Part shown: positions 1 to 64,000 of the stretch, one piece after another
Layout of the letters: the number at the start of each line of letters is the position of its first letter
Numbering within the stretch: position 1 is the first letter of the stretch
Assembly (NCBI GenBank): GCA_964470055.1
Contig: CAYXZZ010000001.1
Span: 6,291 to 70,290, forward strand
Length of the DNA stretch: 64,000 bases
Direction: 5' to 3'
From: an uncultured Mycoplasma sp.
GTDB taxonomy: Bacteria > Bacillota_I > Bacilli_A > RF39 > UBA660
Translations under genes and position numbers: made by a program
The notes under the pieces: model-generated
What the model was told of the DNA's origin: nothing
The model's database searches: none
The model's input: only the letters and a program-made list of their open reading frames with translations

Positions 1-1
1 A

Positions 2-361
2 ATGGCTCACTCTTTAGGTGCTTACTTCGATACACCACATGGTGTAGCCAATGCATTACTATTACCACATGTTTTAAAATTCAATGGAAAAGTATGTCCA
101 GAATTATTCAGAAATATGGGAAATGCTTTTGGACTAGATATGACAAACACATCTGATGAAGAAGCAGTAGATAAAGTAGTCGAAGCAGTAAGAGAGCTTT
201 CAATTAAATTAGGAATTCCACAAACATTAAGAGAAATTGGTGTTCCTGAGGAAATGCTTCCAACTCTTGCTAAACAAGCCATTAATGATGCCTGTACACC
301 AGGAAATCCTAGAAGTGTTACAGTAGAAGATATTATCGATATTTATAAATTAGCATTTTAA
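2..361 (+). CDS. Iron-containing alcohol dehydrogenase, C-terminal part (gene starts upstream of window)
   Basis: Translated ORF shows the Fe-ADH C-terminal motif 'HGVANALLLPHVLKFN' (HGxANAxxLP). The protein runs to a stop at 361 with no start inside the window. Confidence 0.8.
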   Translation: MAHSLGAYFDTPHGVANALLLPHVLKFNGKVCPELFRNMGNAFGLDMTNTSDEEAVDKVVEAVRELSIKLGIPQTLREIGVPEEMLPTLAKQAINDACTPGNPRSVTVEDIIDIYKLAF

Positions 362-384
362 AAAAGAAAAGAGGTCGATGTACC

Positions 385-1572
385 ATGTTGAAGTCAGCGA
401 TTGGCTATAGTACCAACCAAGATAGTTATACTTCTGGAAAAGAAACTGCTAGAAAAGCAATGAATGATTTAACTAATTCTAAATTAGGATTCCTGTATAC
501 TTCGGTTAAAAATGATATTAAAGAAGTAATTAAAGGAGTAAGAAAGGTAACAAATACTCCAATCATTGGTTGTACTAGTAGTGAGGCAATTATGGTACCC
601 GATGGCATCATAACTTCAGAAAATGGTTTTTCTGGAATGCTGATGTTAGATGATGATAATTTGAAAGTAGGAATTGCTTGCCATGAGGCAGGTCGTGATG
701 CTCGTTCTATTGGTAGAAAAGTTGCTATCGAAGCAGTTCAAAATGCTAAATCAACTAGAGCACCGGCTTACTTTTATATGGTCGCAAGCCCACGACAAGA
801 AGAAGATTATTTAATGGGAATTCAAGATGTAATTGGCCGTGTACCAATGTTTGGCGGTAGTGCAGCCGATGATACAGTTGAAGGAAAATGGAAAATTATT
901 TGCAATGACAAAGTTTTTACAGATGGTGTAGCAGTTGCCTTTTTCTACACGGATAGTGAAATAGCAACTTCTTTCACCGGAAGTTATCGTGAAACGAATA
1001 ACTTAGGTATCATCACAGAGGTTAAAGATAATCGAACTTTAGTCTCAATAGATGGAGTCTCAGCATTAAAAAAATATGCCAGTTGGATTGGAACATCCAC
1101 TCAAAATCTCCATGGAAAAAATCTTCTAACAGCATCAATTACTAAGCCATTAGGAGTAAAAGATCCATTAGGTAATCTAACAATAGTACGTCATCCAATG
1201 TTTGGTAACGATATGGGAACTAAGACGGTAACCGATGATACTATTACGTTAGGAAATAAAGTAGTTGAAAAAACGGCTATAATTCAATTAGAAACTACAG
1301 TCTATGAATTAATTAACTCAACAGGAAATACACTAAAAGATCTCAATAAACAAATATATTCTGAGCCTGCAGCCTATCTACTTATTCATTGTGGTGGCAG
1401 AAAATTAGGTATTGGAAATAGAATAGAAGAAGTTCATAAACAAATACTAAAAGAAACAAAAGGAGTACCATTTATAACTGTATTCACATTCGGAGAATAT
1501 GGATATGATGAACACTCTGCCAATATTTGTGGTGGATTAATGTTATCCTTTACCGCTTTTGGTAAAAATTAA
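385..1572 (+). CDS. FIST-domain-like cytoplasmic signalling protein (tentative)
   Basis: 395 aa with no TM or signal peptide. 'GCTSSEAI', 'PMFGGSAADD' and the C-terminal 'VFTFGEYGY' resemble the FIST N/C domain pattern. The AGAGG RBS is 8 nt upstream. Assignment is from memory of the family only. Confidence 0.4.
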   Translation: MLKSAIGYSTNQDSYTSGKETARKAMNDLTNSKLGFLYTSVKNDIKEVIKGVRKVTNTPIIGCTSSEAIMVPDGIITSENGFSGMLMLDDDNLKVGIACHEAGRDARSIGRKVAIEAVQNAKSTRAPAYFYMVASPRQEEDYLMGIQDVIGRVPMFGGSAADDTVEGKWKIICNDKVFTDGVAVAFFYTDSEIATSFTGSYRETNNLGIITEVKDNRTLVSIDGVSALKKYASWIGTSTQNLHGKNLLTASITKPLGVKDPLGNLTIVRHPMFGNDMGTKTVTDDTITLGNKVVEKTAIIQLETTVYELINSTGNTLKDLNKQIYSEPAAYLLIHCGGRKLGIGNRIEEVHKQILKETKGVPFITVFTFGEYGYDEHSANICGGLMLSFTAFGKN

Positions 1573-1579
1573 AAAATTC

Positions 1580-1604
1580 AAAGGAGCAAGTCTCCTTTTT
1601 TCTT
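1580..1604 (+). terminator. Rho-independent terminator after 385..1572
   Basis: Stem 'aggag'/'ctcct' with loop 'caagt', followed by a T-run (tttttc). Confidence 0.55.
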
Positions 1605-1652
1605 TGTATACAAAAATATCCAATAAATGATATAATTACTAAAGGTGGTAAG

Positions 1653-3074
1653 ATGAAGAAAATAGGATATTATGTACTAAATATAATTGGTTTTTCTATA
1701 TTCTTTGCTTCATTCTGGGCATTAGACACATATGGAAACTTTAGTGGAGATGAACTTTTCTTTCACTTATTAGTTCCATTAGGAGGAATCAGTCTTCAAA
1801 GTTTCTCCAATCTCGCAACGCAAGTCTTTCTTCCAGGAATAATAATTGGAAGTCTAGCCTCATTTTTAATAATAAAATTCATTTCAAAAAAACGATTATT
1901 AACAAATGTATTACTATTTATAATACTCTTATTACTAGGCTTAAATAATATTCATATGTTTTCCTACATAAGTGATCAAATAAATTCCTCTACATTTATA
2001 GAAGAAAACTATGTAGAAACTAACAAAGTTGAAATAACTTTCCCAACTAAAAAACAAAATTTGATTTATATCTTCCTAGAATCAATGGAAAATACCTATT
2101 CAAATAAGAAAAATGGTGGCCAACAAAAAGAAAATCTCATTCCAAATCTAACAAAAATCGCTAAAGAAAATATTAGTTTTTCCAACACTGAAAAATTAGG
2201 TGGAGCCCTAACCTTAAACGGAACTGCTTGGACATCAGCCGCCATGGTAGGGCAAACAAGTGGTCTTCCTCTAAAAATCAACACAAGCAGTAATGGAATA
2301 ATCGATTTATACAACTTTTTTCCTACTACAACAACTTTAGGAGATATTCTTGAAGAAAATGGTTACCACAACTATCTATTATTAGGGTCTGATTCCAACT
2401 ATGGTTGTCGTAAACATTATTTTTCTAAACACGGTAATTATACAATATATGATCTCAATACAGCCATCGAAGAAAATGCTATGAAAAAAGAAGACATCGT
2501 TTGGTGGGGATTTGATGATGAGGATTTGTATTCCAAAGCAAAAAAGCAATTAACAGAAATATCCGCAAAAGACGAACCATTTAATTTTACAATGTTGACA
2601 GTTGATACGCATTTTGAAGATGGCTATTTAGACGAAACTTGTGAAAATAAATATGATGATAAGTATTCAAATGTAATAAATTGTGCCGATACAAAAATTG
2701 CTGAATTCCTTTCATGGCTAGAAGAACAAGATTTTTATGACACTACAACAATAATTATAGTTGGAGATCATCTAAGCATGGATACAGATTATTTTGATAA
2801 ATCCGAAAATTATACCAGAACAACATACAACGTAATAATCAATTCACTTGTTACAACAGCAAATACAACAAATAGACAATTTACATCATTGGATCTTTTT
2901 CCAACGACATTAGTCGCCTTAGGAGCAGAAATAGAAAATGATCGCTTAGCCCTAGGAACCAATCTTTTCTCAGACAAAGAAACTTTAGTTGAGGAAAATG
3001 GGTATGAATACGTTTTCACTGAACTAAATAAACGCTCAACCTTTTACAATAATAACGTTTTAGCATACAAATAA
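1653..3074 (+). CDS. LTA-synthase/sulfatase-family membrane-anchored protein
   Basis: Two or three N-terminal TM helices, then an extracellular domain with sulfatase/LtaS-like blocks ('IYIFLESMENTY', 'TVDTHFEDGY', 'IIIVGDHL'). Confidence 0.55.
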   Translation: MKKIGYYVLNIIGFSIFFASFWALDTYGNFSGDELFFHLLVPLGGISLQSFSNLATQVFLPGIIIGSLASFLIIKFISKKRLLTNVLLFIILLLLGLNNIHMFSYISDQINSSTFIEENYVETNKVEITFPTKKQNLIYIFLESMENTYSNKKNGGQQKENLIPNLTKIAKENISFSNTEKLGGALTLNGTAWTSAAMVGQTSGLPLKINTSSNGIIDLYNFFPTTTTLGDILEENGYHNYLLLGSDSNYGCRKHYFSKHGNYTIYDLNTAIEENAMKKEDIVWWGFDDEDLYSKAKKQLTEISAKDEPFNFTMLTVDTHFEDGYLDETCENKYDDKYSNVINCADTKIAEFLSWLEEQDFYDTTTIIIVGDHLSMDTDYFDKSENYTRTTYNVIINSLVTTANTTNRQFTSLDLFPTTLVALGAEIENDRLALGTNLFSDKETLVEENGYEYVFTELNKRSTFYNNNVLAYK

Positions 3075-3095
3075 AACTAACATAAAGGAGGACCT

Positions 3096-3836
3096 ATGGA
3101 ATACATAGTTGATTTTAAACCATACATAAAAGAAAATATTGACATATCTTATTATTCTACAATCGAAGAAAAAATCTCTTCTAATAAAAGCATAACTCAA
3201 GCTGAAGCAGAGAACTTTCTACAAACCATAAGTTATATTATTAGAAAAACTATTAATCCAAATATGGATAATTTTGATTATAAATGTGACTTGGCTCAAA
3301 GTATTTTAGGAAATTATTTAGAAAAAATAAATTGTAAGTATGCACCTTGTGCTACCCAAAACGTAATTACAGCCGGAGTAGAAGGACACAGTTTTACAAC
3401 CGTTATGTTAAATGTTGAAGGCGAAGAAAAAACATACTTAGTAGATCCAACCTACATTCAGTTTTTTCATAAAGATAAATGTCAACTATCCAATTATTTT
3501 ATTTCACCACTATATCCCGATAGGATATTATTAACACCAAATCCAGGTTTCTTTATTCGCCGAGAAGATCAAGAAGCATCAGAATTTCTACTTAAATATG
3601 GTTATATTGAATTAACAGAAGAATATGCACGGATGTATGGAGATAGTTTTTTGAATACTAAAACAGGTGAAAATCCAAACAATTTAGAATTCAAAACAAT
3701 TCCAGGTAGTGTTTATCAAAATGCTTTTACCAAAGGAAGAGAATCTCTATCAAAAACAGATAGTGAATTAACATTAGAAGAAAAAAATATTACACCATTC
3801 CAAGAACTTTCCAAAACATCTCAAAAAGTAATATAA
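3096..3836 (+). CDS. Transglutaminase-like (papain-fold) cysteine peptidase domain protein
   Basis: A Cys...His...Asp-Pro-Thr arrangement: 'KCDLAQS', 'GHSFTTV', 'YLVDPTY' (the fDPT motif typical of transglutaminase-like cores). No signal peptide. Confidence 0.45.
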   Translation: MEYIVDFKPYIKENIDISYYSTIEEKISSNKSITQAEAENFLQTISYIIRKTINPNMDNFDYKCDLAQSILGNYLEKINCKYAPCATQNVITAGVEGHSFTTVMLNVEGEEKTYLVDPTYIQFFHKDKCQLSNYFISPLYPDRILLTPNPGFFIRREDQEASEFLLKYGYIELTEEYARMYGDSFLNTKTGENPNNLEFKTIPGSVYQNAFTKGRESLSKTDSELTLEEKNITPFQELSKTSQKVI

Positions 3837-3879
3837 GCAATCTACTTTACACTGATTTGACAAATGAGCCAACATATGT

Positions 3880-4175
3880 TATAATTAAGGAGCATTGATG
3901 AGGAAAAGTACCTTTAATGCTTATAACAGTGAGTTGGGTATAGTGTGAACCAATTATAAGTGTATTGAGAAAGAACACCTCGGAGCAAACTACCGAAAAG
4001 AGAAATCTTAGTAGACTAGTTCGGAAAGCAATCCGTTATCACATTGCTATGCTTGTTAGAGCAGAAAAAGAGATTACTGAATTAAAAGTTAGTATAACTT
4101 TAGTAATAAATTAAGGTGGCACCGCGGATACCCGTATTCGTCCTTATTTGTAGGATGATACGGGTATTTTTATTT
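3880..4175 (+). promoter_or_regulatory. T-box riboswitch leader with terminator hairpin
   Basis: The conserved T-box sequence 'AATTAAGGTGGCACCGCGG' lies at 4109-4127, immediately 5' of a terminator hairpin (atacccgtat 4128-4137 / atacgggtat 4158-4167, then TTTTT). There is a GA-rich K-turn-like start ('ttgatgagg'). A candidate specifier 'GAAAG-AAC-A' at 3969-3977 would be Asn (AAC), and the UGGC discriminator pairing is compatible with G73. Confidence 0.7.
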
Positions 4176-4197
4176 ACAAAAATAAGGAGGTGACACA

Positions 4198-5049
4198 ATG
4201 AGTAAATTCTTTAAAGAAGAACCAGTAACAACTTTTCCACTAAGTGAATACTTAATCAAAGATAAAGATGAATTTAAAGGATGTATTTTTGATGAAGAAT
4301 CAAGACAACGTAGAACAAAATACATAATGAGCATTTTAGGAGATATTTCATTAGAAAAAGACACATACGAATTATTTATGCGTCAGTTTCAAAGTTTTGG
4401 TGGCAAGTATGATGTTAGAACCAAAAAAGAAACAATCAAAGGTATGTATGATATTTCCAAAAGATATCCCAAGTTAACCTCTTCCGCACTTGAAGAGATT
4501 TGGTTCACTTATATTAAAGACTTATTTGAAGAGTATGCTTTAACTGACATGTTAGAAAAATATCTTGATATTCATGGACAGACAGATGATGCGATTAAAG
4601 CCTACTTAGATTTTGTTGAAACAAAAGCAGTTGAGTTTGAAAAAACATTTAAAGAAGCATCAAAAGAATTAGAGTGCTACAAAGAAGAATATGGAGAAAG
4701 AGTTGTTTCTCATTTACAACATATAATGCAAAGACAGCATATATCTTTAGAACAAATAATAGCCTCTCTTCCAAGTAGTGAATTAATAAAAAAAGATCAA
4801 GAACAACTAAGCGAACTTTCTAAAAAAACCAGAATTTATATGGGCGTTTGTCTTCCACTAAGTCAACAAATGATAGAAAGTTTAGCAACAGGAGAATCAC
4901 TAGATTACTATCCAGAACAACCATCTTATGTAATTAATGGTACATCAAAAGTTGACGCAACATTTACCAAACAACAATTTTTAGATAGTGTCCAAAAGCA
5001 ACAAAAAACTACTGAAGATGCAAGTCCAAAACAATTAAAAAAAATATAA
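4198..5049 (+). CDS. Hypothetical cytoplasmic protein, the first gene after the T-box leader
   Basis: A perfect SD (AAGGAGGTGA) sits 7 nt upstream of the ATG. 283 aa, predicted all-helical, no recognisable motif, no TM. Confidence 0.6.
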   Translation: MSKFFKEEPVTTFPLSEYLIKDKDEFKGCIFDEESRQRRTKYIMSILGDISLEKDTYELFMRQFQSFGGKYDVRTKKETIKGMYDISKRYPKLTSSALEEIWFTYIKDLFEEYALTDMLEKYLDIHGQTDDAIKAYLDFVETKAVEFEKTFKEASKELECYKEEYGERVVSHLQHIMQRQHISLEQIIASLPSSELIKKDQEQLSELSKKTRIYMGVCLPLSQQMIESLATGESLDYYPEQPSYVINGTSKVDATFTKQQFLDSVQKQQKTTEDASPKQLKKI

Positions 5050-5062
5050 GGAAGTGATAATT

Positions 5063-5098
5063 ATGTCAGACGACAATAATAACAATAACGCTTCATAA
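5063..5098 (+). CDS. Putative leader peptide MSDDNNNNNAS (five consecutive Asn codons) upstream of asnA
   Basis: The ATG is preceded by GGAAGTGA. Codons AAT AAT AAC AAT AAC are followed by mutually exclusive inverted repeats (5093-5106 / 5124-5136 / 5140-5156). The ORF is only 11 codons and sits in AT-rich low-complexity sequence. Confidence 0.3.
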   Translation: MSDDNNNNNAS

Positions 5099-5224
5099 AA
5101 TAGATATTAAATTTCATTTTAAGTCTATTTTATGAATGCAAATAAAATAGATATCCCTACAAATATCTTAGTTTATTTAAAAGTAAAAACATAATCAATT
5201 AAATTAAGAAAGAAGGAATTTAAA

Positions 5225-6193
5225 ATGAAAAAAAAATTAACATATTTTGAAACAATCACAATGATTGCAGAAACAAAAAAATATTTTGAAAGTCAATTAG
5301 AAACAAGACTAAGTTTAACAAAAGTACCTAGCCCATTATTTGTAAAAACATCATCAGGATTACAAGATGGACTAACAGGAGTAGAAAAAGCCGTAGGTTT
5401 TACCAAAGGAAAAGAACGATTTGAAATAGTTCACTCTCTTGCCAAATGGAAAAGAGAAGCCTTAGGAAAATATAGTTTTCCAACTCATACAGGATTATAT
5501 ACAGATATGAAAGCAATTAGAAAACAAGAAACAGTCGATGAAGTTCATTCTTTATTTGTAGAACAATGGGATTGGGAAAAAGTCATTACTAAAGATGATC
5601 GTACAATTGATTATTTAAAAGACACAGTCAAATCAATTTATAAGGCTATTAGACAAACATCAGTTTATTTAAAAACAAAATATCGTTTTTTAACTTTAGA
5701 GTTGCCAAAAACAATCACCTTTATTACTTCTCAAGAACTAGAAGATATGTATCCAGATAAAACTCCCAAAGAAAGAGAAGACATATACACTAAAGAGAAA
5801 AAAGCCGTATTTATTATCGGTATTGGTGATAAGTTAAAATCAGGAATTGAGCACGACTTAAGAAGTCCAGACTATGATGATTGGTCATTAGATGGAGACT
5901 TGCTTGTCTATGACAAAATAATTGATAAAGCAATCGAACTTTCCTCAATGGGAATTAGAGTAGATGAACGATCATTAATTAAACAACTAGAAAAATCTAC
6001 CGCATTAGATAGATTAGAACTTCCATATCATCAAAAAATCATCAAAAAAGAACTTCCATATACAATTGGTGGTGGAATAGGACAATCAAGAATTCTAATG
6101 CTTCTTCTTGAAAAAAACCATATTGCCGAAGTTCAAGCATCTAGTTGGGAAGAAAAAACTTTAAAAGAACTAAAAGACTTAAAACTATTATAA
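5225..6193 (+). CDS. asnA: Aspartate--ammonia ligase (asparagine synthetase A)
   Basis: Strong similarity to E. coli AsnA blocks: 'VHSLAKWKREALG', 'EQWDWEKV', 'RSPDYDDWS', 'SSMGIRVD', 'TIGGGIGQSR'. 322 aa. Confidence 0.9.
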   Translation: MKKKLTYFETITMIAETKKYFESQLETRLSLTKVPSPLFVKTSSGLQDGLTGVEKAVGFTKGKERFEIVHSLAKWKREALGKYSFPTHTGLYTDMKAIRKQETVDEVHSLFVEQWDWEKVITKDDRTIDYLKDTVKSIYKAIRQTSVYLKTKYRFLTLELPKTITFITSQELEDMYPDKTPKEREDIYTKEKKAVFIIGIGDKLKSGIEHDLRSPDYDDWSLDGDLLVYDKIIDKAIELSSMGIRVDERSLIKQLEKSTALDRLELPYHQKIIKKELPYTIGGGIGQSRILMLLLEKNHIAEVQASSWEEKTLKELKDLKLL

Positions 6194-6222
6194 TTTTTAT
6201 AAACACAAAACTCACACACAAT

Positions 6223-6250
6223 AAGGGATCAAATAGATCTCTTTTCTTTT
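6223..6250 (+). terminator. Rho-independent terminator after asnA
   Basis: Stem 'aagggatc'/'gatctctt' (one G-U pair) with loop 'aaata', followed by TTCTTTT. Confidence 0.5.
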
Positions 6251-6443
6251 GCATTAAATAATATCTATTAAACCTAAATAAAAACACAATTATACGAACT
6301 AAAAAGGCAAATCAGCCATAGCCGCAAAAATTAAATAACCCAATAAAAACAGCAGTAAAAATATCAAAGAAATAAAATACAGTAAAAAGAAATCTTTTCT
6401 TCCTAACAATTTATGATATAATTAAAAAAAATAGAGGTGACAT

Positions 6444-7547
6444 ATGGTAACAGAAATAACTAGTAAACAAGAATTATTATCATTAGCAGAACAAGTAGAA
6501 AAAGAAGTAACAAATTTAAAAACGGCCATCGATAGTATGAAAGCAACTCTAAGTGGCATTCCAAATTACGACGGAATAGATGCATCTAGTGCTGCCAATA
6601 TTCTAAGCAGTAACTTAACAAGTATTGCTACCGATGCTGAAACAGCCGCTAAAAATATTAAAAGTTACGCAACAGAAATTAATAATTTTGATGTAGACGA
6701 CTTAACAGCCGAAGCAGAAAATGAAACAGAAACAACACTACCAGAAACAGAGACTACAGTATCTCCTAGTGTAACAACCGGAACAACTCCCCAAACAGAA
6801 ATAACAACACAATCTACAACAACATCAACTACAACAAGTGGTAACTATTATTCTCCAAGTACTTCAACAAGCACTAATACAAATACAAGCACCAACACTA
6901 ACACAAATACAAGTGCTAGTACAATAATAGGTACCGGTGCAAGTGGTATTATCTCTGGAGTTACAAACAATTCATCAAACAATAACACATCAAACAACAC
7001 GTCAAATAACTCATCAGTATCAACTGGAACAGTTCAAACAACTGGACAAACTTCATCAAACGGAAGAACTCAACGCTCAGCATTAACTGATATAGTTATC
7101 ACAGAAGGAGATCCAGATATTGACATAAGTAGATACAGCAACAATCTTGCCAATGGTTTTGAAGTAACTACCGGTAACTTAGCATACGAATTATGCGACG
7201 AAGATGTTGATTTGTTATGTGCAATCGTATCAGCAGAAAGTGATAAGTCTTATGATGATGCCTTAGCAGTAATTACAACTATTCTTAATAGATGTGAGAC
7301 ATCTAACTGGATAACTGCCCACGGTCGCGATCCTATTGCTCAAGCAACAGCAGCCAACCAATTTGTTGTTTATCAACATGGTAGTTATGAAGGATACTTA
7401 AACGGTAACGCCCCAGAAACAGTTGTTCAAGCAGTAAAAGATGCCCTAGCCGGAGTTAGAAACCATAACTATTGCAGTTTTAGGTCAAATGGTTCAACAT
7501 CATACAGTAGTAACATGATTACAGCAACAGGTAATAGATATAAATAA
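6444..7547 (+). CDS. Secreted-effector-like protein: helical N-terminal domain, Thr/Ser-rich linker and C-terminal SleB-type cell-wall hydrolase (Hydrolase_2) domain
   Basis: No Sec signal peptide. A helical N-terminal ~90 aa is followed by ~120 aa of T/S/N low complexity. The C-terminus 'LLCAIVSAESDKSYDDALAVITTILNR...QFVVYQHGSY' matches the SleB/CwlJ cell-wall-hydrolase family pattern. Confidence 0.55.
   Translation: MVTEITSKQELLSLAEQVEKEVTNLKTAIDSMKATLSGIPNYDGIDASSAANILSSNLTSIATDAETAAKNIKSYATEINNFDVDDLTAEAENETETTLPETETTVSPSVTTGTTPQTEITTQSTTTSTTTSGNYYSPSTSTSTNTNTSTNTNTNTSASTIIGTGASGIISGVTNNSSNNNTSNNTSNNSSVSTGTVQTTGQTSSNGRTQRSALTDIVITEGDPDIDISRYSNNLANGFEVTTGNLAYELCDEDVDLLCAIVSAESDKSYDDALAVITTILNRCETSNWITAHGRDPIAQATAANQFVVYQHGSYEGYLNGNAPETVVQAVKDALAGVRNHNYCSFRSNGSTSYSSNMITATGNRYK
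6720..7090 (+). repeat. Low-complexity Thr/Ser/Asn-rich linker with short tandem DNA repeats inside the 6444..7547 CDS
   Basis: TNTNTS-type repeats at protein level and 'acaaatacaagcaccaacactaacacaaatacaagt' at DNA level. This region is prone to length variation. Confidence 0.5.
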
Positions 7548-7631
7548 TGTAAAATTATGTAATATTTCACAAAAAAAACAAACTAGATATTTTTTAATGA
7601 TATAATGAAGAAAATAAAGGAGGAATAAAAA

Positions 7632-7943
7632 ATGAGTATAACAAGTCATGACACAACTCAAATGAGAGATTGGTCAACTACTATGGACAACAATGCCAAC
7701 GACTATGATTCATTAATCAATAGACTATATGTTTTAATTGATTCATTTGTTGGTTCAGAACAATTCAAAGGAGGTTTATCTACAGACTTTGGTGAAAAAG
7801 TATTAAGTCAAAGATCAACTTTTATGAGATATTCAGATACATTTAGAGAGTGTTCCGAATTAATTTCTAGAAGAGCAGCTTCTATTGATAGTGATGAAGA
7901 GGAATTAAAAGCAAGAATCGGAAGACAAAATCCATTAGATTAA
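7632..7943 (+). CDS. Small helical protein (~100 aa), WXG100/T7SS-accessory-like
   Basis: 103 aa, no signal peptide. It is the first gene of a tightly packed five-gene operon, with a 'tgatataat' -10 element and an AAGGAGG SD upstream. Its size and helical character fit T7SS small-partner families. Confidence 0.35.
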   Translation: MSITSHDTTQMRDWSTTMDNNANDYDSLINRLYVLIDSFVGSEQFKGGLSTDFGEKVLSQRSTFMRYSDTFRECSELISRRAASIDSDEEELKARIGRQNPLD

Positions 7944-7962
7944 TTGAAAGGAAGGTTAGATT

Positions 7963-8244
7963 ATGGCAAACGGAATATCAGTAATGAACACCGCTGAAGC
8001 AAGAGCAAAAGCGAGTGAAATGAAAACAATAGCACATGACCTAGAGTCATTATTAAATGATGTATCAAAAAAAATAGAAGAAATTGATAATGTTGATACA
8101 GGTATATATCAAGGTAATAATAAACCTGCTGAACTAAGAGCAGAATTAGATTCATTTAGACAAATATTTAATTTAGCATATGATCAAATAATTAAATCAG
8201 CAGATGATATTACTCTAATTGCAAATACAATGGACCAAGAATAA
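7963..8244 (+). CDS. WXG100 (ESAT-6/EsxA)-like protein
   Basis: 93 aa. The N-terminus 'ISVMNTAEARAKASEM' resembles the EsxA start ('IKMSPEEIRAKSQ'). A central 'YQGNNKPAEL' lies at the WXG position. Confidence 0.5.
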   Translation: MANGISVMNTAEARAKASEMKTIAHDLESLLNDVSKKIEEIDNVDTGIYQGNNKPAELRAELDSFRQIFNLAYDQIIKSADDITLIANTMDQE

Positions 8245-8261
8245 TTATAAGAATATAGGAG

Positions 8262-8561
8262 ATGATTTTTATGACAGATGCCTACAAACATGATCCAGAT
8301 GGAATATCATCAGTAGTAACATCTTTAACAGGATTGTTAAGCGATTACAATGCAAAAATATCAGAACTAAAAAGTTTAGTAGAAAAGATAAATGATTCTT
8401 CCTCATGGAGAGATTTAGACGTAAAAACATCTTTTATTACTACTTGTAATTCTTATCTACAAATTTATAATAACTTAGCAGATAGTATGGAAAAGTATAT
8501 TAATTATCTAAATGGTAAGTCAGCCAGTGCAGATGAACTAGAAAATGCTTTTATGAGGTGA
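8262..8561 (+). CDS. Small helical WXG100-superfamily-like protein
   Basis: 99 aa, no signal peptide, central 'SSWRDLD', in an operon with WXG100 proteins. Confidence 0.35.
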   Translation: MIFMTDAYKHDPDGISSVVTSLTGLLSDYNAKISELKSLVEKINDSSSWRDLDVKTSFITTCNSYLQIYNNLADSMEKYINYLNGKSASADELENAFMR

Positions 8562-8565
8562 TAAA

Positions 8566-8844
8566 ATGGAAAATTCAAATTCACAAACATCAGTATATGT
8601 TGAAACAGATGCGCTAGCCGGTTGGAGTAGCGAAATGACTACTATTAATGAGTCTGCAATTTCTGTTTTAGAGTCATTTGAGACAAAACTTCAAGAATTA
8701 GATAATTATTGGATGGGAAATTCCGCAACAGGCTTTAAAAATGCTACAACTGAACTAATGACGACTGCTAAAAATTGTCATACTAGTATGAAGAATGTTT
8801 CATCATTCTTAAATGAAGTTATAATTACAATGGAAAATGAATAA
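8566..8844 (+). CDS. WXG100 family protein
   Basis: 92 aa with a canonical central W-x-G motif 'YWMGNSATGF' (compare EsxA 'WEGQAF'). Confidence 0.6.
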   Translation: MENSNSQTSVYVETDALAGWSSEMTTINESAISVLESFETKLQELDNYWMGNSATGFKNATTELMTTAKNCHTSMKNVSSFLNEVIITMENE

Positions 8845-8858
8845 CAAGGAGAATCAAT

Positions 8859-10019
8859 ATGGGGTATAGTGTACTAGCAACAAACATTCGAAACAAACTA
8901 ACAGGCTTAGATGATTCAATAACTGCGCTTAATAATGTTTCTTTTGATGGAGTTTGGAAAGGATCTGCTAAAGATTCATTAACCTCATCATTAGAGGATT
9001 TAATAAGTAAGTTAAACATAGAACGTAGTAAAGTAGATGCATATGCTGGATTATTAGATAATTTGCAAGCATACAAAGATAATAAATTAATGATTGCTGC
9101 ACTACAATCTCAGCTATATAGTATTCCCGCTACTGAAGAAAATGCTTATAAAAGATCATATTTGAGCAGTTTAATTCAAGAAAATACTACCGCAAATGAA
9201 CAATTAAAAGTTAGTCTTCAAAATGCGTTTTCATCATTTGGAAGTGTGGGTGTTGAACTAAACTTAGTCACTTATACTGTCCCAACTAATGCTGAATATC
9301 TAGTTAATGTCCAAGAACTTAAGGCAATGTATGATAATAGATGGGGAGATGCAGATGGCATTTCTGGAGAACCATTAACCAAATTAGCAAACGGTGAAAG
9401 CATTTATGATTATTATAACCAAGTTGATGAAAATGGTAATGTCATTGAAGGTTCTGGAAAAGCCTATGTTGAAAGCTTGATAACTAGCATTCAAGAAACA
9501 TCATCAGGAAGAGAAGCAGCAGTTAACTGCGCATTAACTATGTTAAAATTAGCCGCAGATCAAGGTGTAAAACTTGATTATGAACATAAAGGAACAATGG
9601 GGATTGAACCATACGTTCCAACATCCGAAGTAGCAAGTGGAGTAGACTGTAATCCATTCGCATCATGGGTAGTAGATAAAGGAACAGAAAATGGTTTCCA
9701 ATGGCGACCAGTTGGTGAGTTCAAATACGTAGGCGAAACTCTAAGTGATTGGACACAAGCCCAACCAGGAGATGTTTTTGTTAACGATGGCCATGTCGGT
9801 ATAATTATCGAAAACGATCCAGAAACAGGAACATTTACTTGTGCAGAAGCCAGTGGAACGGAAGTAGGTATCATTCTTCAAACAAGATCATACAGTTCAA
9901 TGCAAAGTAAAGGTTACCAAGTTCAAGACATGACAAATGTCTACAATGGTACTGAAGATACTGATCGAGCAATATTCAATCAGTATGTCAACTGGGATAC
10001 CTATGAAAGAAAAGTATAA
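8859..10019 (+). CDS. WXG-type N-terminal domain fused to an NlpC/P60 (papain-like) cell-wall hydrolase domain
   Basis: The N-terminus carries 'VWKGSAKDS' (W-x-G-x-A) and there is no signal peptide. The C-terminus has 'GVDCNPFASWV' (catalytic Cys block) and 'GDVFVNDGHVGIII' (His block). Confidence 0.6.
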   Translation: MGYSVLATNIRNKLTGLDDSITALNNVSFDGVWKGSAKDSLTSSLEDLISKLNIERSKVDAYAGLLDNLQAYKDNKLMIAALQSQLYSIPATEENAYKRSYLSSLIQENTTANEQLKVSLQNAFSSFGSVGVELNLVTYTVPTNAEYLVNVQELKAMYDNRWGDADGISGEPLTKLANGESIYDYYNQVDENGNVIEGSGKAYVESLITSIQETSSGREAAVNCALTMLKLAADQGVKLDYEHKGTMGIEPYVPTSEVASGVDCNPFASWVVDKGTENGFQWRPVGEFKYVGETLSDWTQAQPGDVFVNDGHVGIIIENDPETGTFTCAEASGTEVGIILQTRSYSSMQSKGYQVQDMTNVYNGTEDTDRAIFNQYVNWDTYERKV

Positions 10020-10108
10020 TAAGAAAGGCGCAAGCCTCTTTTTAGTTTGAAAACAAAAGACATCTATGATATATTAAAAGAAATAATAAAGAAACGGAGA
10101 CTTAAAAG

Positions 10109-11143
10109 ATGGGATATAACGCACTAGCAACAACATTAAATAGCAAGAAAACAACCTTTGAAACTTCAATACAAAACATAAAGAACCTTTCATTTGACTC
10201 TATTTGGAGTGGGCAAGCCTATACTAAACTAACAGCAGATTTAACAACTACTATGGAAAATTTAAATACCCAAAAGGCTAACATTGAATCATTTGCCTTT
10301 GCTTTGCAACTACTACAATGTTATAAAAATAATAAAGAAAAGCAAGTTGCTATGCAAAATCAGTTAAGTAGTATTGCCAATACCGCTGAAAATGCAAATG
10401 TTATCTCATCATTAGTAGCCCAAATAAATAACTTTACCACAACCAATGAAAATATAAAACAACGAATTAATACCATTTTCCAATCAATAACACCAATAAA
10501 TTCTACGCTTGACGAAGTGGGATACAAAGTATCTGGCAATTTAGATTACATATTAGATGTCCAAGAATTATATAATTTATTTGCAACTAATCAATTGACT
10601 AAACTACCTGATAGCGGAAATAATAGCCTATATGACTATTACAGTGAAGAAGAAGTAGAACAATATCTCAACGAAATAAAGTCGACTTATTCAGGAAGAG
10701 ATGCGGCTGTTAACTGTGCCCTAGGTATCATGCAACTAGCCGCCAATGTAGGACTAAAACTTGACTATGATTGGGGTGGAGGACACACTGCTGTAACTTC
10801 TAATAATGCTATTGCTACTGGAGTAGATTGTAGTGCTTTTGCTTCATGGGCAATAAATCAAGGATCAACAGATACATTTGAAACAAGAACCACAGGTGGA
10901 TTAATAAGTATTGGAGAAAGAGTAGACTATTCCGAAGCCCAAAAAGGAGACATTCTTGTTTACAATAATGGAGAAAATGGTCACGTAGTAGTCGTTATTG
11001 AAAATAATCCAGAAACACAAACATTTATTGTTGCTGAAGCAGCAGGAAGCGATACCGGTGTCATTCTAAAAGAAAGATCATATTCATCACTTAGTTCAAG
11101 TTCATATCAAGCAAGAGACTTAAGTTCCATTTATAATAACTAA
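10109..11143 (+). CDS. Paralog of 8859..10019: WXG-type N-terminus fused to an NlpC/P60 hydrolase
   Basis: 'SIWSGQAYTKL' WXG motif, 'GVDCSAFASWAI' and 'GDILVYNNGENGHVVVVI'. Same architecture and the same 'MGY.ALAT' start as the previous gene. Confidence 0.6.
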   Translation: MGYNALATTLNSKKTTFETSIQNIKNLSFDSIWSGQAYTKLTADLTTTMENLNTQKANIESFAFALQLLQCYKNNKEKQVAMQNQLSSIANTAENANVISSLVAQINNFTTTNENIKQRINTIFQSITPINSTLDEVGYKVSGNLDYILDVQELYNLFATNQLTKLPDSGNNSLYDYYSEEEVEQYLNEIKSTYSGRDAAVNCALGIMQLAANVGLKLDYDWGGGHTAVTSNNAIATGVDCSAFASWAINQGSTDTFETRTTGGLISIGERVDYSEAQKGDILVYNNGENGHVVVVIENNPETQTFIVAEAAGSDTGVILKERSYSSLSSSSYQARDLSSIYNN

Positions 11144-11166
11144 AAAGAGAACAAGTCTCTTTTTTG
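11143..11166. terminator. Bidirectional terminator between convergent genes
   Basis: 'aaaagaga'-acaag-'tctctttt', flanked by T/A runs on both strands. Confidence 0.5.
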
Positions 11167-11171
11167 TGTCT

Positions 11172-11957
11172 TTAGAGAAAACACTTCTCAATTCTACTAA
11201 TAACGTAATACATTAAATATGAAATAACTCCAAGAATAAACACACCTGTAATAATTAAATCTATATTAAACACCTGTGAACCATACATAATAAGATATCC
11301 AATTCCTGCCTTAGATACTAATAATTCTCCCATAATAACACCAATCAAATTCATAGAAATATTTATTTTCAAAGCACTAATAATAGTTCCATAATTACTA
11401 GGAAAAACAACCTTAGTAAATATCTGCCATTTAGTTGCCTTAAAACTTCTCATCAAAGTAACAAATGCCTCATCTGTATTAATAAAACCATTATAAATAT
11501 TAATAATAGTAATAAAAATACTAATCAGTAAAGACATAAATATAATTGAATTTGTACTCGCACCAACCCAGATAATTATTAATGGACCAAGTGCCACTTT
11601 AGGTAATGAATTAAGTATTGTTAAATACGGATCAATAATTTTCGAAAGAGTAGGACTACTCCATAAAATTGTTCCAATCCATAATCCAATTCCTGTTGCC
11701 AGTAAAAAACTAATTAATATTTCATAGAGAGTAACCCATAGATGTTTAAATAAACTACCATCACTAACTAATCCAACAAATGTATTAATAACTCTACTTG
11801 GTGAAGAGAAAGTAAAAGTATTAATAACTTCTAGTCTAGCCAAAACTTCCCACCCAAGTAAAAATATCACTAATATTAAGATTCTAATTGCAACCACAAC
11901 CACTTTTTCTCTTCGTATCTTCTTAAGATAAATTTCTCTTTCGTTAGATGTGGACAT
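11172..11957 (-). CDS. ABC transporter permease (NitT/TauT, SsuC/ThiX-like)
   Basis: Six-TM permease with an EAA-like loop. It overlaps the ATPase gene as in an operon. Confidence 0.8.
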   Translation of the reverse strand: MSTSNEREIYLKKIRREKVVVVAIRILILVIFLLGWEVLARLEVINTFTFSSPSRVINTFVGLVSDGSLFKHLWVTLYEILISFLLATGIGLWIGTILWSSPTLSKIIDPYLTILNSLPKVALGPLIIIWVGASTNSIIFMSLLISIFITIINIYNGFINTDEAFVTLMRSFKATKWQIFTKVVFPSNYGTIISALKINISMNLIGVIMGELLVSKAGIGYLIMYGSQVFNIDLIITGVFILGVISYLMYYVISRIEKCFL

Positions 11958-12693
11958 CTAAATCCCTCCAAATAGCCTCATAATAAGAAGAAAAATTACT
12001 AGCACTTCTATTATTAATAGGCATTGATCTATTTTCTAACTCGATATTATAAATATTTTTAACAAGGGCTGGTCTCTTAGATAAAACAATAATCTTATCA
12101 GACATTGCTAATGCTTCAGACAAATCATGAGTCACCATAATAGCTGTTTTTCCTTCATTTTTAATTATTCGATAAATATCTTCTCCAATTGCCATTCTTG
12201 ACTGTGAATCAAGTGCTGACATAGGCTCATCAAGTAATAAAATATCAGGTTTTAAAGCCAGAGTTCTAATTAAAGCAACTCTTTGTCTCATTCCACCAGA
12301 TAAACTAGTTGGAAACATTTCTTTAAATTCATAAAGACCATAAGTTTTTAGTAAAGAAATAACATACTCATAATTTTCCTTATTTAGTTTCCCAGTCACT
12401 TCCAACCCAATTAAACAATTATCTAAAATATTTCTCCAATCAAACAAACTATCTTCCTGCAACATATATCCAATACTTACGTCTTTATGAAAAATGATTT
12501 CTCCACTAGATTTATCAGTTAATCCAGCAAGTATCGATAAAATTGTTGATTTACCGCACCCGCTAGGCCCAACAATTGAGATAAATTCATCTTCAAATAC
12601 TTCAAAACTAACTTCATCCAAGGCTTTAATCTCATCACTTTTCGTATGATAAACTTTTCCTAACTTAACAACACTAAGTAATTTATTCTTCAT
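11944..12693 (-). CDS. ABC transporter ATP-binding protein (NitT/TauT family)
   Basis: Walker A 'GPSGCGKST', signature 'LSGGMRQR', Walker B 'ILLLDEP'. Confidence 0.85.
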   Translation of the reverse strand: MKNKLLSVVKLGKVYHTKSDEIKALDEVSFEVFEDEFISIVGPSGCGKSTILSILAGLTDKSSGEIIFHKDVSIGYMLQEDSLFDWRNILDNCLIGLEVTGKLNKENYEYVISLLKTYGLYEFKEMFPTSLSGGMRQRVALIRTLALKPDILLLDEPMSALDSQSRMAIGEDIYRIIKNEGKTAIMVTHDLSEALAMSDKIIVLSKRPALVKNIYNIELENRSMPINNRSASNFSSYYEAIWRDLDVHI

Positions 12694-13103
12694 TATAAAT
12701 CAATTCATCGTAAGAAACTTTTTCATCAATTGCTCCATAATCAAGCATTATATCTTGCAAATGATTAAAAGATTCCTCACTAAAATTAGTTGTCGTAGGC
12801 CAAGCCTCAATACTTCTATATCTTGCAATAACTTTTTCCAAATCGTTTAACGAAGTATCTGGAAACTGTGGAAGAATTACTTCAGCAACCTCTCTATCAG
12901 TGTGACTATGTACATAATCAATTCCTTTTTGAATAGCCTTAGTAAAATTACTAATTAAATCTTTGTTCTCTTTAATATAACTAATTCTAGCAGAATAAGA
13001 AGTATAAGGAACAACTCCGCCTAATTCTCCAATAGAAGCAACTACATATCCATATCCATTATTTTCTATTTCTAACGCATTAGGCTCTCTTAGTGTAACA
13101 AAA
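12683..13103 (-). pseudogene. 3' (C-terminal) fragment of a disrupted NMT1/SsuA-type substrate-binding lipoprotein gene
   Basis: Reverse-strand translation gives '...REPNALEIENNGYGYVVASIGELGGVVPYTSY...DELIYNEE*', a typical SBP C-terminal half. There is no start codon, and the reading frame enters from the direct repeat at 13091-13103. Confidence 0.7.
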
Positions 13104-13132
13104 CAAAAGAACTACCAAAAGTAGTCCTAAAC

Positions 13133-14224
13133 TCATTTTGCAATTTCAAAAGGCAGTCTATTAATTTGATTAAGCTTCTCACCATTATTAATATGAACAT
13201 ACCTATCTAATGTAATCTTAACACTAGCATGTCCTAATATCTCACTCAAAGTTTTAATATCAATACCATTAAGCAGCGACCTAGTTGCAAAAGTATGTCT
13301 TAAAACATGGAAATTATACTTTTTAATATCCAAAGTATTTAAAAAATTTCTATAGAAATGATAATAAACATTTGTAGACATAAAATTTTTAGTACCAGTT
13401 AAAATAAAACAATTATCATTTCCTTTAAATTTTTCTAAATAGGGGATTAACTGATTATGAATTGGTACAATTCTCATTGAAGTCTCCGTTTTAGGTGTAT
13501 CAACAACTACCTTAGTTCTTTTATAAGATACCTCTGGGTTCTTAATTCTAACTAAAGTTTTAGAAACACAAATAACTTGATTCTCTAAATCAATGTCTTT
13601 CCATTGTAAAGCACAAAGTTCTCCAATTCTAAGACCAGTAAACAAAACTAACCAAATTGAAAATAATTTAATATCATCAGATTTTAAAGTTAATTCCTCA
13701 AGCATTGCCAGTTCATCATCCTTAATACTAACAATGTTATTCTTTACAGTTTTAGGATACTCAAATTCAATATTGATTTTCTGTGATTTGAAAAATTGTT
13801 TCAATATTATTAAAATATCCTTAATTCTTTTATTACTTAGCCCCGCTTGTTGTAAATATTTTGTAAACCTTAATATATCATTTTCATCAATATTATGTAA
13901 TCTGGTATTTCCAAAATAAGGAATAAGTCTAGAATTTATAACTGAATAATAATTATAAAATGTTGAATCTTTAATATTCAATTTGTTATTTAGCCATTTT
14001 TTTATTTCAAAAGCAAATGTCTTTTGACCTAAAACATTTTTCTTTGTACTCTTAATCTTTACATTCTCTAACGCCATATCTCTTTTATTTTTTACCTCTT
14101 TATAATTCTTTCCATAAACATATCCATACTTTAATATTTTATTATCATCACCTCTTTCACTCACATACCTAGCCTCATATCTACCATCCTTTCTTCGGTA
14201 GATATTTTCCCCTTTTCTTGACAT
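13133..14224 (-). CDS. Tyrosine-type site-specific integrase
   Basis: The N-terminus 'IYRRKDGRYEARY' is a SAM-like/arm-binding region. The C-terminal catalytic region is 'HVLRHTFATRSL...LGHASVKITLDRYVHI' (R...HxxR...Y). Confidence 0.85.
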   Translation of the reverse strand: MSRKGENIYRRKDGRYEARYVSERGDDNKILKYGYVYGKNYKEVKNKRDMALENVKIKSTKKNVLGQKTFAFEIKKWLNNKLNIKDSTFYNYYSVINSRLIPYFGNTRLHNIDENDILRFTKYLQQAGLSNKRIKDILIILKQFFKSQKINIEFEYPKTVKNNIVSIKDDELAMLEELTLKSDDIKLFSIWLVLFTGLRIGELCALQWKDIDLENQVICVSKTLVRIKNPEVSYKRTKVVVDTPKTETSMRIVPIHNQLIPYLEKFKGNDNCFILTGTKNFMSTNVYYHFYRNFLNTLDIKKYNFHVLRHTFATRSLLNGIDIKTLSEILGHASVKITLDRYVHINNGEKLNQINRLPFEIAK

Positions 14225-14427
14225 CTTATAAATCTCTCCTTTCTATAATATATTTTATGCCATATTCGAGTGTATGAAAAAAGTCGAATTATAAAAATAA
14301 AAAATATTTCAAAAAAGTCTTTTCATTTGTGAAAAAACAAGTTATAATTAAGTCATACTAACATATGAAAATAAAAGTGAATGGTACAAACCAAAAAAGG
14401 ATGGTCATATGTTAAGAAAGGTAGGAG

Positions 14428-15102
14428 GTGAAAAAAATGGAAAAAGGAAGAAGTTCAAAAGTAGTTGCAGTAGTTGCACTAGTAGTTGCAGTATTTGGAT
14501 TAACATTAGGTTTCGCTGCTTTCTCTAATACTTTAGTAATTAGTTCAAGCGCAAACGTTAAACCAGATGCATCAGCATTCAGCGTTGTATTCTCAAATGA
14601 TGCAAATTCAGTTGTTGAAGGTGGTGTTGAAGCAACTACATATGAGGATGGAGTAACAGGAGACGCTGCTACACTTAATGCTACTACAGTATCAGGAATC
14701 AAAGCAAACTTTACTAAACCTGGACAAAAAGTTACATATACTTTCTATGCACACAATACTGGATCATATATCGCTTATTTAAGATCAATCTCATATAAGA
14801 ATATCAGTGAATCAGTACAACAACATAAAGTATGTACTGTAACTACACAAGATGTTGCTGAAAACGAAGCAACAAATGATTTAGTACAAGCAGCATGTGG
14901 TGGTATTAGTATCTCAGTTGATGTTGGTACAGAAAATGCTACAGGTACTGAAACAGTTACAGGTCATGCTTTAGCGTTAAATAGTCATGAAACTGTTGTA
15001 GTAACTATTGAATATGCATCTGATGCATCACCAGCCGATGGAGAATTCGACGTAACTTTCGGAGACATCGAATTACTATACAGCTCAGTTGATGGAGAGT
15101 AA
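14428..15102 (+). CDS. TasA/CalY/camelysin-like secreted protein with a SipW-cognate signal peptide
   Basis: The signal peptide ends in 'LGFAAFSNT', matching the A-[AY]-F-[SN]-[DN] signature cleaved by SipW-type peptidases (compare TasA '..TWAAFND'). The mature part is ~195 aa and Ala/Thr/Val rich. AGGAGG RBS. Confidence 0.55.
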   Translation: MKKMEKGRSSKVVAVVALVVAVFGLTLGFAAFSNTLVISSSANVKPDASAFSVVFSNDANSVVEGGVEATTYEDGVTGDAATLNATTVSGIKANFTKPGQKVTYTFYAHNTGSYIAYLRSISYKNISESVQQHKVCTVTTQDVAENEATNDLVQAACGGISISVDVGTENATGTETVTGHALALNSHETVVVTIEYASDASPADGEFDVTFGDIELLYSSVDGE

Positions 15103-15194
15103 TCTAAAATAATTTATATTACGAGTCAGGCACAATTAGTCTGAATAGTAGTTGTGCCTCCTTCTAATATATTTCAAATTTTAGGAGGGGAAGA

Positions 15195-16322
15195 ATGAAA
15201 AGAGGGTATAAACGATTATTAATATTTGAACTTATCATGTTTTTCATACTTGTACTGAATAGTTTTTTTTGGAATATATTAGGAAGTTACTCAACAGTAA
15301 TTTTTCTTTTAGTAATAGTCGTAATATTTAAAAAGTTATTTGGTATTGAAAGAGATAAGCATAGATATACACAAGATATTATCTTTGACACTATTATATT
15401 TCTTTTAATCTTTTTCCTATTATATTATTTATTTGGTATAGTAATTGGATTTGCTAAAACAGATAATTACTATAATACGGATGGAATGTTTAGATTCGTA
15501 ATACCTGCAATTTTGACAACAATCGTTAAGGAATTTTTGCGTTATCAGGTTATTATGAAATCCGAAGGGAGTAAGTTATTAACAATATTAACTGTAATAA
15601 TGTTCATCTTTATTGATGTAACAAATCCCATTTATTATAATGGCTTTACAGACAAATATGATACATTTATATTTGTAGCATTAACTTTATTACCTTCAGT
15701 AAGTACAAATATAGTTTGTTCTTATCTAACTTATAAAGTAGGGTATAAACCAAACTTGGTATATTTATTAGTAATGAATTTATATCAATACTTATTGCCA
15801 ATTGTTCCAAACCCTAACGAATACATTGCATCGATAGTAAATTTCTTGCTACCGATCTTATTAGGGTATAAGCTAAGTGGTTTTTTCAAAATGGCAATAG
15901 ATGAAGAAGTTGAACGTGAATATAACAAACGAACTATGGCATCCTTAATTATTCCAACAGTAATTGTAATCACATTAGTCTACTTTACATCGGGATACTT
16001 TAAATACTATGCAGTAGCAATCGCTAGTGGTAGTATGGAAAAAGAAATCTCAAAAGGTGATGTAGTTATCGTTGAAAAAATTGAAGATTCATATGATCAA
16101 CTAGAAGAAGGCCAAGTAATTGCCTATAGATATCACGGAATTATAGTTGTACACAGAATAGTAAAAATCCTAAAAGAGGATGGCGAATACTTCGTATATA
16201 CAAAAGGAGATGCCAATAAGGATCCAGACAATTATGTTGTTGAGGAAGAAATGATTCTAGGAAAAGTAAACATAAAAATACCTTTCGTAGGATTACCAAC
16301 AGTATGGTTAAACGAATTATAG
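15195..16322 (+). CDS. Fusion of a polytopic membrane domain (~7 TM, ~260 aa) with a C-terminal SipW-type (S26B) signal peptidase I
   Basis: The C-terminal domain has 'IASGSMEKEISKGDVVIV', 'VVHRIVK', 'TKGDANKDPDNYV' and 'IPFVGLP', which are the SGSME/HR/KGDxNxxD blocks of ER/archaeal-type signal peptidases such as B. subtilis SipW. The N-terminal domain contains 'KEFLRYQ' (weakly CPBP-like). Confidence 0.65.
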   Translation: MKRGYKRLLIFELIMFFILVLNSFFWNILGSYSTVIFLLVIVVIFKKLFGIERDKHRYTQDIIFDTIIFLLIFFLLYYLFGIVIGFAKTDNYYNTDGMFRFVIPAILTTIVKEFLRYQVIMKSEGSKLLTILTVIMFIFIDVTNPIYYNGFTDKYDTFIFVALTLLPSVSTNIVCSYLTYKVGYKPNLVYLLVMNLYQYLLPIVPNPNEYIASIVNFLLPILLGYKLSGFFKMAIDEEVEREYNKRTMASLIIPTVIVITLVYFTSGYFKYYAVAIASGSMEKEISKGDVVIVEKIEDSYDQLEEGQVIAYRYHGIIVVHRIVKILKEDGEYFVYTKGDANKDPDNYVVEEEMILGKVNIKIPFVGLPTVWLNEL

Positions 16323-16332
16323 GAGGTCAGTC

Positions 16333-17742
16333 ATGGACGATAATAAGAAAAAGATTGAAAGAGATCTTGAATATATCGAAGAACAAGATAAGTTGAATGT
16401 CGAAGATGAATCTGAAGCTGCTATTGAAGTTGAAAATATTGATACTGATTTAAATGATCCTATAGAATATTCTGAATATGAAGACAGAATATCAAATGTA
16501 GAAAATCAAAATATTGCTGAATATGAGGAAACATATACAACAGAAATTAATGAAGACACACACATTGAACAACTAGAAGAACCAACAAGACCAATTCCAA
16601 TAATCAACGAGGAACAAGTCTTCTCAGACGATAAACCAACAGAGAAGAAAAGTTTCATTAATAATGTTAAGACAAAAGAAGATGGTCATTATGTTGATTA
16701 CAAAATAAGATTAGCAGGAAGCGTAGTCTTATTCCTAGCCTTATTCACATTAACAGTTATTTTCTTACAAGGTGCATTTAATTTATCATCATCAAGAACG
16801 ATCAACTACAATGAAAACAGTAATTTAGACTACAAAGTATATCTTAAACCGAATGATTTCTATGATACAGATTATTTAGGAAAAAATAAAGCCTATATTG
16901 CTAACCTAATTGATAACATCTTAATCGACTTTAGATATAACTATAACATTGAACAATTATCAAATGTAAAATTCAGTTATAGTATAGTTGCTAAACTTAC
17001 GATTAATGATGGAGCATCAGGCAATAACTACTTTGAAAAAGAGTATGTTTTACTAAATAATAAAACAGCATCAATAGAGAATTCAACTAATTATAGTTTA
17101 TATGAACAAGTAAAAATTGATTATGCATATTATAATACATTAGCAAATAACTTTAAACAACAATACGGAATTGATACAGAAAGTAACTTAACCGTATACT
17201 TACGAGTTAACAAGCAAAATGATATTGAAAATGCTTTAAACTCAGTTGATAATAGTACAATGTTTGTAAAAATACCATTATCAGAAAAATCAGTTAAAAT
17301 TGAGTTAAATTATCAAGACATTAACAATTCTAACTATATTATTGCAACAAATGATAGCATGGTAGATAATATTATTTTCGGAGTTTTAGCATTAGTATCA
17401 ATCCTAATTGCAATCGTCGTTGCAATTAAAATAATCCGTCTATTAAATATGCTAAGAACTAAAAAATCAATTTACGATAAGTATGTTGAAAAAATTTTAA
17501 ATGAATATGATAGATTAATTGTTGAAAACGGTACAGGTCCAGACCTTGTTAAAAACAATATTATCAAAATATCTAGATTTGAAGAATTACTAGACGTAAG
17601 AGACAATTTAAAATTACCAATTATGTACTATGTAATTGCTAAACATACAAAATGTTGTTTCTATATTAAACATAATAGAGATTTATACATGATGACAATC
17701 AAAGCAGTAGATCTTGAAGAATCAAATAACGAAAAGAAATAA
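16333..17742 (+). CDS. Hypothetical bitopic membrane protein with an acidic N-terminal region
   Basis: ~120 aa E/D-rich N-terminus, TM1 (~aa 137-160), a ~190-aa extracytoplasmic domain, TM2 (~aa 350-372) and a ~95-aa C-terminal tail. Translationally coupled to the peptidase gene. Confidence 0.5.
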   Translation: MDDNKKKIERDLEYIEEQDKLNVEDESEAAIEVENIDTDLNDPIEYSEYEDRISNVENQNIAEYEETYTTEINEDTHIEQLEEPTRPIPIINEEQVFSDDKPTEKKSFINNVKTKEDGHYVDYKIRLAGSVVLFLALFTLTVIFLQGAFNLSSSRTINYNENSNLDYKVYLKPNDFYDTDYLGKNKAYIANLIDNILIDFRYNYNIEQLSNVKFSYSIVAKLTINDGASGNNYFEKEYVLLNNKTASIENSTNYSLYEQVKIDYAYYNTLANNFKQQYGIDTESNLTVYLRVNKQNDIENALNSVDNSTMFVKIPLSEKSVKIELNYQDINNSNYIIATNDSMVDNIIFGVLALVSILIAIVVAIKIIRLLNMLRTKKSIYDKYVEKILNEYDRLIVENGTGPDLVKNNIIKISRFEELLDVRDNLKLPIMYYVIAKHTKCCFYIKHNRDLYMMTIKAVDLEESNNEKK

Positions 17743-17754
17743 AAGAAAAATTAA

Positions 17755-17787
17755 ATCATATCCTTAATAAAGGATGTGATTTTTTTA
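17755..17787 (+). terminator. Rho-independent terminator after the 16333..17742 gene
   Basis: 'atcatatcct'-taataa-'aggatgtgat' followed by TTTTTT. Confidence 0.55.
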
Positions 17788-17924
17788 TGTATGAAAATCT
17801 AGAAAAAATGTATTATGAAGTAGCCATCATTCTTAATGAAGAATTATATAAAGAAAATACTATTACTCTAAGTCAGTACAAGCAAGCAGAAGAAAAGTTA
17901 ACGGAAGAGCTAAATAAAAAATGA
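17787..17924 (+). CDS. Small ORF (45 aa) overlapping the serine recombinase start (ATGA), a possible recombination accessory factor
   Basis: Encodes 'MYENLEKMYYEVAIILNEELYKENTITLSQYKQAEEKLTEELNKK'. Its stop overlaps the recombinase ATG. Below the ORF-track threshold and speculative. Confidence 0.2.
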   Translation: MYENLEKMYYEVAIILNEELYKENTITLSQYKQAEEKLTEELNKK

Positions 17925-19327
17925 ATCTCCTTGAAGTAAGACAACAACTAATTTTAGGAGTACCTTTAACTAAACTAAACTTACGAGTAACAGATTATTC
18001 AAGAGTTTCAACCGATCATAAAACTCAACTTTCTTCATTGAAAAATCAAATCGACCATTTTGACAAAATGATTAATGATAATGAAAACTGGACCTACATC
18101 AAAGGCTATGTCGATGAGGGCATTACCGGAACTTCCGACATCAAAAGAGAAAACTTTATGCGAATGATTGAAGATGCCAAAAACAACAAGTTTGATTTAA
18201 TCATTACTAAGGAAATATCTCGCTTCTCTAGAAATACCTTAGACAGCATCAAATATACTCGCGAACTTTTATCTTATGGAGTTGCAGTATTATTCGTAAA
18301 TGACAATATTAATACAGCCCTTCCTGATAGTGAATTAAGGCTAACTATTATGGCTAGTCTTGCTCAAGATGAAATAAGAAGACTATCCGAACGAGTAAAA
18401 TTTGGTATGAATGAATCAATCAATAGAGGCAATATTTTAGGTCATAATAAACTATATGGTTATAAGAAAGATAAAATCACTAATAAACTTGTAATCATTC
18501 CAAAGGAAGCAAAAATAGTAAAAAGACTTTTTAATATGTATGTAATAAACAACAAATCTTTAAATGAAATAGCTAAAGTTTTCAATCAAGAAAAAATTCC
18601 CACTAACAGAAATTGCTTATGGAGCGCAACCACACTATCTAGAATGATTAAAAACATTAAATATAAAGGCTATTATTGTGGAAAAAAAACAGAAGTAATA
18701 GATTACATTACTAAAAAAGTAAAATATATTCCTGAAAGTGATTGGATAATATATAAAGATCCTAAAATACCGCCAATCGTCAGCGAAAGTCTTTGGGATA
18801 AAGCAAATACACGTCTAAAAAGTAAAAAAACAAAAAAACGTCAAAGTCAAAATAAATATTTATATACTTCCAAATTAATATGTAAAACTCACAATAAACC
18901 GTTCTATCGTCGAAAACAAAATAATATAACCTGGTTTTGTTCTGAATATTTAAATAAAGGAAAAGCATATTGTGATACTCCTAATCTAAAAGAAAACGAT
19001 CTTAATCAAGTACTTAAAGAAATATTTAAAAAAATAAATCTTGAACCTATCAAAAAAATTCTTCTAGATATTTATAAAAAATTAAATACTCAAAAAATAA
19101 ATCAAAACTTCTATCAAAAAATAGAAGAAAAGGTAACTATACCAAATATCTTTCCAATCTTAGTAAATAAACTAATCTCAAAAATTATAATTTCAAAAGA
19201 TAAAATCATCCTCTTAGATATCTATCTCAATTATAATATTCATCTAGTCCCCAATCAAATTATTACCATTTCCAGAAATAATTCAAAAGAGTTAATCAAG
19301 TTTCAAATAATTACTCATACAAATTAA
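17921..19327 (+). CDS. Large serine recombinase (resolvase/invertase N-terminal domain, recombinase domain and zinc ribbon)
   Basis: 'YSRVSTDHKTQ' carries the catalytic Ser in a resolvase fold. 'LIITKEISRFSRN' is also present. The C-terminus has Cys-rich 'CKTHNKPF...FCSEYLNKGKAYCD'. Confidence 0.85.
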   Translation: MNLLEVRQQLILGVPLTKLNLRVTDYSRVSTDHKTQLSSLKNQIDHFDKMINDNENWTYIKGYVDEGITGTSDIKRENFMRMIEDAKNNKFDLIITKEISRFSRNTLDSIKYTRELLSYGVAVLFVNDNINTALPDSELRLTIMASLAQDEIRRLSERVKFGMNESINRGNILGHNKLYGYKKDKITNKLVIIPKEAKIVKRLFNMYVINNKSLNEIAKVFNQEKIPTNRNCLWSATTLSRMIKNIKYKGYYCGKKTEVIDYITKKVKYIPESDWIIYKDPKIPPIVSESLWDKANTRLKSKKTKKRQSQNKYLYTSKLICKTHNKPFYRRKQNNITWFCSEYLNKGKAYCDTPNLKENDLNQVLKEIFKKINLEPIKKILLDIYKKLNTQKINQNFYQKIEEKVTIPNIFPILVNKLISKIIISKDKIILLDIYLNYNIHLVPNQIITISRNNSKELIKFQIITHTN

Positions 19328-19455
19328 ATAACACAAAATTATACATCCGCAGATACAACTGCTCATACTAGTTAACTATAAGATGGATAAAACCATCTTT
19401 TATTGTGTTCTTCAATATGATAAAATTAAAATAAGTGAAGGGAAGTAAATAGTAC

Positions 19456-20193
19456 ATGTTAAAAGAGTTTATTCTTAATGAACATCCAAAGTTTTTATTC
19501 AAACAATTTGGGCTAATTCATAACATTTTTATTTTAATTGTCATAATAGGAATGGTAATTATCTATCTAAACAGAAATAAGATTGCTCAAATAACACAAG
19601 AAAAATCAAAAAAAATTTTAAAAATAGGGGCAGTCATTTTATTAGTAAATATGCTCGTTTTTACAATTGGATTTTTATATTACGGTTGTTTTGACTATAC
19701 AAAACATTTACCTTTCCATTTATGCTTTATTGCCAACTACATGTTTATGTATGGAATTCTATTTGAAAAGGAAGAGATTTTAAAATACACGATTTTTCTC
19801 TGTTTTATTGGACCTATTCCAGCCATACTTTGGCCAGATATGGTTTCAACAATTGACAATATGGAGTGGTGGCAATATGTAATATCACATCATGTGTTTA
19901 TAATGTTAAGTTTCTTTTCATATTATGCTCTAGGCTATAAAGTAAAGTTAAAAAATTATCTTAAAGTATTCATTCTTACTAATTTCCTTATGCTAATAAT
20001 GTATCCTTTCAATTTAATTTTTAAAACTAATTATATATTTTCAACACAAATACCGGATAATGTTATGGTTTTATATCCTTGGTTAAAATATTTTCCACCC
20101 ATGTTAACCTTAGAGGTAGTAGGTTTATTAATTTCCGGTGTCATTTATTATTTCATAATCAAAAGAAGAAACAAAGAACTAGAAATTGTCTAG
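19456..20193 (+). CDS. Integral membrane protein, YwaF/TIGR02206-like
   Basis: 6-7 TM with an 'LPFHLCF' motif reminiscent of the TIGR02206 family. Confidence 0.4.
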   Translation: MLKEFILNEHPKFLFKQFGLIHNIFILIVIIGMVIIYLNRNKIAQITQEKSKKILKIGAVILLVNMLVFTIGFLYYGCFDYTKHLPFHLCFIANYMFMYGILFEKEEILKYTIFLCFIGPIPAILWPDMVSTIDNMEWWQYVISHHVFIMLSFFSYYALGYKVKLKNYLKVFILTNFLMLIMYPFNLIFKTNYIFSTQIPDNVMVLYPWLKYFPPMLTLEVVGLLISGVIYYFIIKRRNKELEIV

Positions 20194-20285
20194 TTCTCTT
20201 ATTTTTTTGTCAAATTATCGAAAAACGATAAAAATATATTGAAATTTAATATTAATGTGTTATTATATAACCAAGGAGGTATATT

Positions 20286-20753
20286 ATGAAAATATTTGGA
20301 AATAAAGGAATGGGAAATATACTAAAAATATTATTACAAGTAAGTATGTTAATAATAGGTCTAATTTTAATACTATTATATTGGGTAACAAAATGGTGTA
20401 ATTTGAACTTTGATTGGTTCATCATTATGATTTACCCTTGCGGTATTTGTTTCTTAGCCCTAATTTATCAATTTATAGGATTATTTAATACTTTAAAATT
20501 AAACAATCCCTTCTGTAATGAAAATGTCACAAGAATGAAAAATGGAATGTATTCAAGTTTTATCATTTCTTTCTTTATTACAATTGCTTTATTACTTACA
20601 ATCTTTATCTATAATTATTATTCTCTTCAATTCCAAGTAGCCTTGTTTTGTATGGCCGTTTTATTCTTTGGAGTGGGAATTGCACTTTATATTTTATCAG
20701 AATTATTTAAAGAGGCTACAAACTATAAAGAAGAAAATGAACTAACTATATAA
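20286..20753 (+). CDS. DUF2975-like small membrane protein
   Basis: Four-TM 155-aa protein immediately upstream of a YozG-like HTH gene, which is the known pairing for this family. Confidence 0.45.
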   Translation: MKIFGNKGMGNILKILLQVSMLIIGLILILLYWVTKWCNLNFDWFIIMIYPCGICFLALIYQFIGLFNTLKLNNPFCNENVTRMKNGMYSSFIISFFITIALLLTIFIYNYYSLQFQVALFCMAVLFFGVGIALYILSELFKEATNYKEENELTI

Positions 20754-20766
20754 AGGAGGAAAAACT

Positions 20767-20988
20767 ATGTCAATAATTGTTAATCTAGATGTCATGATGG
20801 CCAAGAAAAAAATCTCCTCACAAGAGTTGGCAGATAAAATCGGTATAACTCAGGCAAATCTATCTATTTTAAAAACAAACAAAGGTAAAGCAATTCGCTT
20901 TACAACTCTAGAAAAAATCTGTGAAGTATTAGACTGTAAACCAGGAGATATTCTTGATTATCAAAAGGAAAGTGATACAAATGAGTAA
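20767..20988 (+). CDS. XRE-family HTH transcriptional regulator (YozG-like)
   Basis: 'ISSQELADKIGITQANLSILKTNKGKAIRFTTLEKICEVLDCKPGDIL' is a Cro/C1 HTH. 73 aa. Confidence 0.8.
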   Translation: MSIIVNLDVMMAKKKISSQELADKIGITQANLSILKTNKGKAIRFTTLEKICEVLDCKPGDILDYQKESDTNE

Positions 20989-22411
20989 TCTTTTATTATT
21001 AATTTTTATTCTCACAATATGGCATTCAATCTTGTTTTATGGTAAAAATTTAGGTCTATCAGTAATTCTTTTTATCCTTCCCTTATTACTATTTCTATAT
21101 AATACGTTAAAAGACAAAATAAAAAATAGAAAAGGTCTACTATTAATAATTCCTATAGTTCTTTTATCATTAACTTATCTATTATTTGATAATACTTTCT
21201 TTAAAGTGATAAATATCCCAATCATCACTATACTATTTATCTTATTATATATTTTTACTATTAAACCAACATTTAATCTAAGTAATCTAGTAGAAAGTAT
21301 AGTTACTTTATTATTTGAACCGTTCAACTACATTTCAAATATCTATCATTTAGTAATAGAAAACATCAAACAAAAAATCAAAATGTCTAATCAGACCAAA
21401 AAAATTATAAAATCAATACTAATAATTTTACCAATAATTCTGCTTATATTAGTATTACTCTCAACTGCAGATCAAATGTTTAACAGTATATTTAAAAAGT
21501 TATTTACTAGTTTAGAAGAACTATCAATCCCATATTTACTAAAAGAACTTCTAATGCGTTTAATTCCTATTATCATATTATTTTTCTACCTAGGCGCAAC
21601 CATTAATTTTATTCTATATAATTATTCTAAGACAAAATATGAAGAGAAAACCACTCAAAGAAAAGTTGATAGCCTTACTATAAAATTATTACTAACCACC
21701 CTAAACATAATTTACATAATCTTTGATATTATTCAAATAAGGTCATTACTTCTTCATCATGTTTCAATGGATATAAGTTATGCAGAATATGCAAGACAAG
21801 GATTCTTCCAACTAATGTTTGTCTCACTTATAAATATTATTGTCATTCTAATTTCTAAAAAGAGCGAAAACAAAAAAGATAAAAAGACAACTACTTACAT
21901 TAAAGTTATGAACATATTAATGATATTTCTAACATTTATCATTATAATATCTGCGTTTATTAGGATGTATATGTATGAGTGCGAATTTGGTTATACCTTA
22001 CTAAGATTACTAGTTTATATTACTTTGGCTACAGAAATAATTCTTCTTATTCCAACAATAATCTACATTACAAATTCCAAATTTAATATTGTAAAATCAT
22101 ATATGATAATTTTAATAAGCGTCTATACCATAATTAATTTTATAAATGTTGACTACATAATAGCCTACAAAAATATAAATAGATACTACAATAAAAAAGA
22201 ATTAGACATTGTCTATTTAGAAAACAATAGTGCAGATAATATTCCACTATTAATTGATTTATACAATAAAACAACAGATCAAGGTCTAAAAGAAGAACTT
22301 AAAGATTATCTAACTTCTATATCTGTAAAACCAAATAGTTTTCAAGAATATAACATTTCAAAAGTAAGGGCGACCAACTTAATAAAGAATATAGATAATT
22401 TCAATAAGTAA
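20981..22411 (+). CDS. Polytopic membrane protein, hypothetical
   Basis: ~12 TM. The likely true start is the ATG at 20981, overlapping the HTH stop (ATGAGTAA). The ORF track gives 20954. Confidence 0.5.
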   Translation: MSNLLLLIFILTIWHSILFYGKNLGLSVILFILPLLLFLYNTLKDKIKNRKGLLLIIPIVLLSLTYLLFDNTFFKVINIPIITILFILLYIFTIKPTFNLSNLVESIVTLLFEPFNYISNIYHLVIENIKQKIKMSNQTKKIIKSILIILPIILLILVLLSTADQMFNSIFKKLFTSLEELSIPYLLKELLMRLIPIIILFFYLGATINFILYNYSKTKYEEKTTQRKVDSLTIKLLLTTLNIIYIIFDIIQIRSLLLHHVSMDISYAEYARQGFFQLMFVSLINIIVILISKKSENKKDKKTTTYIKVMNILMIFLTFIIIISAFIRMYMYECEFGYTLLRLLVYITLATEIILLIPTIIYITNSKFNIVKSYMIILISVYTIINFINVDYIIAYKNINRYYNKKELDIVYLENNSADNIPLLIDLYNKTTDQGLKEELKDYLTSISVKPNSFQEYNISKVRATNLIKNIDNFNK

Positions 22412-22524
22412 ACACAAAAATATATCGACAAAGAAAAACTCTTTGTCTTTTGTTCTTACTCAAGAAAATCTTGTTTTATCTATAAATTTATGTTATAATG
22501 CGTCGTGCTAGGAAAGGGATTATT

Positions 22525-23322
22525 ATGATTAATTATCGCCAAAATAAAAAAAGATATAAACCAAACGAATTAGGGAGTCTATATGTGGACGAATCGAAAT
22601 TAAATCCACATGAGCAACCGGTTATCTACATTGGTGGTCAAATGGAACACCGTTGCCATATCTTAGAACAAACAGGACTAACAGGAGATCAAGGACACAA
22701 TATGTTTACGGGCTCTTGGTTTTATGATTATCCAATTTTTTCAAAGAATAAAGGTAGTTACAATGCTACAAACTTCACCAATAACCTTTTAGAGTCTTTA
22801 CAAGCAGCAAATCTTCATGACGTTATTCTTATTACTGAAAGTTATGGAGGAACAATTGCCTCGCTCGCAACAAAATCAGATTTAATTTCAAAAGCAGTTG
22901 CTATTCATCCATCTATTTTAGGAACATCCCTTGCTAATCCTTATTATTTAGAAGATTTCAAGCAGTATTTTAATAAACGTCAACTCTTAATTTTAAAGGC
23001 CTTAAAAGTTGCTATTAATCCAGAGTATGGTTTTGAACAAGATAACTTCAACGGAATTAATCTAAGAAATGTCGATTTTGATAAACTATTAGTAGTCGGA
23101 AGTTATATTAATCAGGAAACAGAAACAAATCCCATATTACTTGAAACAAGTGATATGATTCAAAAAGTAACTTCAAATAGAAATGATGGAGTAGTTGTTT
23201 TTGAACCAAGAGAGTTTGAACGATTAGGTATTCTATATCTCCAGGAGGACGAACATAATAATCACTTAGCGGCAGGTACCAAGGAACATATTGCGAAAGT
23301 ATACCAAAAAACATTAAAGTAA
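22525..23322 (+). CDS. Alpha/beta-hydrolase-fold protein (lipase/esterase-like), hypothetical
   Basis: 'ILITESYGGTIA' is a nucleophile-elbow-like motif. The start is ambiguous (22498 or 22525). Confidence 0.4.
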   Translation: MINYRQNKKRYKPNELGSLYVDESKLNPHEQPVIYIGGQMEHRCHILEQTGLTGDQGHNMFTGSWFYDYPIFSKNKGSYNATNFTNNLLESLQAANLHDVILITESYGGTIASLATKSDLISKAVAIHPSILGTSLANPYYLEDFKQYFNKRQLLILKALKVAINPEYGFEQDNFNGINLRNVDFDKLLVVGSYINQETETNPILLETSDMIQKVTSNRNDGVVVFEPREFERLGILYLQEDEHNNHLAAGTKEHIAKVYQKTLK

Positions 23323-23952
23323 GGATGTACACCCGTATATTCTTTTTGTTACCTTATCATCAAATAGTGAAACAAAATCTCCATTTCCTCCAATAAAAGA
23401 ACCACTCATTGCTGAAAATGCTACTGATGTATCTAACGTCACTTCATTATCTGAATCAATTCCATTTTGCTTAAGAACATATTTTAAAGTCATTTCCGGC
23501 ATACCATACGCTCTCCCAGCAATAATTGTTTTTCCTTTTAAATCATCTAATGTAAAATTATCAATTTTCTCTCTAGACACCAAGAAAGAACCATCTTTTT
23601 GTGTTAATTGCGCAAAAGTTTTCAAATAATCTTTTTCTCCACCATTATAAACATAGATTGTTGCTTCACTTCCAGAAAAACCAATTTCTGCATCACCTGA
23701 CAATACAGCCGCAGTAACTTTATCTGCACCATTTGCCAATATGAGTTCAACATCTAATCCATATTCTTCAAAGTAACCTTTCTCTAAAGCCACGTATTGT
23801 GGAGCATAAAAGATTGTATGTGCAACCTCCGCAACAGTAATTTTCTCTAACTCTGTTTGTTCTTTGCTACTGCTAGCATCAAATAAAACAGAACATGCAA
23901 GTATCAACAGTAATACTGCAAATAAAACATAAATAACTAATTTCTTTCTCAT
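23314..23952 (-). pseudogene. 5' (N-terminal) fragment of the disrupted NMT1/SsuA-type substrate-binding lipoprotein gene
   Basis: A lipoprotein signal 'LLLILAC' and SBP N-terminal half are followed by '...GGNGDFVSLF'. The ORF then runs into element DNA ('DDKVTKRIYGCTSLL*'). Confidence 0.7.
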
Positions 23953-24184
23953 AAATCTCCTTTCTAACTAAAGTATTATATGAATAATAAAAAAATATGT
24001 TATATCGAACTAATGACAACTAAAAAAACATATGATATCATCTAAATAAGAGAAACAGAGGAGTAAAATAACAAATACTACTTCCATATTTTAGAAGTAA
24101 TTATTGCAATTACAATAAATTTTATCATTAGATTAATTCACACCAAAAGAAGAAAAAACTTAAAAATTAATAAGGAGAATCACT

Positions 24185-24727
24185 ATGAAAATATTATTTA
24201 TATCAGATATTCATGGAATAAAAACTAATCTTTCCAAAATAAAACAACGTTTTACTGAACTAGAGTGTGACAAATTAGTTGTATTAGGAGATTTATATTA
24301 TATTGGACCAAGGAACAAAATGATTGAAGGATATAACATTGATTATGTAAGAGAATTCCTAGAATCATTTCAAGATAAATTAATCTGCATCAAGGGAAAC
24401 TGTGATTCAGAAGTAGATAAACTTGTTTCAAATTTTCCCATAATAAACGAATTGGGTTTAATTGCAACCATCAACGAAGATTTATATTTAACTCATGGAC
24501 ATATATATAATGAAAGTAACTGGCAAAAAACTAACTCAATACTAATATATGGTCACCTTCATATTCCTTTCATCAAAGAAATAGACACAAATCTTTATAT
24601 TAATCCTGGTTCAATATCTTTACCAAAATCAGATGTTGGCCCAACATATCTATTCTATAATGAAGATGAATTTATTATTTATGACATTAATGATCAAATA
24701 ATTGCCAAGAAAGAACTGAAAAACTAA
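24185..24727 (+). CDS. Metallophosphoesterase (YfcE/MJ0936-type phosphodiesterase)
   Basis: 'ILFISDIHG', 'LGDLYY', 'GNCD', 'LTHGH' and 'GHLHIPF' are calcineurin-like metal-binding motifs. Confidence 0.75.
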   Translation: MKILFISDIHGIKTNLSKIKQRFTELECDKLVVLGDLYYIGPRNKMIEGYNIDYVREFLESFQDKLICIKGNCDSEVDKLVSNFPIINELGLIATINEDLYLTHGHIYNESNWQKTNSILIYGHLHIPFIKEIDTNLYINPGSISLPKSDVGPTYLFYNEDEFIIYDINDQIIAKKELKN

Positions 24728-24854
24728 AAAAATTTCAAAAAATGTTCAAAATGAGCTTTTTTTGACTATAATAATGAGACAAGTGAGATAAAAACTTGCA
24801 AAAATCAAATATTTGTGTTATAATATAGCCACATTTAGTGAAGGGGGAAAAAAT

Positions 24855-26375
24855 ATGAAAAAATTAACACAATTAACAAAAAACATTTTATTAGTATTAG
24901 TTAGTGCCGTAGTTTTATTAACAACTATCAATACTAATGCCGTTGCTTCATCTATTGAATTAGGTGGAACAGAAATTGTACCAGGTTATGTTTCAGGAGT
25001 AAAATTCACTACAAAAACAAAATCAGATGGTACTTTATTATACTGTCTTAATATGAATAAAAAGACTGCTAAAAATATTACTGCTAATTTAGTAGGAGAA
25101 AGAGATGCCGGAGTTGCTTATATCGTAACAAATGGTTATCCAAACAAAACCTTTACAGGTGAAAAACTAAAAGACTACTACATCACTCAAACAGCACTTT
25201 GGTGGTATTTAGACAACACAACTGGTAGTTCAAATCTTAGTGAAAAATTCAAAACAACAGGTGAAGATGAATACAACTTAAGACCAACAATTAAAGCATT
25301 AGTTGCCAAAGCAGAAGAAGCAAAGAAAGCAGGATATGCCAAAACAGAATTGGCTATTACAACAAGTAACGTAGAAATGACTTTAGAAGATGGATACTTC
25401 ATTTCTAATGAAATCTATGCTAAAACATACAGTAACATTTCAAGTTACAAAGTATCAGTAAGTGGAGCAACAAATGCTGTAATTATTAACTCTGCTGGAA
25501 AAGAAGTTACATCAGTAAACGTAGCCGATAAATTCAGAGTAAAAGTACCAGCAAGTTCAGTTAAATCAACTGAAATGTCAATTAAAGTTACTGCAAGTGC
25601 AACAGGAGTAGTATATAAAGCATATGAATATCAACCAACAGATTCAAGCATGCAACCAATAACAGCGGCTATTCCTGAAAAAGAAACAGTAACTGCTACT
25701 GCTAACTTAACATTAGAAATTGAATCATCAAAAGTAAGTATTGTAAAAGTTGATAAAAATACTCAAAATGCTCTACCAGGAGCAACCTTAGTATTAAAAG
25801 ACTCAAATGGAAATGTCGTAACAAGTTGGACATCAACAAATAACTATCATGTAATTAGAAACTTAAAAAATGGTACATATACAGTTGCCGAAACTGTTGC
25901 ACCAACAGGATATATTTTAAATAGTACGCCTGTTACATTCACTATTACAGATACAAACAGAGACATAAAAGTAAAAGTAGAAAACACACCAAGAGATGTA
26001 GTTGTTAACATCTTAAAGGTTGATGCCTCTACTCAAAATCCATTAGCCGGAGCCGTATTAGTTCTAAAAGATTCAGCAGGTGTCGAAATAACAAGATTTA
26101 CAACAACTACTGAACCAGAAGTATTTACAGATTTAGCAAACGGAACTTATACAGTTGAAGAAATTTCTGCTCCAACTGGCTACATGAAAAGTTCTGAAAA
26201 AATAACATTTACAATTACAGATGAAAATCAATCACATCAAATTATATTTGAAAACCATCCAGAAGTACCAGTGCCAAACACTGACACATCATCACTAATT
26301 ATCACATTATTAGGTATTGTAGTAATCGGTTTAGGAATCAGCTTCGTATATAAGAATGGTAAGAAATCTCAATAA
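24855..26375 (+). CDS. Surface adhesin with an N-terminal thioester (TQXA) domain and two Cna-B/prealbumin-like domains
   Basis: Signal peptide present. 'LLYCLN' (Cys) and 'YYITQTALWWY' (TQxA[LIV]W) form the thioester pair. Two repeats read 'KVD.(S)TQN.L.GA.LVLKDS.G'. The C-terminus is 'PVPNTDTSS' followed by a hydrophobic stretch and 'KNGKKSQ', a sorting-signal-like tail. Confidence 0.65.
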   Translation: MKKLTQLTKNILLVLVSAVVLLTTINTNAVASSIELGGTEIVPGYVSGVKFTTKTKSDGTLLYCLNMNKKTAKNITANLVGERDAGVAYIVTNGYPNKTFTGEKLKDYYITQTALWWYLDNTTGSSNLSEKFKTTGEDEYNLRPTIKALVAKAEEAKKAGYAKTELAITTSNVEMTLEDGYFISNEIYAKTYSNISSYKVSVSGATNAVIINSAGKEVTSVNVADKFRVKVPASSVKSTEMSIKVTASATGVVYKAYEYQPTDSSMQPITAAIPEKETVTATANLTLEIESSKVSIVKVDKNTQNALPGATLVLKDSNGNVVTSWTSTNNYHVIRNLKNGTYTVAETVAPTGYILNSTPVTFTITDTNRDIKVKVENTPRDVVVNILKVDASTQNPLAGAVLVLKDSAGVEITRFTTTTEPEVFTDLANGTYTVEEISAPTGYMKSSEKITFTITDENQSHQIIFENHPEVPVPNTDTSSLIITLLGIVVIGLGISFVYKNGKKSQ

Positions 26376-27006
26376 TAAACAGGAAAAAAGAATCTCTTCT
26401 ACTACAATAGCTGTCATTGGTTCAGTGATAATTCTAATAGGAGGATTCTTTCTTTCTTATAACTACATTCAGTCTAAAAAGATAGTGGCTTTTGACTACA
26501 TGGCCAATGTCTTCTATCAAGCAGAAGAAGTAGAAATATTAGAACACGATGGTGAATTACAAGAAGAACAAACAGAAGAATTAGGGGAAGTAACTAACGA
26601 ATATATCGGTTACTTAACAATACCAAAAATAAACCTAAAAAAAGGTTTCTTAGATATGCGATCAGAGTTAAATAACGTCGAACAAAATATTGCAGTCATT
26701 GAAGGTTCCTCTTATCCAGACAAAGAAAAGGGAAACTTAATTATTGCAGCACACTCTGGTTCAGGATGGAAAGCATTCTTTAATGATCTATACAAATTGT
26801 CAACAGGGGATATCGCAGAAGTATCATATAAAGGAAAAAAATATACATACAAAATAGTAAATATCTATAAACAAGAAAAAACAGGAAAAATTGCTATTTA
26901 TAGAGATTACGAAAAAACAACATTAACATTAATTACATGTACCAACTTTGACAACGCAACACAGACAATTTACATTGCTGAATTACAAGATGTTGTAGAA
27001 GAATAA
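26356..27006 (+). CDS. Sortase (transpeptidase)
   Basis: N-terminal TM, 'IIAAHSG' (His) and 'TLTLITCTNFD' (TLxTC catalytic Cys). Confidence 0.8.
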   Translation: MVRNLNNKQEKRISSTTIAVIGSVIILIGGFFLSYNYIQSKKIVAFDYMANVFYQAEEVEILEHDGELQEEQTEELGEVTNEYIGYLTIPKINLKKGFLDMRSELNNVEQNIAVIEGSSYPDKEKGNLIIAAHSGSGWKAFFNDLYKLSTGDIAEVSYKGKKYTYKIVNIYKQEKTGKIAIYRDYEKTTLTLITCTNFDNATQTIYIAELQDVVEE

Positions 27007-27020
27007 AAACTTCATGGGGG

Positions 27021-28271
27021 GTGAAGGTTATGACACAAACAACGATACTAGAAAAATTGAAAATAATTTTTGAAGTTTCTGCTTCATCAAAATTATTTAT
27101 AGCCGTTATTGCATTCATCCTTTTACTAGCAATAGTTGCCTTAACAACAAACAAGAAAAATGCCAGTAGAGGAAAGAAACTATACGGTTTAGTATATGCT
27201 GCAATTTCAATAGCAATCATCATTTTTTATCATGAATCTTTAGGTCAAATGTTTGATTACATGATGAATAATTTTTTCATAGTCTTATATTTCCCAAATG
27301 TAGCAGTCTATTTAGCCGCTATCATAATCACAAATATAATTCTTTGGATAAGTGTTTTTAACCTAAAAACACCTAAATTAGTTAGAAATATAAACATTAT
27401 TATTTATGCTATAATTCATTATCTCCTTGCCTTAGTATTAAATATCATCACTAAAAATAATCTTGATATTTTTTCCCAAACATCAGTGTATGGAAATCAA
27501 GAGGCACAAGCAATAATTGAATTTTCAAGTTCCATTTTTATGGTGTGGTTAGTTTTCTTACTATGTTATAAAATGTTAAAAAAATACTTAGTAAAAGAAC
27601 CTGTTCCAGTAAGAAAAAAAGTAGTTGTAAAAAAAGTTAGAGCACTACCAGAAAATATTACTGAAGTACCAATACCGTTGTTTGTTAAAGGACAACCTAA
27701 AAAAGTAGAAGAATCAAAAACATTAGAGGAATCTCCCGTCCTATTAACTCAACTTACACCAGAAGAACTACTAGAAAAACAAAAATTAGAAAAACAATTA
27801 ACCGACACACAGGAAAAATTAAATATAGCATTATCTCAGTTGAAAATTCAAGAAGAAACAATTAAAATTCAAGATGAGCAAAAAATTAAACTTGCCCAAG
27901 AACAATCTAAGTTAGAAGAAGAACAAATTAAATTACAATATGAACAAACTCTTCTTCAACAACAAGCAACAAAATTACAACAAGAAAAATCAACATTACA
28001 GTCTGAAACTTTAAAATTACAAGAAGAAAATAAAAAATTACAAACTGCCAAAAAAGAAGAGTCTAATACTCAACAACCAAAAGTTGATGCTACAACAGCA
28101 ATCATGCAAAATCTTGATGGTATGTTAACATTAGAAGACTACAAAGTTTTAGCAACAATTCTTAAAGAAAAACAGAAAAAGAAAAATATAGAAGAAGCAA
28201 AAGAAGAAATTAGAAGACAAGAACAAATGAAATTTGCTCAACTACATGAAGCTTATAAAAGTGTAAGATAA
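27021..28271 (+). CDS. Polytopic membrane protein with a C-terminal Q/K/E-rich coiled coil, hypothetical
   Basis: ~6 TM, then ~170 aa of heptad-like 'KLQ.EQ' repeats. Confidence 0.4.
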   Translation: MKVMTQTTILEKLKIIFEVSASSKLFIAVIAFILLLAIVALTTNKKNASRGKKLYGLVYAAISIAIIIFYHESLGQMFDYMMNNFFIVLYFPNVAVYLAAIIITNIILWISVFNLKTPKLVRNINIIIYAIIHYLLALVLNIITKNNLDIFSQTSVYGNQEAQAIIEFSSSIFMVWLVFLLCYKMLKKYLVKEPVPVRKKVVVKKVRALPENITEVPIPLFVKGQPKKVEESKTLEESPVLLTQLTPEELLEKQKLEKQLTDTQEKLNIALSQLKIQEETIKIQDEQKIKLAQEQSKLEEEQIKLQYEQTLLQQQATKLQQEKSTLQSETLKLQEENKKLQTAKKEESNTQQPKVDATTAIMQNLDGMLTLEDYKVLATILKEKQKKKNIEEAKEEIRRQEQMKFAQLHEAYKSVR

Positions 28272-28352
28272 TCTTGCGCTTTTTTCTTTTTCTTCATATT
28301 TGCGTATCCTTCTAAAGTAAGATATAATGATATTAGGAAGTAGGTAGAAAAC

Positions 28353-30449
28353 ATGGATTTAGAAAACTTAAATGACAGACAAAAAGAAGCAGTACTATAT
28401 AATGACGGTCCACTTCTTATTATCGCAGGAGCAGGGGCAGGTAAGACTAAAACACTTACAACTAAAATTGCCTATCTAATTGAAAAAGAAAATGTTCATC
28501 CTTATAATATTTTAGCCATTACCTTTACTAATAAAGCCGCTAAAGAAATGAAGGATAGATTATATATGTTAATAGGAGAACTTGCTAAAAAATTACAAGT
28601 CTCAACTTTCCACAGTTTTGGATTAAAACTCCTAAGAGAAAATTATGAAGCCTTAGGCTATGATAAAAACTTTGTAATTATGGATAGTGATGATTCCTTA
28701 ACCGTAGTTAAAAAGATAATTAAAGATATGGGCTATGATCCGAAAATATATAATCCTCGAGCAATTCGTAACAAAATAAGTAGTTTTAAAAATGAAATGA
28801 TGTCACCAGAGAGTTATGAAAAATATGCTGTAAGTGACTATGAAAAAGTAATCCAACAAGTATATGCTAAATATGAAGTTAAACTTCAAAGAAATAACTC
28901 AGTAGACTTTGATGACTTGTTACTTTTGCCAATCGAACTATTTAAAAAACGCCCAGAAACATTAGAAAAGTATCAAGATTTATACCAATATTTACTAATT
29001 GATGAGTATCAAGATACTAACGATGCCCAGTATATTTTAACTAAACTATTATGTGCAAAAAATCGAAAAATAACTTGTGTAGGAGATGATTCTCAAAGTA
29101 TTTATAGTTTCCGTGGTGCCAACTACAAAAATATCTTAAACTTTGAAAAAGATTACAAAGATGCTAAAACCATCCTCCTAGAACAGAATTATCGATCAAC
29201 TAGTACAATTCTAGATGCAGCAAATCAAGTAATTAAAAACAATAAAATGCGTAAAGATAAAAATCTTTGGACTGCTCGTGGCGTAGGAGACAAAATCAAA
29301 TATTATCGAGCATATAATGAAAGAGACGAAGCCCAGTATGTCATCAGAAAAATAAAGGAGTTAACTGTACGTGGAGTTGAATATAAAGATATGGCTGTTC
29401 TCTATAGAACTAATGCCCAGTCTCGTGTCTTAGAAGAAGAGATGTTAAAAGAAAATGTTCCATATCGCGTTATCGGAAGTTTTTATTTCTATTCTAGAAA
29501 AGAAATAAAAGATTTAATTGCTTATTTAAGATTAATACATAATTCTAAAGATAACATAAGCCTACTAAGAGTTATTAACACCCCAAAAAGAGGTATTGGC
29601 TTAAAAACAATTGAAACACTTCAAGAAAAAGCCGATCTTGCTGGTACAAGTATCTATGACGCTATTACCTCAGGAAAAGAATTAGACTTTAAAAATACCA
29701 TTGAAAAATTAAAGTCCATATCTGAAGAACTAACTCTTACAGAGTTAATTGATAAAGTTTTAGATGCCTCAGGCCTAAGGGCAGACCTAGAAAGTGAAAA
29801 GTCCCTTGAAGCAGAAGTCCGTCTTGAAAACTTAGAAGAATTCAAGTCAATTACTAAATCCTTTGAAGAAAGAGAAGGACTAATATCCTTAGAAGATTTC
29901 TTACTTGAAATAAGTTTAATAAGTGATGTAGAAGAATATAAAGATGATCCAAATAGAGTCAGTTTAATGACCGTTCACTCAGTTAAGGGACTTGAATTTA
30001 ATCATGTCTTTGTTGTAGGAATGGAAGAAGGAATATTCCCACATATGAATTCACTTATGGAAAACTCCGAATTAGAAGAAGAACGACGTCTTTGTTATGT
30101 AGCAATAACTCGTGCTAAAGATGACTTACATCTAGTAAATGCAAGACGAAGAACCTTATTTGGAAAAGAACAGATTAATCCAGTAAGTAGATTTATGGGA
30201 GAGATTAATAAAGATTTAATTGAATCTAATGCGAAAGAAGAACTTCCACAAAAAGAAGAAAAACTTGAAGTAGGAGAAATGTTTAGAGAAGAAGAAATTG
30301 ACTATGAAGTTGGTGACTATGTTTACCATGAGTCATTTGGTACTGGACGTGTATTAGAAGTTACAAACACCCTAGTAAGTGTTGCATTTAAGCATCCTCA
30401 TGGAGTTAAAAAACTAATGAAAAATCATAAAAAACTATCTAAAGTATAG
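28353..30449 (+). CDS. pcrA: ATP-dependent DNA helicase PcrA/UvrD
   Basis: 'IIAGAGAGKTKTL' Walker A, 'LLIDEYQDTN' (DExx), 'YRSTSTIL' and 'VTRAKDDLHL' are UvrD-family helicase motifs. Confidence 0.9.
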   Translation: MDLENLNDRQKEAVLYNDGPLLIIAGAGAGKTKTLTTKIAYLIEKENVHPYNILAITFTNKAAKEMKDRLYMLIGELAKKLQVSTFHSFGLKLLRENYEALGYDKNFVIMDSDDSLTVVKKIIKDMGYDPKIYNPRAIRNKISSFKNEMMSPESYEKYAVSDYEKVIQQVYAKYEVKLQRNNSVDFDDLLLLPIELFKKRPETLEKYQDLYQYLLIDEYQDTNDAQYILTKLLCAKNRKITCVGDDSQSIYSFRGANYKNILNFEKDYKDAKTILLEQNYRSTSTILDAANQVIKNNKMRKDKNLWTARGVGDKIKYYRAYNERDEAQYVIRKIKELTVRGVEYKDMAVLYRTNAQSRVLEEEMLKENVPYRVIGSFYFYSRKEIKDLIAYLRLIHNSKDNISLLRVINTPKRGIGLKTIETLQEKADLAGTSIYDAITSGKELDFKNTIEKLKSISEELTLTELIDKVLDASGLRADLESEKSLEAEVRLENLEEFKSITKSFEEREGLISLEDFLLEISLISDVEEYKDDPNRVSLMTVHSVKGLEFNHVFVVGMEEGIFPHMNSLMENSELEEERRLCYVAITRAKDDLHLVNARRRTLFGKEQINPVSRFMGEINKDLIESNAKEELPQKEEKLEVGEMFREEEIDYEVGDYVYHESFGTGRVLEVTNTLVSVAFKHPHGVKKLMKNHKKLSKV

Positions 30450-30876
30450 GAGAATTAAATGCTAGGATTTTCAAATCAAATTCTAAAAAGAGGTTATACA
30501 ATCTATATTAGTAAAAATCCTAGACAACATAGTTTACAAGGGCCTATTTAAAATCATTTTATGATGGTATTCATCCACATGAATTGCCTAACCAAGAATT
30601 AAAAAGTATAATTCATCTACTATATTATGGAAGAATTAGAACAAGGTGGGCTTCTTCAAGTGTTTCAATCTGGTTATACTATAACAGGAATACTTGGACA
30701 ACAGAAAACAGAAAGTCCATATTGTGAAAACAAATATTTAGAAGTACATGGTCAAAAACAAAGTCTTGATTACCATGAAATGCTAGTCGATTTGGAAGTA
30801 GAACTAGCATCACCAAAAAGAAATAAATCAGAAAGTGTGATTCAATATATAAAACTATATGAAGGAGTTGATAGAT

Positions 30877-31776
30877 ATGAATAAAGATATCACATTATTA
30901 GTATTAGCGGCAGGAATGGGTAGCCGTTTCGGAGGCTTAAAACAAATTGAACCAGTTGGCCCATCAGGAGAATTCATGATTGACTATTCAGTATACGATG
31001 CAATAAAAGCCGGATTTACAAAAATAGTCTTCTTAATTAAAGAGGAAAATTATGAAGTATTTAAAGAAACAATTGGAGCAAGAGTAGAACCACATATCAA
31101 AGTAGAATATGCATTCCAAAAAAATGACAATCTTCCAACCGGTTATGATATTCCAAAAGATAGAACTAAACCATTTGGAACTGGTCATGCTGTATATTGT
31201 GCAAAAGATAATATTCATGAAAAGTTTGCCATTATCTCAGCAGATGATTTCTTTGGAGCCGAATCATTCCAACTAGCAGCAAATTTTGCTAAAGAAAGTG
31301 ATGACTTCTGTGTAATTGGTTATAAAATAGGAGGAACATTATCAGATAAAGGAGCAGTTAAGCGCGGAGTTTGTATGGAAAAAGATGGCTATTTAACAGA
31401 TGTCATTGAAAGTAAAGCAGAGCGTATAGGTGATGTTGTAAAATGTGAACCATTAAATGGTAATGCATCATATGAAATCGGTTTAGATCATCCCGTATCA
31501 ATGCTAATGTTTGGTTTAACACCTGCTATATTTGATGAGATAGAACTTCAAATGAATGAATTCTTTGCCAGCAATAAAGACGATTTATCAACATGTGAGT
31601 TCTTATTACCAGATGTTCTAGATAGAATGATTAAAGAAGAAAAAGTTAAAATTAAAGTCTTACCAACATCTGCTAAATGGTTTGGTGCAACATATCGTGA
31701 AGATTTAGATAACATAAAAAATTCAATTAAAGAATTAGTGGCCGAAGGTGTATACAAAGAGGATTTATGGAGTTAA
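30877..31776 (+). CDS. Sugar-phosphate nucleotidyltransferase (NTP_transferase family)
   Basis: 'LVLAAGMGSRFGG' and 'KPFGTGHAVYCA' are signatures. The start is taken at the ATG at 30877 (GAAGGAG SD) rather than the ORF-track 30859. Confidence 0.55.
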   Translation: MNKDITLLVLAAGMGSRFGGLKQIEPVGPSGEFMIDYSVYDAIKAGFTKIVFLIKEENYEVFKETIGARVEPHIKVEYAFQKNDNLPTGYDIPKDRTKPFGTGHAVYCAKDNIHEKFAIISADDFFGAESFQLAANFAKESDDFCVIGYKIGGTLSDKGAVKRGVCMEKDGYLTDVIESKAERIGDVVKCEPLNGNASYEIGLDHPVSMLMFGLTPAIFDEIELQMNEFFASNKDDLSTCEFLLPDVLDRMIKEEKVKIKVLPTSAKWFGATYREDLDNIKNSIKELVAEGVYKEDLWS

Positions 31777-32038
31777 ATCTTCTTTTCTTTATATAGAAAA
31801 TTACGACTTGTACAAAAAAATAAATATTTTTTATTAAGAAAACTATAGTAATTTTTATCAAAAATATCTAGAGTCAAAAAATCACCGTTATCAAAATAAA
31901 AAAACTGTCGAAATTCAGACCTATATAGAATAAAAAACTTTATTAGAAAAATAAGAACGTTGAAAGACAACAACCAATACGGTTAAAAATATAAATTTTT
32001 ATTCTTTTGTACTGAGGAAAATGTTATACTAATAATAG

Positions 32039-34030
<1,992 letters not shown>

Positions 34031-34089
34031 GACTTACTTTACATACAATAATCTAAAATGCTATAATATGCATAAGTTGAGGTGAGAAC

Positions 34090-34914
34090 ATGAAAAATAA
34101 AACTAAAAAGATAAACCGAATCAAAGCCGAAGAATATGATGAAAATGCAGAAGTAGATGTTGAAATAGATATTGAAGATGACTACTATGAAGATGATACC
34201 CTAAATGCAGATGAAAATAACATTTCTTCAACAAATGAATTTTCAAATACTGAAGAAGACTCTGAGGAAAAAGAAGAATACGAAGACGCAAAAAAAACTT
34301 TTAGACGAGCAAATTCTGACAAGACAATGAAAATATTTAATATTATCTTTATTGTTTTAATGATTCTAATGATCTTAATCAGTATTGATGTCGTTTGCGT
34401 TTCTAAATATAATAAGGGTCCATTTTTTGCTATCAAAACCGCAACATATGATGATGGAGGAACAAAGGTATATTATGGACTAGGCTATAAAGTAATAAAA
34501 TACAATGTAACAGACGGAAGAAAAGACACAAAACTAGGATTTTGGAATATGCCATATACTATTACACCAACTGAAATTGAAGACATAGATCTTGCTATTG
34601 AGTTTCAAAACGATCCTGAAAAAACAGCCAATAAATACTACAAACAATATTTAAAAATAGAATCCGAAATTAAAGAAGTAAATACAGATGAAAATAAATT
34701 AGTTCTTCAATATGTTGATCCAGATGGTAAATATACTTTAGAAATTGATTGCTCAATGACCAAAGAAAAAGAGGATTTGATAAATTACACAGAACAACAA
34801 AAACTTCTTGTTCGTGGTACCGTTTATAAATTCACCTTAAAAAATGACGATCGAGCAAATACAATTTATTTATCAGATTGCTATACAGAAGAAGTTATAG
34901 AAGACTCTGAATAA
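34090..34914 (+). CDS. Hypothetical protein with an acidic N-terminus, one TM and an extracytoplasmic domain
   Basis: 274 aa. It sits where yerH is found downstream of ligA in Bacillus. No motif recognised. Confidence 0.35.
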   Translation: MKNKTKKINRIKAEEYDENAEVDVEIDIEDDYYEDDTLNADENNISSTNEFSNTEEDSEEKEEYEDAKKTFRRANSDKTMKIFNIIFIVLMILMILISIDVVCVSKYNKGPFFAIKTATYDDGGTKVYYGLGYKVIKYNVTDGRKDTKLGFWNMPYTITPTEIEDIDLAIEFQNDPEKTANKYYKQYLKIESEIKEVNTDENKLVLQYVDPDGKYTLEIDCSMTKEKEDLINYTEQQKLLVRGTVYKFTLKNDDRANTIYLSDCYTEEVIEDSE

Positions 34915-35058
34915 AATAATGACTAAACACACTTCAAAAAAGTGTGTTTTTGTTTATAAGAAGTTCTTTTTGTATAATTATTAAAAACTGTAATTTAGTT
35001 TAATTTACAACCCCAAATTTACGTGATATAATAAGTAAAGTTAAAGGAGGAATCCGCC

Positions 35059-35361
35059 ATGGATGACAAATTATCAAAAGAAGAAGTATTACACGTTGCC
35101 GAACTTGCACGTATCAAAATTAGTGAAGAAGAAATTGAAATGTATCAAAGACAATTAAAACAAATTATAGATAGTGTTGATAAAATAAAAGACGTAGAAG
35201 ACTATGACGATGAAATGCTAATTGCTAACTGGAGTTCTAATGCCACATTACGTGAAGATATTGCAGGAGAAATGCTAAATCCTAAAGAAATAGTAGCAAT
35301 ATCCCCTCGTCACAGCGGTAACTACATCGAAGTGCCAGTTGTAATAGGAGAGGAGGCTTAA
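35059..35361 (+). CDS. gatC: Asp-tRNA(Asn)/Glu-tRNA(Gln) amidotransferase subunit C
   Basis: ~100 aa, 'VAELARI.ISEEE' GatC start, directly upstream of gatA. Confidence 0.85.
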   Translation: MDDKLSKEEVLHVAELARIKISEEEIEMYQRQLKQIIDSVDKIKDVEDYDDEMLIANWSSNATLREDIAGEMLNPKEIVAISPRHSGNYIEVPVVIGEEA

Positions 35362-35362
35362 T

Positions 35363-36811
35363 ATGAAATATCTAAATAAAAGTGTTTTAGAATTACACAA
35401 GTTACTAAAAGAAAAAAAGATTAAGCCTATTGACTTAGTAGAAGAAGCCTTTGAAAATATTGAAAATAATAAAGAATTAAATGCTTATATAACTTTAAAT
35501 AAAGAAGAGGCTCTAAAACAGGCTAAAGAACTAGAAAATAAAGAAGTAGATAATATCTTATTTGGTATGCCAATAGCTATAAAAGATAACATTATTACTA
35601 AAGGTTTATTAACAACCTGTGCATCTCATATGTTAGATAACTTCACACCAATATATGATGCAACTGTTATTGAAAAGATTAAAGCCAAGAATATGATTAT
35701 TATTGGTAAAACTAATATGGATGAGTTTGCTATGGGATCAACTAGTAGAACAAGTTACTTTGGTGCACCTCTAAACCCTTGGAATAAAACAAAAATATCT
35801 GGAGGTTCTTCTGGTGGTTCTGCGGTAACCATTTCTGCACGTGATTTACCATTTGCTTTAGGTTCAGACACAGGTGGTTCAATTAGACAACCATCAAGTT
35901 ATTGTGGAATAGTAGGAATGAAACCGACCTATGGTAGAGTATCAAGATTTGGACTAGTTGCATTTGCTTCAAGCATGGATCAAATTGGTCCAATGACTAA
36001 AAATGTTTATGAAAATGCTTTACTATTAAATGCTATTGTTGGCCATGATGATAAAGACTTAACATCAGCAAATAAAGAAGATGAAGATTTTACAAGATTA
36101 ATTGGTGAAAACATAAAAGGAATGAAAATTGCTATTCCAACATACTTTATGAGTGATATTGTAGCAGAAGAAGTAAAAACAAAAATCAAAGATACCATTA
36201 CATTATTAGAAAATGCTGGAGCAACAGTTGATTATGTTGATATAAAATATTTAGAACATGCAGTAACACTATACCAAGTAATTGCTTTAGGAGAGGCAAG
36301 TTCAAACTTAGCCCGTTTCGATGGAATAAGATATGGACATTCTAAAGAAAATACTGAAAACATTCTTGATTTATATTATGGAACTAGACAAGAAGGATTC
36401 GGTACAGAAGTTAAACGTCGTATTATGGTTGGTTCATACATCCTAAGTGGAGAAAATGCAAAAATCTATTACAACAAAGCCATGTCAATTAGAGATGATA
36501 TGAGAAAAGAATTTAAAAAAGTCTTTGCCAATTATGATTTAGTTATTGGCCCAACTGCCACAACTACTGCTTATAATCAAACAGACTCACTTGATGATCC
36601 ATTAAAAAGTTTCTTAGACGATGTTTTAGTTAATCCAGTAAATATGGCAGGTCTTCCAGGAATGAACGTTCCAGTAGGATTTGACAAAGAACACCTACCA
36701 ATTGGAATGCATATTATTGGTGATGATTTCTGCGAATCAAAAATGTACAAACTCGCAAGTTTTATTGAAAAAGAGCTTAATTTAGATTTAACACCAGGAG
36801 GTGAAAAGTAA
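35363..36811 (+). CDS. gatA: Glu/Asp-tRNA amidotransferase subunit A (amidase)
   Basis: Amidase signature 'GGSSGGSAVTISA...GSDTGGSIRQP'. 482 aa. Confidence 0.9.
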   Translation: MKYLNKSVLELHKLLKEKKIKPIDLVEEAFENIENNKELNAYITLNKEEALKQAKELENKEVDNILFGMPIAIKDNIITKGLLTTCASHMLDNFTPIYDATVIEKIKAKNMIIIGKTNMDEFAMGSTSRTSYFGAPLNPWNKTKISGGSSGGSAVTISARDLPFALGSDTGGSIRQPSSYCGIVGMKPTYGRVSRFGLVAFASSMDQIGPMTKNVYENALLLNAIVGHDDKDLTSANKEDEDFTRLIGENIKGMKIAIPTYFMSDIVAEEVKTKIKDTITLLENAGATVDYVDIKYLEHAVTLYQVIALGEASSNLARFDGIRYGHSKENTENILDLYYGTRQEGFGTEVKRRIMVGSYILSGENAKIYYNKAMSIRDDMRKEFKKVFANYDLVIGPTATTTAYNQTDSLDDPLKSFLDDVLVNPVNMAGLPGMNVPVGFDKEHLPIGMHIIGDDFCESKMYKLASFIEKELNLDLTPGGEK

Positions 36812-38232
36812 TGTCAAATTATATTCCAACAATCGGAATTGAGGTTCATGTTGAGTTAAAAACCAAAACAAAGATTTTTTCTAATTCCGTTAACGGTTAT
36901 GGAGAAATGGCAAATTCACTAACTAATGTTATTGACCTAGGCTACCCAGGAACATTACCAACTTTAAATAAAGAAGTAGTTAATTTAGCAATTAAAGCCG
37001 CAACCGTTTTGAACTGTAAAATAAGAAGAGAAATGCACTTTGATAGAAAAAATTATTTCTATCCAGACAATCCAAAAAATTTCCAAATTACTCAAAATAG
37101 AACACCTATTGGTTATGATGGATATGTTGAAATTGAAGTGGCCGGACAAAAGAAAAAAATAGAAATATTAGAAATGCACATTGAAGAAGATACCTGCAAA
37201 TCAACGCATAGAGGTACAAAAACACTTCTAGATTTTAATAGAGCCGGAGTTCCTCTAATTGAAATTGTCACAAAACCATGCATTTCAAGTAGCGAAGAAG
37301 CCAAAGCATACCTAGAAAAATTACGACAATTATTATTTTATTGTGATATTTCTGACTGTAAAATGGAAGAAGGATCAATGCGAGCAGATGCAAATGTTTC
37401 CATCAGAAAGAATGTCTCTGATCCATTTGGTACCAAAGCCGAAATTAAAAATATTGGTTCAATATCAAATGTTGGCTTAAGTATTGAAAAAGAAATTGCC
37501 CGTCAAGCAAAAATTTATGACGCTGGGGAAACTTTCCAAGAACAAACAAGACGTTATGATGATAAATTAGGTGATACAGTTTTAATGCGTGTTAAAGAAA
37601 CAGGCAATGATTACCGTTATTTCCCAGAACCAGATATTCCATTTCTTTATGTAACCGATGAAATGATTGAAAACGTAAAAAAGACAATTCCAATGCTTCC
37701 AGATGAACGTAAAGAAGTATATCTATCTAAAGGAGTATCTGAAATTAATGCAGTTAAGTTAATTCAAAACAGAGCCCTAAGTGATTACTTTAATGATTTA
37801 CTATCAGAAGATACTAATTTCAAAATTGCTAGTAATTTACTTTTAGGCGATATTGCAGCCTACTTAAATAGAGAAGAAAAAACAATTATGGATACAACTC
37901 TTACTAAAGAGCGTTTTCTAGATTTAATTAAACAAATGGAAAACAATACTTTAACAAGTAAAAATCTAAAAGATATTTTAGATAAAGTCCTAGAAGAGAC
38001 AACAAGTATCACTGACATAATTAAAAACTTAGGCATCGAAAATATTACTGATGATTCTGCTATTAGAGAAGTAGTAAGAAAAGTGATTGATGCAAATCAA
38101 GAATCAGTAGACGATTACAAAGCAGGTCATGATCGAGCAATTAAATTCTTAATGGGACAAGTTATGAAAGAATCTAAAGGATCTGCTAATCCAAAAATGG
38201 CTATGGATATTCTGCTTGAAGAATTAAACTAA
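36811..38232 (+). CDS. gatB: Glu/Asp-tRNA amidotransferase subunit B
   Basis: 'IGIEVHVEL.TKTK', 'LPGTLP' and a C-terminal YqeY-like domain. 473 aa. Confidence 0.9.
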   Translation: MSNYIPTIGIEVHVELKTKTKIFSNSVNGYGEMANSLTNVIDLGYPGTLPTLNKEVVNLAIKAATVLNCKIRREMHFDRKNYFYPDNPKNFQITQNRTPIGYDGYVEIEVAGQKKKIEILEMHIEEDTCKSTHRGTKTLLDFNRAGVPLIEIVTKPCISSSEEAKAYLEKLRQLLFYCDISDCKMEEGSMRADANVSIRKNVSDPFGTKAEIKNIGSISNVGLSIEKEIARQAKIYDAGETFQEQTRRYDDKLGDTVLMRVKETGNDYRYFPEPDIPFLYVTDEMIENVKKTIPMLPDERKEVYLSKGVSEINAVKLIQNRALSDYFNDLLSEDTNFKIASNLLLGDIAAYLNREEKTIMDTTLTKERFLDLIKQMENNTLTSKNLKDILDKVLEETTSITDIIKNLGIENITDDSAIREVVRKVIDANQESVDDYKAGHDRAIKFLMGQVMKESKGSANPKMAMDILLEELN

Positions 38233-38303
38233 ATTTACAAAGAAAGTGTAAATTGAAAAAGCCTATTACATAGTGTATAATTATAATACTAGGATGTGAT
38301 AAA

Positions 38304-38747
38304 ATGAATTTTTTAAAGAGAAATAAAAATATAATTATAGTACTTATAGTATTCTTTGTTGCACTACTATTATGTATTCAATTAAAAAACATCTTGATTC
38401 CAAATGAAGGTGCAGCTGTTTATGGCAATCGACTAGATGGAAAAGTAGAAGTAACAAAGAATGTTGATGATAAAATTAAAGAATCTTTGACTGACGGAGC
38501 AGCAGAAGTTAAAGTTAGAACTTCAGGTAGAATTATAAATATAACTATCACAGTATATGATGAAGTTTCAAAAGATACTGCTAAAACGTATGCGACTACT
38601 GCTCTAGAGACATTTACAACAGAAGAAAAAGGCTTCTACGATTTTCAATTTTATCTACTAAAAGATAATGAAGAAGCAACAGATTTTCCAATTATGGGTT
38701 ATAAAATTCAAAACTCAGATAAAATATCATGGACAAAAGATAGATAA
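38304..38747 (+). CDS. Small membrane-anchored hypothetical protein
   Basis: N-terminal TM/signal anchor, 147 aa. Confidence 0.4.
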   Translation: MNFLKRNKNIIIVLIVFFVALLLCIQLKNILIPNEGAAVYGNRLDGKVEVTKNVDDKIKESLTDGAAEVKVRTSGRIINITITVYDEVSKDTAKTYATTALETFTTEEKGFYDFQFYLLKDNEEATDFPIMGYKIQNSDKISWTKDR

Positions 38748-38758
38748 GAGGTAGAATA

Positions 38759-40801
38759 ATGAAAAAGAAAATATGGATAGTTATCATTTCTATTATAATA
38801 GCCTTAGTAGCTTTTGTACTTGTATATCGTTATTATAATAAGGAAGATAAAACAACAACATTAACCGTAACTGAAAAACGTTGGGTTGAAGAAAATAAAG
38901 ATCAAACATATGATTTTGAAGTCGTAAATGACTATCCTTTATATGGAATGAATGGAGAGGGTGTTATTTTCAACTTCATCTCAGACTTTGAAGAAGCAAT
39001 TGGTATTGAATTCAATAAAATCCCATACCTAAAAGACTCTAAAGACTCAACATCTGGTTTTAGAATTAGAATTTTAGACAATGATGAACAGTTAACAGAG
39101 AATGATTTACCTTTATTTACAGATAATTATATTGCTGTTGGTAAAGAACATAAAAGAATAAATCATATTAAAGATATGAAAAATATGACTATTGGAGTTT
39201 TCGCAGAAGATAGTGAAAATATTAGTTATTATTTAAAAAGTGGCACAAACCTATCTTACAAATCATACGAAAAGATAGAAGAATTATATGCTGCTTTAGA
39301 TGATGGTACAGTAGAAATGATTATTGTTCCAAATATTATGTATCTTGATTATGTAATTGAAAATGACAAATATGCTATCAATTATTTCTTTACTGAATAC
39401 CAAAAACAAATTGTTTTAACATTAAGCAGTAGCAATGATAAATTAAATGAAATAGTTGAAAAATACTATAACAAATGGCGTTATACAAAGTATGTAGAAG
39501 AGTACAATGCTGCATATTTAGATTACTATTTAGATAAAAATGAATTAACTGCTAAGGAAAAATCAACTTTAGTTTCAAAAACTTATGTCTATGGTTATGT
39601 TGAAAATGAACCATACGAATTAAAAGTACATAGTAAACTTGCAGGAATAGCCGGTGAATATATCAATAGAATGGCTCGTTTAGCAGACATTGATTTTAAA
39701 TATAAAAAATATTCATCTAAAACAGCCTTAGAAAAAGCAATTGAAAAAGGTGAAGTAGACATTTATTTTGACTATTATAACTATAGTGATGATAATTATC
39801 TACCAACTATTTCAACATTCATTGAAGACTACGTTGTTCTAGGAAAACAAGAAGATAATCATGTTGTTAATTCTTTTGAAAGTCTAAAAAACCAAAAAGT
39901 TTTAATGTTAAAAAACGATTCTCTTCATAGTTATTTTGAAAGTAACTCAAAAGCCAAAATAAAAACATACAAAACATTAGATGAAATGCTTAAAGAAGCA
40001 GATTCTGATTTAATAGTAGTAGATTATGAAATCTATTCATACTATCAAAATAGTAAGTTCAAAAACTATAAATTATTATATAAAGATACAATGATGAATG
40101 ATTATAAGTTCATGGTTCAAAAAGATAATGAAGCCTTCTATAATTTATTTAATTACATTATTAGTACAAATTCATATTACAATTATCGTAATACTGGAAT
40201 TGAAAACTTACATGCATCAATACTAGAAGATTCAACTCTAGAACAAGTATATACAATTATTTTAGCAATTATTTTTGTACCTTTAATTGTTTTAGGAATT
40301 ATCTACGTTATAATTAAAAAGAAAAATGAAATTAAGAAAATAAAAGCAACCGATAGACATAAATATACAGATATGTTAACTTCATTAAAAAATAGAAATT
40401 ATTTAAATGCCAAGATGGCTGAATGGGAAGAATGCAAAGTATTCCCACAATCAATAGTAATGGTTGACTTAAATAATGTTAAATATGTCAATGATAACTA
40501 TGGACATGAAGAAGGAGATCAACTAATCATCAAAGCAGCCGGTATCTTAGTAAATACACAATTAGAAAATAGTGAAGTTATTAGAACAGATGGAAATGAA
40601 TTCTTAATATATCTAGTTGGCTATAGTGATAGACAAATTTCTACATATACTAAAAAGTTAGAAAAAGAAATGAAATCATTACCACATGAATTTGGTGCCG
40701 CTGTAGGATATAGTATGATTACTGATGAAATCAAAACTTTAGATGATGCTATTAACGAAGCAACACTTGAAATGATTACAAACAAAGAAGAATATAAATA
40801 A
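38759..40801 (+). CDS. Sensor protein with a periplasmic solute-binding-like domain, one TM and a C-terminal degenerate GGDEF domain
   Basis: The C-terminus has the GGDEF-domain block 'VDLNNVKYVNDNYGHEEGDQLI'. The active-site motif is 'RTDGNEF' instead of RxGG(D/E)EF. Confidence 0.6.
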   Translation: MKKKIWIVIISIIIALVAFVLVYRYYNKEDKTTTLTVTEKRWVEENKDQTYDFEVVNDYPLYGMNGEGVIFNFISDFEEAIGIEFNKIPYLKDSKDSTSGFRIRILDNDEQLTENDLPLFTDNYIAVGKEHKRINHIKDMKNMTIGVFAEDSENISYYLKSGTNLSYKSYEKIEELYAALDDGTVEMIIVPNIMYLDYVIENDKYAINYFFTEYQKQIVLTLSSSNDKLNEIVEKYYNKWRYTKYVEEYNAAYLDYYLDKNELTAKEKSTLVSKTYVYGYVENEPYELKVHSKLAGIAGEYINRMARLADIDFKYKKYSSKTALEKAIEKGEVDIYFDYYNYSDDNYLPTISTFIEDYVVLGKQEDNHVVNSFESLKNQKVLMLKNDSLHSYFESNSKAKIKTYKTLDEMLKEADSDLIVVDYEIYSYYQNSKFKNYKLLYKDTMMNDYKFMVQKDNEAFYNLFNYIISTNSYYNYRNTGIENLHASILEDSTLEQVYTIILAIIFVPLIVLGIIYVIIKKKNEIKKIKATDRHKYTDMLTSLKNRNYLNAKMAEWEECKVFPQSIVMVDLNNVKYVNDNYGHEEGDQLIIKAAGILVNTQLENSEVIRTDGNEFLIYLVGYSDRQISTYTKKLEKEMKSLPHEFGAAVGYSMITDEIKTLDDAINEATLEMITNKEEYK

Positions 40802-40815
40802 AAAGGAAGTATAAT

Positions 40816-41667
40816 ATGGAGCAAGCAAGAGGTTTTTTTAAAAAAATTATTGAACTAATAAAAAAGCCTGAGTTAAGGATTTTACCTGGCCAGCTTGCTT
40901 TTTTTCTTGTCTTATCATTGATACCATTAGTCGCTCTTATTGGAGCCATCGCATCAGCACTATCAATACCTGTTGATACAATTAGAAGTGCTATAGATGG
41001 TGCTGTTCCCAAAGCCGTGGCTGATATTATTGCTAATGTTATGACTGCTCAAGGATTAAATTTTAATGTAGTTGCTTTCTTTGTAGCAGCCTTCGTCCTA
41101 GCATCAAATGGTGCAAATTCAATGATTATTACTTCTAATGAAATATATAAAATCAAATCAGAAGGTTATTTTAAACGAAGAATAAAAGCAATTTTAATGA
41201 CTGTTTCCTTAGTAGGCCTATTCTTTTTCCTACTAGTAGTTCCTGTTTGGGGAGATACCATCTTTGAAATTATTGCCGGATCAATTTCTAAAAATATACC
41301 TATTGATTTTATCTATCGATTGTTTAAATTACTACAATATCCAATTACAATTATAATTTTATATTTTAACATTAAACTAATATATGTTATTGCTCCAGAT
41401 GAAAAAATAGAAAGTACTAGTGCAACTAAAGGATCAATCTTTACAACGGTAGGCTGGATTTTAGCCACAGAAATTTATTCCTTTTATATAGCAACATTCT
41501 CAAACTATAGTCTATTTTATGGTAGCATCTCAAATGTTATAATTTTACTACTTTGGGTATACATCTTATCATACATTTTTGTCCTAGGTATGATTTTGAA
41601 TGCCGGAAGTTATAAGGCTCTGGAAGAAAAAAAGCCACTTAAAGAAATAATCAAAAGCGATGTGTAA
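40816..41667 (+). CDS. YihY/BrkB-family membrane protein
   Basis: 'PGQLAFFLVLSLIPLVALI' start and six TM, typical of YihY. Confidence 0.65.
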   Translation: MEQARGFFKKIIELIKKPELRILPGQLAFFLVLSLIPLVALIGAIASALSIPVDTIRSAIDGAVPKAVADIIANVMTAQGLNFNVVAFFVAAFVLASNGANSMIITSNEIYKIKSEGYFKRRIKAILMTVSLVGLFFFLLVVPVWGDTIFEIIAGSISKNIPIDFIYRLFKLLQYPITIIILYFNIKLIYVIAPDEKIESTSATKGSIFTTVGWILATEIYSFYIATFSNYSLFYGSISNVIILLLWVYILSYIFVLGMILNAGSYKALEEKKPLKEIIKSDV

Positions 41668-41752
41668 AAAAACTCATCGCTTTTTCTAATGCTTATAAGG
41701 AGATTGAAAAATATATAATAGAGTGATATAATTATATAAGCGAGGTATAGAT

Positions 41753-43819
41753 ATGAAAAGAATAAAGATTGGTTTAAAAAAACTTAAAGACAGCACTAAT
41801 AAAGTAATTAAAAAAATCAAAACAGAACATTTAATCGAGAAATATATTAAAGATAATGTCTTATTTTTAACTTTTGTAATTGTTGGCGTATTAAACGCTT
41901 CATTATTAAGAAGTTTTTGTATGCCCACACTTAAAAGTATATTTTCAATTCAAGCAATATTAGCCGATACAGCAGTAGTAATCATAATTGGTGCTTTTGG
42001 ATACTTCTTAAAACCAAAAAATCGTTTTGCTTACTATTTCTCATTTACCATTTTTTTAATGGCTATTTGCATGATTAATTCAGTCTATTATACATACTAT
42101 ACGTCTTTTGCTTCAATTTCAATGTTATCTCTAACTCAATATGTTGGAGAAGTAGGCGATGCCGTAACTGAAAACGTCATCCAATTAAAAGATTTAATTT
42201 ATATTATTGGCCCAATCGTTATGTTTATAATCCATCGCAAACTAAAAAAACAAAATTATTATAAACGTATAATTGTCAAATCAGAACGTAAGAAAAAAGC
42301 CTTTACTACTTTAATTACAGGAGTATGTATTGCTGGAGTATTCCTATTAACTTTGACACCAACTGACATCAGTAGATTATTAAAACAATGGAATAAAGAA
42401 TATATTGTTCAATGCTTTGGTATTTATGTTTATCAAGGAAATGATGTCATTTCAACAATCCAACCAACCATCAATTCAATGTTTGGTTATGACAAAGCAA
42501 ACAAATCATTTGTTGAATATTTTGAAGGAAAACAAGAAGTTCAAACGAATGCCTATACAAACATCTTTGAAGGGAAAAATGTCTTAGTAATCCATGCAGA
42601 AAGCATGCAAACAAATGCTATGGAACTATCTTTCAATGGTGAAGAAGTAACTCCAAACTTAAATAAACTTGCAAGTGAAGGAATGTTTTTCTCAAACTAT
42701 TATTCCCAAGTTAGTGTTGGTACTAGTAGTGATGCTGAATTAACGTTTAATACTTCTTTAATGCCTACAAAAAGTGGTACAGCCTTTGTATCTTATCCGG
42801 ATAGAACTTATATTTCTACGCCATCATTATTAAAAGAAAAAGGTTATTATACATTCAGTATGCATGCTAATAACGCTGATTTCTGGAATAGACGAGTAAT
42901 GCATACTAGTTTAGGCTATGATAGATTTTATAGTAAAGCCGATTATGAAATAACCGATGAAAATATAATTGGTCTAGGTTTAAGTGACAAAGAGTTCTTT
43001 GCTCAGTCAATTGAAAAATTAAAAAAGATCGATAGTAAACATGAAAATTGGTATGGGTTAATGATTATGTTATCAAATCATACACCATTCTCAGATACAG
43101 AAAAATATGGTGACTATTCTGTTGATATAAAAGAAACTATCACTAATGAAGATGGAACAACAGAAGAAGTTGTATATCCATATATGGAAGCTACTAAATT
43201 AGGAAACTACTATAAGTCACTTCATTATGCTGATGAGGCTCTAGGAGAATTAATCACTGGGCTAGATGAAGCGGGACTATTAGAAAACACAGTCTTAGTT
43301 ATCTATGGAGATCATGATGCTAGAATTTCTAGAAAAGAATATAACTATTTATACAACTACGATAAAGAAAATGATGACATTCTAGATGATGATGATCCAA
43401 ACTATGTTGAATATGATTCCTACCAATATGAATTAGGTAGAAAAGTTCCATTTATCATTTGGACAAAAGATATGAAAGGAACTAGTCTAAACCAAGAAAT
43501 AACAAATGTCATGGGAATGTATGATGCCATGCCTACACTTGGAAATATGCTAGGTTTCTATAATGAATATGCTTTAGGACATGATATCTTCAGTATTAAA
43601 GAAAACAATATTGTCGTTTTCCCTAATGGAAACTGGGTAACTAATAAAGTCTACTATAACAGTCAAAAAGGAGAATATCTTTCACTTGTAAACGAGGCAA
43701 TAAGTGAAGAAGAAATAAAATATAATAACGAGTATGCAACAACCTTATTAGATGTTTCTAATGATATAATTGTCTTTGATTTACTAAAACCAAAAGAAGA
43801 TATAGATATAGAAGAATAG
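41753..43819 (+). CDS. LTA synthase (LtaS) family protein
   Basis: Five N-terminal TM, then a sulfatase domain with 'NVLVIHAESMQ', 'MLSNHTPF' and 'VIYGDHDA'. Confidence 0.7.
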   Translation: MKRIKIGLKKLKDSTNKVIKKIKTEHLIEKYIKDNVLFLTFVIVGVLNASLLRSFCMPTLKSIFSIQAILADTAVVIIIGAFGYFLKPKNRFAYYFSFTIFLMAICMINSVYYTYYTSFASISMLSLTQYVGEVGDAVTENVIQLKDLIYIIGPIVMFIIHRKLKKQNYYKRIIVKSERKKKAFTTLITGVCIAGVFLLTLTPTDISRLLKQWNKEYIVQCFGIYVYQGNDVISTIQPTINSMFGYDKANKSFVEYFEGKQEVQTNAYTNIFEGKNVLVIHAESMQTNAMELSFNGEEVTPNLNKLASEGMFFSNYYSQVSVGTSSDAELTFNTSLMPTKSGTAFVSYPDRTYISTPSLLKEKGYYTFSMHANNADFWNRRVMHTSLGYDRFYSKADYEITDENIIGLGLSDKEFFAQSIEKLKKIDSKHENWYGLMIMLSNHTPFSDTEKYGDYSVDIKETITNEDGTTEEVVYPYMEATKLGNYYKSLHYADEALGELITGLDEAGLLENTVLVIYGDHDARISRKEYNYLYNYDKENDDILDDDDPNYVEYDSYQYELGRKVPFIIWTKDMKGTSLNQEITNVMGMYDAMPTLGNMLGFYNEYALGHDIFSIKENNIVVFPNGNWVTNKVYYNSQKGEYLSLVNEAISEEEIKYNNEYATTLLDVSNDIIVFDLLKPKEDIDIEE

Positions 43820-43832
43820 AAAGGGAGATATT

Positions 43833-44459
43833 ATGAAATTAAAGAAAAAGCCGAAAATAATCTTATATAGTGTTATCGCAATTTTTCTAATTGTCTTAGC
43901 CGCAGTACTAGTAATAACATTTATGCCAGACAAAAAACAAGAAGTAAAAGAGGTAAAAGTTTTAAAATCAATTGAAGCCTATCAATATGATTTAAAGGAT
44001 AACAAAACAGAAACATATAAAAAGATGTTTAAAGAATTAGAAAATATTCTTCGAGAGGATGAAGTAAGTGATGAAGAATACGTAAAAAAGATTGCCGAAA
44101 TGTTTGTTTATGATTTCTATTCACTAGCCGATAAAAGCGCTAAAACCGATGTTGGAGGAGTAGACTTTGTTCATCCTAATGCTCTTCAAAATTTCTTAGT
44201 AAATGCACAAGACACTTATTATAAATATGTAGAAAGTAACTTGTACGGTGAAAGAGAACAAAAACTCCCAACAGTTGATTCCATTACAATAGAAAGTGCT
44301 ACTTCAACAGAATACGTTTATAACAGTCAAAAACTATCTGCCTACGACGTCAAAGTAACATGGACATATACAGATGAAGCATATTCTAGTTATCAACAGT
44401 CCGCAACCTTAACCTTTGTTAAAGAAGATATTAAATTCTATCTAGTAGAACTTCAATAA
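43833..44459 (+). CDS. Membrane-anchored hypothetical protein
   Basis: N-terminal TM, 208 aa, translationally coupled to the LtaS-like gene. Confidence 0.4.
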   Translation: MKLKKKPKIILYSVIAIFLIVLAAVLVITFMPDKKQEVKEVKVLKSIEAYQYDLKDNKTETYKKMFKELENILREDEVSDEEYVKKIAEMFVYDFYSLADKSAKTDVGGVDFVHPNALQNFLVNAQDTYYKYVESNLYGEREQKLPTVDSITIESATSTEYVYNSQKLSAYDVKVTWTYTDEAYSSYQQSATLTFVKEDIKFYLVELQ

Positions 44460-44500
44460 GAGATAATAAATCTCTTTTTTTTGGACAAAAAAGAAGATGT

Positions 44501-46552
44501 TTATTCATCTTCTTCAGTAGTAGGAGCAGAACTAGGAGTTGGTGTTGCGGAAGCACTAGGTGATGGAGTAGGTGTACTACTTGAACTTTCACTCGATTCA
44601 TTATCTGAACTAGAATCTTGTTTAGCGTCTTCCATTTCCTCCTCATTAGTTTCTTCTTCCTCAACCGCAGTACTTGCTAATGTCAATACTAAAGTATCAC
44701 TAATTTTATCAATTCGCTTACTTGCTGGATAACTTTGAGCAGTAACTGTATCACCATCACCTTCAAACTTAACAGATAATCCTAAACTAGCCGCTCTAGC
44801 TGCAGCAGTTGCCTCTGTCATACCAATAAAGCTAGGAAGTAATGTATAATTATTATACCCTGAACTATAAGGACCTTTTCCCACAATAGTTTTCTCATAT
44901 GGATTATTAATTGAAAAACTAAATGATGTAATTTCTTTATGATCTATTAATTCCAAATTTTCCTTCATCGCCTGAACAATATCTTTTTTACTATTTGTAT
45001 TAGGAACATAATTATACAATACCATTCTCATTCTTTCATCATAAATCATTTGACTAGAACCGGCTAAATACAACTGTTGAATATTAATTAAATCTGCTTC
45101 TTCAGAACTTAAACTTTTCTTTATAATATCTTTTCCAATATTATAAAATTCTAATATTTGTTTTGTAGTAAGGTTAGTATCTAAACTATTTGATACTGTA
45201 TCGAGTATCGATGTAAATTGACTAACTTTAGTAATTGTTTTCATTTTGTTAATTAAAGCCATTATAATTTCTTGTTGATGTTGTGCTCTACCAAAATCTC
45301 CATTAACAAGGGCTTTTCTATTTCTAGCATATACTAATGCTTGCTCCCCATTAAGAGTTTGTAACCCAGGCTCAACACAAACCGTGCCACTACGATCAGA
45401 ACTATCAGTACATAATCTTTGTTCTACATTGATTTCAACACCACCAACAGCATCTACCAATTTAACTAATCCCTTAAAGTTTATCTTTGCGTAATAATCA
45501 ATTTGAACACCAAAATAATTTTGAATTGTATTAATCATACAGTCATTTCCATATCCTGCCGCATGAGTAATTTTATTTTCATCTTTATTTGACCAACAAG
45601 CAATTGGTACATAACTATCTCTTGGTATAGAAACCATAGTAGCATTCAAAGTTTTAGGATTAAATGTAATTAATATTAATGTATCTCCATTCGCAACAGC
45701 ATTCTTTGATAAAACTTCTACCGTTGAATCAATTCCCATTAAAAGTATTGTAAAAGGTTCAGTAACAGATTTATTAACTGAAGCAAATTCTATATCAGAA
45801 GTAGCAGACTTTTTCATTTCCTTACTTTTTTCTGCAACTATTTTTGTATCAGTAGCAATATCTTCATATCCTGTAATTCCAGAAAACATATCTACATAAC
45901 TATCTGGAACAAATACAGCACCAAGCTCATCAGCATATAAATCAACTATCATACTAGAATAATCTTCATAAGATTTTATAATATTAGAATCATTCAACTT
46001 ATATTCATCTATAATTTCTTGTGGAATAATATATCCATCTGGAGAATCCTCATCATTCAAAATTCCTACTACATAATCATTAATATCTTCAATTTCCGTA
46101 GCCGGATTATCAGACATTGTAATTAAATAGGAAGTATAAGTAACCATTTCCTTATTTATATTATCAACTTTTCCATATAAATAATTAATTACAAAAGCAA
46201 CTCCAAAACATAACAGAGCATAAATAATAGTTAATATTACATAAGCAATATGTTTCTTTCTTTTCTTCCGCCTATTACTTTTTATAAGTATCAACTTTAC
46301 TAAAATAATCAAATCAATAAGTGCCACTAATCCAATAACTATGTATCTAATCAATGGTTCAATCGCACCCAACAGTAACAATTCATATATTAAAAAAGCA
46401 CTAGATACAAGAGCAATAATCACAAGTATCATTAAAAATACAAAACCAATTCCTAACTTTTTACTTGAATTTTCTATCTCCTCAGTATCTTTTTTCTTCT
46501 TTATTTTCTTTTCCTTTATCTTTTTTTCTTTAGGTTCTTTTTCTTTCGCCAT
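44501..46552 (-). CDS. LytR-CpsA-Psr (LCP) family glycopolymer ligase with a PASTA-like domain and an acidic Ser/Thr/Pro tail
   Basis: N-terminal TM, LCP block 'MVSIPRDSYV' and 'ITHAAGYG', and a PASTA-like 'LLPSFIGMTEATAAARAASLGLSVKFEG'. Confidence 0.7.
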   Translation of the reverse strand: MAKEKEPKEKKIKEKKIKKKKDTEEIENSSKKLGIGFVFLMILVIIALVSSAFLIYELLLLGAIEPLIRYIVIGLVALIDLIILVKLILIKSNRRKKRKKHIAYVILTIIYALLCFGVAFVINYLYGKVDNINKEMVTYTSYLITMSDNPATEIEDINDYVVGILNDEDSPDGYIIPQEIIDEYKLNDSNIIKSYEDYSSMIVDLYADELGAVFVPDSYVDMFSGITGYEDIATDTKIVAEKSKEMKKSATSDIEFASVNKSVTEPFTILLMGIDSTVEVLSKNAVANGDTLILITFNPKTLNATMVSIPRDSYVPIACWSNKDENKITHAAGYGNDCMINTIQNYFGVQIDYYAKINFKGLVKLVDAVGGVEINVEQRLCTDSSDRSGTVCVEPGLQTLNGEQALVYARNRKALVNGDFGRAQHQQEIIMALINKMKTITKVSQFTSILDTVSNSLDTNLTTKQILEFYNIGKDIIKKSLSSEEADLINIQQLYLAGSSQMIYDERMRMVLYNYVPNTNSKKDIVQAMKENLELIDHKEITSFSFSINNPYEKTIVGKGPYSSGYNNYTLLPSFIGMTEATAAARAASLGLSVKFEGDGDTVTAQSYPASKRIDKISDTLVLTLASTAVEEEETNEEEMEDAKQDSSSDNESSESSSSTPTPSPSASATPTPSSAPTTEEDE

Positions 46553-46754
46553 AAAGTAACCTCCAATCTACGAATTCTACAATAAATTATACCCCAAAAT
46601 AGAGTAATTTATCAAGGTTCCAATAGAAGCAATAAAAATATTTTTTCTTCTTTGTAAAAAAATGTAAAATAATGTGAAAACTCCCAGTAATATTTAAAAT
46701 GCATATATATATTTGATATAATATTATTAAATAATATGATGGAGGTCTAGGCAT

Positions 46755-49700
46755 ATGAAAAAGAAGATATTATTTTTTATATTCATACTTACAATCAGTT
46801 TCTTTTCCATAAAAGATACTCATGCTTATTCAAAATCAGATTACGCTAGTAGAACATTATGTGGTAATTTTGAAGTTTCATTATTTAAAGTCGATGGTAC
46901 AATTGAAGCACAAAGTTGTCATGCTACTTTCGAAGAAGCAAAAGCGGCAATGCTTGCTGATGGGAATCAAGATTTAGCCTTACTTGCCAAAATAGGAACG
47001 GAAATAAAAATATTGGATGCTAATGCTGCGTTAGTAGATTTTTCTAATACAACCAGTGTGTTTTATATATATCCCACAAGTCAAATTACAAAAGATACAG
47101 AACACACATATATGACAGGGGATAGTGCTTATGGTGGGGGAGATGGAGTTTTAATTAATTCTGGTTATTCCACAACATCTAATACTTTCACAACTCAAGT
47201 AAAAATTAACGGTTACACAGGTTGGGTAAGAAGTGGTGTTGTAGAAATAGTACCTCTTGTTTGGGTAAAATCATCAAGTAGTTATACAATCTCTAATGAA
47301 TCAATCAGACATAACTTTGTTACTAAAATTCAAAATACATATACCGGAAGTTCTGGTACTACAATCGGACCTAAACCAGAAAACATTGATGTAGGAACCT
47401 ACTATAGTTATGATGGTCATTATTTCTATACTGACAGATATAAAATGGTTGCGGACTACAAGGCTGGCCACTATGACAATTCCATAAATAAAGATAACCC
47501 GTACTACAACTATTATCAGTTTTTACCACAACACACGAGAACAACTTATTCAAGTCTAAACATTGATGAATACATTCGAAATGTCATGGGTTATGGAAGA
47601 GATGTCTTTGGAACAACAGCCCTTGTTAAAGATGGAGTATCATCATCAAGACTATATGGTCAAGGAACATTCTTTTACAATTCTCAAGAATTATATGGAG
47701 CCAATGCCTTACTTGCTTTTGGTGTTAGTAGAAATGAAACTGGAAATGGAAAAAGTAATTTAGCCATTAATAAAAATAATGGTTTTGGACTAAATGCAGT
47801 AGACTCTAATCCGACTCTAGGTTCAACATATTTTTCAACATTCTCTCAAAGTATTTTAGATTATGGATATTCTTGGGTAGCCTATGGTTATTCAGAACCA
47901 ACAGATCGGCGTTATTTTGGTGCTCAAAATGGAAATAAATTTGTTGGAATGAATGTTAAATATGCATCTGATGTTTATTGGGGAGAAAAAATGGCCTCTA
48001 ATTATTACAACTTAGACAAAGCCTTTGGCTTACAAGATTATAATTTTTATCAAACCGCTGTAACAACAAAATCAACAACAGCACAGTCTGCTCCAACTAC
48101 TAGTACCTCAAATTATGTCTACACTTATCCATCAGCCGATAACGGATTAGTAATATTAGATGAGGTAGAGGGAGAAGAAGTAGATGGAAATACCTTATGG
48201 TATAAAGTTGTCTCTGATATGAACATTGATTCCAACTTCAACCAACTTACAACAGGTTATTACAATTGGAATTCCTATGTCTATGTGCCAGCAGCACACG
48301 TTATAAAAACCAATACAGGAAAAAATGGTTACATTTCACCAAACGAAGTAACTGAATATCAAGATAAATATTATACTTATGACTTGCATACCTCCGGTGG
48401 AATTTTATATCCAGAAGTTGCGATTTCAGTCAAAGATACAAGTTACTACTACGATTCAACTTTAATCAGTAAAACTGGTCAAACTTTATTAAAAGATAGA
48501 TATGTAATGGTATATACAACAGCTTATGATAAAGATAAAAATGTTGTTGCCTACCAAGTTACATCTCATTATAAGTATTCCCAAAAACATTGGGTAAGTG
48601 CCGATTCCATTAAATTTGTAAGTAGTAAATACGGTCAGGCCAGTGTAACAGTAGATGGCGTAAATACTTATACAATTGTTAATCCAACTACTGTTGATGA
48701 TTTATCTACCCATATAAGCGGTTTATATCATTATGCCTATACACCAATTCTTGAAGAAAAAACTGTTGATGGTTATCTTTGGTACAAAGTACCAGTTAAT
48801 TTAAGTGGAACAGATAACGTTTATGGTTGGACTTTAGCAACCGCCCCAGATGTTGCAATTAATGTTTACCAATATACTGCCACTAACTCTGCACCAGTCA
48901 TCACCGCAACAGATAAAACAATAATTCAAGGAAGAGAATTTGATGAACTTGAAGGTGTAAGCGCAACAGATTCCGAAGATGGAAACATTACTTCCGCTAT
49001 TGAAGTTACAGAAAATACAGTCGATATAAATACACCGGGAACATATAAAGTCACTTATCAAGTCGCAGACACATCCAAAGATACAACAACAAAAACCATC
49101 ACAGTAACTGTCCTTGCTGATGAAGAACCAGTAATTAATGCTTCAAACAAAACAATTACTATTGGAAAAAGCTTTAATCCTAAATCTGGTGTTACCGCAA
49201 CAGATAATGAAGATGGTGAAATAACTGAAATTACAGTAGACGATAGTAAAGTAAAATACGATGCAGTAGGTGAGTATGAAATTACATATACAGTACAAGA
49301 TAGTTTTGGTCACACTGTCACAAAGACAATCATTCTTACTATCAAAGAAAAGGCTACATTAGATGAAAAGATTGAACAAGAAGGAACTTTCTATTTTGAC
49401 TATTTAGACAATATAAATAACAATCTTCAATTAAGAGGGTACCTCACAATAAGTGGTATGAATAATACTCTTAATGAAGATATTACTTATTCTGTGGTTT
49501 TTATTGATACTCAAAATGAAGAAAACACTTACACACAAGATGCCACTAGAATTACAGAGCTAACTGGTATTAATAGACCAATCTATTCCGTAGATGGATA
49601 CACATACACTCACTCTTGGTTTGTAATCGATATTGACATAGATTCTCTACCAGTAGGAAACTACACAATGGAAGTTATTGCTGAAGGAGAAGAATACTAC

Positions 49701-50306
49701 TCAAAATCTTTAGTAAACAACAAACTATATAAAACAGAAATTACTAGTTATTCAAACAAAAATAATTACGTAAATATCAAAAATAATTATAGTGATAGAA
49801 CAAGTGCAGTCACACTTTATATAAGAAATGAAGAAACTCCATTAAAAACAGTAGGAAGTTATTATAATCAATATGATATTTGGAGAGTGTTTGAATTTGT
49901 CGACAATAAACTTCATATTAAGGGAGCATCATATTCGTATGGAATGGACCTTTCCACAAACACAACAGTAACCAGAACAATGATTTTTGAAGATCAAACA
50001 ACTTATGAAACATATGAATTTGATCTTGGTAGTATTACAAATGGTCTTTATACAGTTGCTCTTCCAGTATCTGATAATCTTGATAAAACAAGAGCCTGGT
50101 ATGATGCAGAAATAGATATTTCAACGCTTCCTAAAGGAAATTATAAAATCTATGTCACAACTTCATCTAATATAACTGATTATTCAGAATTTACTGACAA
50201 CCTAGGAAGAGATTTATCTACTAAAAAAATCATTATCAATCAAAAATCATATCAATTTAAACTTAATTTAGAAGATGGAAACTGTATAGAATTAGAGGTA
50301 TCGTAA
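46755..50306 (+). CDS. Large secreted glycoside hydrolase with a GH73 N-acetylglucosaminidase domain and Ig-like repeats
   Basis: Signal peptide. GH73 blocks 'GNGKSNLAINKNNGFGLNAV' and 'KYASDVYWGEK'. Ig-like repeats 'EGVSATDSEDGNITSAIEV...GTYKVTYQV' and 'GVTATDNEDGEIT'. Confidence 0.65.
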   Translation: MKKKILFFIFILTISFFSIKDTHAYSKSDYASRTLCGNFEVSLFKVDGTIEAQSCHATFEEAKAAMLADGNQDLALLAKIGTEIKILDANAALVDFSNTTSVFYIYPTSQITKDTEHTYMTGDSAYGGGDGVLINSGYSTTSNTFTTQVKINGYTGWVRSGVVEIVPLVWVKSSSSYTISNESIRHNFVTKIQNTYTGSSGTTIGPKPENIDVGTYYSYDGHYFYTDRYKMVADYKAGHYDNSINKDNPYYNYYQFLPQHTRTTYSSLNIDEYIRNVMGYGRDVFGTTALVKDGVSSSRLYGQGTFFYNSQELYGANALLAFGVSRNETGNGKSNLAINKNNGFGLNAVDSNPTLGSTYFSTFSQSILDYGYSWVAYGYSEPTDRRYFGAQNGNKFVGMNVKYASDVYWGEKMASNYYNLDKAFGLQDYNFYQTAVTTKSTTAQSAPTTSTSNYVYTYPSADNGLVILDEVEGEEVDGNTLWYKVVSDMNIDSNFNQLTTGYYNWNSYVYVPAAHVIKTNTGKNGYISPNEVTEYQDKYYTYDLHTSGGILYPEVAISVKDTSYYYDSTLISKTGQTLLKDRYVMVYTTAYDKDKNVVAYQVTSHYKYSQKHWVSADSIKFVSSKYGQASVTVDGVNTYTIVNPTTVDDLSTHISGLYHYAYTPILEEKTVDGYLWYKVPVNLSGTDNVYGWTLATAPDVAINVYQYTATNSAPVITATDKTIIQGREFDELEGVSATDSEDGNITSAIEVTENTVDINTPGTYKVTYQVADTSKDTTTKTITVTVLADEEPVINASNKTITIGKSFNPKSGVTATDNEDGEITEITVDDSKVKYDAVGEYEITYTVQDSFGHTVTKTIILTIKEKATLDEKIEQEGTFYFDYLDNINNNLQLRGYLTISGMNNTLNEDITYSVVFIDTQNEENTYTQDATRITELTGINRPIYSVDGYTYTHSWFVIDIDIDSLPVGNYTMEVIAEGEEYYSKSLVNNKLYKTEITSYSNKNNYVNIKNNYSDRTSAVTLYIRNEETPLKTVGSYYNQYDIWRVFEFVDNKLHIKGASYSYGMDLSTNTTVTRTMIFEDQTTYETYEFDLGSITNGLYTVALPVSDNLDKTRAWYDAEIDISTLPKGNYKIYVTTSSNITDYSEFTDNLGRDLSTKKIIINQKSYQFKLNLEDGNCIELEVS

Positions 50307-50350
50307 GATGCCTCTTTATTATGAGATAATTAATAAATTACTTAACTTTT

Positions 50351-50386
50351 AAAGAGAAAAATCAAAATGATGTTTCTCTTTTTGTA
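50351..50386 (+). terminator. Rho-independent terminator after the 46755..50306 gene
   Basis: 'aaagagaaa' ... 'tttctcttt' followed by TTG-T-rich sequence. Confidence 0.45.
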
Positions 50387-50537
50387 TATTTAAAAGACGA
50401 AATACAAAAATTTATGTGAATTCAGACTAACAACATACTCATTCCAATATAAAAACCTCGCTTCTTATATCCAAGAAACGGGGTTCATGTCATATAAAAC
50501 TCAACTAGGTTTTGTCTCAAATTTTTACTGTTTATTT

Positions 50538-52541
50538 TTATTTAACAATTGTTATTTTTATAGTTGTACAATATGATACCCAATTTCCTTCAGTAACATT
50601 TATACTACATACCATACCACTAGTAGTTGCTCCATTAGGACAACTATCAACGTAAGTAGGGGTAATTGTAAATCCAGGATTTTGTGCCTTAGTAGCCGAA
50701 TATACTTGGGCTCCAGTATTTCCAACACCAGTCCAGAAAACAGCACCTTTTGATGTATCACAAGTAGTAGTTGAACCTCCACTTGAACTTCCGCCTGAAC
50801 TGGAACTTCCTGAACTACTTGCAGGTTTAGGACCATTACTAATTGTTAGGGTAATAGTTGTTCCTTGTGCTACTTTAGAACCACTACTAATTGATTGTTT
50901 AATAACATTTCCTTTTGTAACTGCACTACTATAACTATAAACTAAACTATATCCAAATCCAGAACTCTTTAATTTGCTAGTAGCCTGCGCTTGAGTAGAA
51001 CCAACAACATTTGGAACTGTTGCTTCTTTTCCATCAGAAACAGTAACTACAATTGTATCATTATTCTTTATTGTTTCTCCTTTTTTGTAAGAGTAACTTA
51101 TTGCTTCTCCAGCCTTAACACTATCACTAAACTCATGTTGTTCATCATACTTAATTTCATATTTTTCTGCCCATTCCCTAAACTCATTATAAGTCTCAAA
51201 TTCTGGCATTACTAACTTTCCACGAGAAATAACAACTTCAATTACAGTGCTTTCACTAACAATATCTCCTTCTTCGTAATTCGCACTAATAACAGAATTC
51301 TCAGAAATAGAGTCATCATATTTATCAGTAAACTCTAACTTCAATTTATTTTTAATAACCCATTCTGTAACCTCTGACATTGTCATATTCTTCAAATTAG
51401 GAATCTTTACTTCCGGTCCCTTACTAATACTAATAGTAATCTTATCACCATTAATACTTACCATTGTACCTGCTTTAACACTTTGTTTAACAACTAATCC
51501 TTTTTTTACATCACTAGAGAAAACCTCTTCAAACTCATAATTTAAATGATGTTGTTTTAAATAAAAAGTTGCCTCAAATTTACTCATACCAGTTAAATCA
51601 CTTAATTTAACTTCGTCATATTCAAGTTCCTCACCATATGAGAAAGTAAGTTTTAATGCTTCATCTCTTCTTAAATTTCCACTTTTACTTTGTTCAATAA
51701 CTGTATTAACTTCTTTACTAGATTCAACAAACTCAACTTCTACATTAGATAAATGATTTTCTTTAATAAACTCAAGCACTCGTTCACTATCCCAACCAAC
51801 CATATTTGGAATAACAATTTCCTTAGAAGGATTAGGACCTTCACTTACCGCAACCGTAATACTATTAACATCTTTTATCTTTGTACCAGGTTCAACATCT
51901 TGTCCAATAATGTGATATTCATCAATCATATCACTATACTCATATTCCTGAACAATATCTACTTTATATTCTTCACTCCATTTAATAACCTCAGTTAACT
52001 CCTTATTAGTAAAATCAATAACCCTTGTATTTGGAAAACTAATAACTCCAAACGTCATCAACATTCCAAATGCAAAATATCCAAGTAATAAGAAACCACT
52101 TAAGAAAAAACCAGTTTTATTTTTCCTATTAGTAGTAATAGACGCCGATACAAACATTAAAGTAAACACCATCAACAGTAAATTACTAATTAATGTCGAA
52201 ATAGAATCAGTATCAGTATAAAACAAGTTAACAATAAAATATGCCAAACTTACAAGTAATACTATAACTAAAAAACTATGTACAAAAGGATGTTTAAAAA
52301 CTTTTCTCTCTCTAGAGAAATCTTTCTCACTTTTTGTAGCCACATTTTCCTCCTCAATCGATTCACTTCGACTAACTCTTGTTTCCCTCTTTTCAACATT
52401 CTTTTCTCTAATTTCTTTTTCTATTTTTTCTGTATTGTCATTTTCCTTTTCAACAACTTCTATTTTCTCTTTTTCTATTCGTATGTCATCTTTTGGACGA
52501 TTATTCTTATTTTTTTTCTTACTTGCCATAAAAACCTCCAT
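50538..52541 (-). CDS. Membrane protein with tandem PASTA-like domains and no kinase domain
   Basis: Basic/acidic N-terminus, two TM, then at least three repeats beginning '(I/V)PN(M/V)VG...'. Gly/Ser-rich linker and Cys-containing C-terminus. Confidence 0.5.
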   Translation of the reverse strand: MEVFMASKKKNKNNRPKDDIRIEKEKIEVVEKENDNTEKIEKEIREKNVEKRETRVSRSESIEEENVATKSEKDFSRERKVFKHPFVHSFLVIVLLVSLAYFIVNLFYTDTDSISTLISNLLLMVFTLMFVSASITTNRKNKTGFFLSGFLLLGYFAFGMLMTFGVISFPNTRVIDFTNKELTEVIKWSEEYKVDIVQEYEYSDMIDEYHIIGQDVEPGTKIKDVNSITVAVSEGPNPSKEIVIPNMVGWDSERVLEFIKENHLSNVEVEFVESSKEVNTVIEQSKSGNLRRDEALKLTFSYGEELEYDEVKLSDLTGMSKFEATFYLKQHHLNYEFEEVFSSDVKKGLVVKQSVKAGTMVSINGDKITISISKGPEVKIPNLKNMTMSEVTEWVIKNKLKLEFTDKYDDSISENSVISANYEEGDIVSESTVIEVVISRGKLVMPEFETYNEFREWAEKYEIKYDEQHEFSDSVKAGEAISYSYKKGETIKNNDTIVVTVSDGKEATVPNVVGSTQAQATSKLKSSGFGYSLVYSYSSAVTKGNVIKQSISSGSKVAQGTTITLTISNGPKPASSSGSSSSGGSSSGGSTTTCDTSKGAVFWTGVGNTGAQVYSATKAQNPGFTITPTYVDSCPNGATTSGMVCSINVTEGNWVSYCTTIKITIVK

Positions 52542-52672
52542 TATCTTATATAAACAATTATATAATAAAACCCTAAAAAGATAAACAACTACTCGTAATA
52601 GAACCGTCTATAATTGTAAAAAGATGTACAAGCATCAAGTGATTGTGTTACAATAATATAAGGAGTGGTAGT

Positions 52673-53377
52673 ATGAAGATATTGGTTATTATACCTTGTT
52701 ATAATGAAGAAAAAAATATAGAAAAAACAGTAAATAGTCTAATTAAAAATAACCTAGACTACGTAATCATAAATGACGGAAGTAAAGACAATTCATTAAA
52801 TGTCATTAGAAAAAATAATTTTAACTGTGTAAATCTAAGTAACAATCTTGGAATAGGAGCAGCAGTTCAAACCGGATACAAATATGCAAAAGAACATAGC
52901 TATGACATTGCTATTCAGTTTGATGGAGATGGTCAACATGACGTTAATTATATAAATAAAATAGTAGAACCAATTAAAAATAAAGAAGCAGATATGGTGA
53001 TTGGTTCTCGTTTTGTTGGTAATGAAAGTGAATTTAAATCAACACAAATTAGAAGGGTAGGGATAAATCTATTATCGTTTCTACTTAAGTTAATTTCTGG
53101 TGAAAAAATAAAAGATATGACTTCTGGATTTAGAGCCGTAAATAAAGAAATAATTGAACTATTTGCCAAGGACTATCCTCAAGAATATCCAGAACCAGTA
53201 ACTAATCTTTCTCTTGCTAAAAGAAAATTTAAAATTAAAGAAGTACCAGTAAAAATGAAAGAAAGAGAACATGGAAAATCATCAATAAATGCCATAAAAT
53301 CTATCTATTACATGTTTAATGTAATACTATTATTTACAATAATAGGCTTTACTAAAGGAGATGATAAACATGCCTAA
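52673..53377 (+). CDS. GT2 polyprenyl-phosphate glycosyltransferase (GtrB/CsbB-like)
   Basis: 'KILVIIPCYNEEKNI' and 'QFDGDGQHD' are GT2 DxD-type motifs. The start is taken at 52673 with a GGAGTGG SD. Confidence 0.75.
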   Translation: MKILVIIPCYNEEKNIEKTVNSLIKNNLDYVIINDGSKDNSLNVIRKNNFNCVNLSNNLGIGAAVQTGYKYAKEHSYDIAIQFDGDGQHDVNYINKIVEPIKNKEADMVIGSRFVGNESEFKSTQIRRVGINLLSFLLKLISGEKIKDMTSGFRAVNKEIIELFAKDYPQEYPEPVTNLSLAKRKFKIKEVPVKMKEREHGKSSINAIKSIYYMFNVILLFTIIGFTKGDDKHA

Positions 53378-53744
53378 GAAGTTAATAGTTGTTTTAATTG
53401 TATCAATTCTCATATTTTTAATTTACGTTCTAAAAAATATTAAACAAAACAAACTTAATATTAAAAATGCTCTTATTTGGATGATTATGTCTGTTGGTAT
53501 TATTATCTGTACTTTCCAAGTAACCAACTTACAAAAATTAGCCAAGATTGCAGGCATAGAAACAGTTTCAAATATGATCTTTTTCCTAGGATTCATTTTC
53601 CTAATATTTACATGCTTTAATATTACAAAAACTATCTCTATGCAAAATAGAAAGATAGTTACTTTAACTCAAGAACTAGCCTTATTAAGAAAAGAAGTGG
53701 AAGATAAAAATGAAAAATTTAGACGAGATAAAAAGAATAATTAA
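53361..53744 (+). CDS. Small membrane protein, DUF2304-like
   Basis: Three TM, 127 aa, directly after the GtrB-like gene. Confidence 0.4.
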   Translation: MINMPKKLIVVLIVSILIFLIYVLKNIKQNKLNIKNALIWMIMSVGIIICTFQVTNLQKLAKIAGIETVSNMIFFLGFIFLIFTCFNITKTISMQNRKIVTLTQELALLRKEVEDKNEKFRRDKKNN

Positions 53745-54102
53745 ATATCTATTTTCAGCAGGCTCATCATTTGTAATTGACTTAATTCTATTTACAATTT
53801 TTAATTACTTATTAAAAGACTTAGGAAGTATTTCTATAATAGTCGCAACCATCATCGCTAGAATACTTTCTTCACTATATAATTATTTTCTAAATTCAAG
53901 ATTTGTCTTTGGTAATTATGACAAGTCAAGCATTATAAAGTACTATGCTTTAGTAGTTATACAAATGATTGTCTCAGCCACATCTGTATATTTACTAAGT
54001 CTGGTATTTACAAAAATTAATGACACAATCATAAAGATGGTTATTGATGTTGTTATTTTCATTGTAAACTATATTATTCAGAAAAAGGTGATTTTTAAAT
54101 GA
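53710..54102 (+). CDS. GtrA-family membrane protein (putative flippase component)
   Basis: 130 aa, four TM, 'FSAGSSFVIDL' GtrA-like start. Confidence 0.55.
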   Translation: MKNLDEIKRIIKYLFSAGSSFVIDLILFTIFNYLLKDLGSISIIVATIIARILSSLYNYFLNSRFVFGNYDKSSIIKYYALVVIQMIVSATSVYLLSLVFTKINDTIIKMVIDVVIFIVNYIIQKKVIFK

Positions 54103-55832
54103 GACTATTACTTGGAACTATAATCTTCTGGTTAACTATTCTTGGTATTAAAAAACTAATTGAAGATAAATTTAAGATAGAAAAAAGTTTTACTTTAGCC
54201 TTATCTTTTACTGTCATAGGAATTATCATGTTTCTAGCCGGAATATTAAATTTAATGCAACTAACCGCCATTCTTTTAGTATTAGTAGGAGTAGGGTATG
54301 CTATCTATTCAACCTATAAAGAAAAGCCAACTTTAAAAAGTATTAAGAAAAAAATTTTAAAACCGTCAGTGATAATCCCGATTATAATTTTCGGCTATAT
54401 TACTATCATTGGTGTTGGGATGCACCTAACTCATTATGATAACTTTTCTCATTGGGGATTAATAATAAAAAATATGTTTCTTGATAATGCCTTACCAAAT
54501 TTTGAAGACACGATGATTATGTTCAAAGGTTATCAACCAGGAAGTGCTTGCTTCATTTATTTTTATGGACTCCTTGCCGGAAAAACCGAAGGTGCTATGA
54601 TTATTGCTCAAAACTATTTGATATTCAGTTACTTAACTGTTCTTTTTGGCTATATTAAGGAAAATAATAAAATTTTAAAAAATATTTTAATTACAATCTT
54701 CTATATTTTTATAATGACAGTCTCAATAAAATTTAATGACTTATTAGTAGATAGTCTAATTGCCACAATGACAATTTCTTCTCTTGCAATTTTATATTAC
54801 TACAGAAAAGATCTAAAAAAAGGTTTTATGTATTCCTTACCAATTTCAATATTTTTACTACTTGTAAAAAATACAGGTTTAATTCTTGCTGGAATAAATT
54901 GTTTATATATGTTATATATTGCCTTCAAAAATAAAGAACTAAAAAAAGGCTTCAAATATGTCATTATAACAGGCTTAATACTTCTCGCATTTTTATTACT
55001 TTGGCAAAGTCATGTTAAATTAGTATATGGAGAGCTTGCCTTAAATTCTAAACATTCCCTAAGTACCGAAAACATCATTTTATCATTACGTACCAAGGGT
55101 TGGAGTAATATATTTTTCTTCATAAAAAGTTATTTTTTCCATTTGTTTACTTTAAAAGATAATGTTACTAACATATATATTCTAATAATTAATGCAATTT
55201 TATTCGCCTTTATGTTTTCAGAAAAAAGCAAAAAAGAGCGAAAAAGAATTCTTCTTTTAATTGGCGCAGTAGATTTAATTTATTTAGGATACTATGCAAT
55301 TTTAGGAGTTATGTACTTATTATCAATGCCATGGGAAGAAGCAATAATTTTTGCCAGTTATGAAAGATACATGACAACTATAAGCATCATAATTATTGGT
55401 ATAATTTTCTTTTACTTATTAGCCTATAAAGAAGATAAACACAAGTTTAAAATTACTAGTTTTGCTATTATTATCCTAATGCTTTCATCAACCTATTTCT
55501 TTCAAAGTAATGTCAGAGGTTTACTTGGAAATGATGATTACAAAGGATCATTAGTAGAAAAATACGACAACATCTTAAATGAATACAAAATTGATACAAA
55601 TAAAATGTACTACATTTATTCACCATCATCTAAAAATGATTTCAGTTACTTATATCATATGTCAGTCTATAAACTAAACACAGAAAATGTAGAGATGGTC
55701 TATTCAGAAGAAGAACTTCCAACTGATAAAAATGGTGTTGTAATTTTTATTGATGAAGATAAAACTGCAATCGAAAAAACCATCAACGCTGATTGGATCA
55801 AAACATCAGATTTAATATTTGAAAAAGAGTAG
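54099..55832 (+). CDS. Large polytopic membrane protein, candidate GT-C-type glycosyltransferase
   Basis: ~13 TM plus a C-terminal soluble region. Third gene of a GtrB-like/GtrA-like/membrane-GT arrangement. Confidence 0.35.
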   Translation: MRLLLGTIIFWLTILGIKKLIEDKFKIEKSFTLALSFTVIGIIMFLAGILNLMQLTAILLVLVGVGYAIYSTYKEKPTLKSIKKKILKPSVIIPIIIFGYITIIGVGMHLTHYDNFSHWGLIIKNMFLDNALPNFEDTMIMFKGYQPGSACFIYFYGLLAGKTEGAMIIAQNYLIFSYLTVLFGYIKENNKILKNILITIFYIFIMTVSIKFNDLLVDSLIATMTISSLAILYYYRKDLKKGFMYSLPISIFLLLVKNTGLILAGINCLYMLYIAFKNKELKKGFKYVIITGLILLAFLLLWQSHVKLVYGELALNSKHSLSTENIILSLRTKGWSNIFFFIKSYFFHLFTLKDNVTNIYILIINAILFAFMFSEKSKKERKRILLLIGAVDLIYLGYYAILGVMYLLSMPWEEAIIFASYERYMTTISIIIIGIIFFYLLAYKEDKHKFKITSFAIIILMLSSTYFFQSNVRGLLGNDDYKGSLVEKYDNILNEYKIDTNKMYYIYSPSSKNDFSYLYHMSVYKLNTENVEMVYSEEELPTDKNGVVIFIDEDKTAIEKTINADWIKTSDLIFEKE

Positions 55833-55840
55833 GTGATTAA

Positions 55841-58150
55841 ATGAATAAATTTATAAAAGAAAACTTAAACAAGATTCTAAGTATTTTCATTCTTCTTCAA
55901 CCGCTACTTGATTTAGTGACTGGACTTTGTCTTCACTTATTTAATTTTAATATCACAATCGGCATCATAATTAGAGTTTTATTTTTACTATTCATAATGT
56001 ACACTTCCGCTGTTGTCTATAAAAATAAATTTTCACTGTATACATACATCATTATTCTTCTATATTCATTTTTTTATTTAATAGGTATAGTAGTTTATAA
56101 AGATGGAATGATTTTTCAAGAAATTCAAGGATTAGTCAAAGTCTTTTACTTTCCATTAATCCTAGTATCTTTGTATGAATTAAAAGAAGAATTTAAAATT
56201 AGTAAAATGACACTATTCACAACGCTAATTTTTTATCTACTTCTCATACTAATTCCTAATCTTCTCGGTATCGGTTTTAAAAGTTATCAAATAACCAAAT
56301 CCGGAACTTTAGGATTCTTTAATTCAGCCAATGAAATAAGTGGAATTATCTCACTTCTAACACCGATAATGTTTATTATTTTAAAAGACTTAAAAAGTGT
56401 CTTTCTAAAAGTAATATTTTTCCTAATATATTTAATTGTCATTTTAACAATCGGAACAAAAACTCCGTTACTTACTTTATTAATTACTATTGGAATGGCT
56501 TACTTATATTACATAATTATTTGTCTTAAAAAGAAAACTTATAAACCAATTCTTTTATCTGGAACAGCAATCATCATTGGTTTATGTAGTCTTATTCTAA
56601 TAATTCCTAAAACAAACTTCTATAAAAACATAAAAGTCCATCTAGATTATCTAGAAGTCGATAATGTATTTGAAGTATTTCAAGAAAAAGAATTAATTGA
56701 TCATTTTATCTTCAGTCAACGTCTAACGTTTTTAGATGATAAGATAGCTCTTTATTCTAAATCGTCAACTTATGAAAAAATCTTTGGAATAGGTTATACA
56801 CATAATAATGAAACTACTAAATTAATTGAAATGGATTATTTTGATATTTTATACAGCCATGGAGTTATCGGATTTATATTATTTTTTACTATATACTTCT
56901 TAATTCTATACAAAATATCAAAAGAAAAAACACCATTCACATTTGAAAAATACATGTTAAAACTAAGCCTTTTCCTAATCTTGATTCTTTCATTATTTAC
57001 AGGTCATATCATAACCGCCCCAGCAGTTTCCCTACTAGTAGTAATATTAATTCTTCAAACTGCTAAAAGAACTAAGAAAGATTTATTATTTGCCTCAGTT
57101 AATTTCGAAATAGGGGGCATTGAAACCTCTTTAATTAATTTACTAAATCAGTTTGACTATAGTAAATATAATGTCACGGTAGTCCTTGAAGAAAAAAAAG
57201 GTTTATTAATTGGTAGAGTAAATAAAAATACAAAACTAGTAGAACTAAAAGTCTCAAATAATTCTAATGTCATTATTAGAAAATTAACTAACCTTACAAG
57301 AAAGTTAGCATTTACAATCTTAAATTATCATAATTATGACTTTGGTTGCTGTTACGCAACATACAGTTTAAGTTCCAATAAACTTGCTAGAATTTCTTCA
57401 AAAAATACTGCTTTTTATGTTCATAGTAACTACAAATATATTTATGAAAAGGACGAACTATTAAAATTCTTTAATGAAAGAAACATTCAAGATTTCCGAA
57501 AAATTATCTTTGTTGCTAAAGAAGCAAGAGATGACTTTTTAGAGTTTTATCCAAACCTAAAATCAAAGTGTGAAGTCTTTGCCAACTTTATTGATGTAAA
57601 GATGACCTTAGAGAAGAGTAAAGAAAATATTGACGCTAAAAAGCCCAAAAATAAAAAATTATTAGTTTTTGTTGGAAGACTAGATGACCATGCCAAGAAA
57701 TTATCTCGTGCTATTAACTTAATAAAAGAACTTGATGGTTTGGCTTTATGGATAATTGGAGATGGACCAGACCGAGAAATGTATGAGAAAGAAGTAAAAA
57801 AATATAACCTTGAAAAACTAATAACTTTCTTCGGTCGTAAAGAAAATCCCTATCCATACATGCTTCAATCAGACTATGTAATTTTAACTTCTGACTATGA
57901 AGGTTTCCCATTAATTTATTTAGAAGCCATTACTTTAAATAAAGAAATAATCACTACAATTGATGTCAGTGATTCTCAATTAAATATTGGTAAAGACTAT
58001 GCCTATATAGTTTCTAAAGATAAAGATAAAATGGTTACTGAAGTAAAAAATATCTTAAAAGATAAAGGAAAGATAAAGAGTGTAGATTTTAGTAAACTTC
58101 AACAAGAAAAATTTAAGCGTCTAGAAAAAATCTTTAATGAGGTGGTATAA
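55841..58150 (+). CDS. Fusion protein: N-terminal Wzy/O-antigen-ligase-like polytopic domain and C-terminal GT4 glycosyltransferase domain
   Basis: ~12 TM with 'EMDYFDILYSHGVIGF'. The C-terminus has 'LVFVGRLDDHAK' and 'SDYEGFPLIYLEA' (GT4 E-x7-E region). Confidence 0.5.
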   Translation: MNKFIKENLNKILSIFILLQPLLDLVTGLCLHLFNFNITIGIIIRVLFLLFIMYTSAVVYKNKFSLYTYIIILLYSFFYLIGIVVYKDGMIFQEIQGLVKVFYFPLILVSLYELKEEFKISKMTLFTTLIFYLLLILIPNLLGIGFKSYQITKSGTLGFFNSANEISGIISLLTPIMFIILKDLKSVFLKVIFFLIYLIVILTIGTKTPLLTLLITIGMAYLYYIIICLKKKTYKPILLSGTAIIIGLCSLILIIPKTNFYKNIKVHLDYLEVDNVFEVFQEKELIDHFIFSQRLTFLDDKIALYSKSSTYEKIFGIGYTHNNETTKLIEMDYFDILYSHGVIGFILFFTIYFLILYKISKEKTPFTFEKYMLKLSLFLILILSLFTGHIITAPAVSLLVVILILQTAKRTKKDLLFASVNFEIGGIETSLINLLNQFDYSKYNVTVVLEEKKGLLIGRVNKNTKLVELKVSNNSNVIIRKLTNLTRKLAFTILNYHNYDFGCCYATYSLSSNKLARISSKNTAFYVHSNYKYIYEKDELLKFFNERNIQDFRKIIFVAKEARDDFLEFYPNLKSKCEVFANFIDVKMTLEKSKENIDAKKPKNKKLLVFVGRLDDHAKKLSRAINLIKELDGLALWIIGDGPDREMYEKEVKKYNLEKLITFFGRKENPYPYMLQSDYVILTSDYEGFPLIYLEAITLNKEIITTIDVSDSQLNIGKDYAYIVSKDKDKMVTEVKNILKDKGKIKSVDFSKLQQEKFKRLEKIFNEVV

Positions 58151-59070
58151 TGACAAAATTTAGTATTATTATTCCTGTTTATAATGTAGAAAAATATTTA
58201 AAAAAATGTCTCGATAGCGTTAAAAATCAAACTTTTAAAGATTATGAAGTATTAGTAGTAGATGATGGTTCTACTGATAAAAGTAAAGAAATTGCTAAAA
58301 AATACGACTTAACTTTAATAGAGAGTAATCACGTAGGCGTAAGTAGTGCTAGAAACATGGCTATCAAAAAGGCCAAAGGTGAATATTTAGTTTTCCTAGA
58401 TAGCGATGATTGGTGGGATAAAGAATTACTTGAAAAATTAAATGAAAGTAGTAAAACACAACCAGACTTAATAAGATTTCAAATGCGCACAGTAACCGAT
58501 CAAAATATCAAAACGGATTATTCAGAAATATCCTTTGAAAATAAATCGGGAGAAGAAGCCTTTAAACTAGTAACCACATTTCACTTCGTTGATGCTGCTT
58601 GCTGCTATGCAGTAAAAAGAAGTTACTATGAGAAGGAAAAATTTCAATTTGCAGAAGGAAAAATTCATGAAGACTATGGTTTAATGCCACTACTAATAAT
58701 TAAAGCCAAATCAGTAAATTGTCTTTCTTATATTGGTTATAATTATTTTAGAAGAACAGGTAGTATTATGACAAATGAAAATTATAATTGGACTAAGAAA
58801 AAAGTAGCAGATTTCTTCTTTCACTATAACTTTTTAATTGAAGAAATACACAAAACAAAATTAGACAGCACTTATTTCAAAAGTTTTGTTGCTAATAGTT
58901 TAATCTTAAAAATCTGTTCTCTTCATGGAAAAGATTATCGAGAATATAAAAAGAAATTAAAAGAAAATAAAGTCTTTGATAATATCTTAACTAATTCACT
59001 ACCAAGAAAATTAAAGAAAATTCTCCTTCAGATATCTCCCAAAATATATTATAAGACGCTAGGAAAGTAG
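58150..59070 (+). CDS. GT2 family glycosyltransferase
   Basis: 'FSIIIPVYNVEKYL' and 'VLVVDDGSTD'. Confidence 0.8.
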   Translation: MTKFSIIIPVYNVEKYLKKCLDSVKNQTFKDYEVLVVDDGSTDKSKEIAKKYDLTLIESNHVGVSSARNMAIKKAKGEYLVFLDSDDWWDKELLEKLNESSKTQPDLIRFQMRTVTDQNIKTDYSEISFENKSGEEAFKLVTTFHFVDAACCYAVKRSYYEKEKFQFAEGKIHEDYGLMPLLIIKAKSVNCLSYIGYNYFRRTGSIMTNENYNWTKKKVADFFFHYNFLIEEIHKTKLDSTYFKSFVANSLILKICSLHGKDYREYKKKLKENKVFDNILTNSLPRKLKKILLQISPKIYYKTLGK

Positions 59071-59078
59071 GTGTAATT

Positions 59079-60026
59079 ATGACTGATATAAGTATTATTG
59101 TTCCAATATACAATGCTGAAAAATTTATTAATAAGTGTATCGATTCTTTATTAAGTCAAACTAAACAAGAACTAGAATTTATTCTTATAAATGATGGTTC
59201 AACTGATAATACCGACGAGATTATAAGTACATACAAAGATAAACGTATAAAATATTTTAAAAATAAAAATCAAGGAATTGGAAAAACTAGAAACTTTGGA
59301 ATTGAAAAAGCAACTGGTAAATATTTAATGTTTGTTGATAGTGACGACTATTTAGAACCAACTGCCTGTGAAAAACTTTATGAAAAAGCCATATCTTCCA
59401 AAGCAGAAGTCATTGTTTGTGACTTTTACAAAGTTTATGATGATGGTCATAAAGAAGAAATAAAACTTCCAAGTTTTAAAACGGGTAAATTAAAGGATAA
59501 TCCTAATATTTTAATTGATATTAATCTGGCACCTTGGAATAAATTGTATAAAACAAAATTAATAAAAGATAATACTATAAAATTTGTTGAAGGTATCAAA
59601 TATGAAGATGCTCCATTCGTTGCGGAAGCCCTAGATAAAGCAAGTAAAATCGCTAAACTGGATAACTTCCTAAACTATTATGTAATTCATGGCAATAGTG
59701 AAACCACCGTCCGAGATAAAAGAATTTTTGATATTTTAAAAATTGTTGATATCATTAGAAAATATTTTAAAAATAAAAGTTATATGAATGATATCGTTGA
59801 TAAGTTAACAGTTAGAATAATTACTAATTATAATATCCAACAACGTAATCAAAAAGATAAAAAAGTAGGGATGAAATTTATTAATACATCATTTGCTTAT
59901 CTAAAAAAAGAAGTACCAGATTATAAAGCTAATAAATATTATGAAAATAGATCTTTCTTAAAGAAAACTATCGAAAAAAGTAAATTTCTATCAAAAATAT
60001 ATTGTCGCCTATATAAAAATAAATAA
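59079..60026 (+). CDS. GT2 family glycosyltransferase
   Basis: 'ISIIVPIYNAEKFI', 'ILINDGSTD' and 'MFVDSDD'. Confidence 0.8.
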   Translation: MTDISIIVPIYNAEKFINKCIDSLLSQTKQELEFILINDGSTDNTDEIISTYKDKRIKYFKNKNQGIGKTRNFGIEKATGKYLMFVDSDDYLEPTACEKLYEKAISSKAEVIVCDFYKVYDDGHKEEIKLPSFKTGKLKDNPNILIDINLAPWNKLYKTKLIKDNTIKFVEGIKYEDAPFVAEALDKASKIAKLDNFLNYYVIHGNSETTVRDKRIFDILKIVDIIRKYFKNKSYMNDIVDKLTVRIITNYNIQQRNQKDKKVGMKFINTSFAYLKKEVPDYKANKYYENRSFLKKTIEKSKFLSKIYCRLYKNK

Positions 60027-60220
60027 TCTAAATACATTTTTGCTACTGCATATGAACCTTGCTAAGTAAAAAGTATCTAGTTAACAACATAAAGGTTATG
60101 ATTAGTTTCATAATCTTTTTAAATTACCACCGAGGTTTACATTATTTTGAAAATATTATATAATTTACTTATAAAGTCTAAATAATTGAATATGATACTT
60201 GATAGAAAAGATGTGATGAT

Positions 60221-61468
60221 ATGAAGAAAAGAAATATTTTAATGTGTTTGGAATTTTTAGATATTGGTGGAGTAGAGACTGCTGTTGTTACACTATGTAA
60301 AGGTTATATTCGCGCGGGACATAAAGTATATGTTGCTGCTAAAAATGGAATGTATGCTAAAGAACTAGAACGTATTGGAGTAGAAGTCTTATATTTAGAA
60401 CATAAAATAAGAAATTATTTTCGTTTAGATAAAAAACAACAATTAATAGATTTTTGTAAAGAAAAAGAAATTACAGAAATTCATATTCACCAATATCCTT
60501 GTATTATGTACTGGCTTCCAGTTTGCATGGAGTTAGATCTTCCATATGTGGCTTATGCACATTCCATCGTTCCAGGAGCAATTGATTGGTTTACTAAAGA
60601 GTTTCCAACATATCGACTTGCTTTACCAATTTTCTTTGAAAATGCATCTAAAATTGTATGTATTGCAGAAAGTACCAAACAAGAAATAGAAGACATATAT
60701 CACTTAGGAGAAGATAAATACATAATCGTTTCTAACTCATTAAATATGGAAGATTTTCCAGCCGGAAAAATTCCAGAACAACTTTCAACCTTTGGAATTG
60801 CCGCTCGTTTCTCTGAAGAAAAAGTATCATCAATTAAACATGGAATAGATCTTTTTGAAGCATATTGTTTAATATCAAACGATAAAGCCTGTAAACTACT
60901 AATAGCCGGAGATGGTCAAGAAAAGAAAAACTTAATCAAATATGTTTCTTCAAAAAAGTTGACCGATAAAGTAGAATTTCTAGGTCGTGTTTCCAATATG
61001 CCAGAGTTTTATAAAAAAATAGATGTTTTTATTGGCGTAGATAGATGTATTCTAGAGGCAATTGCATGTAAAAGGCTATCTATTATCAGTAGTTATACCG
61101 ACAGTATGAATATTATTACCAAAGAAAACATTGAAGAAGCAAGTAATCAAAACTTTTCAGGGATGAACTTAGAAAATGATAATACCGTCTTAGAAAAATT
61201 ACAAAAAATCGATAAGAAAGAATACAAAAAAATTACTGAAGATAACTACAATTTTATTAACTCAAAATATAATGTAGACAATAATTTATATAAGTATGAA
61301 CTTACTGCTAACTACACTAACGACTACAAATATATTTTTAAAACAACTAATAAATATACCAAAGAGATTTATCGAATCAATAGCAAATGGCCAATTAAAT
61401 TATATCGAAATATCGTAAATTACATTAGAAGAGTTCTAAGTAAAATAAAATCTATATTCATTAAGTAA
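60221..61468 (+). CDS. GT4 family glycosyltransferase
   Basis: 'GGVETAVVTL' N-terminus and 'LIAGDGQEK...FIGVDR' C-terminal half. Confidence 0.65.
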   Translation: MKKRNILMCLEFLDIGGVETAVVTLCKGYIRAGHKVYVAAKNGMYAKELERIGVEVLYLEHKIRNYFRLDKKQQLIDFCKEKEITEIHIHQYPCIMYWLPVCMELDLPYVAYAHSIVPGAIDWFTKEFPTYRLALPIFFENASKIVCIAESTKQEIEDIYHLGEDKYIIVSNSLNMEDFPAGKIPEQLSTFGIAARFSEEKVSSIKHGIDLFEAYCLISNDKACKLLIAGDGQEKKNLIKYVSSKKLTDKVEFLGRVSNMPEFYKKIDVFIGVDRCILEAIACKRLSIISSYTDSMNIITKENIEEASNQNFSGMNLENDNTVLEKLQKIDKKEYKKITEDNYNFINSKYNVDNNLYKYELTANYTNDYKYIFKTTNKYTKEIYRINSKWPIKLYRNIVNYIRRVLSKIKSIFIK

Positions 61469-61482
61469 AGGTGGAGAGGTAA

Positions 61483-63753
61483 ATGAAGTTTTTAAATAAA
61501 CCAGGAAAAGAATTAGTAAAGATTGGTACCCTAACAAATAAACAAGAACCAACAATTACAATCATTACGCCATTTTATAATGGTGGAGCAACACTAGAAG
61601 AAACCGCAAATACAATTTTAAGCCAAACATATCCATATTTCGAATGGATTATCATTGATGATGGTTCTAAATCAGAAAGCTGTTTGAAAAAATTAGATGA
61701 AGTAAGTAAATGGGATTCACGCATTAAAGTATTTCATAAAGAAAACGGAGGACCATCACAAGCCAGAGACTTTGGAATTAAAAAAGCATCTCCTTCTTCA
61801 AAATATATTTATTTTCTAGATTGTGATGACTTGATTGAAAACACTATGTTAGAAGAAATGTATTGGTCTTTAGAAACACATAAAGAGGCTAGTTGGGTAT
61901 ATGCAGCAATGATTAATTTTGGTGCCTATGAATACTATTGGGAACCATATTTTACTCTAGAAGAAGAATTAGTTTTAAATACCATGTGCATTAGTTCAAT
62001 GATCAAAAAAGAAGATTTACTAGAAGTAGGTTGTTTTGGTATTAAAGAAAAAGCAATGTATGAAGATTGGAACTTGTGGTTAAAACTTTTAGCCAAAGGT
62101 AAAGTTCCTATTAGATTAAATGCACCATTATTTTGGTATCGTACAAGTTTTTCAGGAGAACTATCTCGTGCTAAATCAAACCATAAAAAGGCTATGAAAC
62201 TAATTTCAAGTACGGCAAAAACAGTGAAAAATGAAGTTAATGTTATCCAATTTCCACGTATCAGTGCAAGTGGTCCAACAACTAATACAATCTCTAGCAT
62301 GACACTTCCTGAATATAAAAAAGAAAAACAAAATACCGTTCTTTTCTTAGTTGATAATATTAATCTAACAAAAAATTCTCTTACAACAATAGAAACTATC
62401 AAGCGTCTTAGCCAAGAAAATAATTGTATTTTAGTAATGACAGAACCATCAAAGAACAATCTAAGACAAGATATTAAAGATTATGTAAGTGAAATTCATG
62501 ATTTAAGTAATTTCCTAGATACTAAAGATTATCCATTATTTATTGATTATTTACTTACATCACGAAACATTGATAATATCATTATAAATAATGCATCATT
62601 TGCTTATGCGATGTTACCAAGTATTAAACAAAAATATCAATCAATTAAAGTAATCGAATTACTAGAGATATCTCCTACAGATATAAGAACAGAAAAACTA
62701 GTAAAATTAATTGATTTTTCTCTAACAACAAATAAAGATATAGCAAAAAACCTATCTATAGACTTAATTGAACCCACTAAAAGAAAACCAAAAGAAGTAA
62801 AAATAGATTCTTCTGAACTTAAAGAAAAATTTGGAGTTCCTAAAGATCGAATTATTGTTTCATACATTGATAATGTTATTTTTGAAAGACGTCCTCAACT
62901 ATTCCTAGACATAATTAAAGAACTACCAGAAGAATTATTTTTCATAATTAATGGTAACGGACGTATGGCTACAAATATCGAAAAACAAATAAAAAAGTCA
63001 CCTAATGTTATTTATATTCCAGAACAAGAACCATATGATACGATATATAAAATAAGTGATATTATTGTAAACTGTGCCTACAAAGAAGGTGTTTCTTCAA
63101 CAAATTACAAAGCCTTACTTAACGCAGTTCCAGTCGTTTCAACTACGGCTGATTATCAAGAAGAAATTGTTACTAACAAAACAGGATTACTAGTATCAGA
63201 AGATTCAAAGAGTGCTGAAGACTATGCCAAAGAAATAACTTCAATAATCGAAAAACTAAGTATTTATAAAAATAGCACTAAAGAAGAACTTACAGAATTA
63301 ACAAACAAATATGATTCCTTAGTAGAAAAACTAGAAGAATTATTTCAAGTGAGGAAAAACAAAAGTCTAGAGGACTCATATATGCTAGAAGTATATACGC
63401 AATATGAAGATAATTTAAAAGAAAGTTTTAAAAATACTTATTTAACTTATTATCGAGATAACCATCACTTAATTCCAAGAGAAACAATTACGCCAGGACC
63501 AATATCTAAGAAAAGAAGATTGAGATCTTTTGCTATTAAATACAACATGGAAAATGAAATGATTACTGTACTAACCTGGTTAAAACAAGTTATTGAAACA
63601 ATAAAAAACTTGTTAAACTTTATCAAAAATGGTTTAAAGTCAATTCTAATGATTATTCCATTAACTATAAATATCATTAAAATTATTCTAAAACTAATAC
63701 GCAAAGTCTTATCTATAATTAAGCAAAGTCTTCTAAGACTAATCCGAAAATAA
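61483..63753 (+). CDS. Bifunctional GT2 (N-terminal) / GT4-like (C-terminal) glycosyltransferase with a basic amphipathic C-terminal tail
   Basis: 'ITIITPFYNGG', 'IIIDDGS' and 'LDCDD' at the N-terminus. A GT4-like 'FFIINGNGRM...VPVVSTTADYQEEIV' follows. The last ~60 aa are a K/I/L-rich amphipathic helix. Confidence 0.6.
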   Translation: MKFLNKPGKELVKIGTLTNKQEPTITIITPFYNGGATLEETANTILSQTYPYFEWIIIDDGSKSESCLKKLDEVSKWDSRIKVFHKENGGPSQARDFGIKKASPSSKYIYFLDCDDLIENTMLEEMYWSLETHKEASWVYAAMINFGAYEYYWEPYFTLEEELVLNTMCISSMIKKEDLLEVGCFGIKEKAMYEDWNLWLKLLAKGKVPIRLNAPLFWYRTSFSGELSRAKSNHKKAMKLISSTAKTVKNEVNVIQFPRISASGPTTNTISSMTLPEYKKEKQNTVLFLVDNINLTKNSLTTIETIKRLSQENNCILVMTEPSKNNLRQDIKDYVSEIHDLSNFLDTKDYPLFIDYLLTSRNIDNIIINNASFAYAMLPSIKQKYQSIKVIELLEISPTDIRTEKLVKLIDFSLTTNKDIAKNLSIDLIEPTKRKPKEVKIDSSELKEKFGVPKDRIIVSYIDNVIFERRPQLFLDIIKELPEELFFIINGNGRMATNIEKQIKKSPNVIYIPEQEPYDTIYKISDIIVNCAYKEGVSSTNYKALLNAVPVVSTTADYQEEIVTNKTGLLVSEDSKSAEDYAKEITSIIEKLSIYKNSTKEELTELTNKYDSLVEKLEELFQVRKNKSLEDSYMLEVYTQYEDNLKESFKNTYLTYYRDNHHLIPRETITPGPISKKRRLRSFAIKYNMENEMITVLTWLKQVIETIKNLLNFIKNGLKSILMIIPLTINIIKIILKLIRKVLSIIKQSLLRLIRK

Positions 63754-63881
63754 AGCAATTACCCTTAATTGCTTTTCTTAGACTTTGACCACAAAATATT
63801 AAATATTGTAAAAAAGGGTCAAATTTATTATAATAAATATGTATATACTAATATACAGATAAATTGAAATGAGGTAGTATT

Positions 63882-64000
63882 GTGGAAAAAAATACAGCAA
63901 TTAAAGTTAGTCATGTATCAAAAGACTTTAAACTTTATTACGATAAAGCCAATACATTAAAAGAAAAACTATTATTTTTCTCTAAAAAAAATCGCGATAA
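63882..64000 (+). CDS. Start of a TagH/Wzt-like polysaccharide/teichoic-acid ABC exporter ATP-binding protein (partial, runs off the window)
   Basis: GTG start with a GAGGTAG SD. 'TAIKVSHVSKDFKLYYDKANTLKEKLL' is typical of Wzt/TagH N-termini. Only 39 codons are visible. Confidence 0.4.
   Translation, partial: MEKNTAIKVSHVSKDFKLYYDKANTLKEKLLFFSKKNRD

Follow-up and report, generated by a model that had tools for sequence, protein, structure and literature searches.

The locus lies in a 64,000-nt stretch of DNA from an uncultured Mycoplasma sp. (referred to here as the window), and occupies about 2.4 kb, in which a promoter, a T-box leader with an Asn specifier, an open reading frame of 283 codons (orf283), a short Asn-rich leader ORF with an RNA switch, the asparagine synthetase gene asnA, and a terminator follow one another on the forward strand. 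The region of the T-box and orf283 is likely to be the front half of an asparagine-starvation operon. The features are as follows, with positions counted from the first letter of the window.

3857..3885, +: sigma-70-type promoter, with TTGACA, a 17-nt spacer with an extended TG, and TATAAT (12/12 matches)
3886..4148, +: T-box leader (RF00230) with Stem I, specifier loop, F-box (CCGTTA), Stem III, and T-box/antiterminator, from the Rfam model
3974..3976, +: specifier codon AAC (Asn), followed by A3977, from the covariance-model alignment
4109..4127, +: conserved T-box sequence AATTAAGGTGGCACCGCGG, whose UGGC bulge is the expected pairing site of the tRNA acceptor end
4128..4175, +: T-box terminator, with arms ATACCCGTAT (4128-4137) and ATACGGGTAT (4158-4167), then the U-run TTTTTATTT
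4198..5049, +: orf283, encoding a cytoplasmic, mostly helical, acidic protein of 283 aa with 1 Asn; Shine-Dalgarno (SD) sequence AAGGAGG at 4184-4190
5048..5098, +: Asn leader, with SD AAGGAAGTG at 5048-5056, which overlaps the stop codon of orf283, and then an ORF of 11 codons (5063-5098), MSDDNNNNNAS
5094..5179, +: RNA switch (alignments A2 and A4), with mutually exclusive helices 1:2, 2:3, and 3:4
5094-5105, +: switch segment 1, CATAAAATAGAT
5112-5120, +: switch loop with TTTCATTTT
5123-5134, +: switch segment 2, GTCTATTTTATG
5143-5154, +: switch segment 3, TAAAATAGATAT
5155-5162, +: switch loop CCCTACAA
5163-5179, +: switch segment 4, ATATCT, and a U-rich tail
5202..5227, +: asnA translation-initiation region (TIR), with the invariant block AATTAAGAAAGAAGGAA and the ATG at 5225
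5225..6193, +: asnA, aspartate-ammonia ligase, 322 aa with 1 Asn (PF03590, E 1.9e-94; TIGR00669)
6223..6253, +: operon terminator, a hairpin (6223-6243) followed by a T-run, from the promoter/terminator scan

The Asn T-box and its transcription unit

The search with the covariance model of the T-box family (cmscan, RF00230) recovers a match at 3886-4148 of the forward strand that is not truncated (model positions 1-219) and that scores 105.8 bits (E 2.4e-22), above the gathering score of 93, which bears out the clear T-box with an overlapping terminator described in a first-pass annotation of this DNA. The T-box core, AAUUAAGGUGGCACCGCG (4109-4126), belongs to an antiterminator that is mutually exclusive with the terminator hairpin and its U-run, the terminator overlapping the 3' strand of the antiterminator. 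Orthologous T-boxes are found in 30 further loci, and the arms of the terminator covary across the loci (ACCCGTAT/ATACGGGT, ACCTGTAT/ATACAGGT, and ACCCATG/..ATGGGT).

The specifier loop aligns to the model as GAAAG-AAC-A-CCUC, that is, the codon, the conserved purine, and the closing helix, and the covariance model thus places at this site the same AAC codon that had been proposed from the letters alone, and no different one. The helix that closes the loop also covaries, as GAGG/CCTC, GGAG/CTCC, and GGGG/CCCC. It is extremely improbable that another triplet of the loop (GAA, AAA, or AGA) is read and a different tRNA is sensed. The loop is A-rich and the adjacent triplets are also sense codons, and a partial cross-induction between Lys and Asn T-boxes is reported (PMC2916919), but in the register of the model AAC is immediately followed by the conserved purine and then by the closing helix, and this codon is invariant in 31/31 related leaders (GAAAG-AAC-A/C, the base after the codon being C in one locus, L006). 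In addition, all of the downstream cargo is related to asparagine (asnA, asnS, and the Asn-codon leader), and it is specifically in Asn that the proteins are depleted. Scans of the window and of 30 loci turned up no tRNA gene, tRNA-Asn included.

The promoter at 3857-3885 abuts the T-box match, directly on its 5' side, and the scan for promoters and terminators found neither between orf283 and asnA, and a single terminator after asnA, the start codon of which stands exactly 175 nt past the orf283 stop. The identity of asnA is established by a score of 334.6 bits against TIGR00669, above the equivalog cut-off of 292.8. The T-box/ORF/asnA order is present in all 11 of the genome loci found through the ORF283 protein, as well as in many metagenome loci, and the full operon order recurs in approximately 25 loci of uncultured gut Bacilli, the leader preceding the same ORF and asnA in the relatives, rather than unrelated genes, in a check that the first-pass annotation had proposed. 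A pattern scan of metagenomes returned 38 matches, approximately half of which were chance AT-rich sequences without asnA, and were discarded. In eight related loci, the ORF is absent, and the T-box runs straight into the leader and asnA; remnants of the SD and start persist after the T-box, which indicates that the ORF was deleted. Given that the same T-box directly precedes the asnA leader in these eight loci, it is best seen as the T-box of the asnA operon, and the locus is almost certainly an Asn T-box operon.

The proteins themselves are depleted in asparagine. AsnA (1/322, or 0.3%) and ORF283 (1/283, or 0.4%) have the two lowest Asn shares of the 44 ORFs of the window, where the median is 6.7% and the next lowest value is 2.8%. 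The orthologues of AsnA (320-322 aa) contain no Asn at all in 21 of 23 loci, and the asparaginyl-tRNA synthetase (AsnRS) encoded in the operon of one locus (L062) has none in its 456 residues. The homologues of ORF283 that are linked to a T-box contain 0-2 Asn in 19/22 cases, and those outside T-box control contain 8-18. The G+C content of the genome is 29%. A protein with one Asn in 283 residues, against a median of 6.7%, appears to be built for expression under Asn limitation, which favors the earlier suggestion that the ORF may be induced by Asn starvation.

As neither a terminator nor a promoter was detected between the two genes, orf283 is very probably co-transcribed with asnA, a possibility that had also been raised previously, and made under Asn limitation. 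Two independent units, in which the T-box would serve orf283 alone and asnA would have its own promoter in the spacer and be controlled by the leader only, are an improbable arrangement. Weak promoters can hide in AT-rich spacers, and one locus (L059) has a promoter-like sequence and a leader directly before the synthetase gene, apart from the ORF. Against this, the forward strand of the spacer (5050-5225) has no promoter-like site that reaches 9/12 matches in the scan, no terminator follows orf283, and the SD of the leader overlaps the orf283 stop codon. In the loci without the ORF, moreover, a stretch of 90-300 nt that holds no other feature separates the terminator of the T-box from the leader, and AsnA is as free of Asn as the ORF.

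The Asn leader and RNA switch of the spacer

The 175-nt spacer is not empty: it contains a conserved leader ORF with Asn codons, together with an RNA switch, and these probably make up a second Asn sensor, which the first-pass annotation does not mention. In the window, the leader has five consecutive Asn codons (5075-5089), and its stop codon (5096-5098) falls inside segment 1 of the switch. The 31 loci yield 27 distinct leader DNAs, in each of which the ORF carries 2-10 Asn codons; the run never encodes another residue, its AAT/AAC changes being synonymous only. The geometry is also maintained: relative to the first nucleotide of segment 1, the stop codon is always at -3 to +7 nt, and the last Asn codon begins 7-13 nt before it (7 nt in the window), which places the stop codon, and not the Asn run, within segment 1.

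The helices of the switch have 98.7% and 98.2% of their cells paired in the alignments, versus 31-62% when these are slid, and compensatory changes affect four pairs, touching all three helices, and all come from a single lineage, L062. At least 34 loci retain the leader/switch element, and a T-box with AAC together with the Asn-codon leader is present wherever the sequence of the locus extends far enough. No family of Rfam 15 matches the spacer, for which a permissive search returned only chance miRNA-like hairpins (E > 0.8), and the Asn-codon leader was not found in Rfam 15 or in the literature searched. There is a strong likelihood that the translation of this leader senses the supply of Asn-tRNA.

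The asnA TIR is complementary to two parts of the switch, that is, to segment 4 (TCTTAGTTTA with TAAATTAAGA) and to the loop of hairpin 1:2 (TTTCATTTTAA with TTAAAATGAAA), and each of these complementarities occurs in approximately 0.1% of background windows. The corresponding long-range pairings of the model are UUUCAUUUU with AAAAUGAAA and UCUUAGUUUA with UAAAUUAAGA; both are weak or absent in L019 and L032, and the pairing of segment 4 with the pre-SD region is weak in L006, L022, L056, and L057, while the clade of L019 retains complementarity to the TIR with a different sequence. The minimum-energy fold of the full-length RNA sequesters the SD and AUG of asnA. In equilibrium folding, the predicted accessibility of the ribosome-binding site (RBS) changes little, being 0.46 with a stalled ribosome versus 0.34 with a terminating one, the minimum-energy fold of the window being the same in both states, and the modelling of ribosome-masked states gives a consistent direction in 28 of 29 loci, where the effect is small and the loci are not independent. 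A translational read-out with this polarity, in which stalling would favor asnA, has about an even chance of being correct.

A classical transcription attenuator of the trp type is an unlikely alternative for the spacer. A ribosome on the last Asn codons would mask segment 1 and allow the 2:3 antiterminator to form, and otherwise hairpin 3:4 and its U-rich tail would terminate transcription before asnA. The four-segment layout is that of the classical attenuators, a U-rich tract follows segment 4 in most loci (CTTAATTTATTT), and the last Asn codon of the window starts close enough to segment 1 (7 nt) for a ribosome to cover approximately half of it; attenuation of transcription through a leader peptide is also known in the Bacilli (yfmH-yfmG, PMC7491331). 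However, stem 3:4 has only six AU-rich pairs, one of them G-C, and the scan makes no terminator call there, while the U-tract is missing in L001, L002, L007, L008, and L057. In many loci, the last Asn codon lies 9-13 nt upstream, too far for a ribosome to open a 1:2 helix of 12 to 22 bp, and the conserved geometry is that of a stop codon inside segment 1. This alternative also leaves the two complementarities to the TIR unexplained. Given the weakness of the stem and the lack of conservation of the U-tract, hairpin 3:4 was rejected as an intrinsic terminator for the main reading of the spacer.

The preferred, translational model assigns no role to the invariant CCUACAA loop. A kissing interaction of this loop with UUGUAGG in the T-box terminator was also considered and set aside: both sides are invariant, which leaves no covariation to judge it by, and the T-box side is already explained by the pairing of the terminator.

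The locus as a whole is probably best explained as an Asn-starvation operon with two Asn sensors in series. In the first of these, the GUU anticodon of an uncharged tRNA-Asn would pair with the AAC specifier, and the free acceptor end of the tRNA would stabilize the antiterminator, allowing the RNA polymerase to pass the terminator at 4128-4175 into orf283. With one Asn codon each, orf283 and asnA should both be translatable when Asn-tRNA is scarce. Ribosomes would also translate the 11-codon leader, and, where Asn-tRNA is plentiful, they would reach the stop codon in segment 1 and melt hairpin 1:2, which would leave segment 2 to pair with segment 3, while the freed loop (UUUCAUUUU) and segment 4 would bind the start codon of asnA and its pre-SD region, and the translation of asnA would thus be damped. 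Where Asn-tRNA is scarce, ribosomes would stall at the Asn codons, shortly before hairpin 1:2, so that 1:2 and 3:4 would persist, the RBS of asnA would stay free, and AsnA would be made.

Likeness to known regulatory systems

The leader has all of the sequence and structural hallmarks of the RF00230 T-boxes, which include the Asn-specific ones of asnS and asnA operons in the Firmicutes, and it occupies the same position between a promoter and amino-acid-related genes. It differs from the known Asn T-box operons in its first cistron, which comes from an unannotated family, and in the probable presence of a second, ribosome-based Asn sensor in the same transcript. Wels et al. (2008, PMC2494555) recognize hypothetical proteins under T-box control as a class, and note that asnS frequently occupies the second position in operons regulated by a T-box.

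The nearest precedent is found in the anti-TRAP (rtpA/yczA) operon of B. subtilis, where a T-box comes first and a short leader ORF with cognate codons (rtpLP) second, and the charging of the same tRNA is sensed twice, uncharged tRNA-Trp being detected in tandem at the transcriptional and translational levels (Chen & Yanofsky 2003, 2004, as cited in PMC4027176 and PMC10327191). As in that operon, the preferred model for the Asn locus has the completed translation of the leader repressing the downstream gene, and stalling relieving this repression. The differences are that the amino acid is Asn rather than Trp, that the regulated gene encodes a biosynthetic enzyme rather than a regulator, and that a whole gene of 283 codons lies between the T-box and the leader. 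In the anti-TRAP papers of Chen and Yanofsky, the rtpLP stop codon is said to adjoin the SD of rtpA, which the terminating ribosome would block directly. In the Asn operon, by contrast, the stop codon of the leader (5096-5098) and the SD of asnA (approximately 5213-5218) are some 115-125 nt apart, and a rearrangement of three helices is proposed instead of a direct block.

Like the trpL, hisL, pheL, thrL, and leuL attenuators and yfmH-yfmG (PMC7491331), the spacer has an SD and a short ORF with a run of cognate codons, followed by overlapping helices 1:2, 2:3, and 3:4, but it differs from the trpL type in having no canonical terminator, with the control codons upstream of segment 1 and the stop codon within it. 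The position of the ribosome on the leader ORF would set the hairpins, and hence the access to the downstream RBS, as in the translational attenuation of the erm/cat type, although the signal here would be the supply of an amino acid, and not an antibiotic, and the polarity is the opposite, as stalling would preserve the ground-state hairpins. Low cognate-amino-acid bias, by which biosynthetic enzymes tend to be poor in the very amino acid that they provide, is said to have been described by Alves and Savageau in 2005. Compared with this bias, the Asn operon is an extreme case, with no Asn, across loci, in AsnA proteins of 320-322 aa or in an AsnRS of 456 aa, and the bias extends to a co-transcribed, uncharacterized protein.

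Tandem sensing of the charging of one tRNA by a T-box and a leader peptide would be only the second case described, and the first for asparagine and for a biosynthetic enzyme, with a read-out through the refolding of the RNA instead of direct occlusion of the SD. The leader and switch, which are absent from Rfam, could be added to it as a new RNA family. Whole proteins that lack Asn in an AT-rich genome also represent an unusually clear signature that could reveal other starvation-induced genes in uncultured organisms.

The protein encoded by orf283

orf283 encodes a genuine protein (ORF283), which belongs to a small family that is restricted to a clade of gut Bacilli. The family has 136 representatives among 1.84 billion proteins, and is under purifying selection (dN/dS 0.11-0.42), and the AF2 model of the protein has a pLDDT of 90 and a pTM of 0.82. 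Its sequence evolves far faster than that of AsnA, with 34-69% identity between loci, versus 78-92%. Only four residues (P192, D200, P220, and F256) are invariant across the whole family, and no active site can therefore be named.

Nothing exceeded the cut-off in Pfam (45 members searched) or NCBIfam, a profile search of the PDB gave no matches at E values up to 10, and Foldseek against the PDB and BFVD reached a best E of 0.24, with TM < 0.25, while PHROGs, PADLOC, and tblastn against phages gave no match. The earlier view that the protein is neither a tRNA synthetase nor a known biosynthetic enzyme is sustained by the sequence-profile and structure searches, which lead to no known family. 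Single sequences matched BART and TetR_C in Pfam below the cut-off (E 0.001-0.01), and these matches were dismissed because they are not common to the members of the family.

The genomic contexts of the family link it to asparagine in three ways. In L055, the ORF is preceded by an Asn T-box and followed by a terminator, with no asnA, and this copy contains 9 Asn. In L059, a homologue of normal Asn content stands beside an AsnRS-like asparagine synthetase A (E 4.6e-84), which is not orthologous to AsnA, and, in L062, the ORF, asnA, and asnS form one operon. Given these links, the balance tips slightly towards a functional tie between ORF283 and the synthesis of asparagine. The likeliest role of the protein is that of a non-enzymatic accessory or regulator associated with the ammonia-dependent asparagine synthetases, and the new factor of Asn metabolism or tRNA function suggested in the first-pass annotation is a hypothesis drawn from this genomic context. 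A more specific proposal, which is put forward tentatively and is rather doubtful, is that ORF283 is an unrecognized partner of the ammonia-dependent asparagine synthetases that resemble class II synthetases (AsnA and the AsnRS-like 'AS-A'), possibly a regulatory or channelling subunit that would couple the synthesis of Asn to AsnRS or tRNA-Asn, within a new two-tier switch of a T-box and a translational Asn leader peptide with a very steep, Asn-specific response.

The ORF may, with a similarly limited probability, be a passenger in the leader region of asnA that is unrelated to asparagine, and be free of Asn only because stalled ribosomes would uncouple translation from transcription or destabilize the mRNA, and so cut the expression of asnA. 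The ORF is dispensable, given that it is gone from the eight loci that keep the T-box, leader, and asnA, and is degraded, by frameshift or truncation, in L004, L009, L010, and L011. These losses are consistent with a passenger, as are the rapid divergence relative to AsnA and the relaxed Asn content of the L055 copy, which has no asnA downstream. In four loci, all of the same synteny type, the family occurs with neither a T-box nor asnA nearby, and homologues that stand beside hydrogenase and phospholipid genes have no connection to asparagine. By contrast, the L055 locus keeps an Asn T-box for the ORF alone, with its own terminator, and, in L059, a homologue of normal Asn content has as its partner another asparagine synthetase, one that is not orthologous to AsnA. 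In approximately 35 of some 41 contexts, the gene after the ORF encodes an asparagine synthetase; the number of unlinked contexts among them is limited, as the second and third homology searches on the branch of normal Asn content gave one and three proteins. The genomic company of ORF283 (AsnA, an AsnRS-like synthetase, AsnRS, and the Asn T-box) thus leads to a hypothesis on the supply of asparagine in gut Bacilli with reduced genomes.

The T-box and the structure of the asnA operon

A perfect promoter abuts the 5' end of a T-box leader at the head of the operon, and its first elements, together with asnA, are arranged as follows:

3857-3885, + strand, promoter TTGACA-17-TATAAT, perfect and with an extended TG (promoter scan)
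3886-4148, + strand, match to RF00230, the Rfam T-box model
4109-4127, + strand, T-box sequence AATTAAGGTGGCACCGCGG (read from the sequence)
4128-4137 and 4158-4167, + strand, arms of the T-box terminator, ATACCCGTAT and ATACGGGTAT, then TTTTTATTT (read from the sequence)
4198-5049, + strand, orf283, encoding the 283-aa protein ORF283, with the SD AAGGAGG at 4184-4190
5225-6193, + strand, asnA (TIGR00669, 334.6 bits; cut-off 292.8)

The match to RF00230, the sole Rfam family detected in the 64-kb window, scored 105.8 bits (gathering score 93; E 2.4e-22), and spans model positions 1-219, untruncated. The alignment to this model sets AAC (3974-3976) at the specifier position, with GAAAG on its 5' side and, on its 3' side, A3977 (the conserved purine) and then CCUC of the closing helix. 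The first-pass annotation had described a T-box with the candidate Asn specifier GAAAG AAC A, upstream of a gene of unknown function and with asnA 175 nt downstream, and every detail was borne out, from the T-box match and the AAC to the absence of any family for ORF283 and the asnA start 175 nt past its stop codon. The same specifier region, GAAAG-AAC-A, is found in the leaders of 11 related genome loci (locus L006 has C after AAC), and a total of 31 T-boxes carry AAC when the metagenome loci are included. The closing helix of the specifier covaries across loci (GAGG/CCTC, GGAG/CTCC, GGGG/CCCC), as do the arms of the terminator (ACCCGTAT/ATACGGGT, ACCTGTAT/ATACAGGT, ACCCATG/ATGGGT). The T-box of this operon is an ordinary member of RF00230, and we infer from this membership that uncharged tRNA-Asn would pair with the AAC and stabilise the antiterminator, allowing transcription to go on. 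No tRNA-Asn gene was found in the window or in 30 loci. A second T-box (96 bits) is present downstream of the asnA operon in L007 (7348-7565) and L008 (7359-7576); its specifier region, GAAUGGACC, is not the same and may be GGA/Gly.

The genome scan with the ORF283 family recovered 11 loci, all from gut MAGs labelled Bacilli, Tenericutes or Mycoplasma, and the arrangement is conserved in all of them, with a T-box above the gathering score directly upstream of the ORF and asnA directly downstream. Identity to the window proteins is 78-92% for AsnA and only 34-69% for the ORF. In eight further loci (L015, L017, L020, L022, L029, L034, L036, L045), the attenuator and asnA are present without the ORF, in every case with an Asn T-box 90-300 nt 5' of the leader; in L022, the leader SD is immediately 3' of the T-box terminator. 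These loci retain a strong SD and a start codon just past the terminator, which in L029 reads on as GTG TCA AAA, start codon included ("MSK", the N-terminus of the ORF283 family), and such remnants point to deletion of the ORF rather than gain. Frameshifted or truncated copies occur in L004, L009, L010, and L011, some of which may be assembly errors. Given these degraded copies and the ORF-less loci with their remnants, the ORF is ancestral to the clade, yet dispensable. The T-box, although directly 5' of the ORF, belongs equally to asnA, as the eight ORF-less loci keep it; the earlier interpretation is supported, with refinements.

In L010, where the ORF (3992-4574) has an internal deletion, the whole Asn leader and switch are missing, and only 20 nt separate the ORF stop from the asnA start; a 6S RNA gene (55 bits) lies at 7468-7644. 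Directly 5' of the promoter in the window, a 246-aa ORF (3096-3836), for which Pfam and NCBIfam returned no family, is kept at that position only in L001 and L003.

An asparagine leader and probable RNA switch upstream of asnA

The spacer between orf283 and asnA contains what would be a second sensor of Asn, made up of a leader mini-ORF, which recurs in other loci, and four segments that can form three mutually exclusive helices (1:2, 2:3, and 3:4):

5048-5056, + strand, leader SD AAGGAAGTG, overlapping the orf283 stop codon
5063-5098, + strand, leader ORF of 11 codons, MSDDNNNNNAS (read from the sequence)
5094-5105, + strand, segment 1, CATAAAATAGAT, holding the leader stop codon
5123-5134, + strand, segment 2, GTCTATTTTATG, able to pair with segment 1 or segment 3
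5143-5154, + strand, segment 3, TAAAATAGATAT, able to pair with segment 2 or segment 4
5163-5168, + strand, segment 4, ATATCT, with a U-rich tail

A metagenome scan using a DNA pattern derived from the invariant spacer blocks, with contig look-ups added, brought the number of instances of this element (window 5048-5227) to 34, always upstream of asnA. The 27 distinct leader DNAs each contain 2-10 Asn codons, for example MESENDNNNDNNNDNNNKT, MIEENNNTKKA, and MDDNNNR. Selection on translated codons predicts that AAT and AAC will interchange while the residue remains Asn, and in the Asn runs the two codons do swap freely (95 AAT, 28 AAC), the residue being always Asn. The spacer element matched no Rfam family, even at E up to 10, and no Asn-codon leader was found in the literature searched. 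This is an undescribed Asn leader and RNA switch, in tandem with a T-box. Asp codons almost always stand just before the Asn run of the 27 leaders (for example, window 5069-5074), Asp being the second commonest leader residue; as aspartate is the substrate of AsnA, stalling at these codons could be a second input.

In an alignment of 25 sequences of the element, pairing reaches 98.7% in helices 1:2 and 3:4 (31-58% with slid partner columns) and 98.2% in helix 2:3 (37-62% when slid). The one-sided changes are all A-to-G facing U, with pairing retained as G·U on this strand only, and the variation of the leader stop within segment 1 (TAA, TGA, or TAG) is of this pairing-preserving kind. Compensatory double changes are found in all three helices, all from the single divergent lineage L062: A-U becomes G-C at a position common to helices 1:2 and 2:3; at the base of helix 1:2, C-G becomes U-A; and in helix 3:4, U-A becomes G-C.

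The stop codon of the leader invariably falls -3 to +7 nt from the first base of segment 1, and the last Asn codon starts 7-13 nt 5' of this segment. Given this geometry, a ribosome terminating on the leader would have to open hairpin 1:2, while one stalled on the Asn run would leave it largely intact, so that plentiful Asn-tRNA would favor the 2:3 state, and scarce Asn-tRNA, the 1:2 plus 3:4 state, which must be "on" if starvation is to induce asnA. Classical transcription attenuation, in which helix 3:4 would act as a terminator, seems rather unlikely, with only six AU-rich pairs in this helix, which was not called by the terminator scan, and no U-tract in L001, L002, L007, L008, or L057; lacking a canonical terminator, the switch departs from classical trp-type attenuators in one defining feature.

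The weakness of 3:4 as a terminator fits the 1:2 plus 3:4 state as "on", as does the full-length minimum-energy fold, where two pairings flanking 2:3 clamp the initiation region of asnA. One joins the 1:2 loop (UUUCAUUUUAA) to UUAAAAUGAAA, across the asnA start codon, and the other joins segment 4 (UCUUAGUUUA) to UAAAUUAAGA, just 5' of the asnA SD. Each complementarity occurs in approximately 0.1% of random windows of this genome, and is present in most loci. Both sequences are missing from the L019/L032 clade, where GAUAAAUCU, formed by segment 1 and the loop, is instead complementary to codons 2-5 of asnA (-10 kcal/mol; in 1-2.5% of background windows). A translational read-out of the leader switch is given about an even chance, because the shift in accessibility in equilibrium modelling is small (0.46 vs 0.34), the pairings are weak in some loci, and the loop CCUACAA of hairpin 3:4 (5156-5162), invariant in all attenuators, has no place in the model. 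Its exact reverse complement, UUGUAGG, occurs in the region of the T-box terminator (4147-4154); both are invariant, so there is no covariation bearing on a long-range contact. An extra hairpin of ~45 nt (TTGTTGTCGAAATC...GATTTCGTGTCAACAA) lies between segment 4 and asnA in L015, L017, and L020, and L034 and L045, closely related to these three, do not have it.

Leader-peptide attenuation in the Bacilli is described for yfmH-yfmG (PMC7491331). The closest system-level precedent is the anti-TRAP operon of B. subtilis, where a T-box is combined with "tRNA-dependent ribosome stalling" on a leader peptide (PMC10327191, citing Chen & Yanofsky 2003 and 2004). The tandem design is shared, as would be the polarity under a translational read-out. 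Unlike the anti-TRAP operon, which responds to Trp, the asnA operon would sense Asn, its regulated gene encodes an enzyme, a whole gene separates the two sensors, and the leader stop is ~125 nt from the asnA SD, so that RNA refolding would be needed.

Asparagine avoidance and the ORF283 family

A further new feature is that asparagine is avoided, to an extreme degree, across the operon. At 29.4% G+C, the window has 44 ORFs of at least 150 aa, in which Asn makes up 6.7% of the residues at the median; the two lowest, by far, are AsnA (1/322) and ORF283 (1/283), and the next lowest stands at 2.8%. AsnA has no Asn in 21 of 23 loci, nor does the AsnRS encoded after asnA in L062 (5969-7339; 0/456). 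Of 22 T-box-linked ORFs, 19 have 0-2 Asn (maximum 7), whereas the family members P0079, P0082, P0078, and P0074, which lack a T-box and lie between hydrogenase/GltD-like genes and pssA/psd, have 8-11, and P0091, also without a T-box, has 18. This difference between Asn-poor linked and Asn-ordinary unlinked members is a sign of lasting selection against Asn codons in any gene transcribed under the Asn T-box, and implies that the operon proteins are translated while Asn-tRNA is scarce.

ORF283 is a real protein: dN/dS in related pairs of the family is 0.11-0.42, and the AlphaFold2 model (45-sequence alignment; pLDDT 90, pTM 0.82) is mostly helical, with two small beta hairpins. The family is small (89 clusters among 5.8 billion proteins; 136 representatives in a profile search of 1.84 billion), its members are ~260-300 aa long, and the only name in any source is "hypothetical protein [Bacilli bacterium]". 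No relative was recovered by Foldseek with the model against the PDB (best E 0.24, TM below 0.2) or BFVD, by a PDB profile search (E up to 10), by Pfam on all 45 members, by PHROGs and PADLOC, or by tblastn against phage genomes, and ORF283 itself matched no family in Pfam or NCBIfam.

T-box-regulated hypothetical proteins have been listed previously, and in operons under T-box control asnS is often reported to come second (Wels et al. 2008, PMC2494555). The ORF may be a mere passenger, given its repeated loss, the four loci of one synteny type without any Asn connection, and the 9 Asn of the L055 copy, despite its T-box. Three contexts argue against this: in L055, which has an Asn T-box, the homologue, a strong terminator, and no asnA, the ORF is the sole cargo of the T-box; in L059, a different asparagine synthetase, the AsnRS-like "asparagine synthetase A" (NF005053, E 4.6e-84), is preceded by a homologue with normal Asn content and no T-box; and in L062, the T-box, ORF, leader, asnA, and asnS form a single operon. 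The gene neighbours of this uncharacterised family, itself new, point to a link with asparagine synthesis.

The synthetase of L059 is preceded by a different Asn-related leader (4843-5147), a 37-codon ORF (MKERVLSVVKCFGLIDFLSIDLSIENFNISYNANFTR) whose final Asn codons fall within the 5' strand of a terminator stem-loop (AACGCAAA/TTTGCGTT, then ATTTTTG). A HIT-family gene (3468-3980) is found 20 nt upstream of the L059 homologue, and a NUDIX gene (3273-3668) upstream of the L055 T-box; both families hydrolyse nucleotide or adenylate compounds, and these neighbours may be a coincidence.

In the window, the asnA terminator is followed by a cluster (6444-11143) that resembles type VII secretion substrates:

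within 6444-11143, a 367-aa protein rich in Thr, Ser, and Asn, bearing a weak cell-wall-hydrolase domain
within 6444-11143, four helical proteins of ~100 aa each, one being a WXG100 match at 8566-8844
within 6444-11143, a 386-aa protein without a family
within 6444-11143, a 344-aa protein combining a helical N-terminus with an NlpC/P60-CHAP domain

Follow-up and report, generated by a model that had tools for sequence, protein, structure and literature searches.

The asnA gene of this uncultured bacterium is preceded by a short open reading frame (ORF) with a run of Asn codons and by overlapping RNA segments that fold into mutually exclusive helices. The module is probably a ribosome-mediated, Asn-specific translational attenuator of five such segments, which acts in series with an Asn T-box at the head of the same operon, and in which the position of the ribosome on the leader would decide whether the Shine-Dalgarno (SD) sequence and start codon of asnA are accessible.

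Operon layout and the Asn-codon leader

The operon lies in the window, by which the whole 64 kb stretch of DNA analysed is meant, and comprises the T-box, an orphan protein gene termed ORF283, the leader and asnA (Table 1). Its promoter-like site is the sole one of its kind within positions 3000-7000, and the promoter scan yielded no site above its threshold between ORF283 and asnA. ORF283 could not be assigned to any Pfam family and all of its 89 homologues are unnamed; its AF2 model is confident (pLDDT 88.6), yet matches no PDB fold. Among the relatives, the gene is found in roughly half of the loci and is missing from the rest.

An Rfam search of positions 4000-6600 at E values up to 10 returned only noise for the leader region (Yar_1, 14 bits) and a ctRNA noise match on the asnA terminator; even at this limit, 5050-5224 displayed neither a match to RF00230 nor T-box features. 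In six relatives, Rfam identified T-boxes and tRNAs only, the flanks of the related loci held no further T-boxes, and the 64 kb window contains no tRNA genes, hence no tRNA-Asn to inspect. The preliminary description of this DNA had envisaged the leader as a second Asn-sensing layer beside a T-box in front of asnA, an expectation that appears borne out by the AAC specifier codon of the upstream T-box.

The leader ORF comprises 11 codons, and the ORF and its SD sequence, both part of the original proposal, were confirmed in the sequence together with start and stop. On both strands of the window (29% G+C), its Asn run is the only succession of at least four AAY codons. In addition, 48 related loci searched on both strands feature 16 AAY runs of at least five codons inside the 330-nt zones upstream of asnA and none in 871 kb outside the leader zones. 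The leader arrangement is real and no chance feature. The 11-mer ATAAAATAGAT, which occurs at 5095-5105 and 5142-5152 and, with one mismatch, as its reverse complement at 5123-5133, is unremarkable in the window when taken alone (13 matches with at most one mismatch versus 12.8 expected); what is unusual is the clustered arrangement of its copies and the conservation of this arrangement. As a whole, 5050-5230 folds with a z-score of -4.33, and none of 200 shuffled sequences folds as well.

Table 1. Features of the asnA operon, with positions counted from the first letter of the window.
Feature	Position	Strand	Details
Promoter-like site of the operon, TTGACA-17-TATAAT, TG-extended	3857..3885	+	12/12 consensus match; directly 5' of the T-box
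Asn T-box leader	3886..4148	+	Rfam RF00230, 105.8 bits versus gathering score 93, E 2e-22
T-box specifier codon AAC	3974-3976	+	Specifier loop GAAAG-AAC-A; same GAAAGAACAC in relatives
T-box terminator, ATACCCGTAT...ATACGGGTAT plus T-run	4128..4172	+	-15.0 kcal/mol
UUGUAGG in loop and 3' arm of the T-box terminator	4148-4154	+	Complementary to the loop of hairpin 3:4
ORF283, orphan protein, between T-box and leader	4198..5049	+	Stop codon (5047-5049) overlaps the leader SD
Leader SD AAGGAAGTGA	5048..5057	+	Strong; 5 nt 5' of the ATG
Leader ORF, MSDDNNNNNAS and stop	5063..5098	+	ATG 5063-5065, TCA GAC GAC, Asn run, GCT TCA, TAA 5096-5098
Five consecutive Asn codons AAT AAT AAC AAT AAC	5075..5089	+	Proposed sensor
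Segment 1, 5' arm of helix 1:2	5090..5105	+	Includes leader stop 5096-5098; hairpin -14.0 kcal/mol
Loop of hairpin 1:2 UUUCAUUUUAA	5112..5122	+	Complementary to the start region of asnA (5220-5230), with which it pairs in the MFE
Segment 2, partner of segment 1 or segment 3	5123..5139	+	Sequence comparison
Segment 3 AAAUAAAAUAGAUAU, partner of segment 2 or segment 4	5140..5154	+	Helix 2:3 98.8% paired
Weak hairpin AGATAT-CCCTACAA-ATATCT	5149-5168	+	Seen in the sequence
Loop of hairpin 3:4 CCCUACAA	5155..5162	+	CCUAC (5156-5160) is the predicted anti-SD in state B
Segment 4 AUAUCUUAGUUUAUUU, partner of segment 3 or segment 5	5163..5178	+	3:4 98% paired, 4:5 90% paired
Segment 5 UAAAUUAAGA	5200..5209	+	Pairs with segment 4; overlaps the extended asnA SD at its 5' end
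Extended asnA SD AAGAAAGAAGG	5206..5216	+	Nearly invariant in relatives
asnA (aspartate-ammonia ligase)	5225..6193	+	Pfam AsnA, 1.9e-94
Operon intrinsic terminator, 3' of asnA	6223..6243	+	Terminator scan; -7.9 kcal/mol, then T-run

Conservation of the leader and of its alternative helices

The leader with its hairpins has been kept in some thirty related, uncultured bacteria of the gut. The preliminary description had made its proposal hinge on conservation in relatives and on the rarity of AAY runs elsewhere; such runs are indeed rare in both the window and the 871 kb of related DNA, and Asn-run leaders with an SD sequence are kept at ~30 of 47 related asnA loci, the asnA genes being 66-92% identical. 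Leader peptides vary in length (8-24 aa) and in sequence, while the Asn run of two to nine codons is kept, and within the run the wobble position alone varies (106 T, 29 C). Apart from the run, conservation is limited to the acidic residues preceding it, the remaining peptide and its length being subject to drift. An ATG or TTG start together with an SD is conserved in the 29 tabulated leaders, and GGAAGTGAT-like sequences precede the leader start across the relatives.

The position of the leader relative to the helices is constrained as well. In the same 29 leaders, the stop codon begins at -6 to +8 nt (median +3) relative to the start of the first switch arm, always within or just 5' of this arm. 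Median distances upstream of segment 1 are 22 nt for the first Asn codon and 9 nt for the last, with a maximum of 35 nt for the latter; many relatives feature an Asn run that ends 15-35 nt short of segment 1, and the clade of the window has its last two Asn codons only 5-8 nt away from it. In one locus (L038), the Asn codons directly precede the hairpin, so that stalling and termination are less clearly set apart there. Minimal variants devoid of segments 1 and 2 end their leader 2-6 nt upstream of the 5' arm of hairpin 3:4 and would thus obey the same switch logic. In L018 and L020 the leader has decayed and the hairpins are retained, while hairpin 3:4 with its SD context, the most widespread part of the module, occurs without any leader in L008, L037, L043-L046 and L162.

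Across 24 loci, helices 1:2, 2:3 and 3:4 are 96-99% paired, in agreement with the alternative and mutually exclusive pairing of segment 2 with segment 1 or 3 that had been recognized at the outset. Helix 1:2 (96% of cells paired) displays compensatory changes at three positions in addition to G.U changes; the compensations comprise A-U to G-C, C-G to U-A and a third covarying pair, and in four loci a T-to-C change in segment 2 goes along with A-to-G changes in segment 1 as well as segment 3. Truly compensated positions number only 2-3 and are common to related sequences, covariation being limited because the elements are highly conserved. Helix 3:4, which in its extended form consists of AAAUAAA:UUUAUUU plus AGAUAU:AUAUCU, shows G.U variants, and the CCTACA of its loop is invariant in alignment A1, the loop motif being retained in leaderless loci too. 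The pairing of the 1:2 loop with the asnA start is kept in 87% of cells, again with G.U variants, whereas helix 4:5 does not exceed its shuffle control; these two and the CCU:AGG contact are short A/U-rich pairings that are backed by conserved pairing potential without compensation.

Most uncompensated changes in the helices of the 24 loci turn A into G or C into U on the transcribed strand and are hence compatible with G.U pairs, which is a signature of RNA, not DNA. They bear on a reading in which the elements constitute no sensor at all: the mini-ORF would serve as a coupling or standby ORF between ORF283 and asnA or encode a micropeptide, while the repeats would be DNA sites, for instance an operator. 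The overlap of the leader SD with the ORF283 stop codon would suit such coupling, and segments 1 and 3 as direct repeats with segment 2 as an inverted copy look like a repeated protein-binding site. Nevertheless, the leader is found just as well in loci that lack ORF283 and in which it immediately follows the T-box terminator (L017, L019, L027, L035), and the 126 nt between leader stop and asnA ATG are too far for termination-reinitiation coupling. Moreover, a micropeptide conserved only in the Asn run and in the acidic residues that precede the run, and a region 5050-5224 without promoter-like site, render this reading exceedingly improbable. The operator interpretation of the repeats was dropped on account of the mostly G.U-compatible changes.

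Predicted control at the asnA start site

According to the proposed attenuator mechanism, the T-box would set transcription of the operon and the leader would set translation of asnA. In state A, hairpins 1:2 and 3:4 would coexist and the SD and AUG of asnA would be single-stranded (ON). In state B, helices 2:3 and 4:5 would form, UUCAUUUU of the 1:2 loop would pair with the asnA start AAAAUGAA and CCUAC of the 3:4 loop with the SD core GAAGG, burying both SD and AUG (OFF). Hairpin 1:2 would be the first to form during transcription and is locally stronger than 2:3 (-14.0 versus -9.2 kcal/mol in the window; most of the 24 loci have a 1:2 helix longer than 2:3), so that state A would last as long as no ribosome opens segment 1. 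With ample Asn-tRNA, ribosomes would reach the stop codon inside segment 1, whereupon 1:2 would melt and the globally stabler state B could form. When Asn-tRNA is scarce, ribosomes would stall upstream of segment 1, state A would remain and asnA would be translated, as is also predicted for an untranslated leader. This polarity would agree with that of the T-box further upstream, by which uncharged tRNA-Asn switches the operon on.

Folding in silico is consistent with this output. With state A enforced, the stretch from SD to AUG is ~0.86 unpaired in the 24 loci, while enforcing state B, including the loop-to-AUG and CCU:AGG pairings, lowers this value to ~0.32; accessibility is higher in state A in every one of the 24 loci. 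Placing a ribosome on the leader stop codon yields a mean pairing probability of 0.87 for CCU:SD (above 0.5 in 23 of 24 loci) and of 0.91 for the AUG with the 1:2 loop (above 0.5 in 22 of 24), the two exceptions for the AUG pairing (L011, L029) having a divergent or missing UUCAUUUU loop motif. These two pairings go beyond those in the preliminary description and would tie the switch to the SD and start of asnA. The energetic preference is small: state B is more stable by only ~4 kcal/mol on average and not so in the window itself, which leaves much to the kinetic argument, and RNAalifold predicts state A when unaided, while single-sequence MFEs give state B. Furthermore, an equilibrium fold with the stalled ribosome as mask does not free the SD (0.37 versus 0.30 unpaired), hence the ON state would have to be kinetic. 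In the window's clade, a ribosome stalled at the last two Asn codons would partly invade 1:2. The same masking analysis of unrelated Clostridia Asn leaders, which are of a different design, yielded no clear accessibility pattern.

The preliminary description had regarded the region as a classical ribosome-stalling attenuator, with a weak hairpin plus a U-rich tract. Read in the trp/his manner, 3:4 plus the U-rich tract would terminate transcription when Asn is plentiful, and stalling would favour 2:3 as antiterminator. As in trpL, a cognate-codon leader is joined to overlapping 1:2, 2:3 and 3:4 helices, seven of the ten bases after the inner stem are U, and the last Asn codons of the window's clade are near segment 1. 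However, 3:4 includes a single G-C pair and amounts to -2.2 kcal/mol (-4.5 when extended), whereas the real terminators of the operon reach -15.0 and -7.9 kcal/mol with clean T-runs, and the terminator scan finds nothing in 5050-5224. The U-rich tract is no free tail but pairs with AAAUAAA of segment 3 or with the stretch just 5' of the asnA SD, in segment 5, and the extended stem is left without a free U-run. The geometry is reversed as well: since segment 1 is preceded by the Asn codons and includes the stop, a stalled ribosome leaves segment 1 unmasked and a terminating one masks it. In the many relatives with 15-35 nt between the Asn run and segment 1, stalling cannot mask this segment and would favour 1:2 plus 3:4, that is, termination under starvation, which is the wrong polarity; the loci with decayed leader and retained hairpins would be locked OFF. 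On these grounds the classical arrangement could not be upheld, and regulation of the trp/his type is quite improbable; a role of 3:4 as terminator was rejected because of its energy, the missing U-run and the geometry.

The anti-SD role of the 3:4 loop in the attenuator does not account for the invariance of ACAA. Possibly, the hairpin with its CCUACAA loop is the primary element, read in trans or over long range by an RNA-binding protein, conceivably ORF283, or by UUGUAGG of the T-box terminator region, and is only modulated by the leader and segments 1 and 2. This reading overlaps with translational attenuation and is compatible with it. It would explain why the hairpin with its SD context is the most widespread part and extends to leaderless loci, and why loop invariance exceeds the anti-SD need. 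In addition, UUGUAGG is exactly complementary to the loop and is kept in all 41 hairpin-bearing loci, UGUAGG is lost in three of four independent hairpin-less loci (a small sample, n=4), and with the antiterminator held in silico, UGUAGG:CCUACA forms with P 0.4-0.99 in seven of eight T-box-adjacent loci. On the other hand, no candidate protein was found, and ORF283 is missing from many operons that keep the hairpin; half of the loci have ~1 kb, including a translated ORF, between the T-box and the hairpin; and terminator pairing already constrains the AGG of UUGUAGG. A scan of metagenomes for the hairpin pattern listed 80 matches, of which 77 were chance matches from unrelated environments and three were real, all upstream of asnA only, so that the scan gave no sign of a wider regulon. 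A primary role of the hairpin is, on balance, unlikely.

A related and rather doubtful idea is that the CCUACAA loop acts as a hub coupling the T-box to translation. The tRNA-bound, antiterminated T-box would leave the 3' half of the terminator single-stranded, and UUGUAGG could capture the anti-SD CCUACAA. A message with uncharged tRNA-Asn on its T-box would then be translated, while refolding of the T-box into the terminator hairpin would silence the message. If true, a transcriptional T-box would double as a long-range translational switch and be joined with a leader-peptide sensor on one mRNA.

Relation to known leader switches and significance

Amino-acid-specific leader peptides are textbook examples of regulation in Proteobacteria, while they are rarely reported in Firmicutes-type bacteria, where T-boxes serve instead. 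Judged by its sequence, the asnA module would belong to the general class of leader-peptide attenuators, given its short ORF with SD, cognate codons and exclusive helices at the end of the ORF. Neither an Asn-run leader peptide nor an Asn-codon leader of asnA was found in the searchable literature. Outside Proteobacteria and Actinobacteria, amino-acid-specific leader peptides were unknown prior to the His example of bacilli (PMC2965389).

In common with trpL, hisL, leuL and pheL of E. coli and the His leader before hisS/hisZ in bacilli (PMC2965389), the asnA leader combines a cognate-codon ORF with alternative helices between which the ribosome position would decide, and a ribosome at the stop codon would likewise give the OFF fold. 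Unlike the trp-type leaders, it has no intrinsic terminator, its output being burial of SD and AUG; it comprises five segments versus four, its sensor codons lie upstream of segment 1 versus inside it, its untranslated form is predicted ON versus super-attenuated, and the amino acid is Asn.

Translational attenuators such as ermC, cat and cmlA share with it the leader ORF and alternative hairpins, one of which sequesters the downstream SD, the fold being remodelled by the ribosome position with transcription unchanged; for asnA, sequestration of SD and start in one fold is a prediction in silico only. In erm and cat, however, a drug-arrested ribosome on segment 1 frees the SD, whereas here the stalled ribosome would reside upstream and the terminating one would mask segment 1. 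Their signal consists of an antibiotic plus the nascent peptide, devoid of amino-acid specificity. Arrest inside segment 1, as in erm and cat, does not fit the asnA leader, whose stall site would lie upstream and whose peptide shows conservation only in its acidic residues and Asn run.

The T-box (RF00230), one copy of which occupies 3886-4148 of this operon, would respond to the same variable, tRNA-Asn charging, for the same gene. T-box and leader peptide are usually described as mutual replacements (PMC2965389), whereas here they are placed in series. The leader would read charged tRNA via decoding speed, while the T-box binds the uncharged form.

Full translation favours the OFF fold and stalling the ON fold in mgtL of Salmonella as well. 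The mgtA and mgtCBR leaders of this organism, with the Pro-codon ORFs mgtL and mgtP, resemble the asnA leader in that a short ORF chooses between stem-loops beside a second independent sensor; they are described as 'tandem attenuators' (PMC3641672). Their output is transcription elongation or termination, and sensors, codons and phylum differ.

Taken together, a T-box and a leader switch in series would control one gene, the former probing uncharged tRNA-Asn at the level of transcription and the latter the charged supply at the ribosome. The target of the leader switch seems to be translation, and its geometry is a mirror image of the classical attenuator. If confirmed, it would represent a compact natural sensor that is ON by default and switched off by translation, as well as a test case for the combination of two RNA sensors of the same signal, and it would constitute a cis-regulatory family to be annotated in RF39-like MAGs, a large group of Bacilli from the gut that are uncultured.

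The Asn-codon leader and its genomic setting

In the window, which has a G+C content of 29%, the promoter is followed by the T-box, the orphan ORF283, the Asn-codon mini-ORF, asnA and a terminator. The T-box specifier loop (GAAAG-AAC-A) reads Asn, and the Shine-Dalgarno sequence (SD) of the mini-ORF (AAGGAAGTGA) shares bases with the ORF283 stop codon. Re-reading of the window sequence confirmed the mini-ORF coordinates and sequences of the preliminary description.

Features of the asnA operon and conserved RNA pairings of its leader region (window positions; percentages refer to 24 loci)
Feature	Position	Remarks
Consensus promoter	3857-3885	12/12 match
T-box leader	3886-4148	RF00230, 105.8 bits
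T-box terminator		ATACCCGTAT...ATACGGGTAT, then T-run
UUGUAGG	4148-4154	within T-box terminator
ORF283	4198-5049	unannotated, 283 aa
Mini-ORF (leader)	5063 (ATG) to 5098 (TAA)	encodes MSDDNNNNNAS
Helix 1:2	5090-5105 with 5123-5139	96% paired
Helix 2:3	5123-5133 with 5142-5152	98.8% paired
Helix 3:4	5149-5154 with 5163-5168	AGAUAU with AUAUCU; 98% paired, G.U variants
Extension of 3:4	5140-5146 with 5172-5178	AAAUAAA with UUUAUUU
CCUACAA	5156-5162	loop of hairpin 3:4
Helix 4:5	5166-5175 with 5200-5209	UCUUAGUUUA with UAAAUUAAGA; 90% paired, a conserved potential whose covariation is not significant
Extended SD of asnA	5206-5216	AAGAAAGAAGG; adjoined and overlapped by 4:5
1:2 loop with AUG region	5112-5122 with 5220-5230	UUUCAUUUUAA with UUAAAAUGAAA (includes asnA AUG); 87% paired
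asnA	5225-6193	Pfam AsnA, 1.9e-94
Operon terminator	6223-6243	terminator scan

The five-codon AAY run of the leader is the sole run of at least four in the window on both strands. Across both strands of 48 related loci (871 kb), 14 runs of at least four and none of at least five occur outside the leader zone, and the 330-nt zones 5' of asnA contain 21 and 16, respectively. Such runs are thus rare in this DNA, which removes the concern that they might be commonplace. In addition, the fold of region 5050-5230 gives z = -4.33.

A scan with one genome per species yielded 80 asnA loci, in the closest 47 of which asnA is 66-92% identical. The corresponding MAGs, which carry the labels Bacilli, 'Tenericutes', Erysipelotrichaceae or Clostridium sp. 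CAG:710, belong to the RF39-like group of gut Bacilli. A short ORF with SD and Asn run precedes asnA in about 30 of these 47 loci (for instance MSDDNNNNNNLKIICIK, MLDDNNNNNVKTNFA, MKEDNNSNNNNNKS and MESENDNNNDNNHKT), and helices 1:2, 2:3 and 3:4 are 96-98.8% paired in 24 loci, so that both the run and the hairpins are conserved. What stays constant in the leaders, whose peptides vary in length (8-24 aa) and sequence, is an SD with its start codon, an acidic residue or two, and the run of Asn codons. Since variation within the run is confined to the third codon position (106 T, 29 C), it bears the sequence signature of selection at the codon level, i.e. of translation. In the window and 28 relatives, nearly every leader has an acidic residue, Asp or Glu, directly before the run (MSDD-N, MSED-N, MEDD-N etc.); AsnA uses Asp as its substrate, and a single base separates GAY codons from AAY.

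In about half of the loci, the T-box lies ~1.05-1.1 kb upstream with an ORF283 homologue in between, and in the remaining loci (L017, L019, L027, L035, L036, L038) the leader directly follows the T-box terminator. Because the homologue intervenes in some loci and is absent from others, the distribution of the leader module marks it as separable, inserted as a unit between an Asn T-box and asnA. Moreover, L008, L037, L043-L046 and L162 have no Asn leader but possess hairpin 3:4, segment 5 and the extended SD, with the hairpin placed right after either the T-box terminator or the stop codon of the ORF283 homologue; hence, the hairpin module appears to predate the leader or to be independent of it.

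Lying behind the Asn T-box and ahead of the leader, ORF283 is under Asn T-box control. Its 89 homologues all lack a name, a Pfam search returned no family, and its confident, mainly helical AF2 model (pLDDT 88.6) found no fold match in the PDB (best E 0.2). It is thus a conserved orphan of unassigned family, co-regulated with asparagine synthesis. Downstream of asnA (6444-8244), a 367-aa protein that contains long low-complexity stretches rich in Ser, Thr and Asn, and that weakly matches a cell-wall hydrolase (PF07486, 4e-4), is followed by two small WXG100-like ORFs (7632-7943 and 7963-8244).

Two alternative RNA states

Five conserved pairings were found beyond the three segments of the preliminary description, whose proposed alternative 1:2 or 2:3 pairing is borne out by two well-paired helices with shared bases. 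In helix 1:2, compensatory changes from C-G to U-A and from A-U to G-C were each seen in four loci, a third, outer pair also covaries, and several single changes yield G.U; the same A-to-G change occurs in segments 1 and 3 alongside T-to-C in segment 2. UUCGUUUU variants of the pairing between the 1:2 loop and the AUG region still pair via G.U, and the predicted folds join CCUAC of the invariant 3:4 loop to GAAGG, the SD core, leaving one A.A mismatch. As adjacent helices have bases in common, the pairings fall into just two compatible sets: state A, comprising 1:2 and 3:4, and state B, comprising 2:3, 4:5, loop:AUG and CCU:AGG. Unguided RNAalifold on the alignment returned state A, and single-sequence minimum-energy folds of the window and the relatives inspected gave state B.

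When state A was enforced, the 21 nt from SD to AUG were on average 0.86 unpaired in 24 loci, compared to 0.32 with 2:3 enforced; accessibility was higher in state A in all 24 (Wilcoxon p 1e-7, which overstates independence since the loci are related). A ribosome parked on the leader stop was mimicked by removing all RNA up to 12 nt beyond the stop, upon which CCU paired with the SD in 23 of 24 loci; the AUG paired with the 1:2 loop in 22, the exceptions (L011, L029) having a divergent or missing UUCAUUUU motif. According to these folds, the conserved loops of state A serve as sequestering elements of state B, which accounts for their conservation. State B is more stable overall by ~4 kcal/mol on average; locally, 1:2 is stronger (-14.0 vs -9.2 kcal/mol for 2:3 in the window), and it is the longer helix in most loci.

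Ribosome position and the proposed switch

Relative to the first base of the switch arm, the stop codons of 29 leaders start anywhere from 6 nt upstream to 8 nt downstream, with a median of +3; the first and last Asn codons of the run lie a median of 22 nt (range 11-58) and 9 nt (range 5-35) 5' of the same base. Toeprinting and helicase studies place the RNA held single-stranded by a ribosome at ~9-13 nt 3' of the A-site codon. A terminating ribosome would therefore cover segment 1, and one that waits for Asn-tRNA at the first Asn codons would not. Given this geometry, the earlier formation and local strength of 1:2 and the global stability of state B, the simplest reading is that state A is the default: 1:2, being transcribed before 2:3, would form co-transcriptionally and persist until leader translation enters segment 1, whereupon the RNA would fall into state B. 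Plentiful Asn-tRNA would thus turn asnA off, and stalling on the Asn codons, or an untranslated leader, would leave it on, a polarity consistent with the T-box in front. The same logic with one toggle fewer holds for a minimal form present in seven to eight relatives (L031, L034, L036, L038, L040-L042), in which segments 1 and 2 are missing and the leader stop lies 2-6 nt 5' of the hairpin 3:4 5' arm.

The preliminary description had proposed the classical arrangement of a ribosome-stalling attenuator, with a weak hairpin and a U-rich tract behind the leader. Hairpin 3:4 contains a single G-C pair and reaches -2.2 kcal/mol (-4.5 extended), the U-rich bases behind it are taken up in pairing, and a scan of 5050-5224 found no terminator-like site; the two real terminators of the operon have -15.0 and -7.9 kcal/mol and T-runs. 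Furthermore, a terminator at 3:4 with the observed geometry would turn asnA off under starvation. In L018 and L020 the leader has decayed and the hairpins are kept, which a default-ON switch would tolerate but which would lock a classical attenuator OFF. Hence, the Asn-sensing leader behind the T-box stands, and terminator attenuation was abandoned. An Asn-sensing, ribosome-dependent switch as such is considered highly probable, and the particular translational model with five segments, including the polarity assigned to it, is somewhat favoured.

Possible connection to the T-box and relation to known systems

The loop CCUACAA is invariant across more bases than an anti-SD role requires and is exactly complementary to UUGUAGG of the T-box terminator, which is single-stranded only with the antiterminator formed. 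UGUAGG is kept in 41 of 41 hairpin-bearing relatives with a visible T-box and lost in three of four hairpin-less T-box loci, which occupy four separate positions on the asnA tree (41/41 vs 1/4; hypergeometric probability ~3e-4 in a small sample). The variant loops of L036 and L046 remain G.U-compatible. With the antiterminator held, this pairing is predicted (P 0.4-0.99) in seven of eight loci with adjacent T-box, six of which show modestly higher SD accessibility. Complementarity, co-retention and predicted pairing provide a lead that T-box conformation may also gate translation, which in the window would need to span ~1 kb.

Other designs precede asnA in further loci. In the Clostridia MAGs L055, L063 and L065 (asnA 59-61% identical), an unrelated arrangement ~520 nt 5' of asnA comprises a promoter, a 27-aa ORF in which seven Asn codons stand in a row (MFRVINNNNNNNLNAFNMGFIFVVEKI), two G+C-rich hairpins that resemble terminators and can in part exchange their arms, and a second leader, MKKTNAVAGEDDNNNNKYLRRVFR, which enters a hairpin with a 3' arm (CUCCUU) complementary to the asnA SD; it had no match in Rfam, and no clear logic emerged from masking analysis. 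In the Lachnospiraceae loci L048-L053, asnA lies 3' of the end of a class II aaRS-like gene (..PFPRTV.NCEL*), and the L050 spacer carries, ~260 nt 5' of asnA, three tandem copies of a ~75-nt G+C-rich unit (..gcggcgaatgccgtagcc..cagcgaagctggtaag..).

No Rfam family matches the leader element in the window or in six relatives, and a full-text literature search found no Asn-codon leader for asnA. According to Naville and Gautheret, amino-acid-specific leader peptides had been known only from Proteobacteria and Actinobacteria until their own His case in bacilli, and leader peptides replace T-boxes rather than act behind them (PMC2965389). With leader-peptide attenuators the element shares a run of cognate codons, helices that overlap and a fold set by ribosome position, but it lacks both a terminator and a stall site within segment 1, two features that define the classical family; the output resembles erm/cat translational attenuation, whereas signal and geometry differ. 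On this mixture of likeness and difference, and on the precedent searches, we rate the element not as a categorically new mechanism but as a variation on known leader-peptide attenuation.

What the first reader, a model, noticed from the sequence alone, without database searches (positions are those of the whole stretch)
13091..23377. 10.3-kb integrative element inserted in an ABC substrate-binding-protein gene with 13-bp direct repeats
One NMT1/SsuA-type SBP lipoprotein ORF is split into two halves.
- The N-terminal half is at 23952->23314, ending '...GDFVSLF' and then running into foreign sequence.
- The C-terminal half is at 13103->12683, '...REPNALEIENNGYGYVV...'.
- Between them lie 10.3 kb bounded by TAGTGTAACAAAA (13091-13103) and TAGTGAAACAAAA (23365-23377).
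- Removing the element restores a single in-frame SBP (GDFVSL|REPNA) at the head of an SBP-ATPase-permease operon.
- A tyrosine integrase sits at the left end.
- This looks like a recent insertion that inactivates a NitT/TauT-type (possibly thiamine-pyrimidine or sulfonate) importer.
Basis: seen in the sequence. Interest (0 to 1): 0.7.

Follow-up and report, generated by a model that had tools for sequence, protein, structure and literature searches.

The report
Serine-recombinase island splitting a transporter gene
A 10.3-kb mobile island really does split the binding-protein gene of a nutrient importer in an uncultured gut bacterium. It was inserted by its large serine recombinase at a 2-base crossover, not by the tyrosine integrase at a 13-base repeat, and this transporter operon is a repeated landing site for such islands in related species.

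Summary
The split gene and the 13-bp repeats are real, at the stated coordinates.

- **Crossover.** 45 intact orthologues, two alternative junctions from other samples and four complete sister elements place it on one TC dinucleotide (13086-87 and 23360-61; GA of Glu198 in gene sense).
- **Element.** It spans 13088-23361 (10,274 bp). Excision at TC restores ...GDFVSL-F-EPNA..., the conserved sequence.
- **13-bp repeats.** They are the P' and B' half-sites, in register 3 nt from TC.
- **attP.** The rebuilt site is a palindrome centred on TC: 14-17 of 20 in four elements.
- **Recombinase.** Three sister elements at the same site have the serine recombinase but no tyrosine integrase.
- **Age.** The insertion is not a one-off. 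It occurs in all seven same-lineage contigs, including a relative about 5% diverged. There the C-terminal gene half shows dN/dS 0.10 and identical att sites.
- **Hotspot.** In 13 of 80 related species the same operon carries serine-recombinase elements at about seven sites.

Verdict: a new member of a known kind and a candidate reversible gene interruption.

The parts
13088..23361 (.). Integrated element A, 10,274 bp counting one copy of the TC crossover
   Evidence: Boundaries come from the alignment of 45 intact orthologues, alternative junctions L084/L086 and sister elements. No DNA-level match to known phages.
13066..13107 (+). attL: B arm 13066-13085, crossover TC 13086-13087, P' arm 13088-13107
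   Evidence: Sequence read. Arms defined. Identical in the ~5%-diverged relative L103.
23340..23381 (+). attR: P arm 23340-23359, crossover TC 23360-23361, B' arm 23362-23381
   Evidence: Sequence read. L084 keeps the SBP side down to 23360 and L086 keeps the element side up to 23361, each joined to different DNA. Identical in L103.
13091..13103 (+). It is part of the P' half-site and contains GTAACAAAA, one arm of the 9-bp perfect inverted repeat of attP.
23365..23377 (+). It is part of the native B' half-site and encodes D-F-V-S-L of the SBP on the minus strand.
23344..23352 (+). TTTTGTTAC, the P-arm partner of the 9-bp inverted repeat. Each arm lies 7 nt from TC.
   Evidence: geometry read.
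23360..23952 (-). SBP gene, native N-terminal part: codons 1-197 plus GA of Glu198. As it stands the ORF runs on to 23314 with a 15-residue foreign tail.
12683..13087 (-). SBP gene, native C-terminal part: from GA(G) of Glu198 to the stop. It has no start codon of its own before 12841.
   Evidence: dN/dS 0.10 against L103.
11944..12693 (-). ABC ATPase gene, intact. Its start overlaps the SBP stop.
11172..11957 (-). ABC permease gene (BPD_transp_1), intact.
17921..19327 (+). Large serine recombinase, 468 aa (Resolvase + Recombinase + Zn_ribbon_recom; DYSRVST motif). Proposed integrase of the element.
   Evidence: 60-68% identical homologues sit at the same site in L088, L089, L099, L100 and L101.
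17787..17924 (+). 45-aa ORF whose stop overlaps the recombinase ATG (ATGA). Conserved in six sister elements. Candidate directionality factor or regulator (inference).
   Evidence: No family match.
13133..14224 (-). Tyrosine integrase, 363 aa, apparently intact. Accessory: not required for this insertion site.
   Evidence: dN/dS 0.05. Absent from L099, L100 and L101.
13108..13128 (-). Terminator-like hairpin after the tyrosine integrase gene. Its T-tract runs into the P' arm.
14428..15102 (+). Secreted protein with a SipW-type signal peptide (called TasA-like on my reading of its N-terminus; no family hit).
   Evidence: dN/dS 0.64.
15195..16322 (+). SipW-type signal peptidase I with a long membrane N-terminus.
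16333..17742 (+). DUF5305 protein.
19456..23322 (+). Variable cargo block: TMEM164-like acyltransferase (19456-20193), DUF2975 (20286-20753), HTH_26 regulator (20767-20988), DUF4153 (20954-22411) and a 274-aa protein (22498-23322).
   Evidence: The same DUF2975-HTH-DUF4153 cassette occurs in L100 and L101.

Best explanation
Window 13088-23361 is an integrated genomic island with no phage or conjugation genes. Its own large serine recombinase (17921-19327) inserted it by attP x attB recombination at a single TC dinucleotide. In gene sense that is GA, the first two bases of codon Glu198 of an NMT1/SsuA-like SBP lipoprotein gene, the first gene of an SBP-ATPase-permease operon.

The 13-bp 'direct repeats' are not a duplication. 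One is the native B' half-site and the other is the element's P' half-site. They resemble each other because the same recombinase binds both, and both lie 3 nt from the crossover.

While the island is integrated:
- the SBP is truncated after residue 197;
- the ATPase and permease genes sit 10.3 kb from their promoter, behind a terminator-like hairpin, so the importer is most likely off (inferred).

Excision at TC would restore the gene exactly (shown at the sequence level). The tyrosine integrase belongs to an accessory module (integrase + secreted protein + SipW + DUF5305) that only some sister elements carry. The conserved 45-aa ORF fused to the recombinase start may be its directionality factor (inferred).
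For: 1. **Crossover mapped to 2 bp.** All 45 aligned orthologues read ...GTn(ACn/TCn)yTn TTy GAr CCn... (F-E-P). So native sequence reaches 23360 on the N side and starts at 13087 on the C side. The bases next to TC differ between the element and native arms.
2. **Independent breakpoints in the same species.** L084 keeps the SBP side down to 23360, and L086 keeps the element side up to 23361. Each is joined through TC to a second element B that has its own serine recombinase.
3. **Palindromic attP.** Rebuilt attP is palindromic about TC: 14/20 here, and 16/20, 17/20 and 16/20 in L099, L100 and L101. attB scores 7-9/20. Here a 9-bp perfect inverted repeat lies 7 nt from TC on each side. Element B scores 15/20.
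4. **Same site, same recombinase, different cargo.** The same site and the same TC are used in five other species by elements with 60-68% identical serine recombinases. Three of them have both ends in one contig and no tyrosine integrase.
5. **Recombinase looks complete.** It has all three large-serine-recombinase domains. It matches phrog_95 integrase at 4e-98. Its best PDB hit is a conjugative-transposon recombinase catalytic domain at 2e-40.
6. **Rule holds for other insertions.** Other insertions in this operon have serine recombinases that cluster by site. Each has a palindromic attP about a 2-bp centre.
Against: - No recombination assay, and no excised circle or same-species empty site, was found. 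The best intact SBP is 83% identical. There were 0 hits in JGI metagenomes or IMG/VR for junction patterns.
- The recombinase gene lies mid-element here (4.8 kb and 4.0 kb from the ends), not next to an att site as in L100 and L101.
- P' and B' are similar in register. In the structural model of serine integrases (as I recall it) the zinc-ribbon motif sits 5 bp further out in attP than in attB.
- The tyrosine integrase is intact, under purifying selection (dN/dS 0.05), and sits 45 bp from the junction. A role in excision or transfer cannot be excluded.
Confidence: 0.85

Rival explanations
1. First reader's model. The tyrosine integrase at the left end inserted the element by recombination within the 13-bp core TAGTG(T/A)AACAAAA, which is now present as direct repeats.
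For: An intact tyrosine integrase gene ends 45 bp from the junction. The 12/13 repeats sit at both ends in register with the reading frame.
Against: - Native sequence extends 5 bp beyond the right repeat. The triplet between TC and the left repeat is non-native here (TCT) and in L088, L100 and L101 (ACT, CCT, AGT), against AAA in every orthologue. So exchange cannot have occurred inside the repeat.
- Joining at the repeat yields Arg for an invariant Phe.
- L099, L100 and L101 use the site without any tyrosine integrase.
- The inverted-repeat core shared downstream of 61%-identical homologues of this integrase is absent from the window.
Confidence: 0.03
2. A heterology-tolerant tyrosine integrase (Tn916- or CTnDOT-like) made staggered cuts about 7 bp apart starting at TC. 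The mismatched overlap then resolved to the native sequence at one junction and the element sequence at the other.
For: Two features resemble what I recall of CTnDOT sites: a 2-bp identity followed by a short heterologous stretch, and a conserved flanking block shared by attP and attB. The integrase has the Phage_int_SAM_3 plus catalytic-domain layout common in Firmicutes integrative and conjugative elements.
Against: - The palindromic symmetry of attP is centred exactly on TC in five elements, not 2-3 bp to one side.
- Every junction seen has the same polarity: native triplet at attR and element triplet at attL, in the window, L088, L089, L099, L100, L101 and L084. Heteroduplex resolution should give both outcomes.
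- Three elements lack the integrase.
Confidence: 0.04
3. Alternative reading of the role, with the same insertion mechanism. The island is a dead-end insertion that permanently inactivated a dispensable importer. It no longer excises and has no regulatory significance.
For: - No empty site or circle was found anywhere.
- All same-lineage contigs are occupied.
- The operon tolerates double hits (L100, L103).
- No transfer genes are on the element.
Against: - Between the window and L103, both occupied and about 5% diverged, the SBP C-terminal half has 12 synonymous and 5 non-synonymous changes. That gives dN/dS 0.10, with P=1e-5 against neutrality.
- The attL and attR 40-mers are identical while adjacent DNA differs.
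- None of 11 reconstructable interrupted genes carries a further stop or frameshift.
- Recombinase dN/dS is 0.10.
- The presence or absence of element B in the same species shows the site is still active.
Confidence: 0.35

Closest known systems
Serine-integrase integrative genetic elements that disrupt coding sequences, i.e. 'regulated gene integrity' candidates (Mageeney et al. 2020, PMC7192596)
   Same: A site-specific large serine recombinase inserts mid-gene without restoring the gene. The same position is used by several members of one integrase clade across species, which is that paper's working criterion for regulated gene integrity. Tandem arrays form at the recombinant att sites.
   Different: The target is a nutrient-importer SBP gene in uncultured gut Bacilli, and 'ABC transporter' does not occur in that paper's text. 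Conditional excision is untested here.
gin element in gerE of Bacillus cereus (GirC + GirX; PMC5595907)
   Same: It is a non-phage gene-intervening island carrying more than one recombinase gene, of which only one serine recombinase does the job. That recombinase works with a tiny factor that has no known motif: GirX is 42 aa, and the ORF here is 45 aa.
   Different: The extra recombinases of gin are serine type, whereas here the extra one is a tyrosine integrase. gin has a 9-bp overlap, against 2 bp of identity here. gin excision is sporulation-specific.
SPbeta SprA/SprB in spsM and skin SpoIVCA in sigK (PMC5499854, PMC4191935)
   Same: A serine recombinase element splits a gene and precise excision rebuilds it. 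A small directionality factor is encoded close to the integrase.
   Different: Those elements are prophages or prophage remnants whose excision is tied to the sporulation mother cell. Here there are no phage genes and no known developmental context.
Tn4451/Tn5397-type serine-recombinase transposons (TnpX, TndX)
   Same: From my own knowledge, these are flanked by a GA dinucleotide and their targets resemble the joint of the circular form. Here the crossover is GA in gene sense and attB resembles attP. The best PDB match is a conjugative-transposon recombinase catalytic domain (3g13).
   Different: Here one conserved site is used across species (site-specific, not multi-targeting). No DUF4368 domain was detected. 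No mobilisation or conjugation genes are present.
Distantly related large serine recombinases converging on one target gene cluster (Durrant et al. 2022, PMC10083194)
   Same: Several recombinase lineages, 22-40% identical to each other, target one conserved locus.
   Different: Here about seven different positions, spread over three adjacent genes of one operon, are each used by their own lineage. There are double hits and a tandem array in single genomes.

Membership tests
Large-serine-recombinase (serine integrase) integrative element | Encodes a recombinase with resolvase catalytic domain, recombinase domain and zinc-ribbon domain, and an N-terminal catalytic serine motif | tested here: met
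   PF00239 at 8e-29, PF07508 at 5e-23 and PF13408 at 2e-5, all above cut-off. The DYSRVST motif was read. phrog_95 integrase at 4e-98.
Large-serine-recombinase (serine integrase) integrative element | Exchange at a 2-bp central dinucleotide shared by attP and attB, with no longer target duplication | tested here: met
   TC is the only stretch common to the native and element arms at both junctions. This is fixed by 45 orthologues, by L084/L086 and by five sister elements.
Large-serine-recombinase (serine integrase) integrative element | attP of about 40-50 bp with imperfect inverted-repeat arms centred on the dinucleotide | tested here: met
   14/20, 16/20, 17/20 and 16/20 complementary positions about TC in four elements. 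15/20 for element B.
Large-serine-recombinase (serine integrase) integrative element | Recombinase lineage co-varies with the attachment site, independently of cargo | tested here: met
   60-68% identical recombinases sit at the same site with different cargo. Identity is 57-98% within a site and 22-40% between sites.
Large-serine-recombinase (serine integrase) integrative element | Zinc-ribbon-binding motif displaced about 5 bp outward in attP relative to attB (structural model, recalled from memory) | tested here: inconclusive
   P' and B' share 12/13 bases in register. Other sister elements show different arm resemblances. The protein-DNA register cannot be read from sequence alone.
Large-serine-recombinase (serine integrase) integrative element | Recombinase catalyses attP x attB, and a directionality factor enables attL x attR | not testable with these tools
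   Only a conserved 45-aa ORF overlapping the recombinase start was found. It matches no family.
Tyrosine-integrase island bounded by an identical core repeat | Identical overlap of 6-8 bp or more at both ends, within which exchange occurred | tested here: not met
   The repeats differ at one base, and exchange is excluded from them.
Tyrosine-integrase island bounded by an identical core repeat | The integrase is present wherever the site is used | tested here: not met
   Absent from L099, L100 and L101. No homologue was found in 80 related operon loci by jackhmmer.
Regulated gene integrity (reversible gene interruption) | Coding sequence disrupted without restoration by an element-borne fragment | tested here: met
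   The N-terminal ORF ends in a 15-residue foreign tail. The C-terminal part has no start codon.
Regulated gene integrity (reversible gene interruption) | Several independent integrations by one tight integrase clade at the same position | tested here: met
   Window/L103, L088, L089/L090, L099, L100 and L101, with different cargo and attP flavours.
Regulated gene integrity (reversible gene interruption) | The interrupted gene stays under purifying selection while occupied | tested here: met
   One pair only. C-terminal half dN/dS 0.10, 12 synonymous and 5 non-synonymous changes, P=1e-5. This assumes the insertion predates the split of the two lineages.
Regulated gene integrity (reversible gene interruption) | Excision occurs, is conditional, and restores function | not testable with these tools
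   No empty site or circle was found in assemblies.
Prophage, or integrative conjugative/mobilisable element | Carries capsid/tail/terminase genes, or relaxase/coupling protein/type IV secretion genes | tested here: not met
   Pfam and PHROGs hits among the ORFs scanned are limited to the two recombinases and the cargo listed. No DNA match to 50,697 phage records.
SsuA (sulfonate) or ThiY (pyrimidine) binding proteins | Scores above the family cut-off, or has a TPP riboswitch upstream | tested here: not met
   SsuA_fam 60.7 bits against cut-off 163.5. No Rfam hit near 23953-24184.

The most novel reading that the evidence does not exclude
The NMT1-type ABC importer operon of this clade of uncultured gut Bacilli is a dedicated landing pad for a radiation of large-serine-recombinase islands. 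About seven attB sites lie across three genes. Each is served by its own recombinase lineage, with tandem and double occupancy. The interruptions are reversible: excision, possibly driven by the 45-aa ORF, rebuilds the gene, so the islands act as heritable on/off switches of nutrient uptake in a non-sporulation context. That would explain why the split gene stays under purifying selection.
Probability: 0.25. Interest if true: 0.65.

Novelty: new member of a known kind. Interest (0 to 1): 0.45.

Why it matters
- **New recombinase-site sets.** It gives a cleanly mapped recombinase/attP/attB set: a 42-bp attP, a GA core and five natural variants. There are at least five further recombinase-site pairs in the same operon. 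Such pairs are the raw material for genome-engineering tools.
- **A caution for element mapping.** Imperfect 'direct repeats' at the ends of an element, next to a tyrosine integrase gene, can be half-site mimicry by a serine recombinase encoded kilobases away.
- **A testable biological question.** A split gene kept under purifying selection, in an operon hit repeatedly across species, is a candidate for reversible gene interruption outside sporulation and heterocyst development. This can be tested directly with reads from the named samples.

Tried and rejected
- **Same-species empty site or excised circle: none found.** The best intact SBP among 5.8 billion clusters is 83% identical. A 23-nt N-side junction pattern gave 0 hits in JGI metagenomes. 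An attP 23-mer gave 0 hits in IMG/VR. Recombinase scans of metagenome and viral contigs gave one 41% relative and nothing, respectively.
- **Tyrosine integrase as an invertase of the secreted-protein promoter:** no convincing inverted repeats flank 14225-14427.
- **Core site of tyrosine-integrase homologues** (ATATAAAGT-N5-ACTTTATAT): not present in the element.
- **Two tandem elements with an internal junction** near 17743-17920 or 19328-19455: no att-like remnant was found, only a terminator-like hairpin.
- **Vertical inheritance of the other operon insertions:** rejected. They are patchy on the SBP tree, and some recombinases are 97-98% identical between more distant hosts.
- **Apparent 5' deletion of the SBP gene in L100:** this turned out to be a second insertion at the residue-75 site.
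- **MT837325** (48% identical recombinase, 7.1 kb): unrelated to elements A or B and has no terminal repeat.
- **Substrate assignment** by riboswitch or NCBIfam: nothing usable.
- One search was an empty script run.

Full report
**1. The observation**

On the minus strand, an ORF starting at 23952 encodes a lipoprotein-like NMT1/SsuA-type binding protein. It reads ...GGNGDFVSLF and then 15 unrelated residues before a stop at 23314. The remainder...EPNALEIENNGYGYVV... to the stop at 12683, lies 10.3 kb away. It overlaps the start of an ABC ATPase gene, which in turn overlaps a permease gene.

The joined 331-aa protein finds hundreds of uninterrupted 327-333-aa homologues, up to 83% identical at 100% coverage. 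Its DNA aligns straight across the junction with related loci. The two halves are therefore one gene. The 13-mer on its own is not statistically remarkable: 3 matches at <=1 mismatch in the window against about 1 expected. What matters is its position.

**2. Where the exchange really happened**

I aligned the junction region of 45 orthologous genes. All of them encode ...D-F-V-(T/S/A)-L-F-E-P-(N/T)-A.... This has three consequences:

- On the N side, the window is native through TTTGA, down to position 23360.
- On the C side, it is native only from GA-GCC, at position 13087. The triplet between that GA and the left repeat (AGA in gene sense) replaces the invariant Phe codon.

The bases next to the dinucleotide differ between the element and native arms. 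Exchange is therefore confined to TC on the plus strand, at 13086-87 and 23360-61.

Two contigs of the same species from other samples give independent breakpoints:

- L084 matches the window from 23360 onward but is preceded by different DNA, which encodes the C-terminus of another serine recombinase.
- L086 matches the element up to 23361 and then continues into different DNA.

Both switch exactly at TC. Together, the two foreign ends form a palindrome about TC (15/20). This indicates a second element, B, inserted in tandem.

**3. Which recombinase**

The element carries two recombinase genes:

- a tyrosine integrase (13133-14224, minus strand);
- a complete large serine recombinase (17921-19327), with resolvase, recombinase and zinc-ribbon domains and a DYSRVST motif.

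Joining the element's ends gives TTCTTTTTGTTACCTTATCA-TC-TCTTAGTGTAACAAAACAAA. This is 14/20 palindromic about TC, with a perfect 9-bp inverted repeat 7 nt from TC on each side.

Relatives of the serine recombinase (60-68% identical) lie in elements at the same codon and the same TC in five other species:

| Locus | Ends recovered | Tyrosine integrase | attP palindrome about TC |
|---|---|---|---|
| L088 | left end only | present | not rebuilt |
| L089/L090 | right end only | left end not seen | not rebuilt |
| L099 | both | absent | 16/20 |
| L100 | both | absent | 17/20 |
| L101 | both | absent | 16/20 |

A jackhmmer search found no homologue of the tyrosine integrase in any of the 80 related operon loci, but found serine recombinases in 13 of them.

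A tyrosine recombinase acting inside the 13-mer is excluded by section 2. A heterology-tolerant one cutting from TC is disfavoured for three reasons: the symmetry centre of attP, the uniform polarity of all junctions, and the integrase-free elements. The 13-bp 'repeats' are thus the P' and B' half-sites. They are similar because one protein reads both.

**4. Anatomy and likely consequences**

- **Conserved core.** The core of the element family is a 45-46-aa ORF whose stop overlaps the recombinase start, followed by the recombinase.
- **Optional left module.** A secreted protein, a SipW-type signal peptidase and DUF5305 are present here and in L088, L099 and L103. The tyrosine integrase is present here and in L088 and L103 only.
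- **Variable right-hand cargo.** Here it is a TMEM164-like acyltransferase, DUF2975, an HTH regulator, DUF4153 and a 274-aa protein. Elsewhere it includes SDR, UPRTase, xanthine permease, GH3 and TPM phosphatase genes.
- **No transfer functions.** There are no phage, replication or transfer genes.

A 61% homologue of the tyrosine integrase sits beside a similar secreted-protein/SipW/DUF5305 set, next to nadE. No serine recombinase lies in the roughly 10 kb of flanking sequence recovered. A conserved inverted-repeat core lies downstream of it. This suggests the integrase came in with that module. Its function in this element is unresolved, although it is under purifying selection.

In the integrated state the SBP is truncated. 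The ATPase and permease genes are cut off from the operon promoter and follow a terminator-like hairpin. Loss of importer function is an inference. The substrate is unknown.

**5. Age and reversibility**

- Seven contigs of this lineage, from about six samples, all have the site occupied.
- L103 is 93.5-95.4% identical to the window and carries the same element, including the tyrosine integrase. Element genes (dS 0.07-0.34) have diverged about as much as the flanking host genes (dS 0.17-0.30).
- Between these two occupied genomes, the C-terminal SBP half has 12 synonymous and 5 non-synonymous changes. That gives dN/dS 0.10, with binomial P=1e-5 against neutrality.
- Both 40-bp att sites are identical while the DNA just outside them differs.
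- Rebuilt SBP genes from the window, L099 and L101 are intact ORFs of 330-331 aa.

The insertion is therefore not very recent. The gene has also not decayed. That fits periodic precise excision or turnover through empty alleles. This rests on one pair and on the assumption of a shared ancestral insertion. No empty site or circle was found in assemblies.

**6. The wider pattern**

Among 80 species-level loci holding this operon, 13 carry a serine recombinase gene inside it. None lies in the 857 kb of flanking DNA. The sites are:

| Gene | Approximate residue | Loci |
|---|---|---|
| SBP | 75 | L078, and L100 as a second hit |
| SBP | 196 | this window and its relatives |
| ATPase | 138 | L079, L003, and L103 as a second hit |
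| ATPase | 192 | L075, L076 |
| ATPase | 197 | L018, L021 |
| ATPase | 216 | L054 |
| Permease | 206 | L007, L014, L024, L025, L064 |

- Recombinases cluster by site: 57-98% identity within a site and 22-40% between sites.
- Each complete element has a palindromic attP about a 2-bp centre: GG, GT or GA, at 11-16 of 18 positions.
- Occupancy is patchy on the host tree. Some recombinases are more alike than their hosts, so the elements move horizontally.
- That several distant serine recombinases converge on one target gene is already documented. Here the convergence is spread over many sites of one operon.

**7. Comparison with what is known, and verdict**

The element meets the sequence-level definition of a serine-integrase integrative element. 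It also meets the comparative criterion used for 'regulated gene integrity' candidates.

Its closest described analogue is the gin element of B. cereus gerE. That is a non-phage intervening island with several recombinase genes, of which one serine recombinase plus a 42-aa factor performs the rearrangement.

It fails the tests for a tyrosine-integrase island, a prophage and a conjugative or mobilisable element.

My verdict is a new member of a known kind. That reading and the operon-wide hotspot give the finding moderate interest.

Noticed in passing
L084:1-1300 and L086:1-863 (same species; window equivalent 23360/23361): A second element, B, abuts the same TC. It has its own serine recombinase (42-48% identical to the A type) at one end and a ParA-like gene at the other. 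Its rebuilt attP is 15/20 palindromic. Its P arm mimics the native sequence, encoding E-P-S-A against native E-P-N-A. The N-half variant with the B-type junction (201 aa) is recorded on 4 contigs.
   Followed up: partly
L103:11531-21092: In a ~95% identical relative that also carries element A, the ATPase gene is additionally interrupted after GGMRQRV (about residue 138-143). The interrupting element carries AbiEii, DEAD/ResIII-AEP and HTH genes. This is the same site used in L079 and L003.
   Followed up: partly
L100:14100-14700: The SBP gene is hit twice in one genome. One element sits at residue 196. A second junction at residue ~75 (...YLFTGADKV...) matches the L078 type. Arylsulfotransferase-like cargo lies beyond it.
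   Followed up: partly
L001-L080 (13 loci: L003, L007, L014, L018, L021, L024, L025, L054, L064, L075, L076, L078, L079): The SBP-ATPase-permease operon is a hotspot. Serine recombinase genes occur only inside it (0 in 857 kb of flanks), at about seven positions. Each position has its own recombinase lineage and a palindromic attP.
   Followed up: yes
window 17787-17924: A 45-aa ORF whose TGA overlaps the recombinase ATG. It is conserved (LYYExAxxxNxELY) in six sister elements and matches no family. It is similar in size to the 42-aa GirX factor of the gin element.
   Followed up: partly
L092:2051-2250, L094:11107-11300, L095:11095-11300: Homologues (61%) of the tyrosine integrase share an inverted-repeat site, ATATAAAGT-N5-ACTTTATAT, about 70 bp past their stop codon. 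In L094 the integrase is again next to a secreted-protein/SipW/DUF5305 set, beside nadE. No serine recombinase lies in the roughly 10 kb recovered on the island side.
   Followed up: partly
window 14428-15102: The SipW-dependent secreted protein evolves fast (dN/dS 0.64 against L103), while every other element gene is at 0.05-0.15.
   Followed up: no
window 3886-4148 (+): T-box leader (RF00230, 105.8 bits). It is the only Rfam hit in the window.
   Followed up: no
window 8859-11143 (+): Two paralogous proteins of 386 and 344 aa. Pfam finds an NlpC/P60 domain (CHAP weak) on the 344-aa one and nothing on the 386-aa one. They lie just downstream of the permease gene and next to small WXG100-like genes in L086. 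This looks like a type VII secretion effector-like cluster.
   Followed up: no
window 24813-27006 (+): A TED/SpaA-type pilin with an LPXTG-like end, followed by a sortase. These flank the interrupted operon on the promoter side.
   Followed up: no
L014:5088-7317 and L034:10380-10523: L014 has a 616-aa ORF of unknown nature between the SBP and ATPase genes. L034 has an extra fragment of the SBP C-terminus (residues 283-330, 56% identity) about 500 bp downstream of its intact SBP gene.
   Followed up: no
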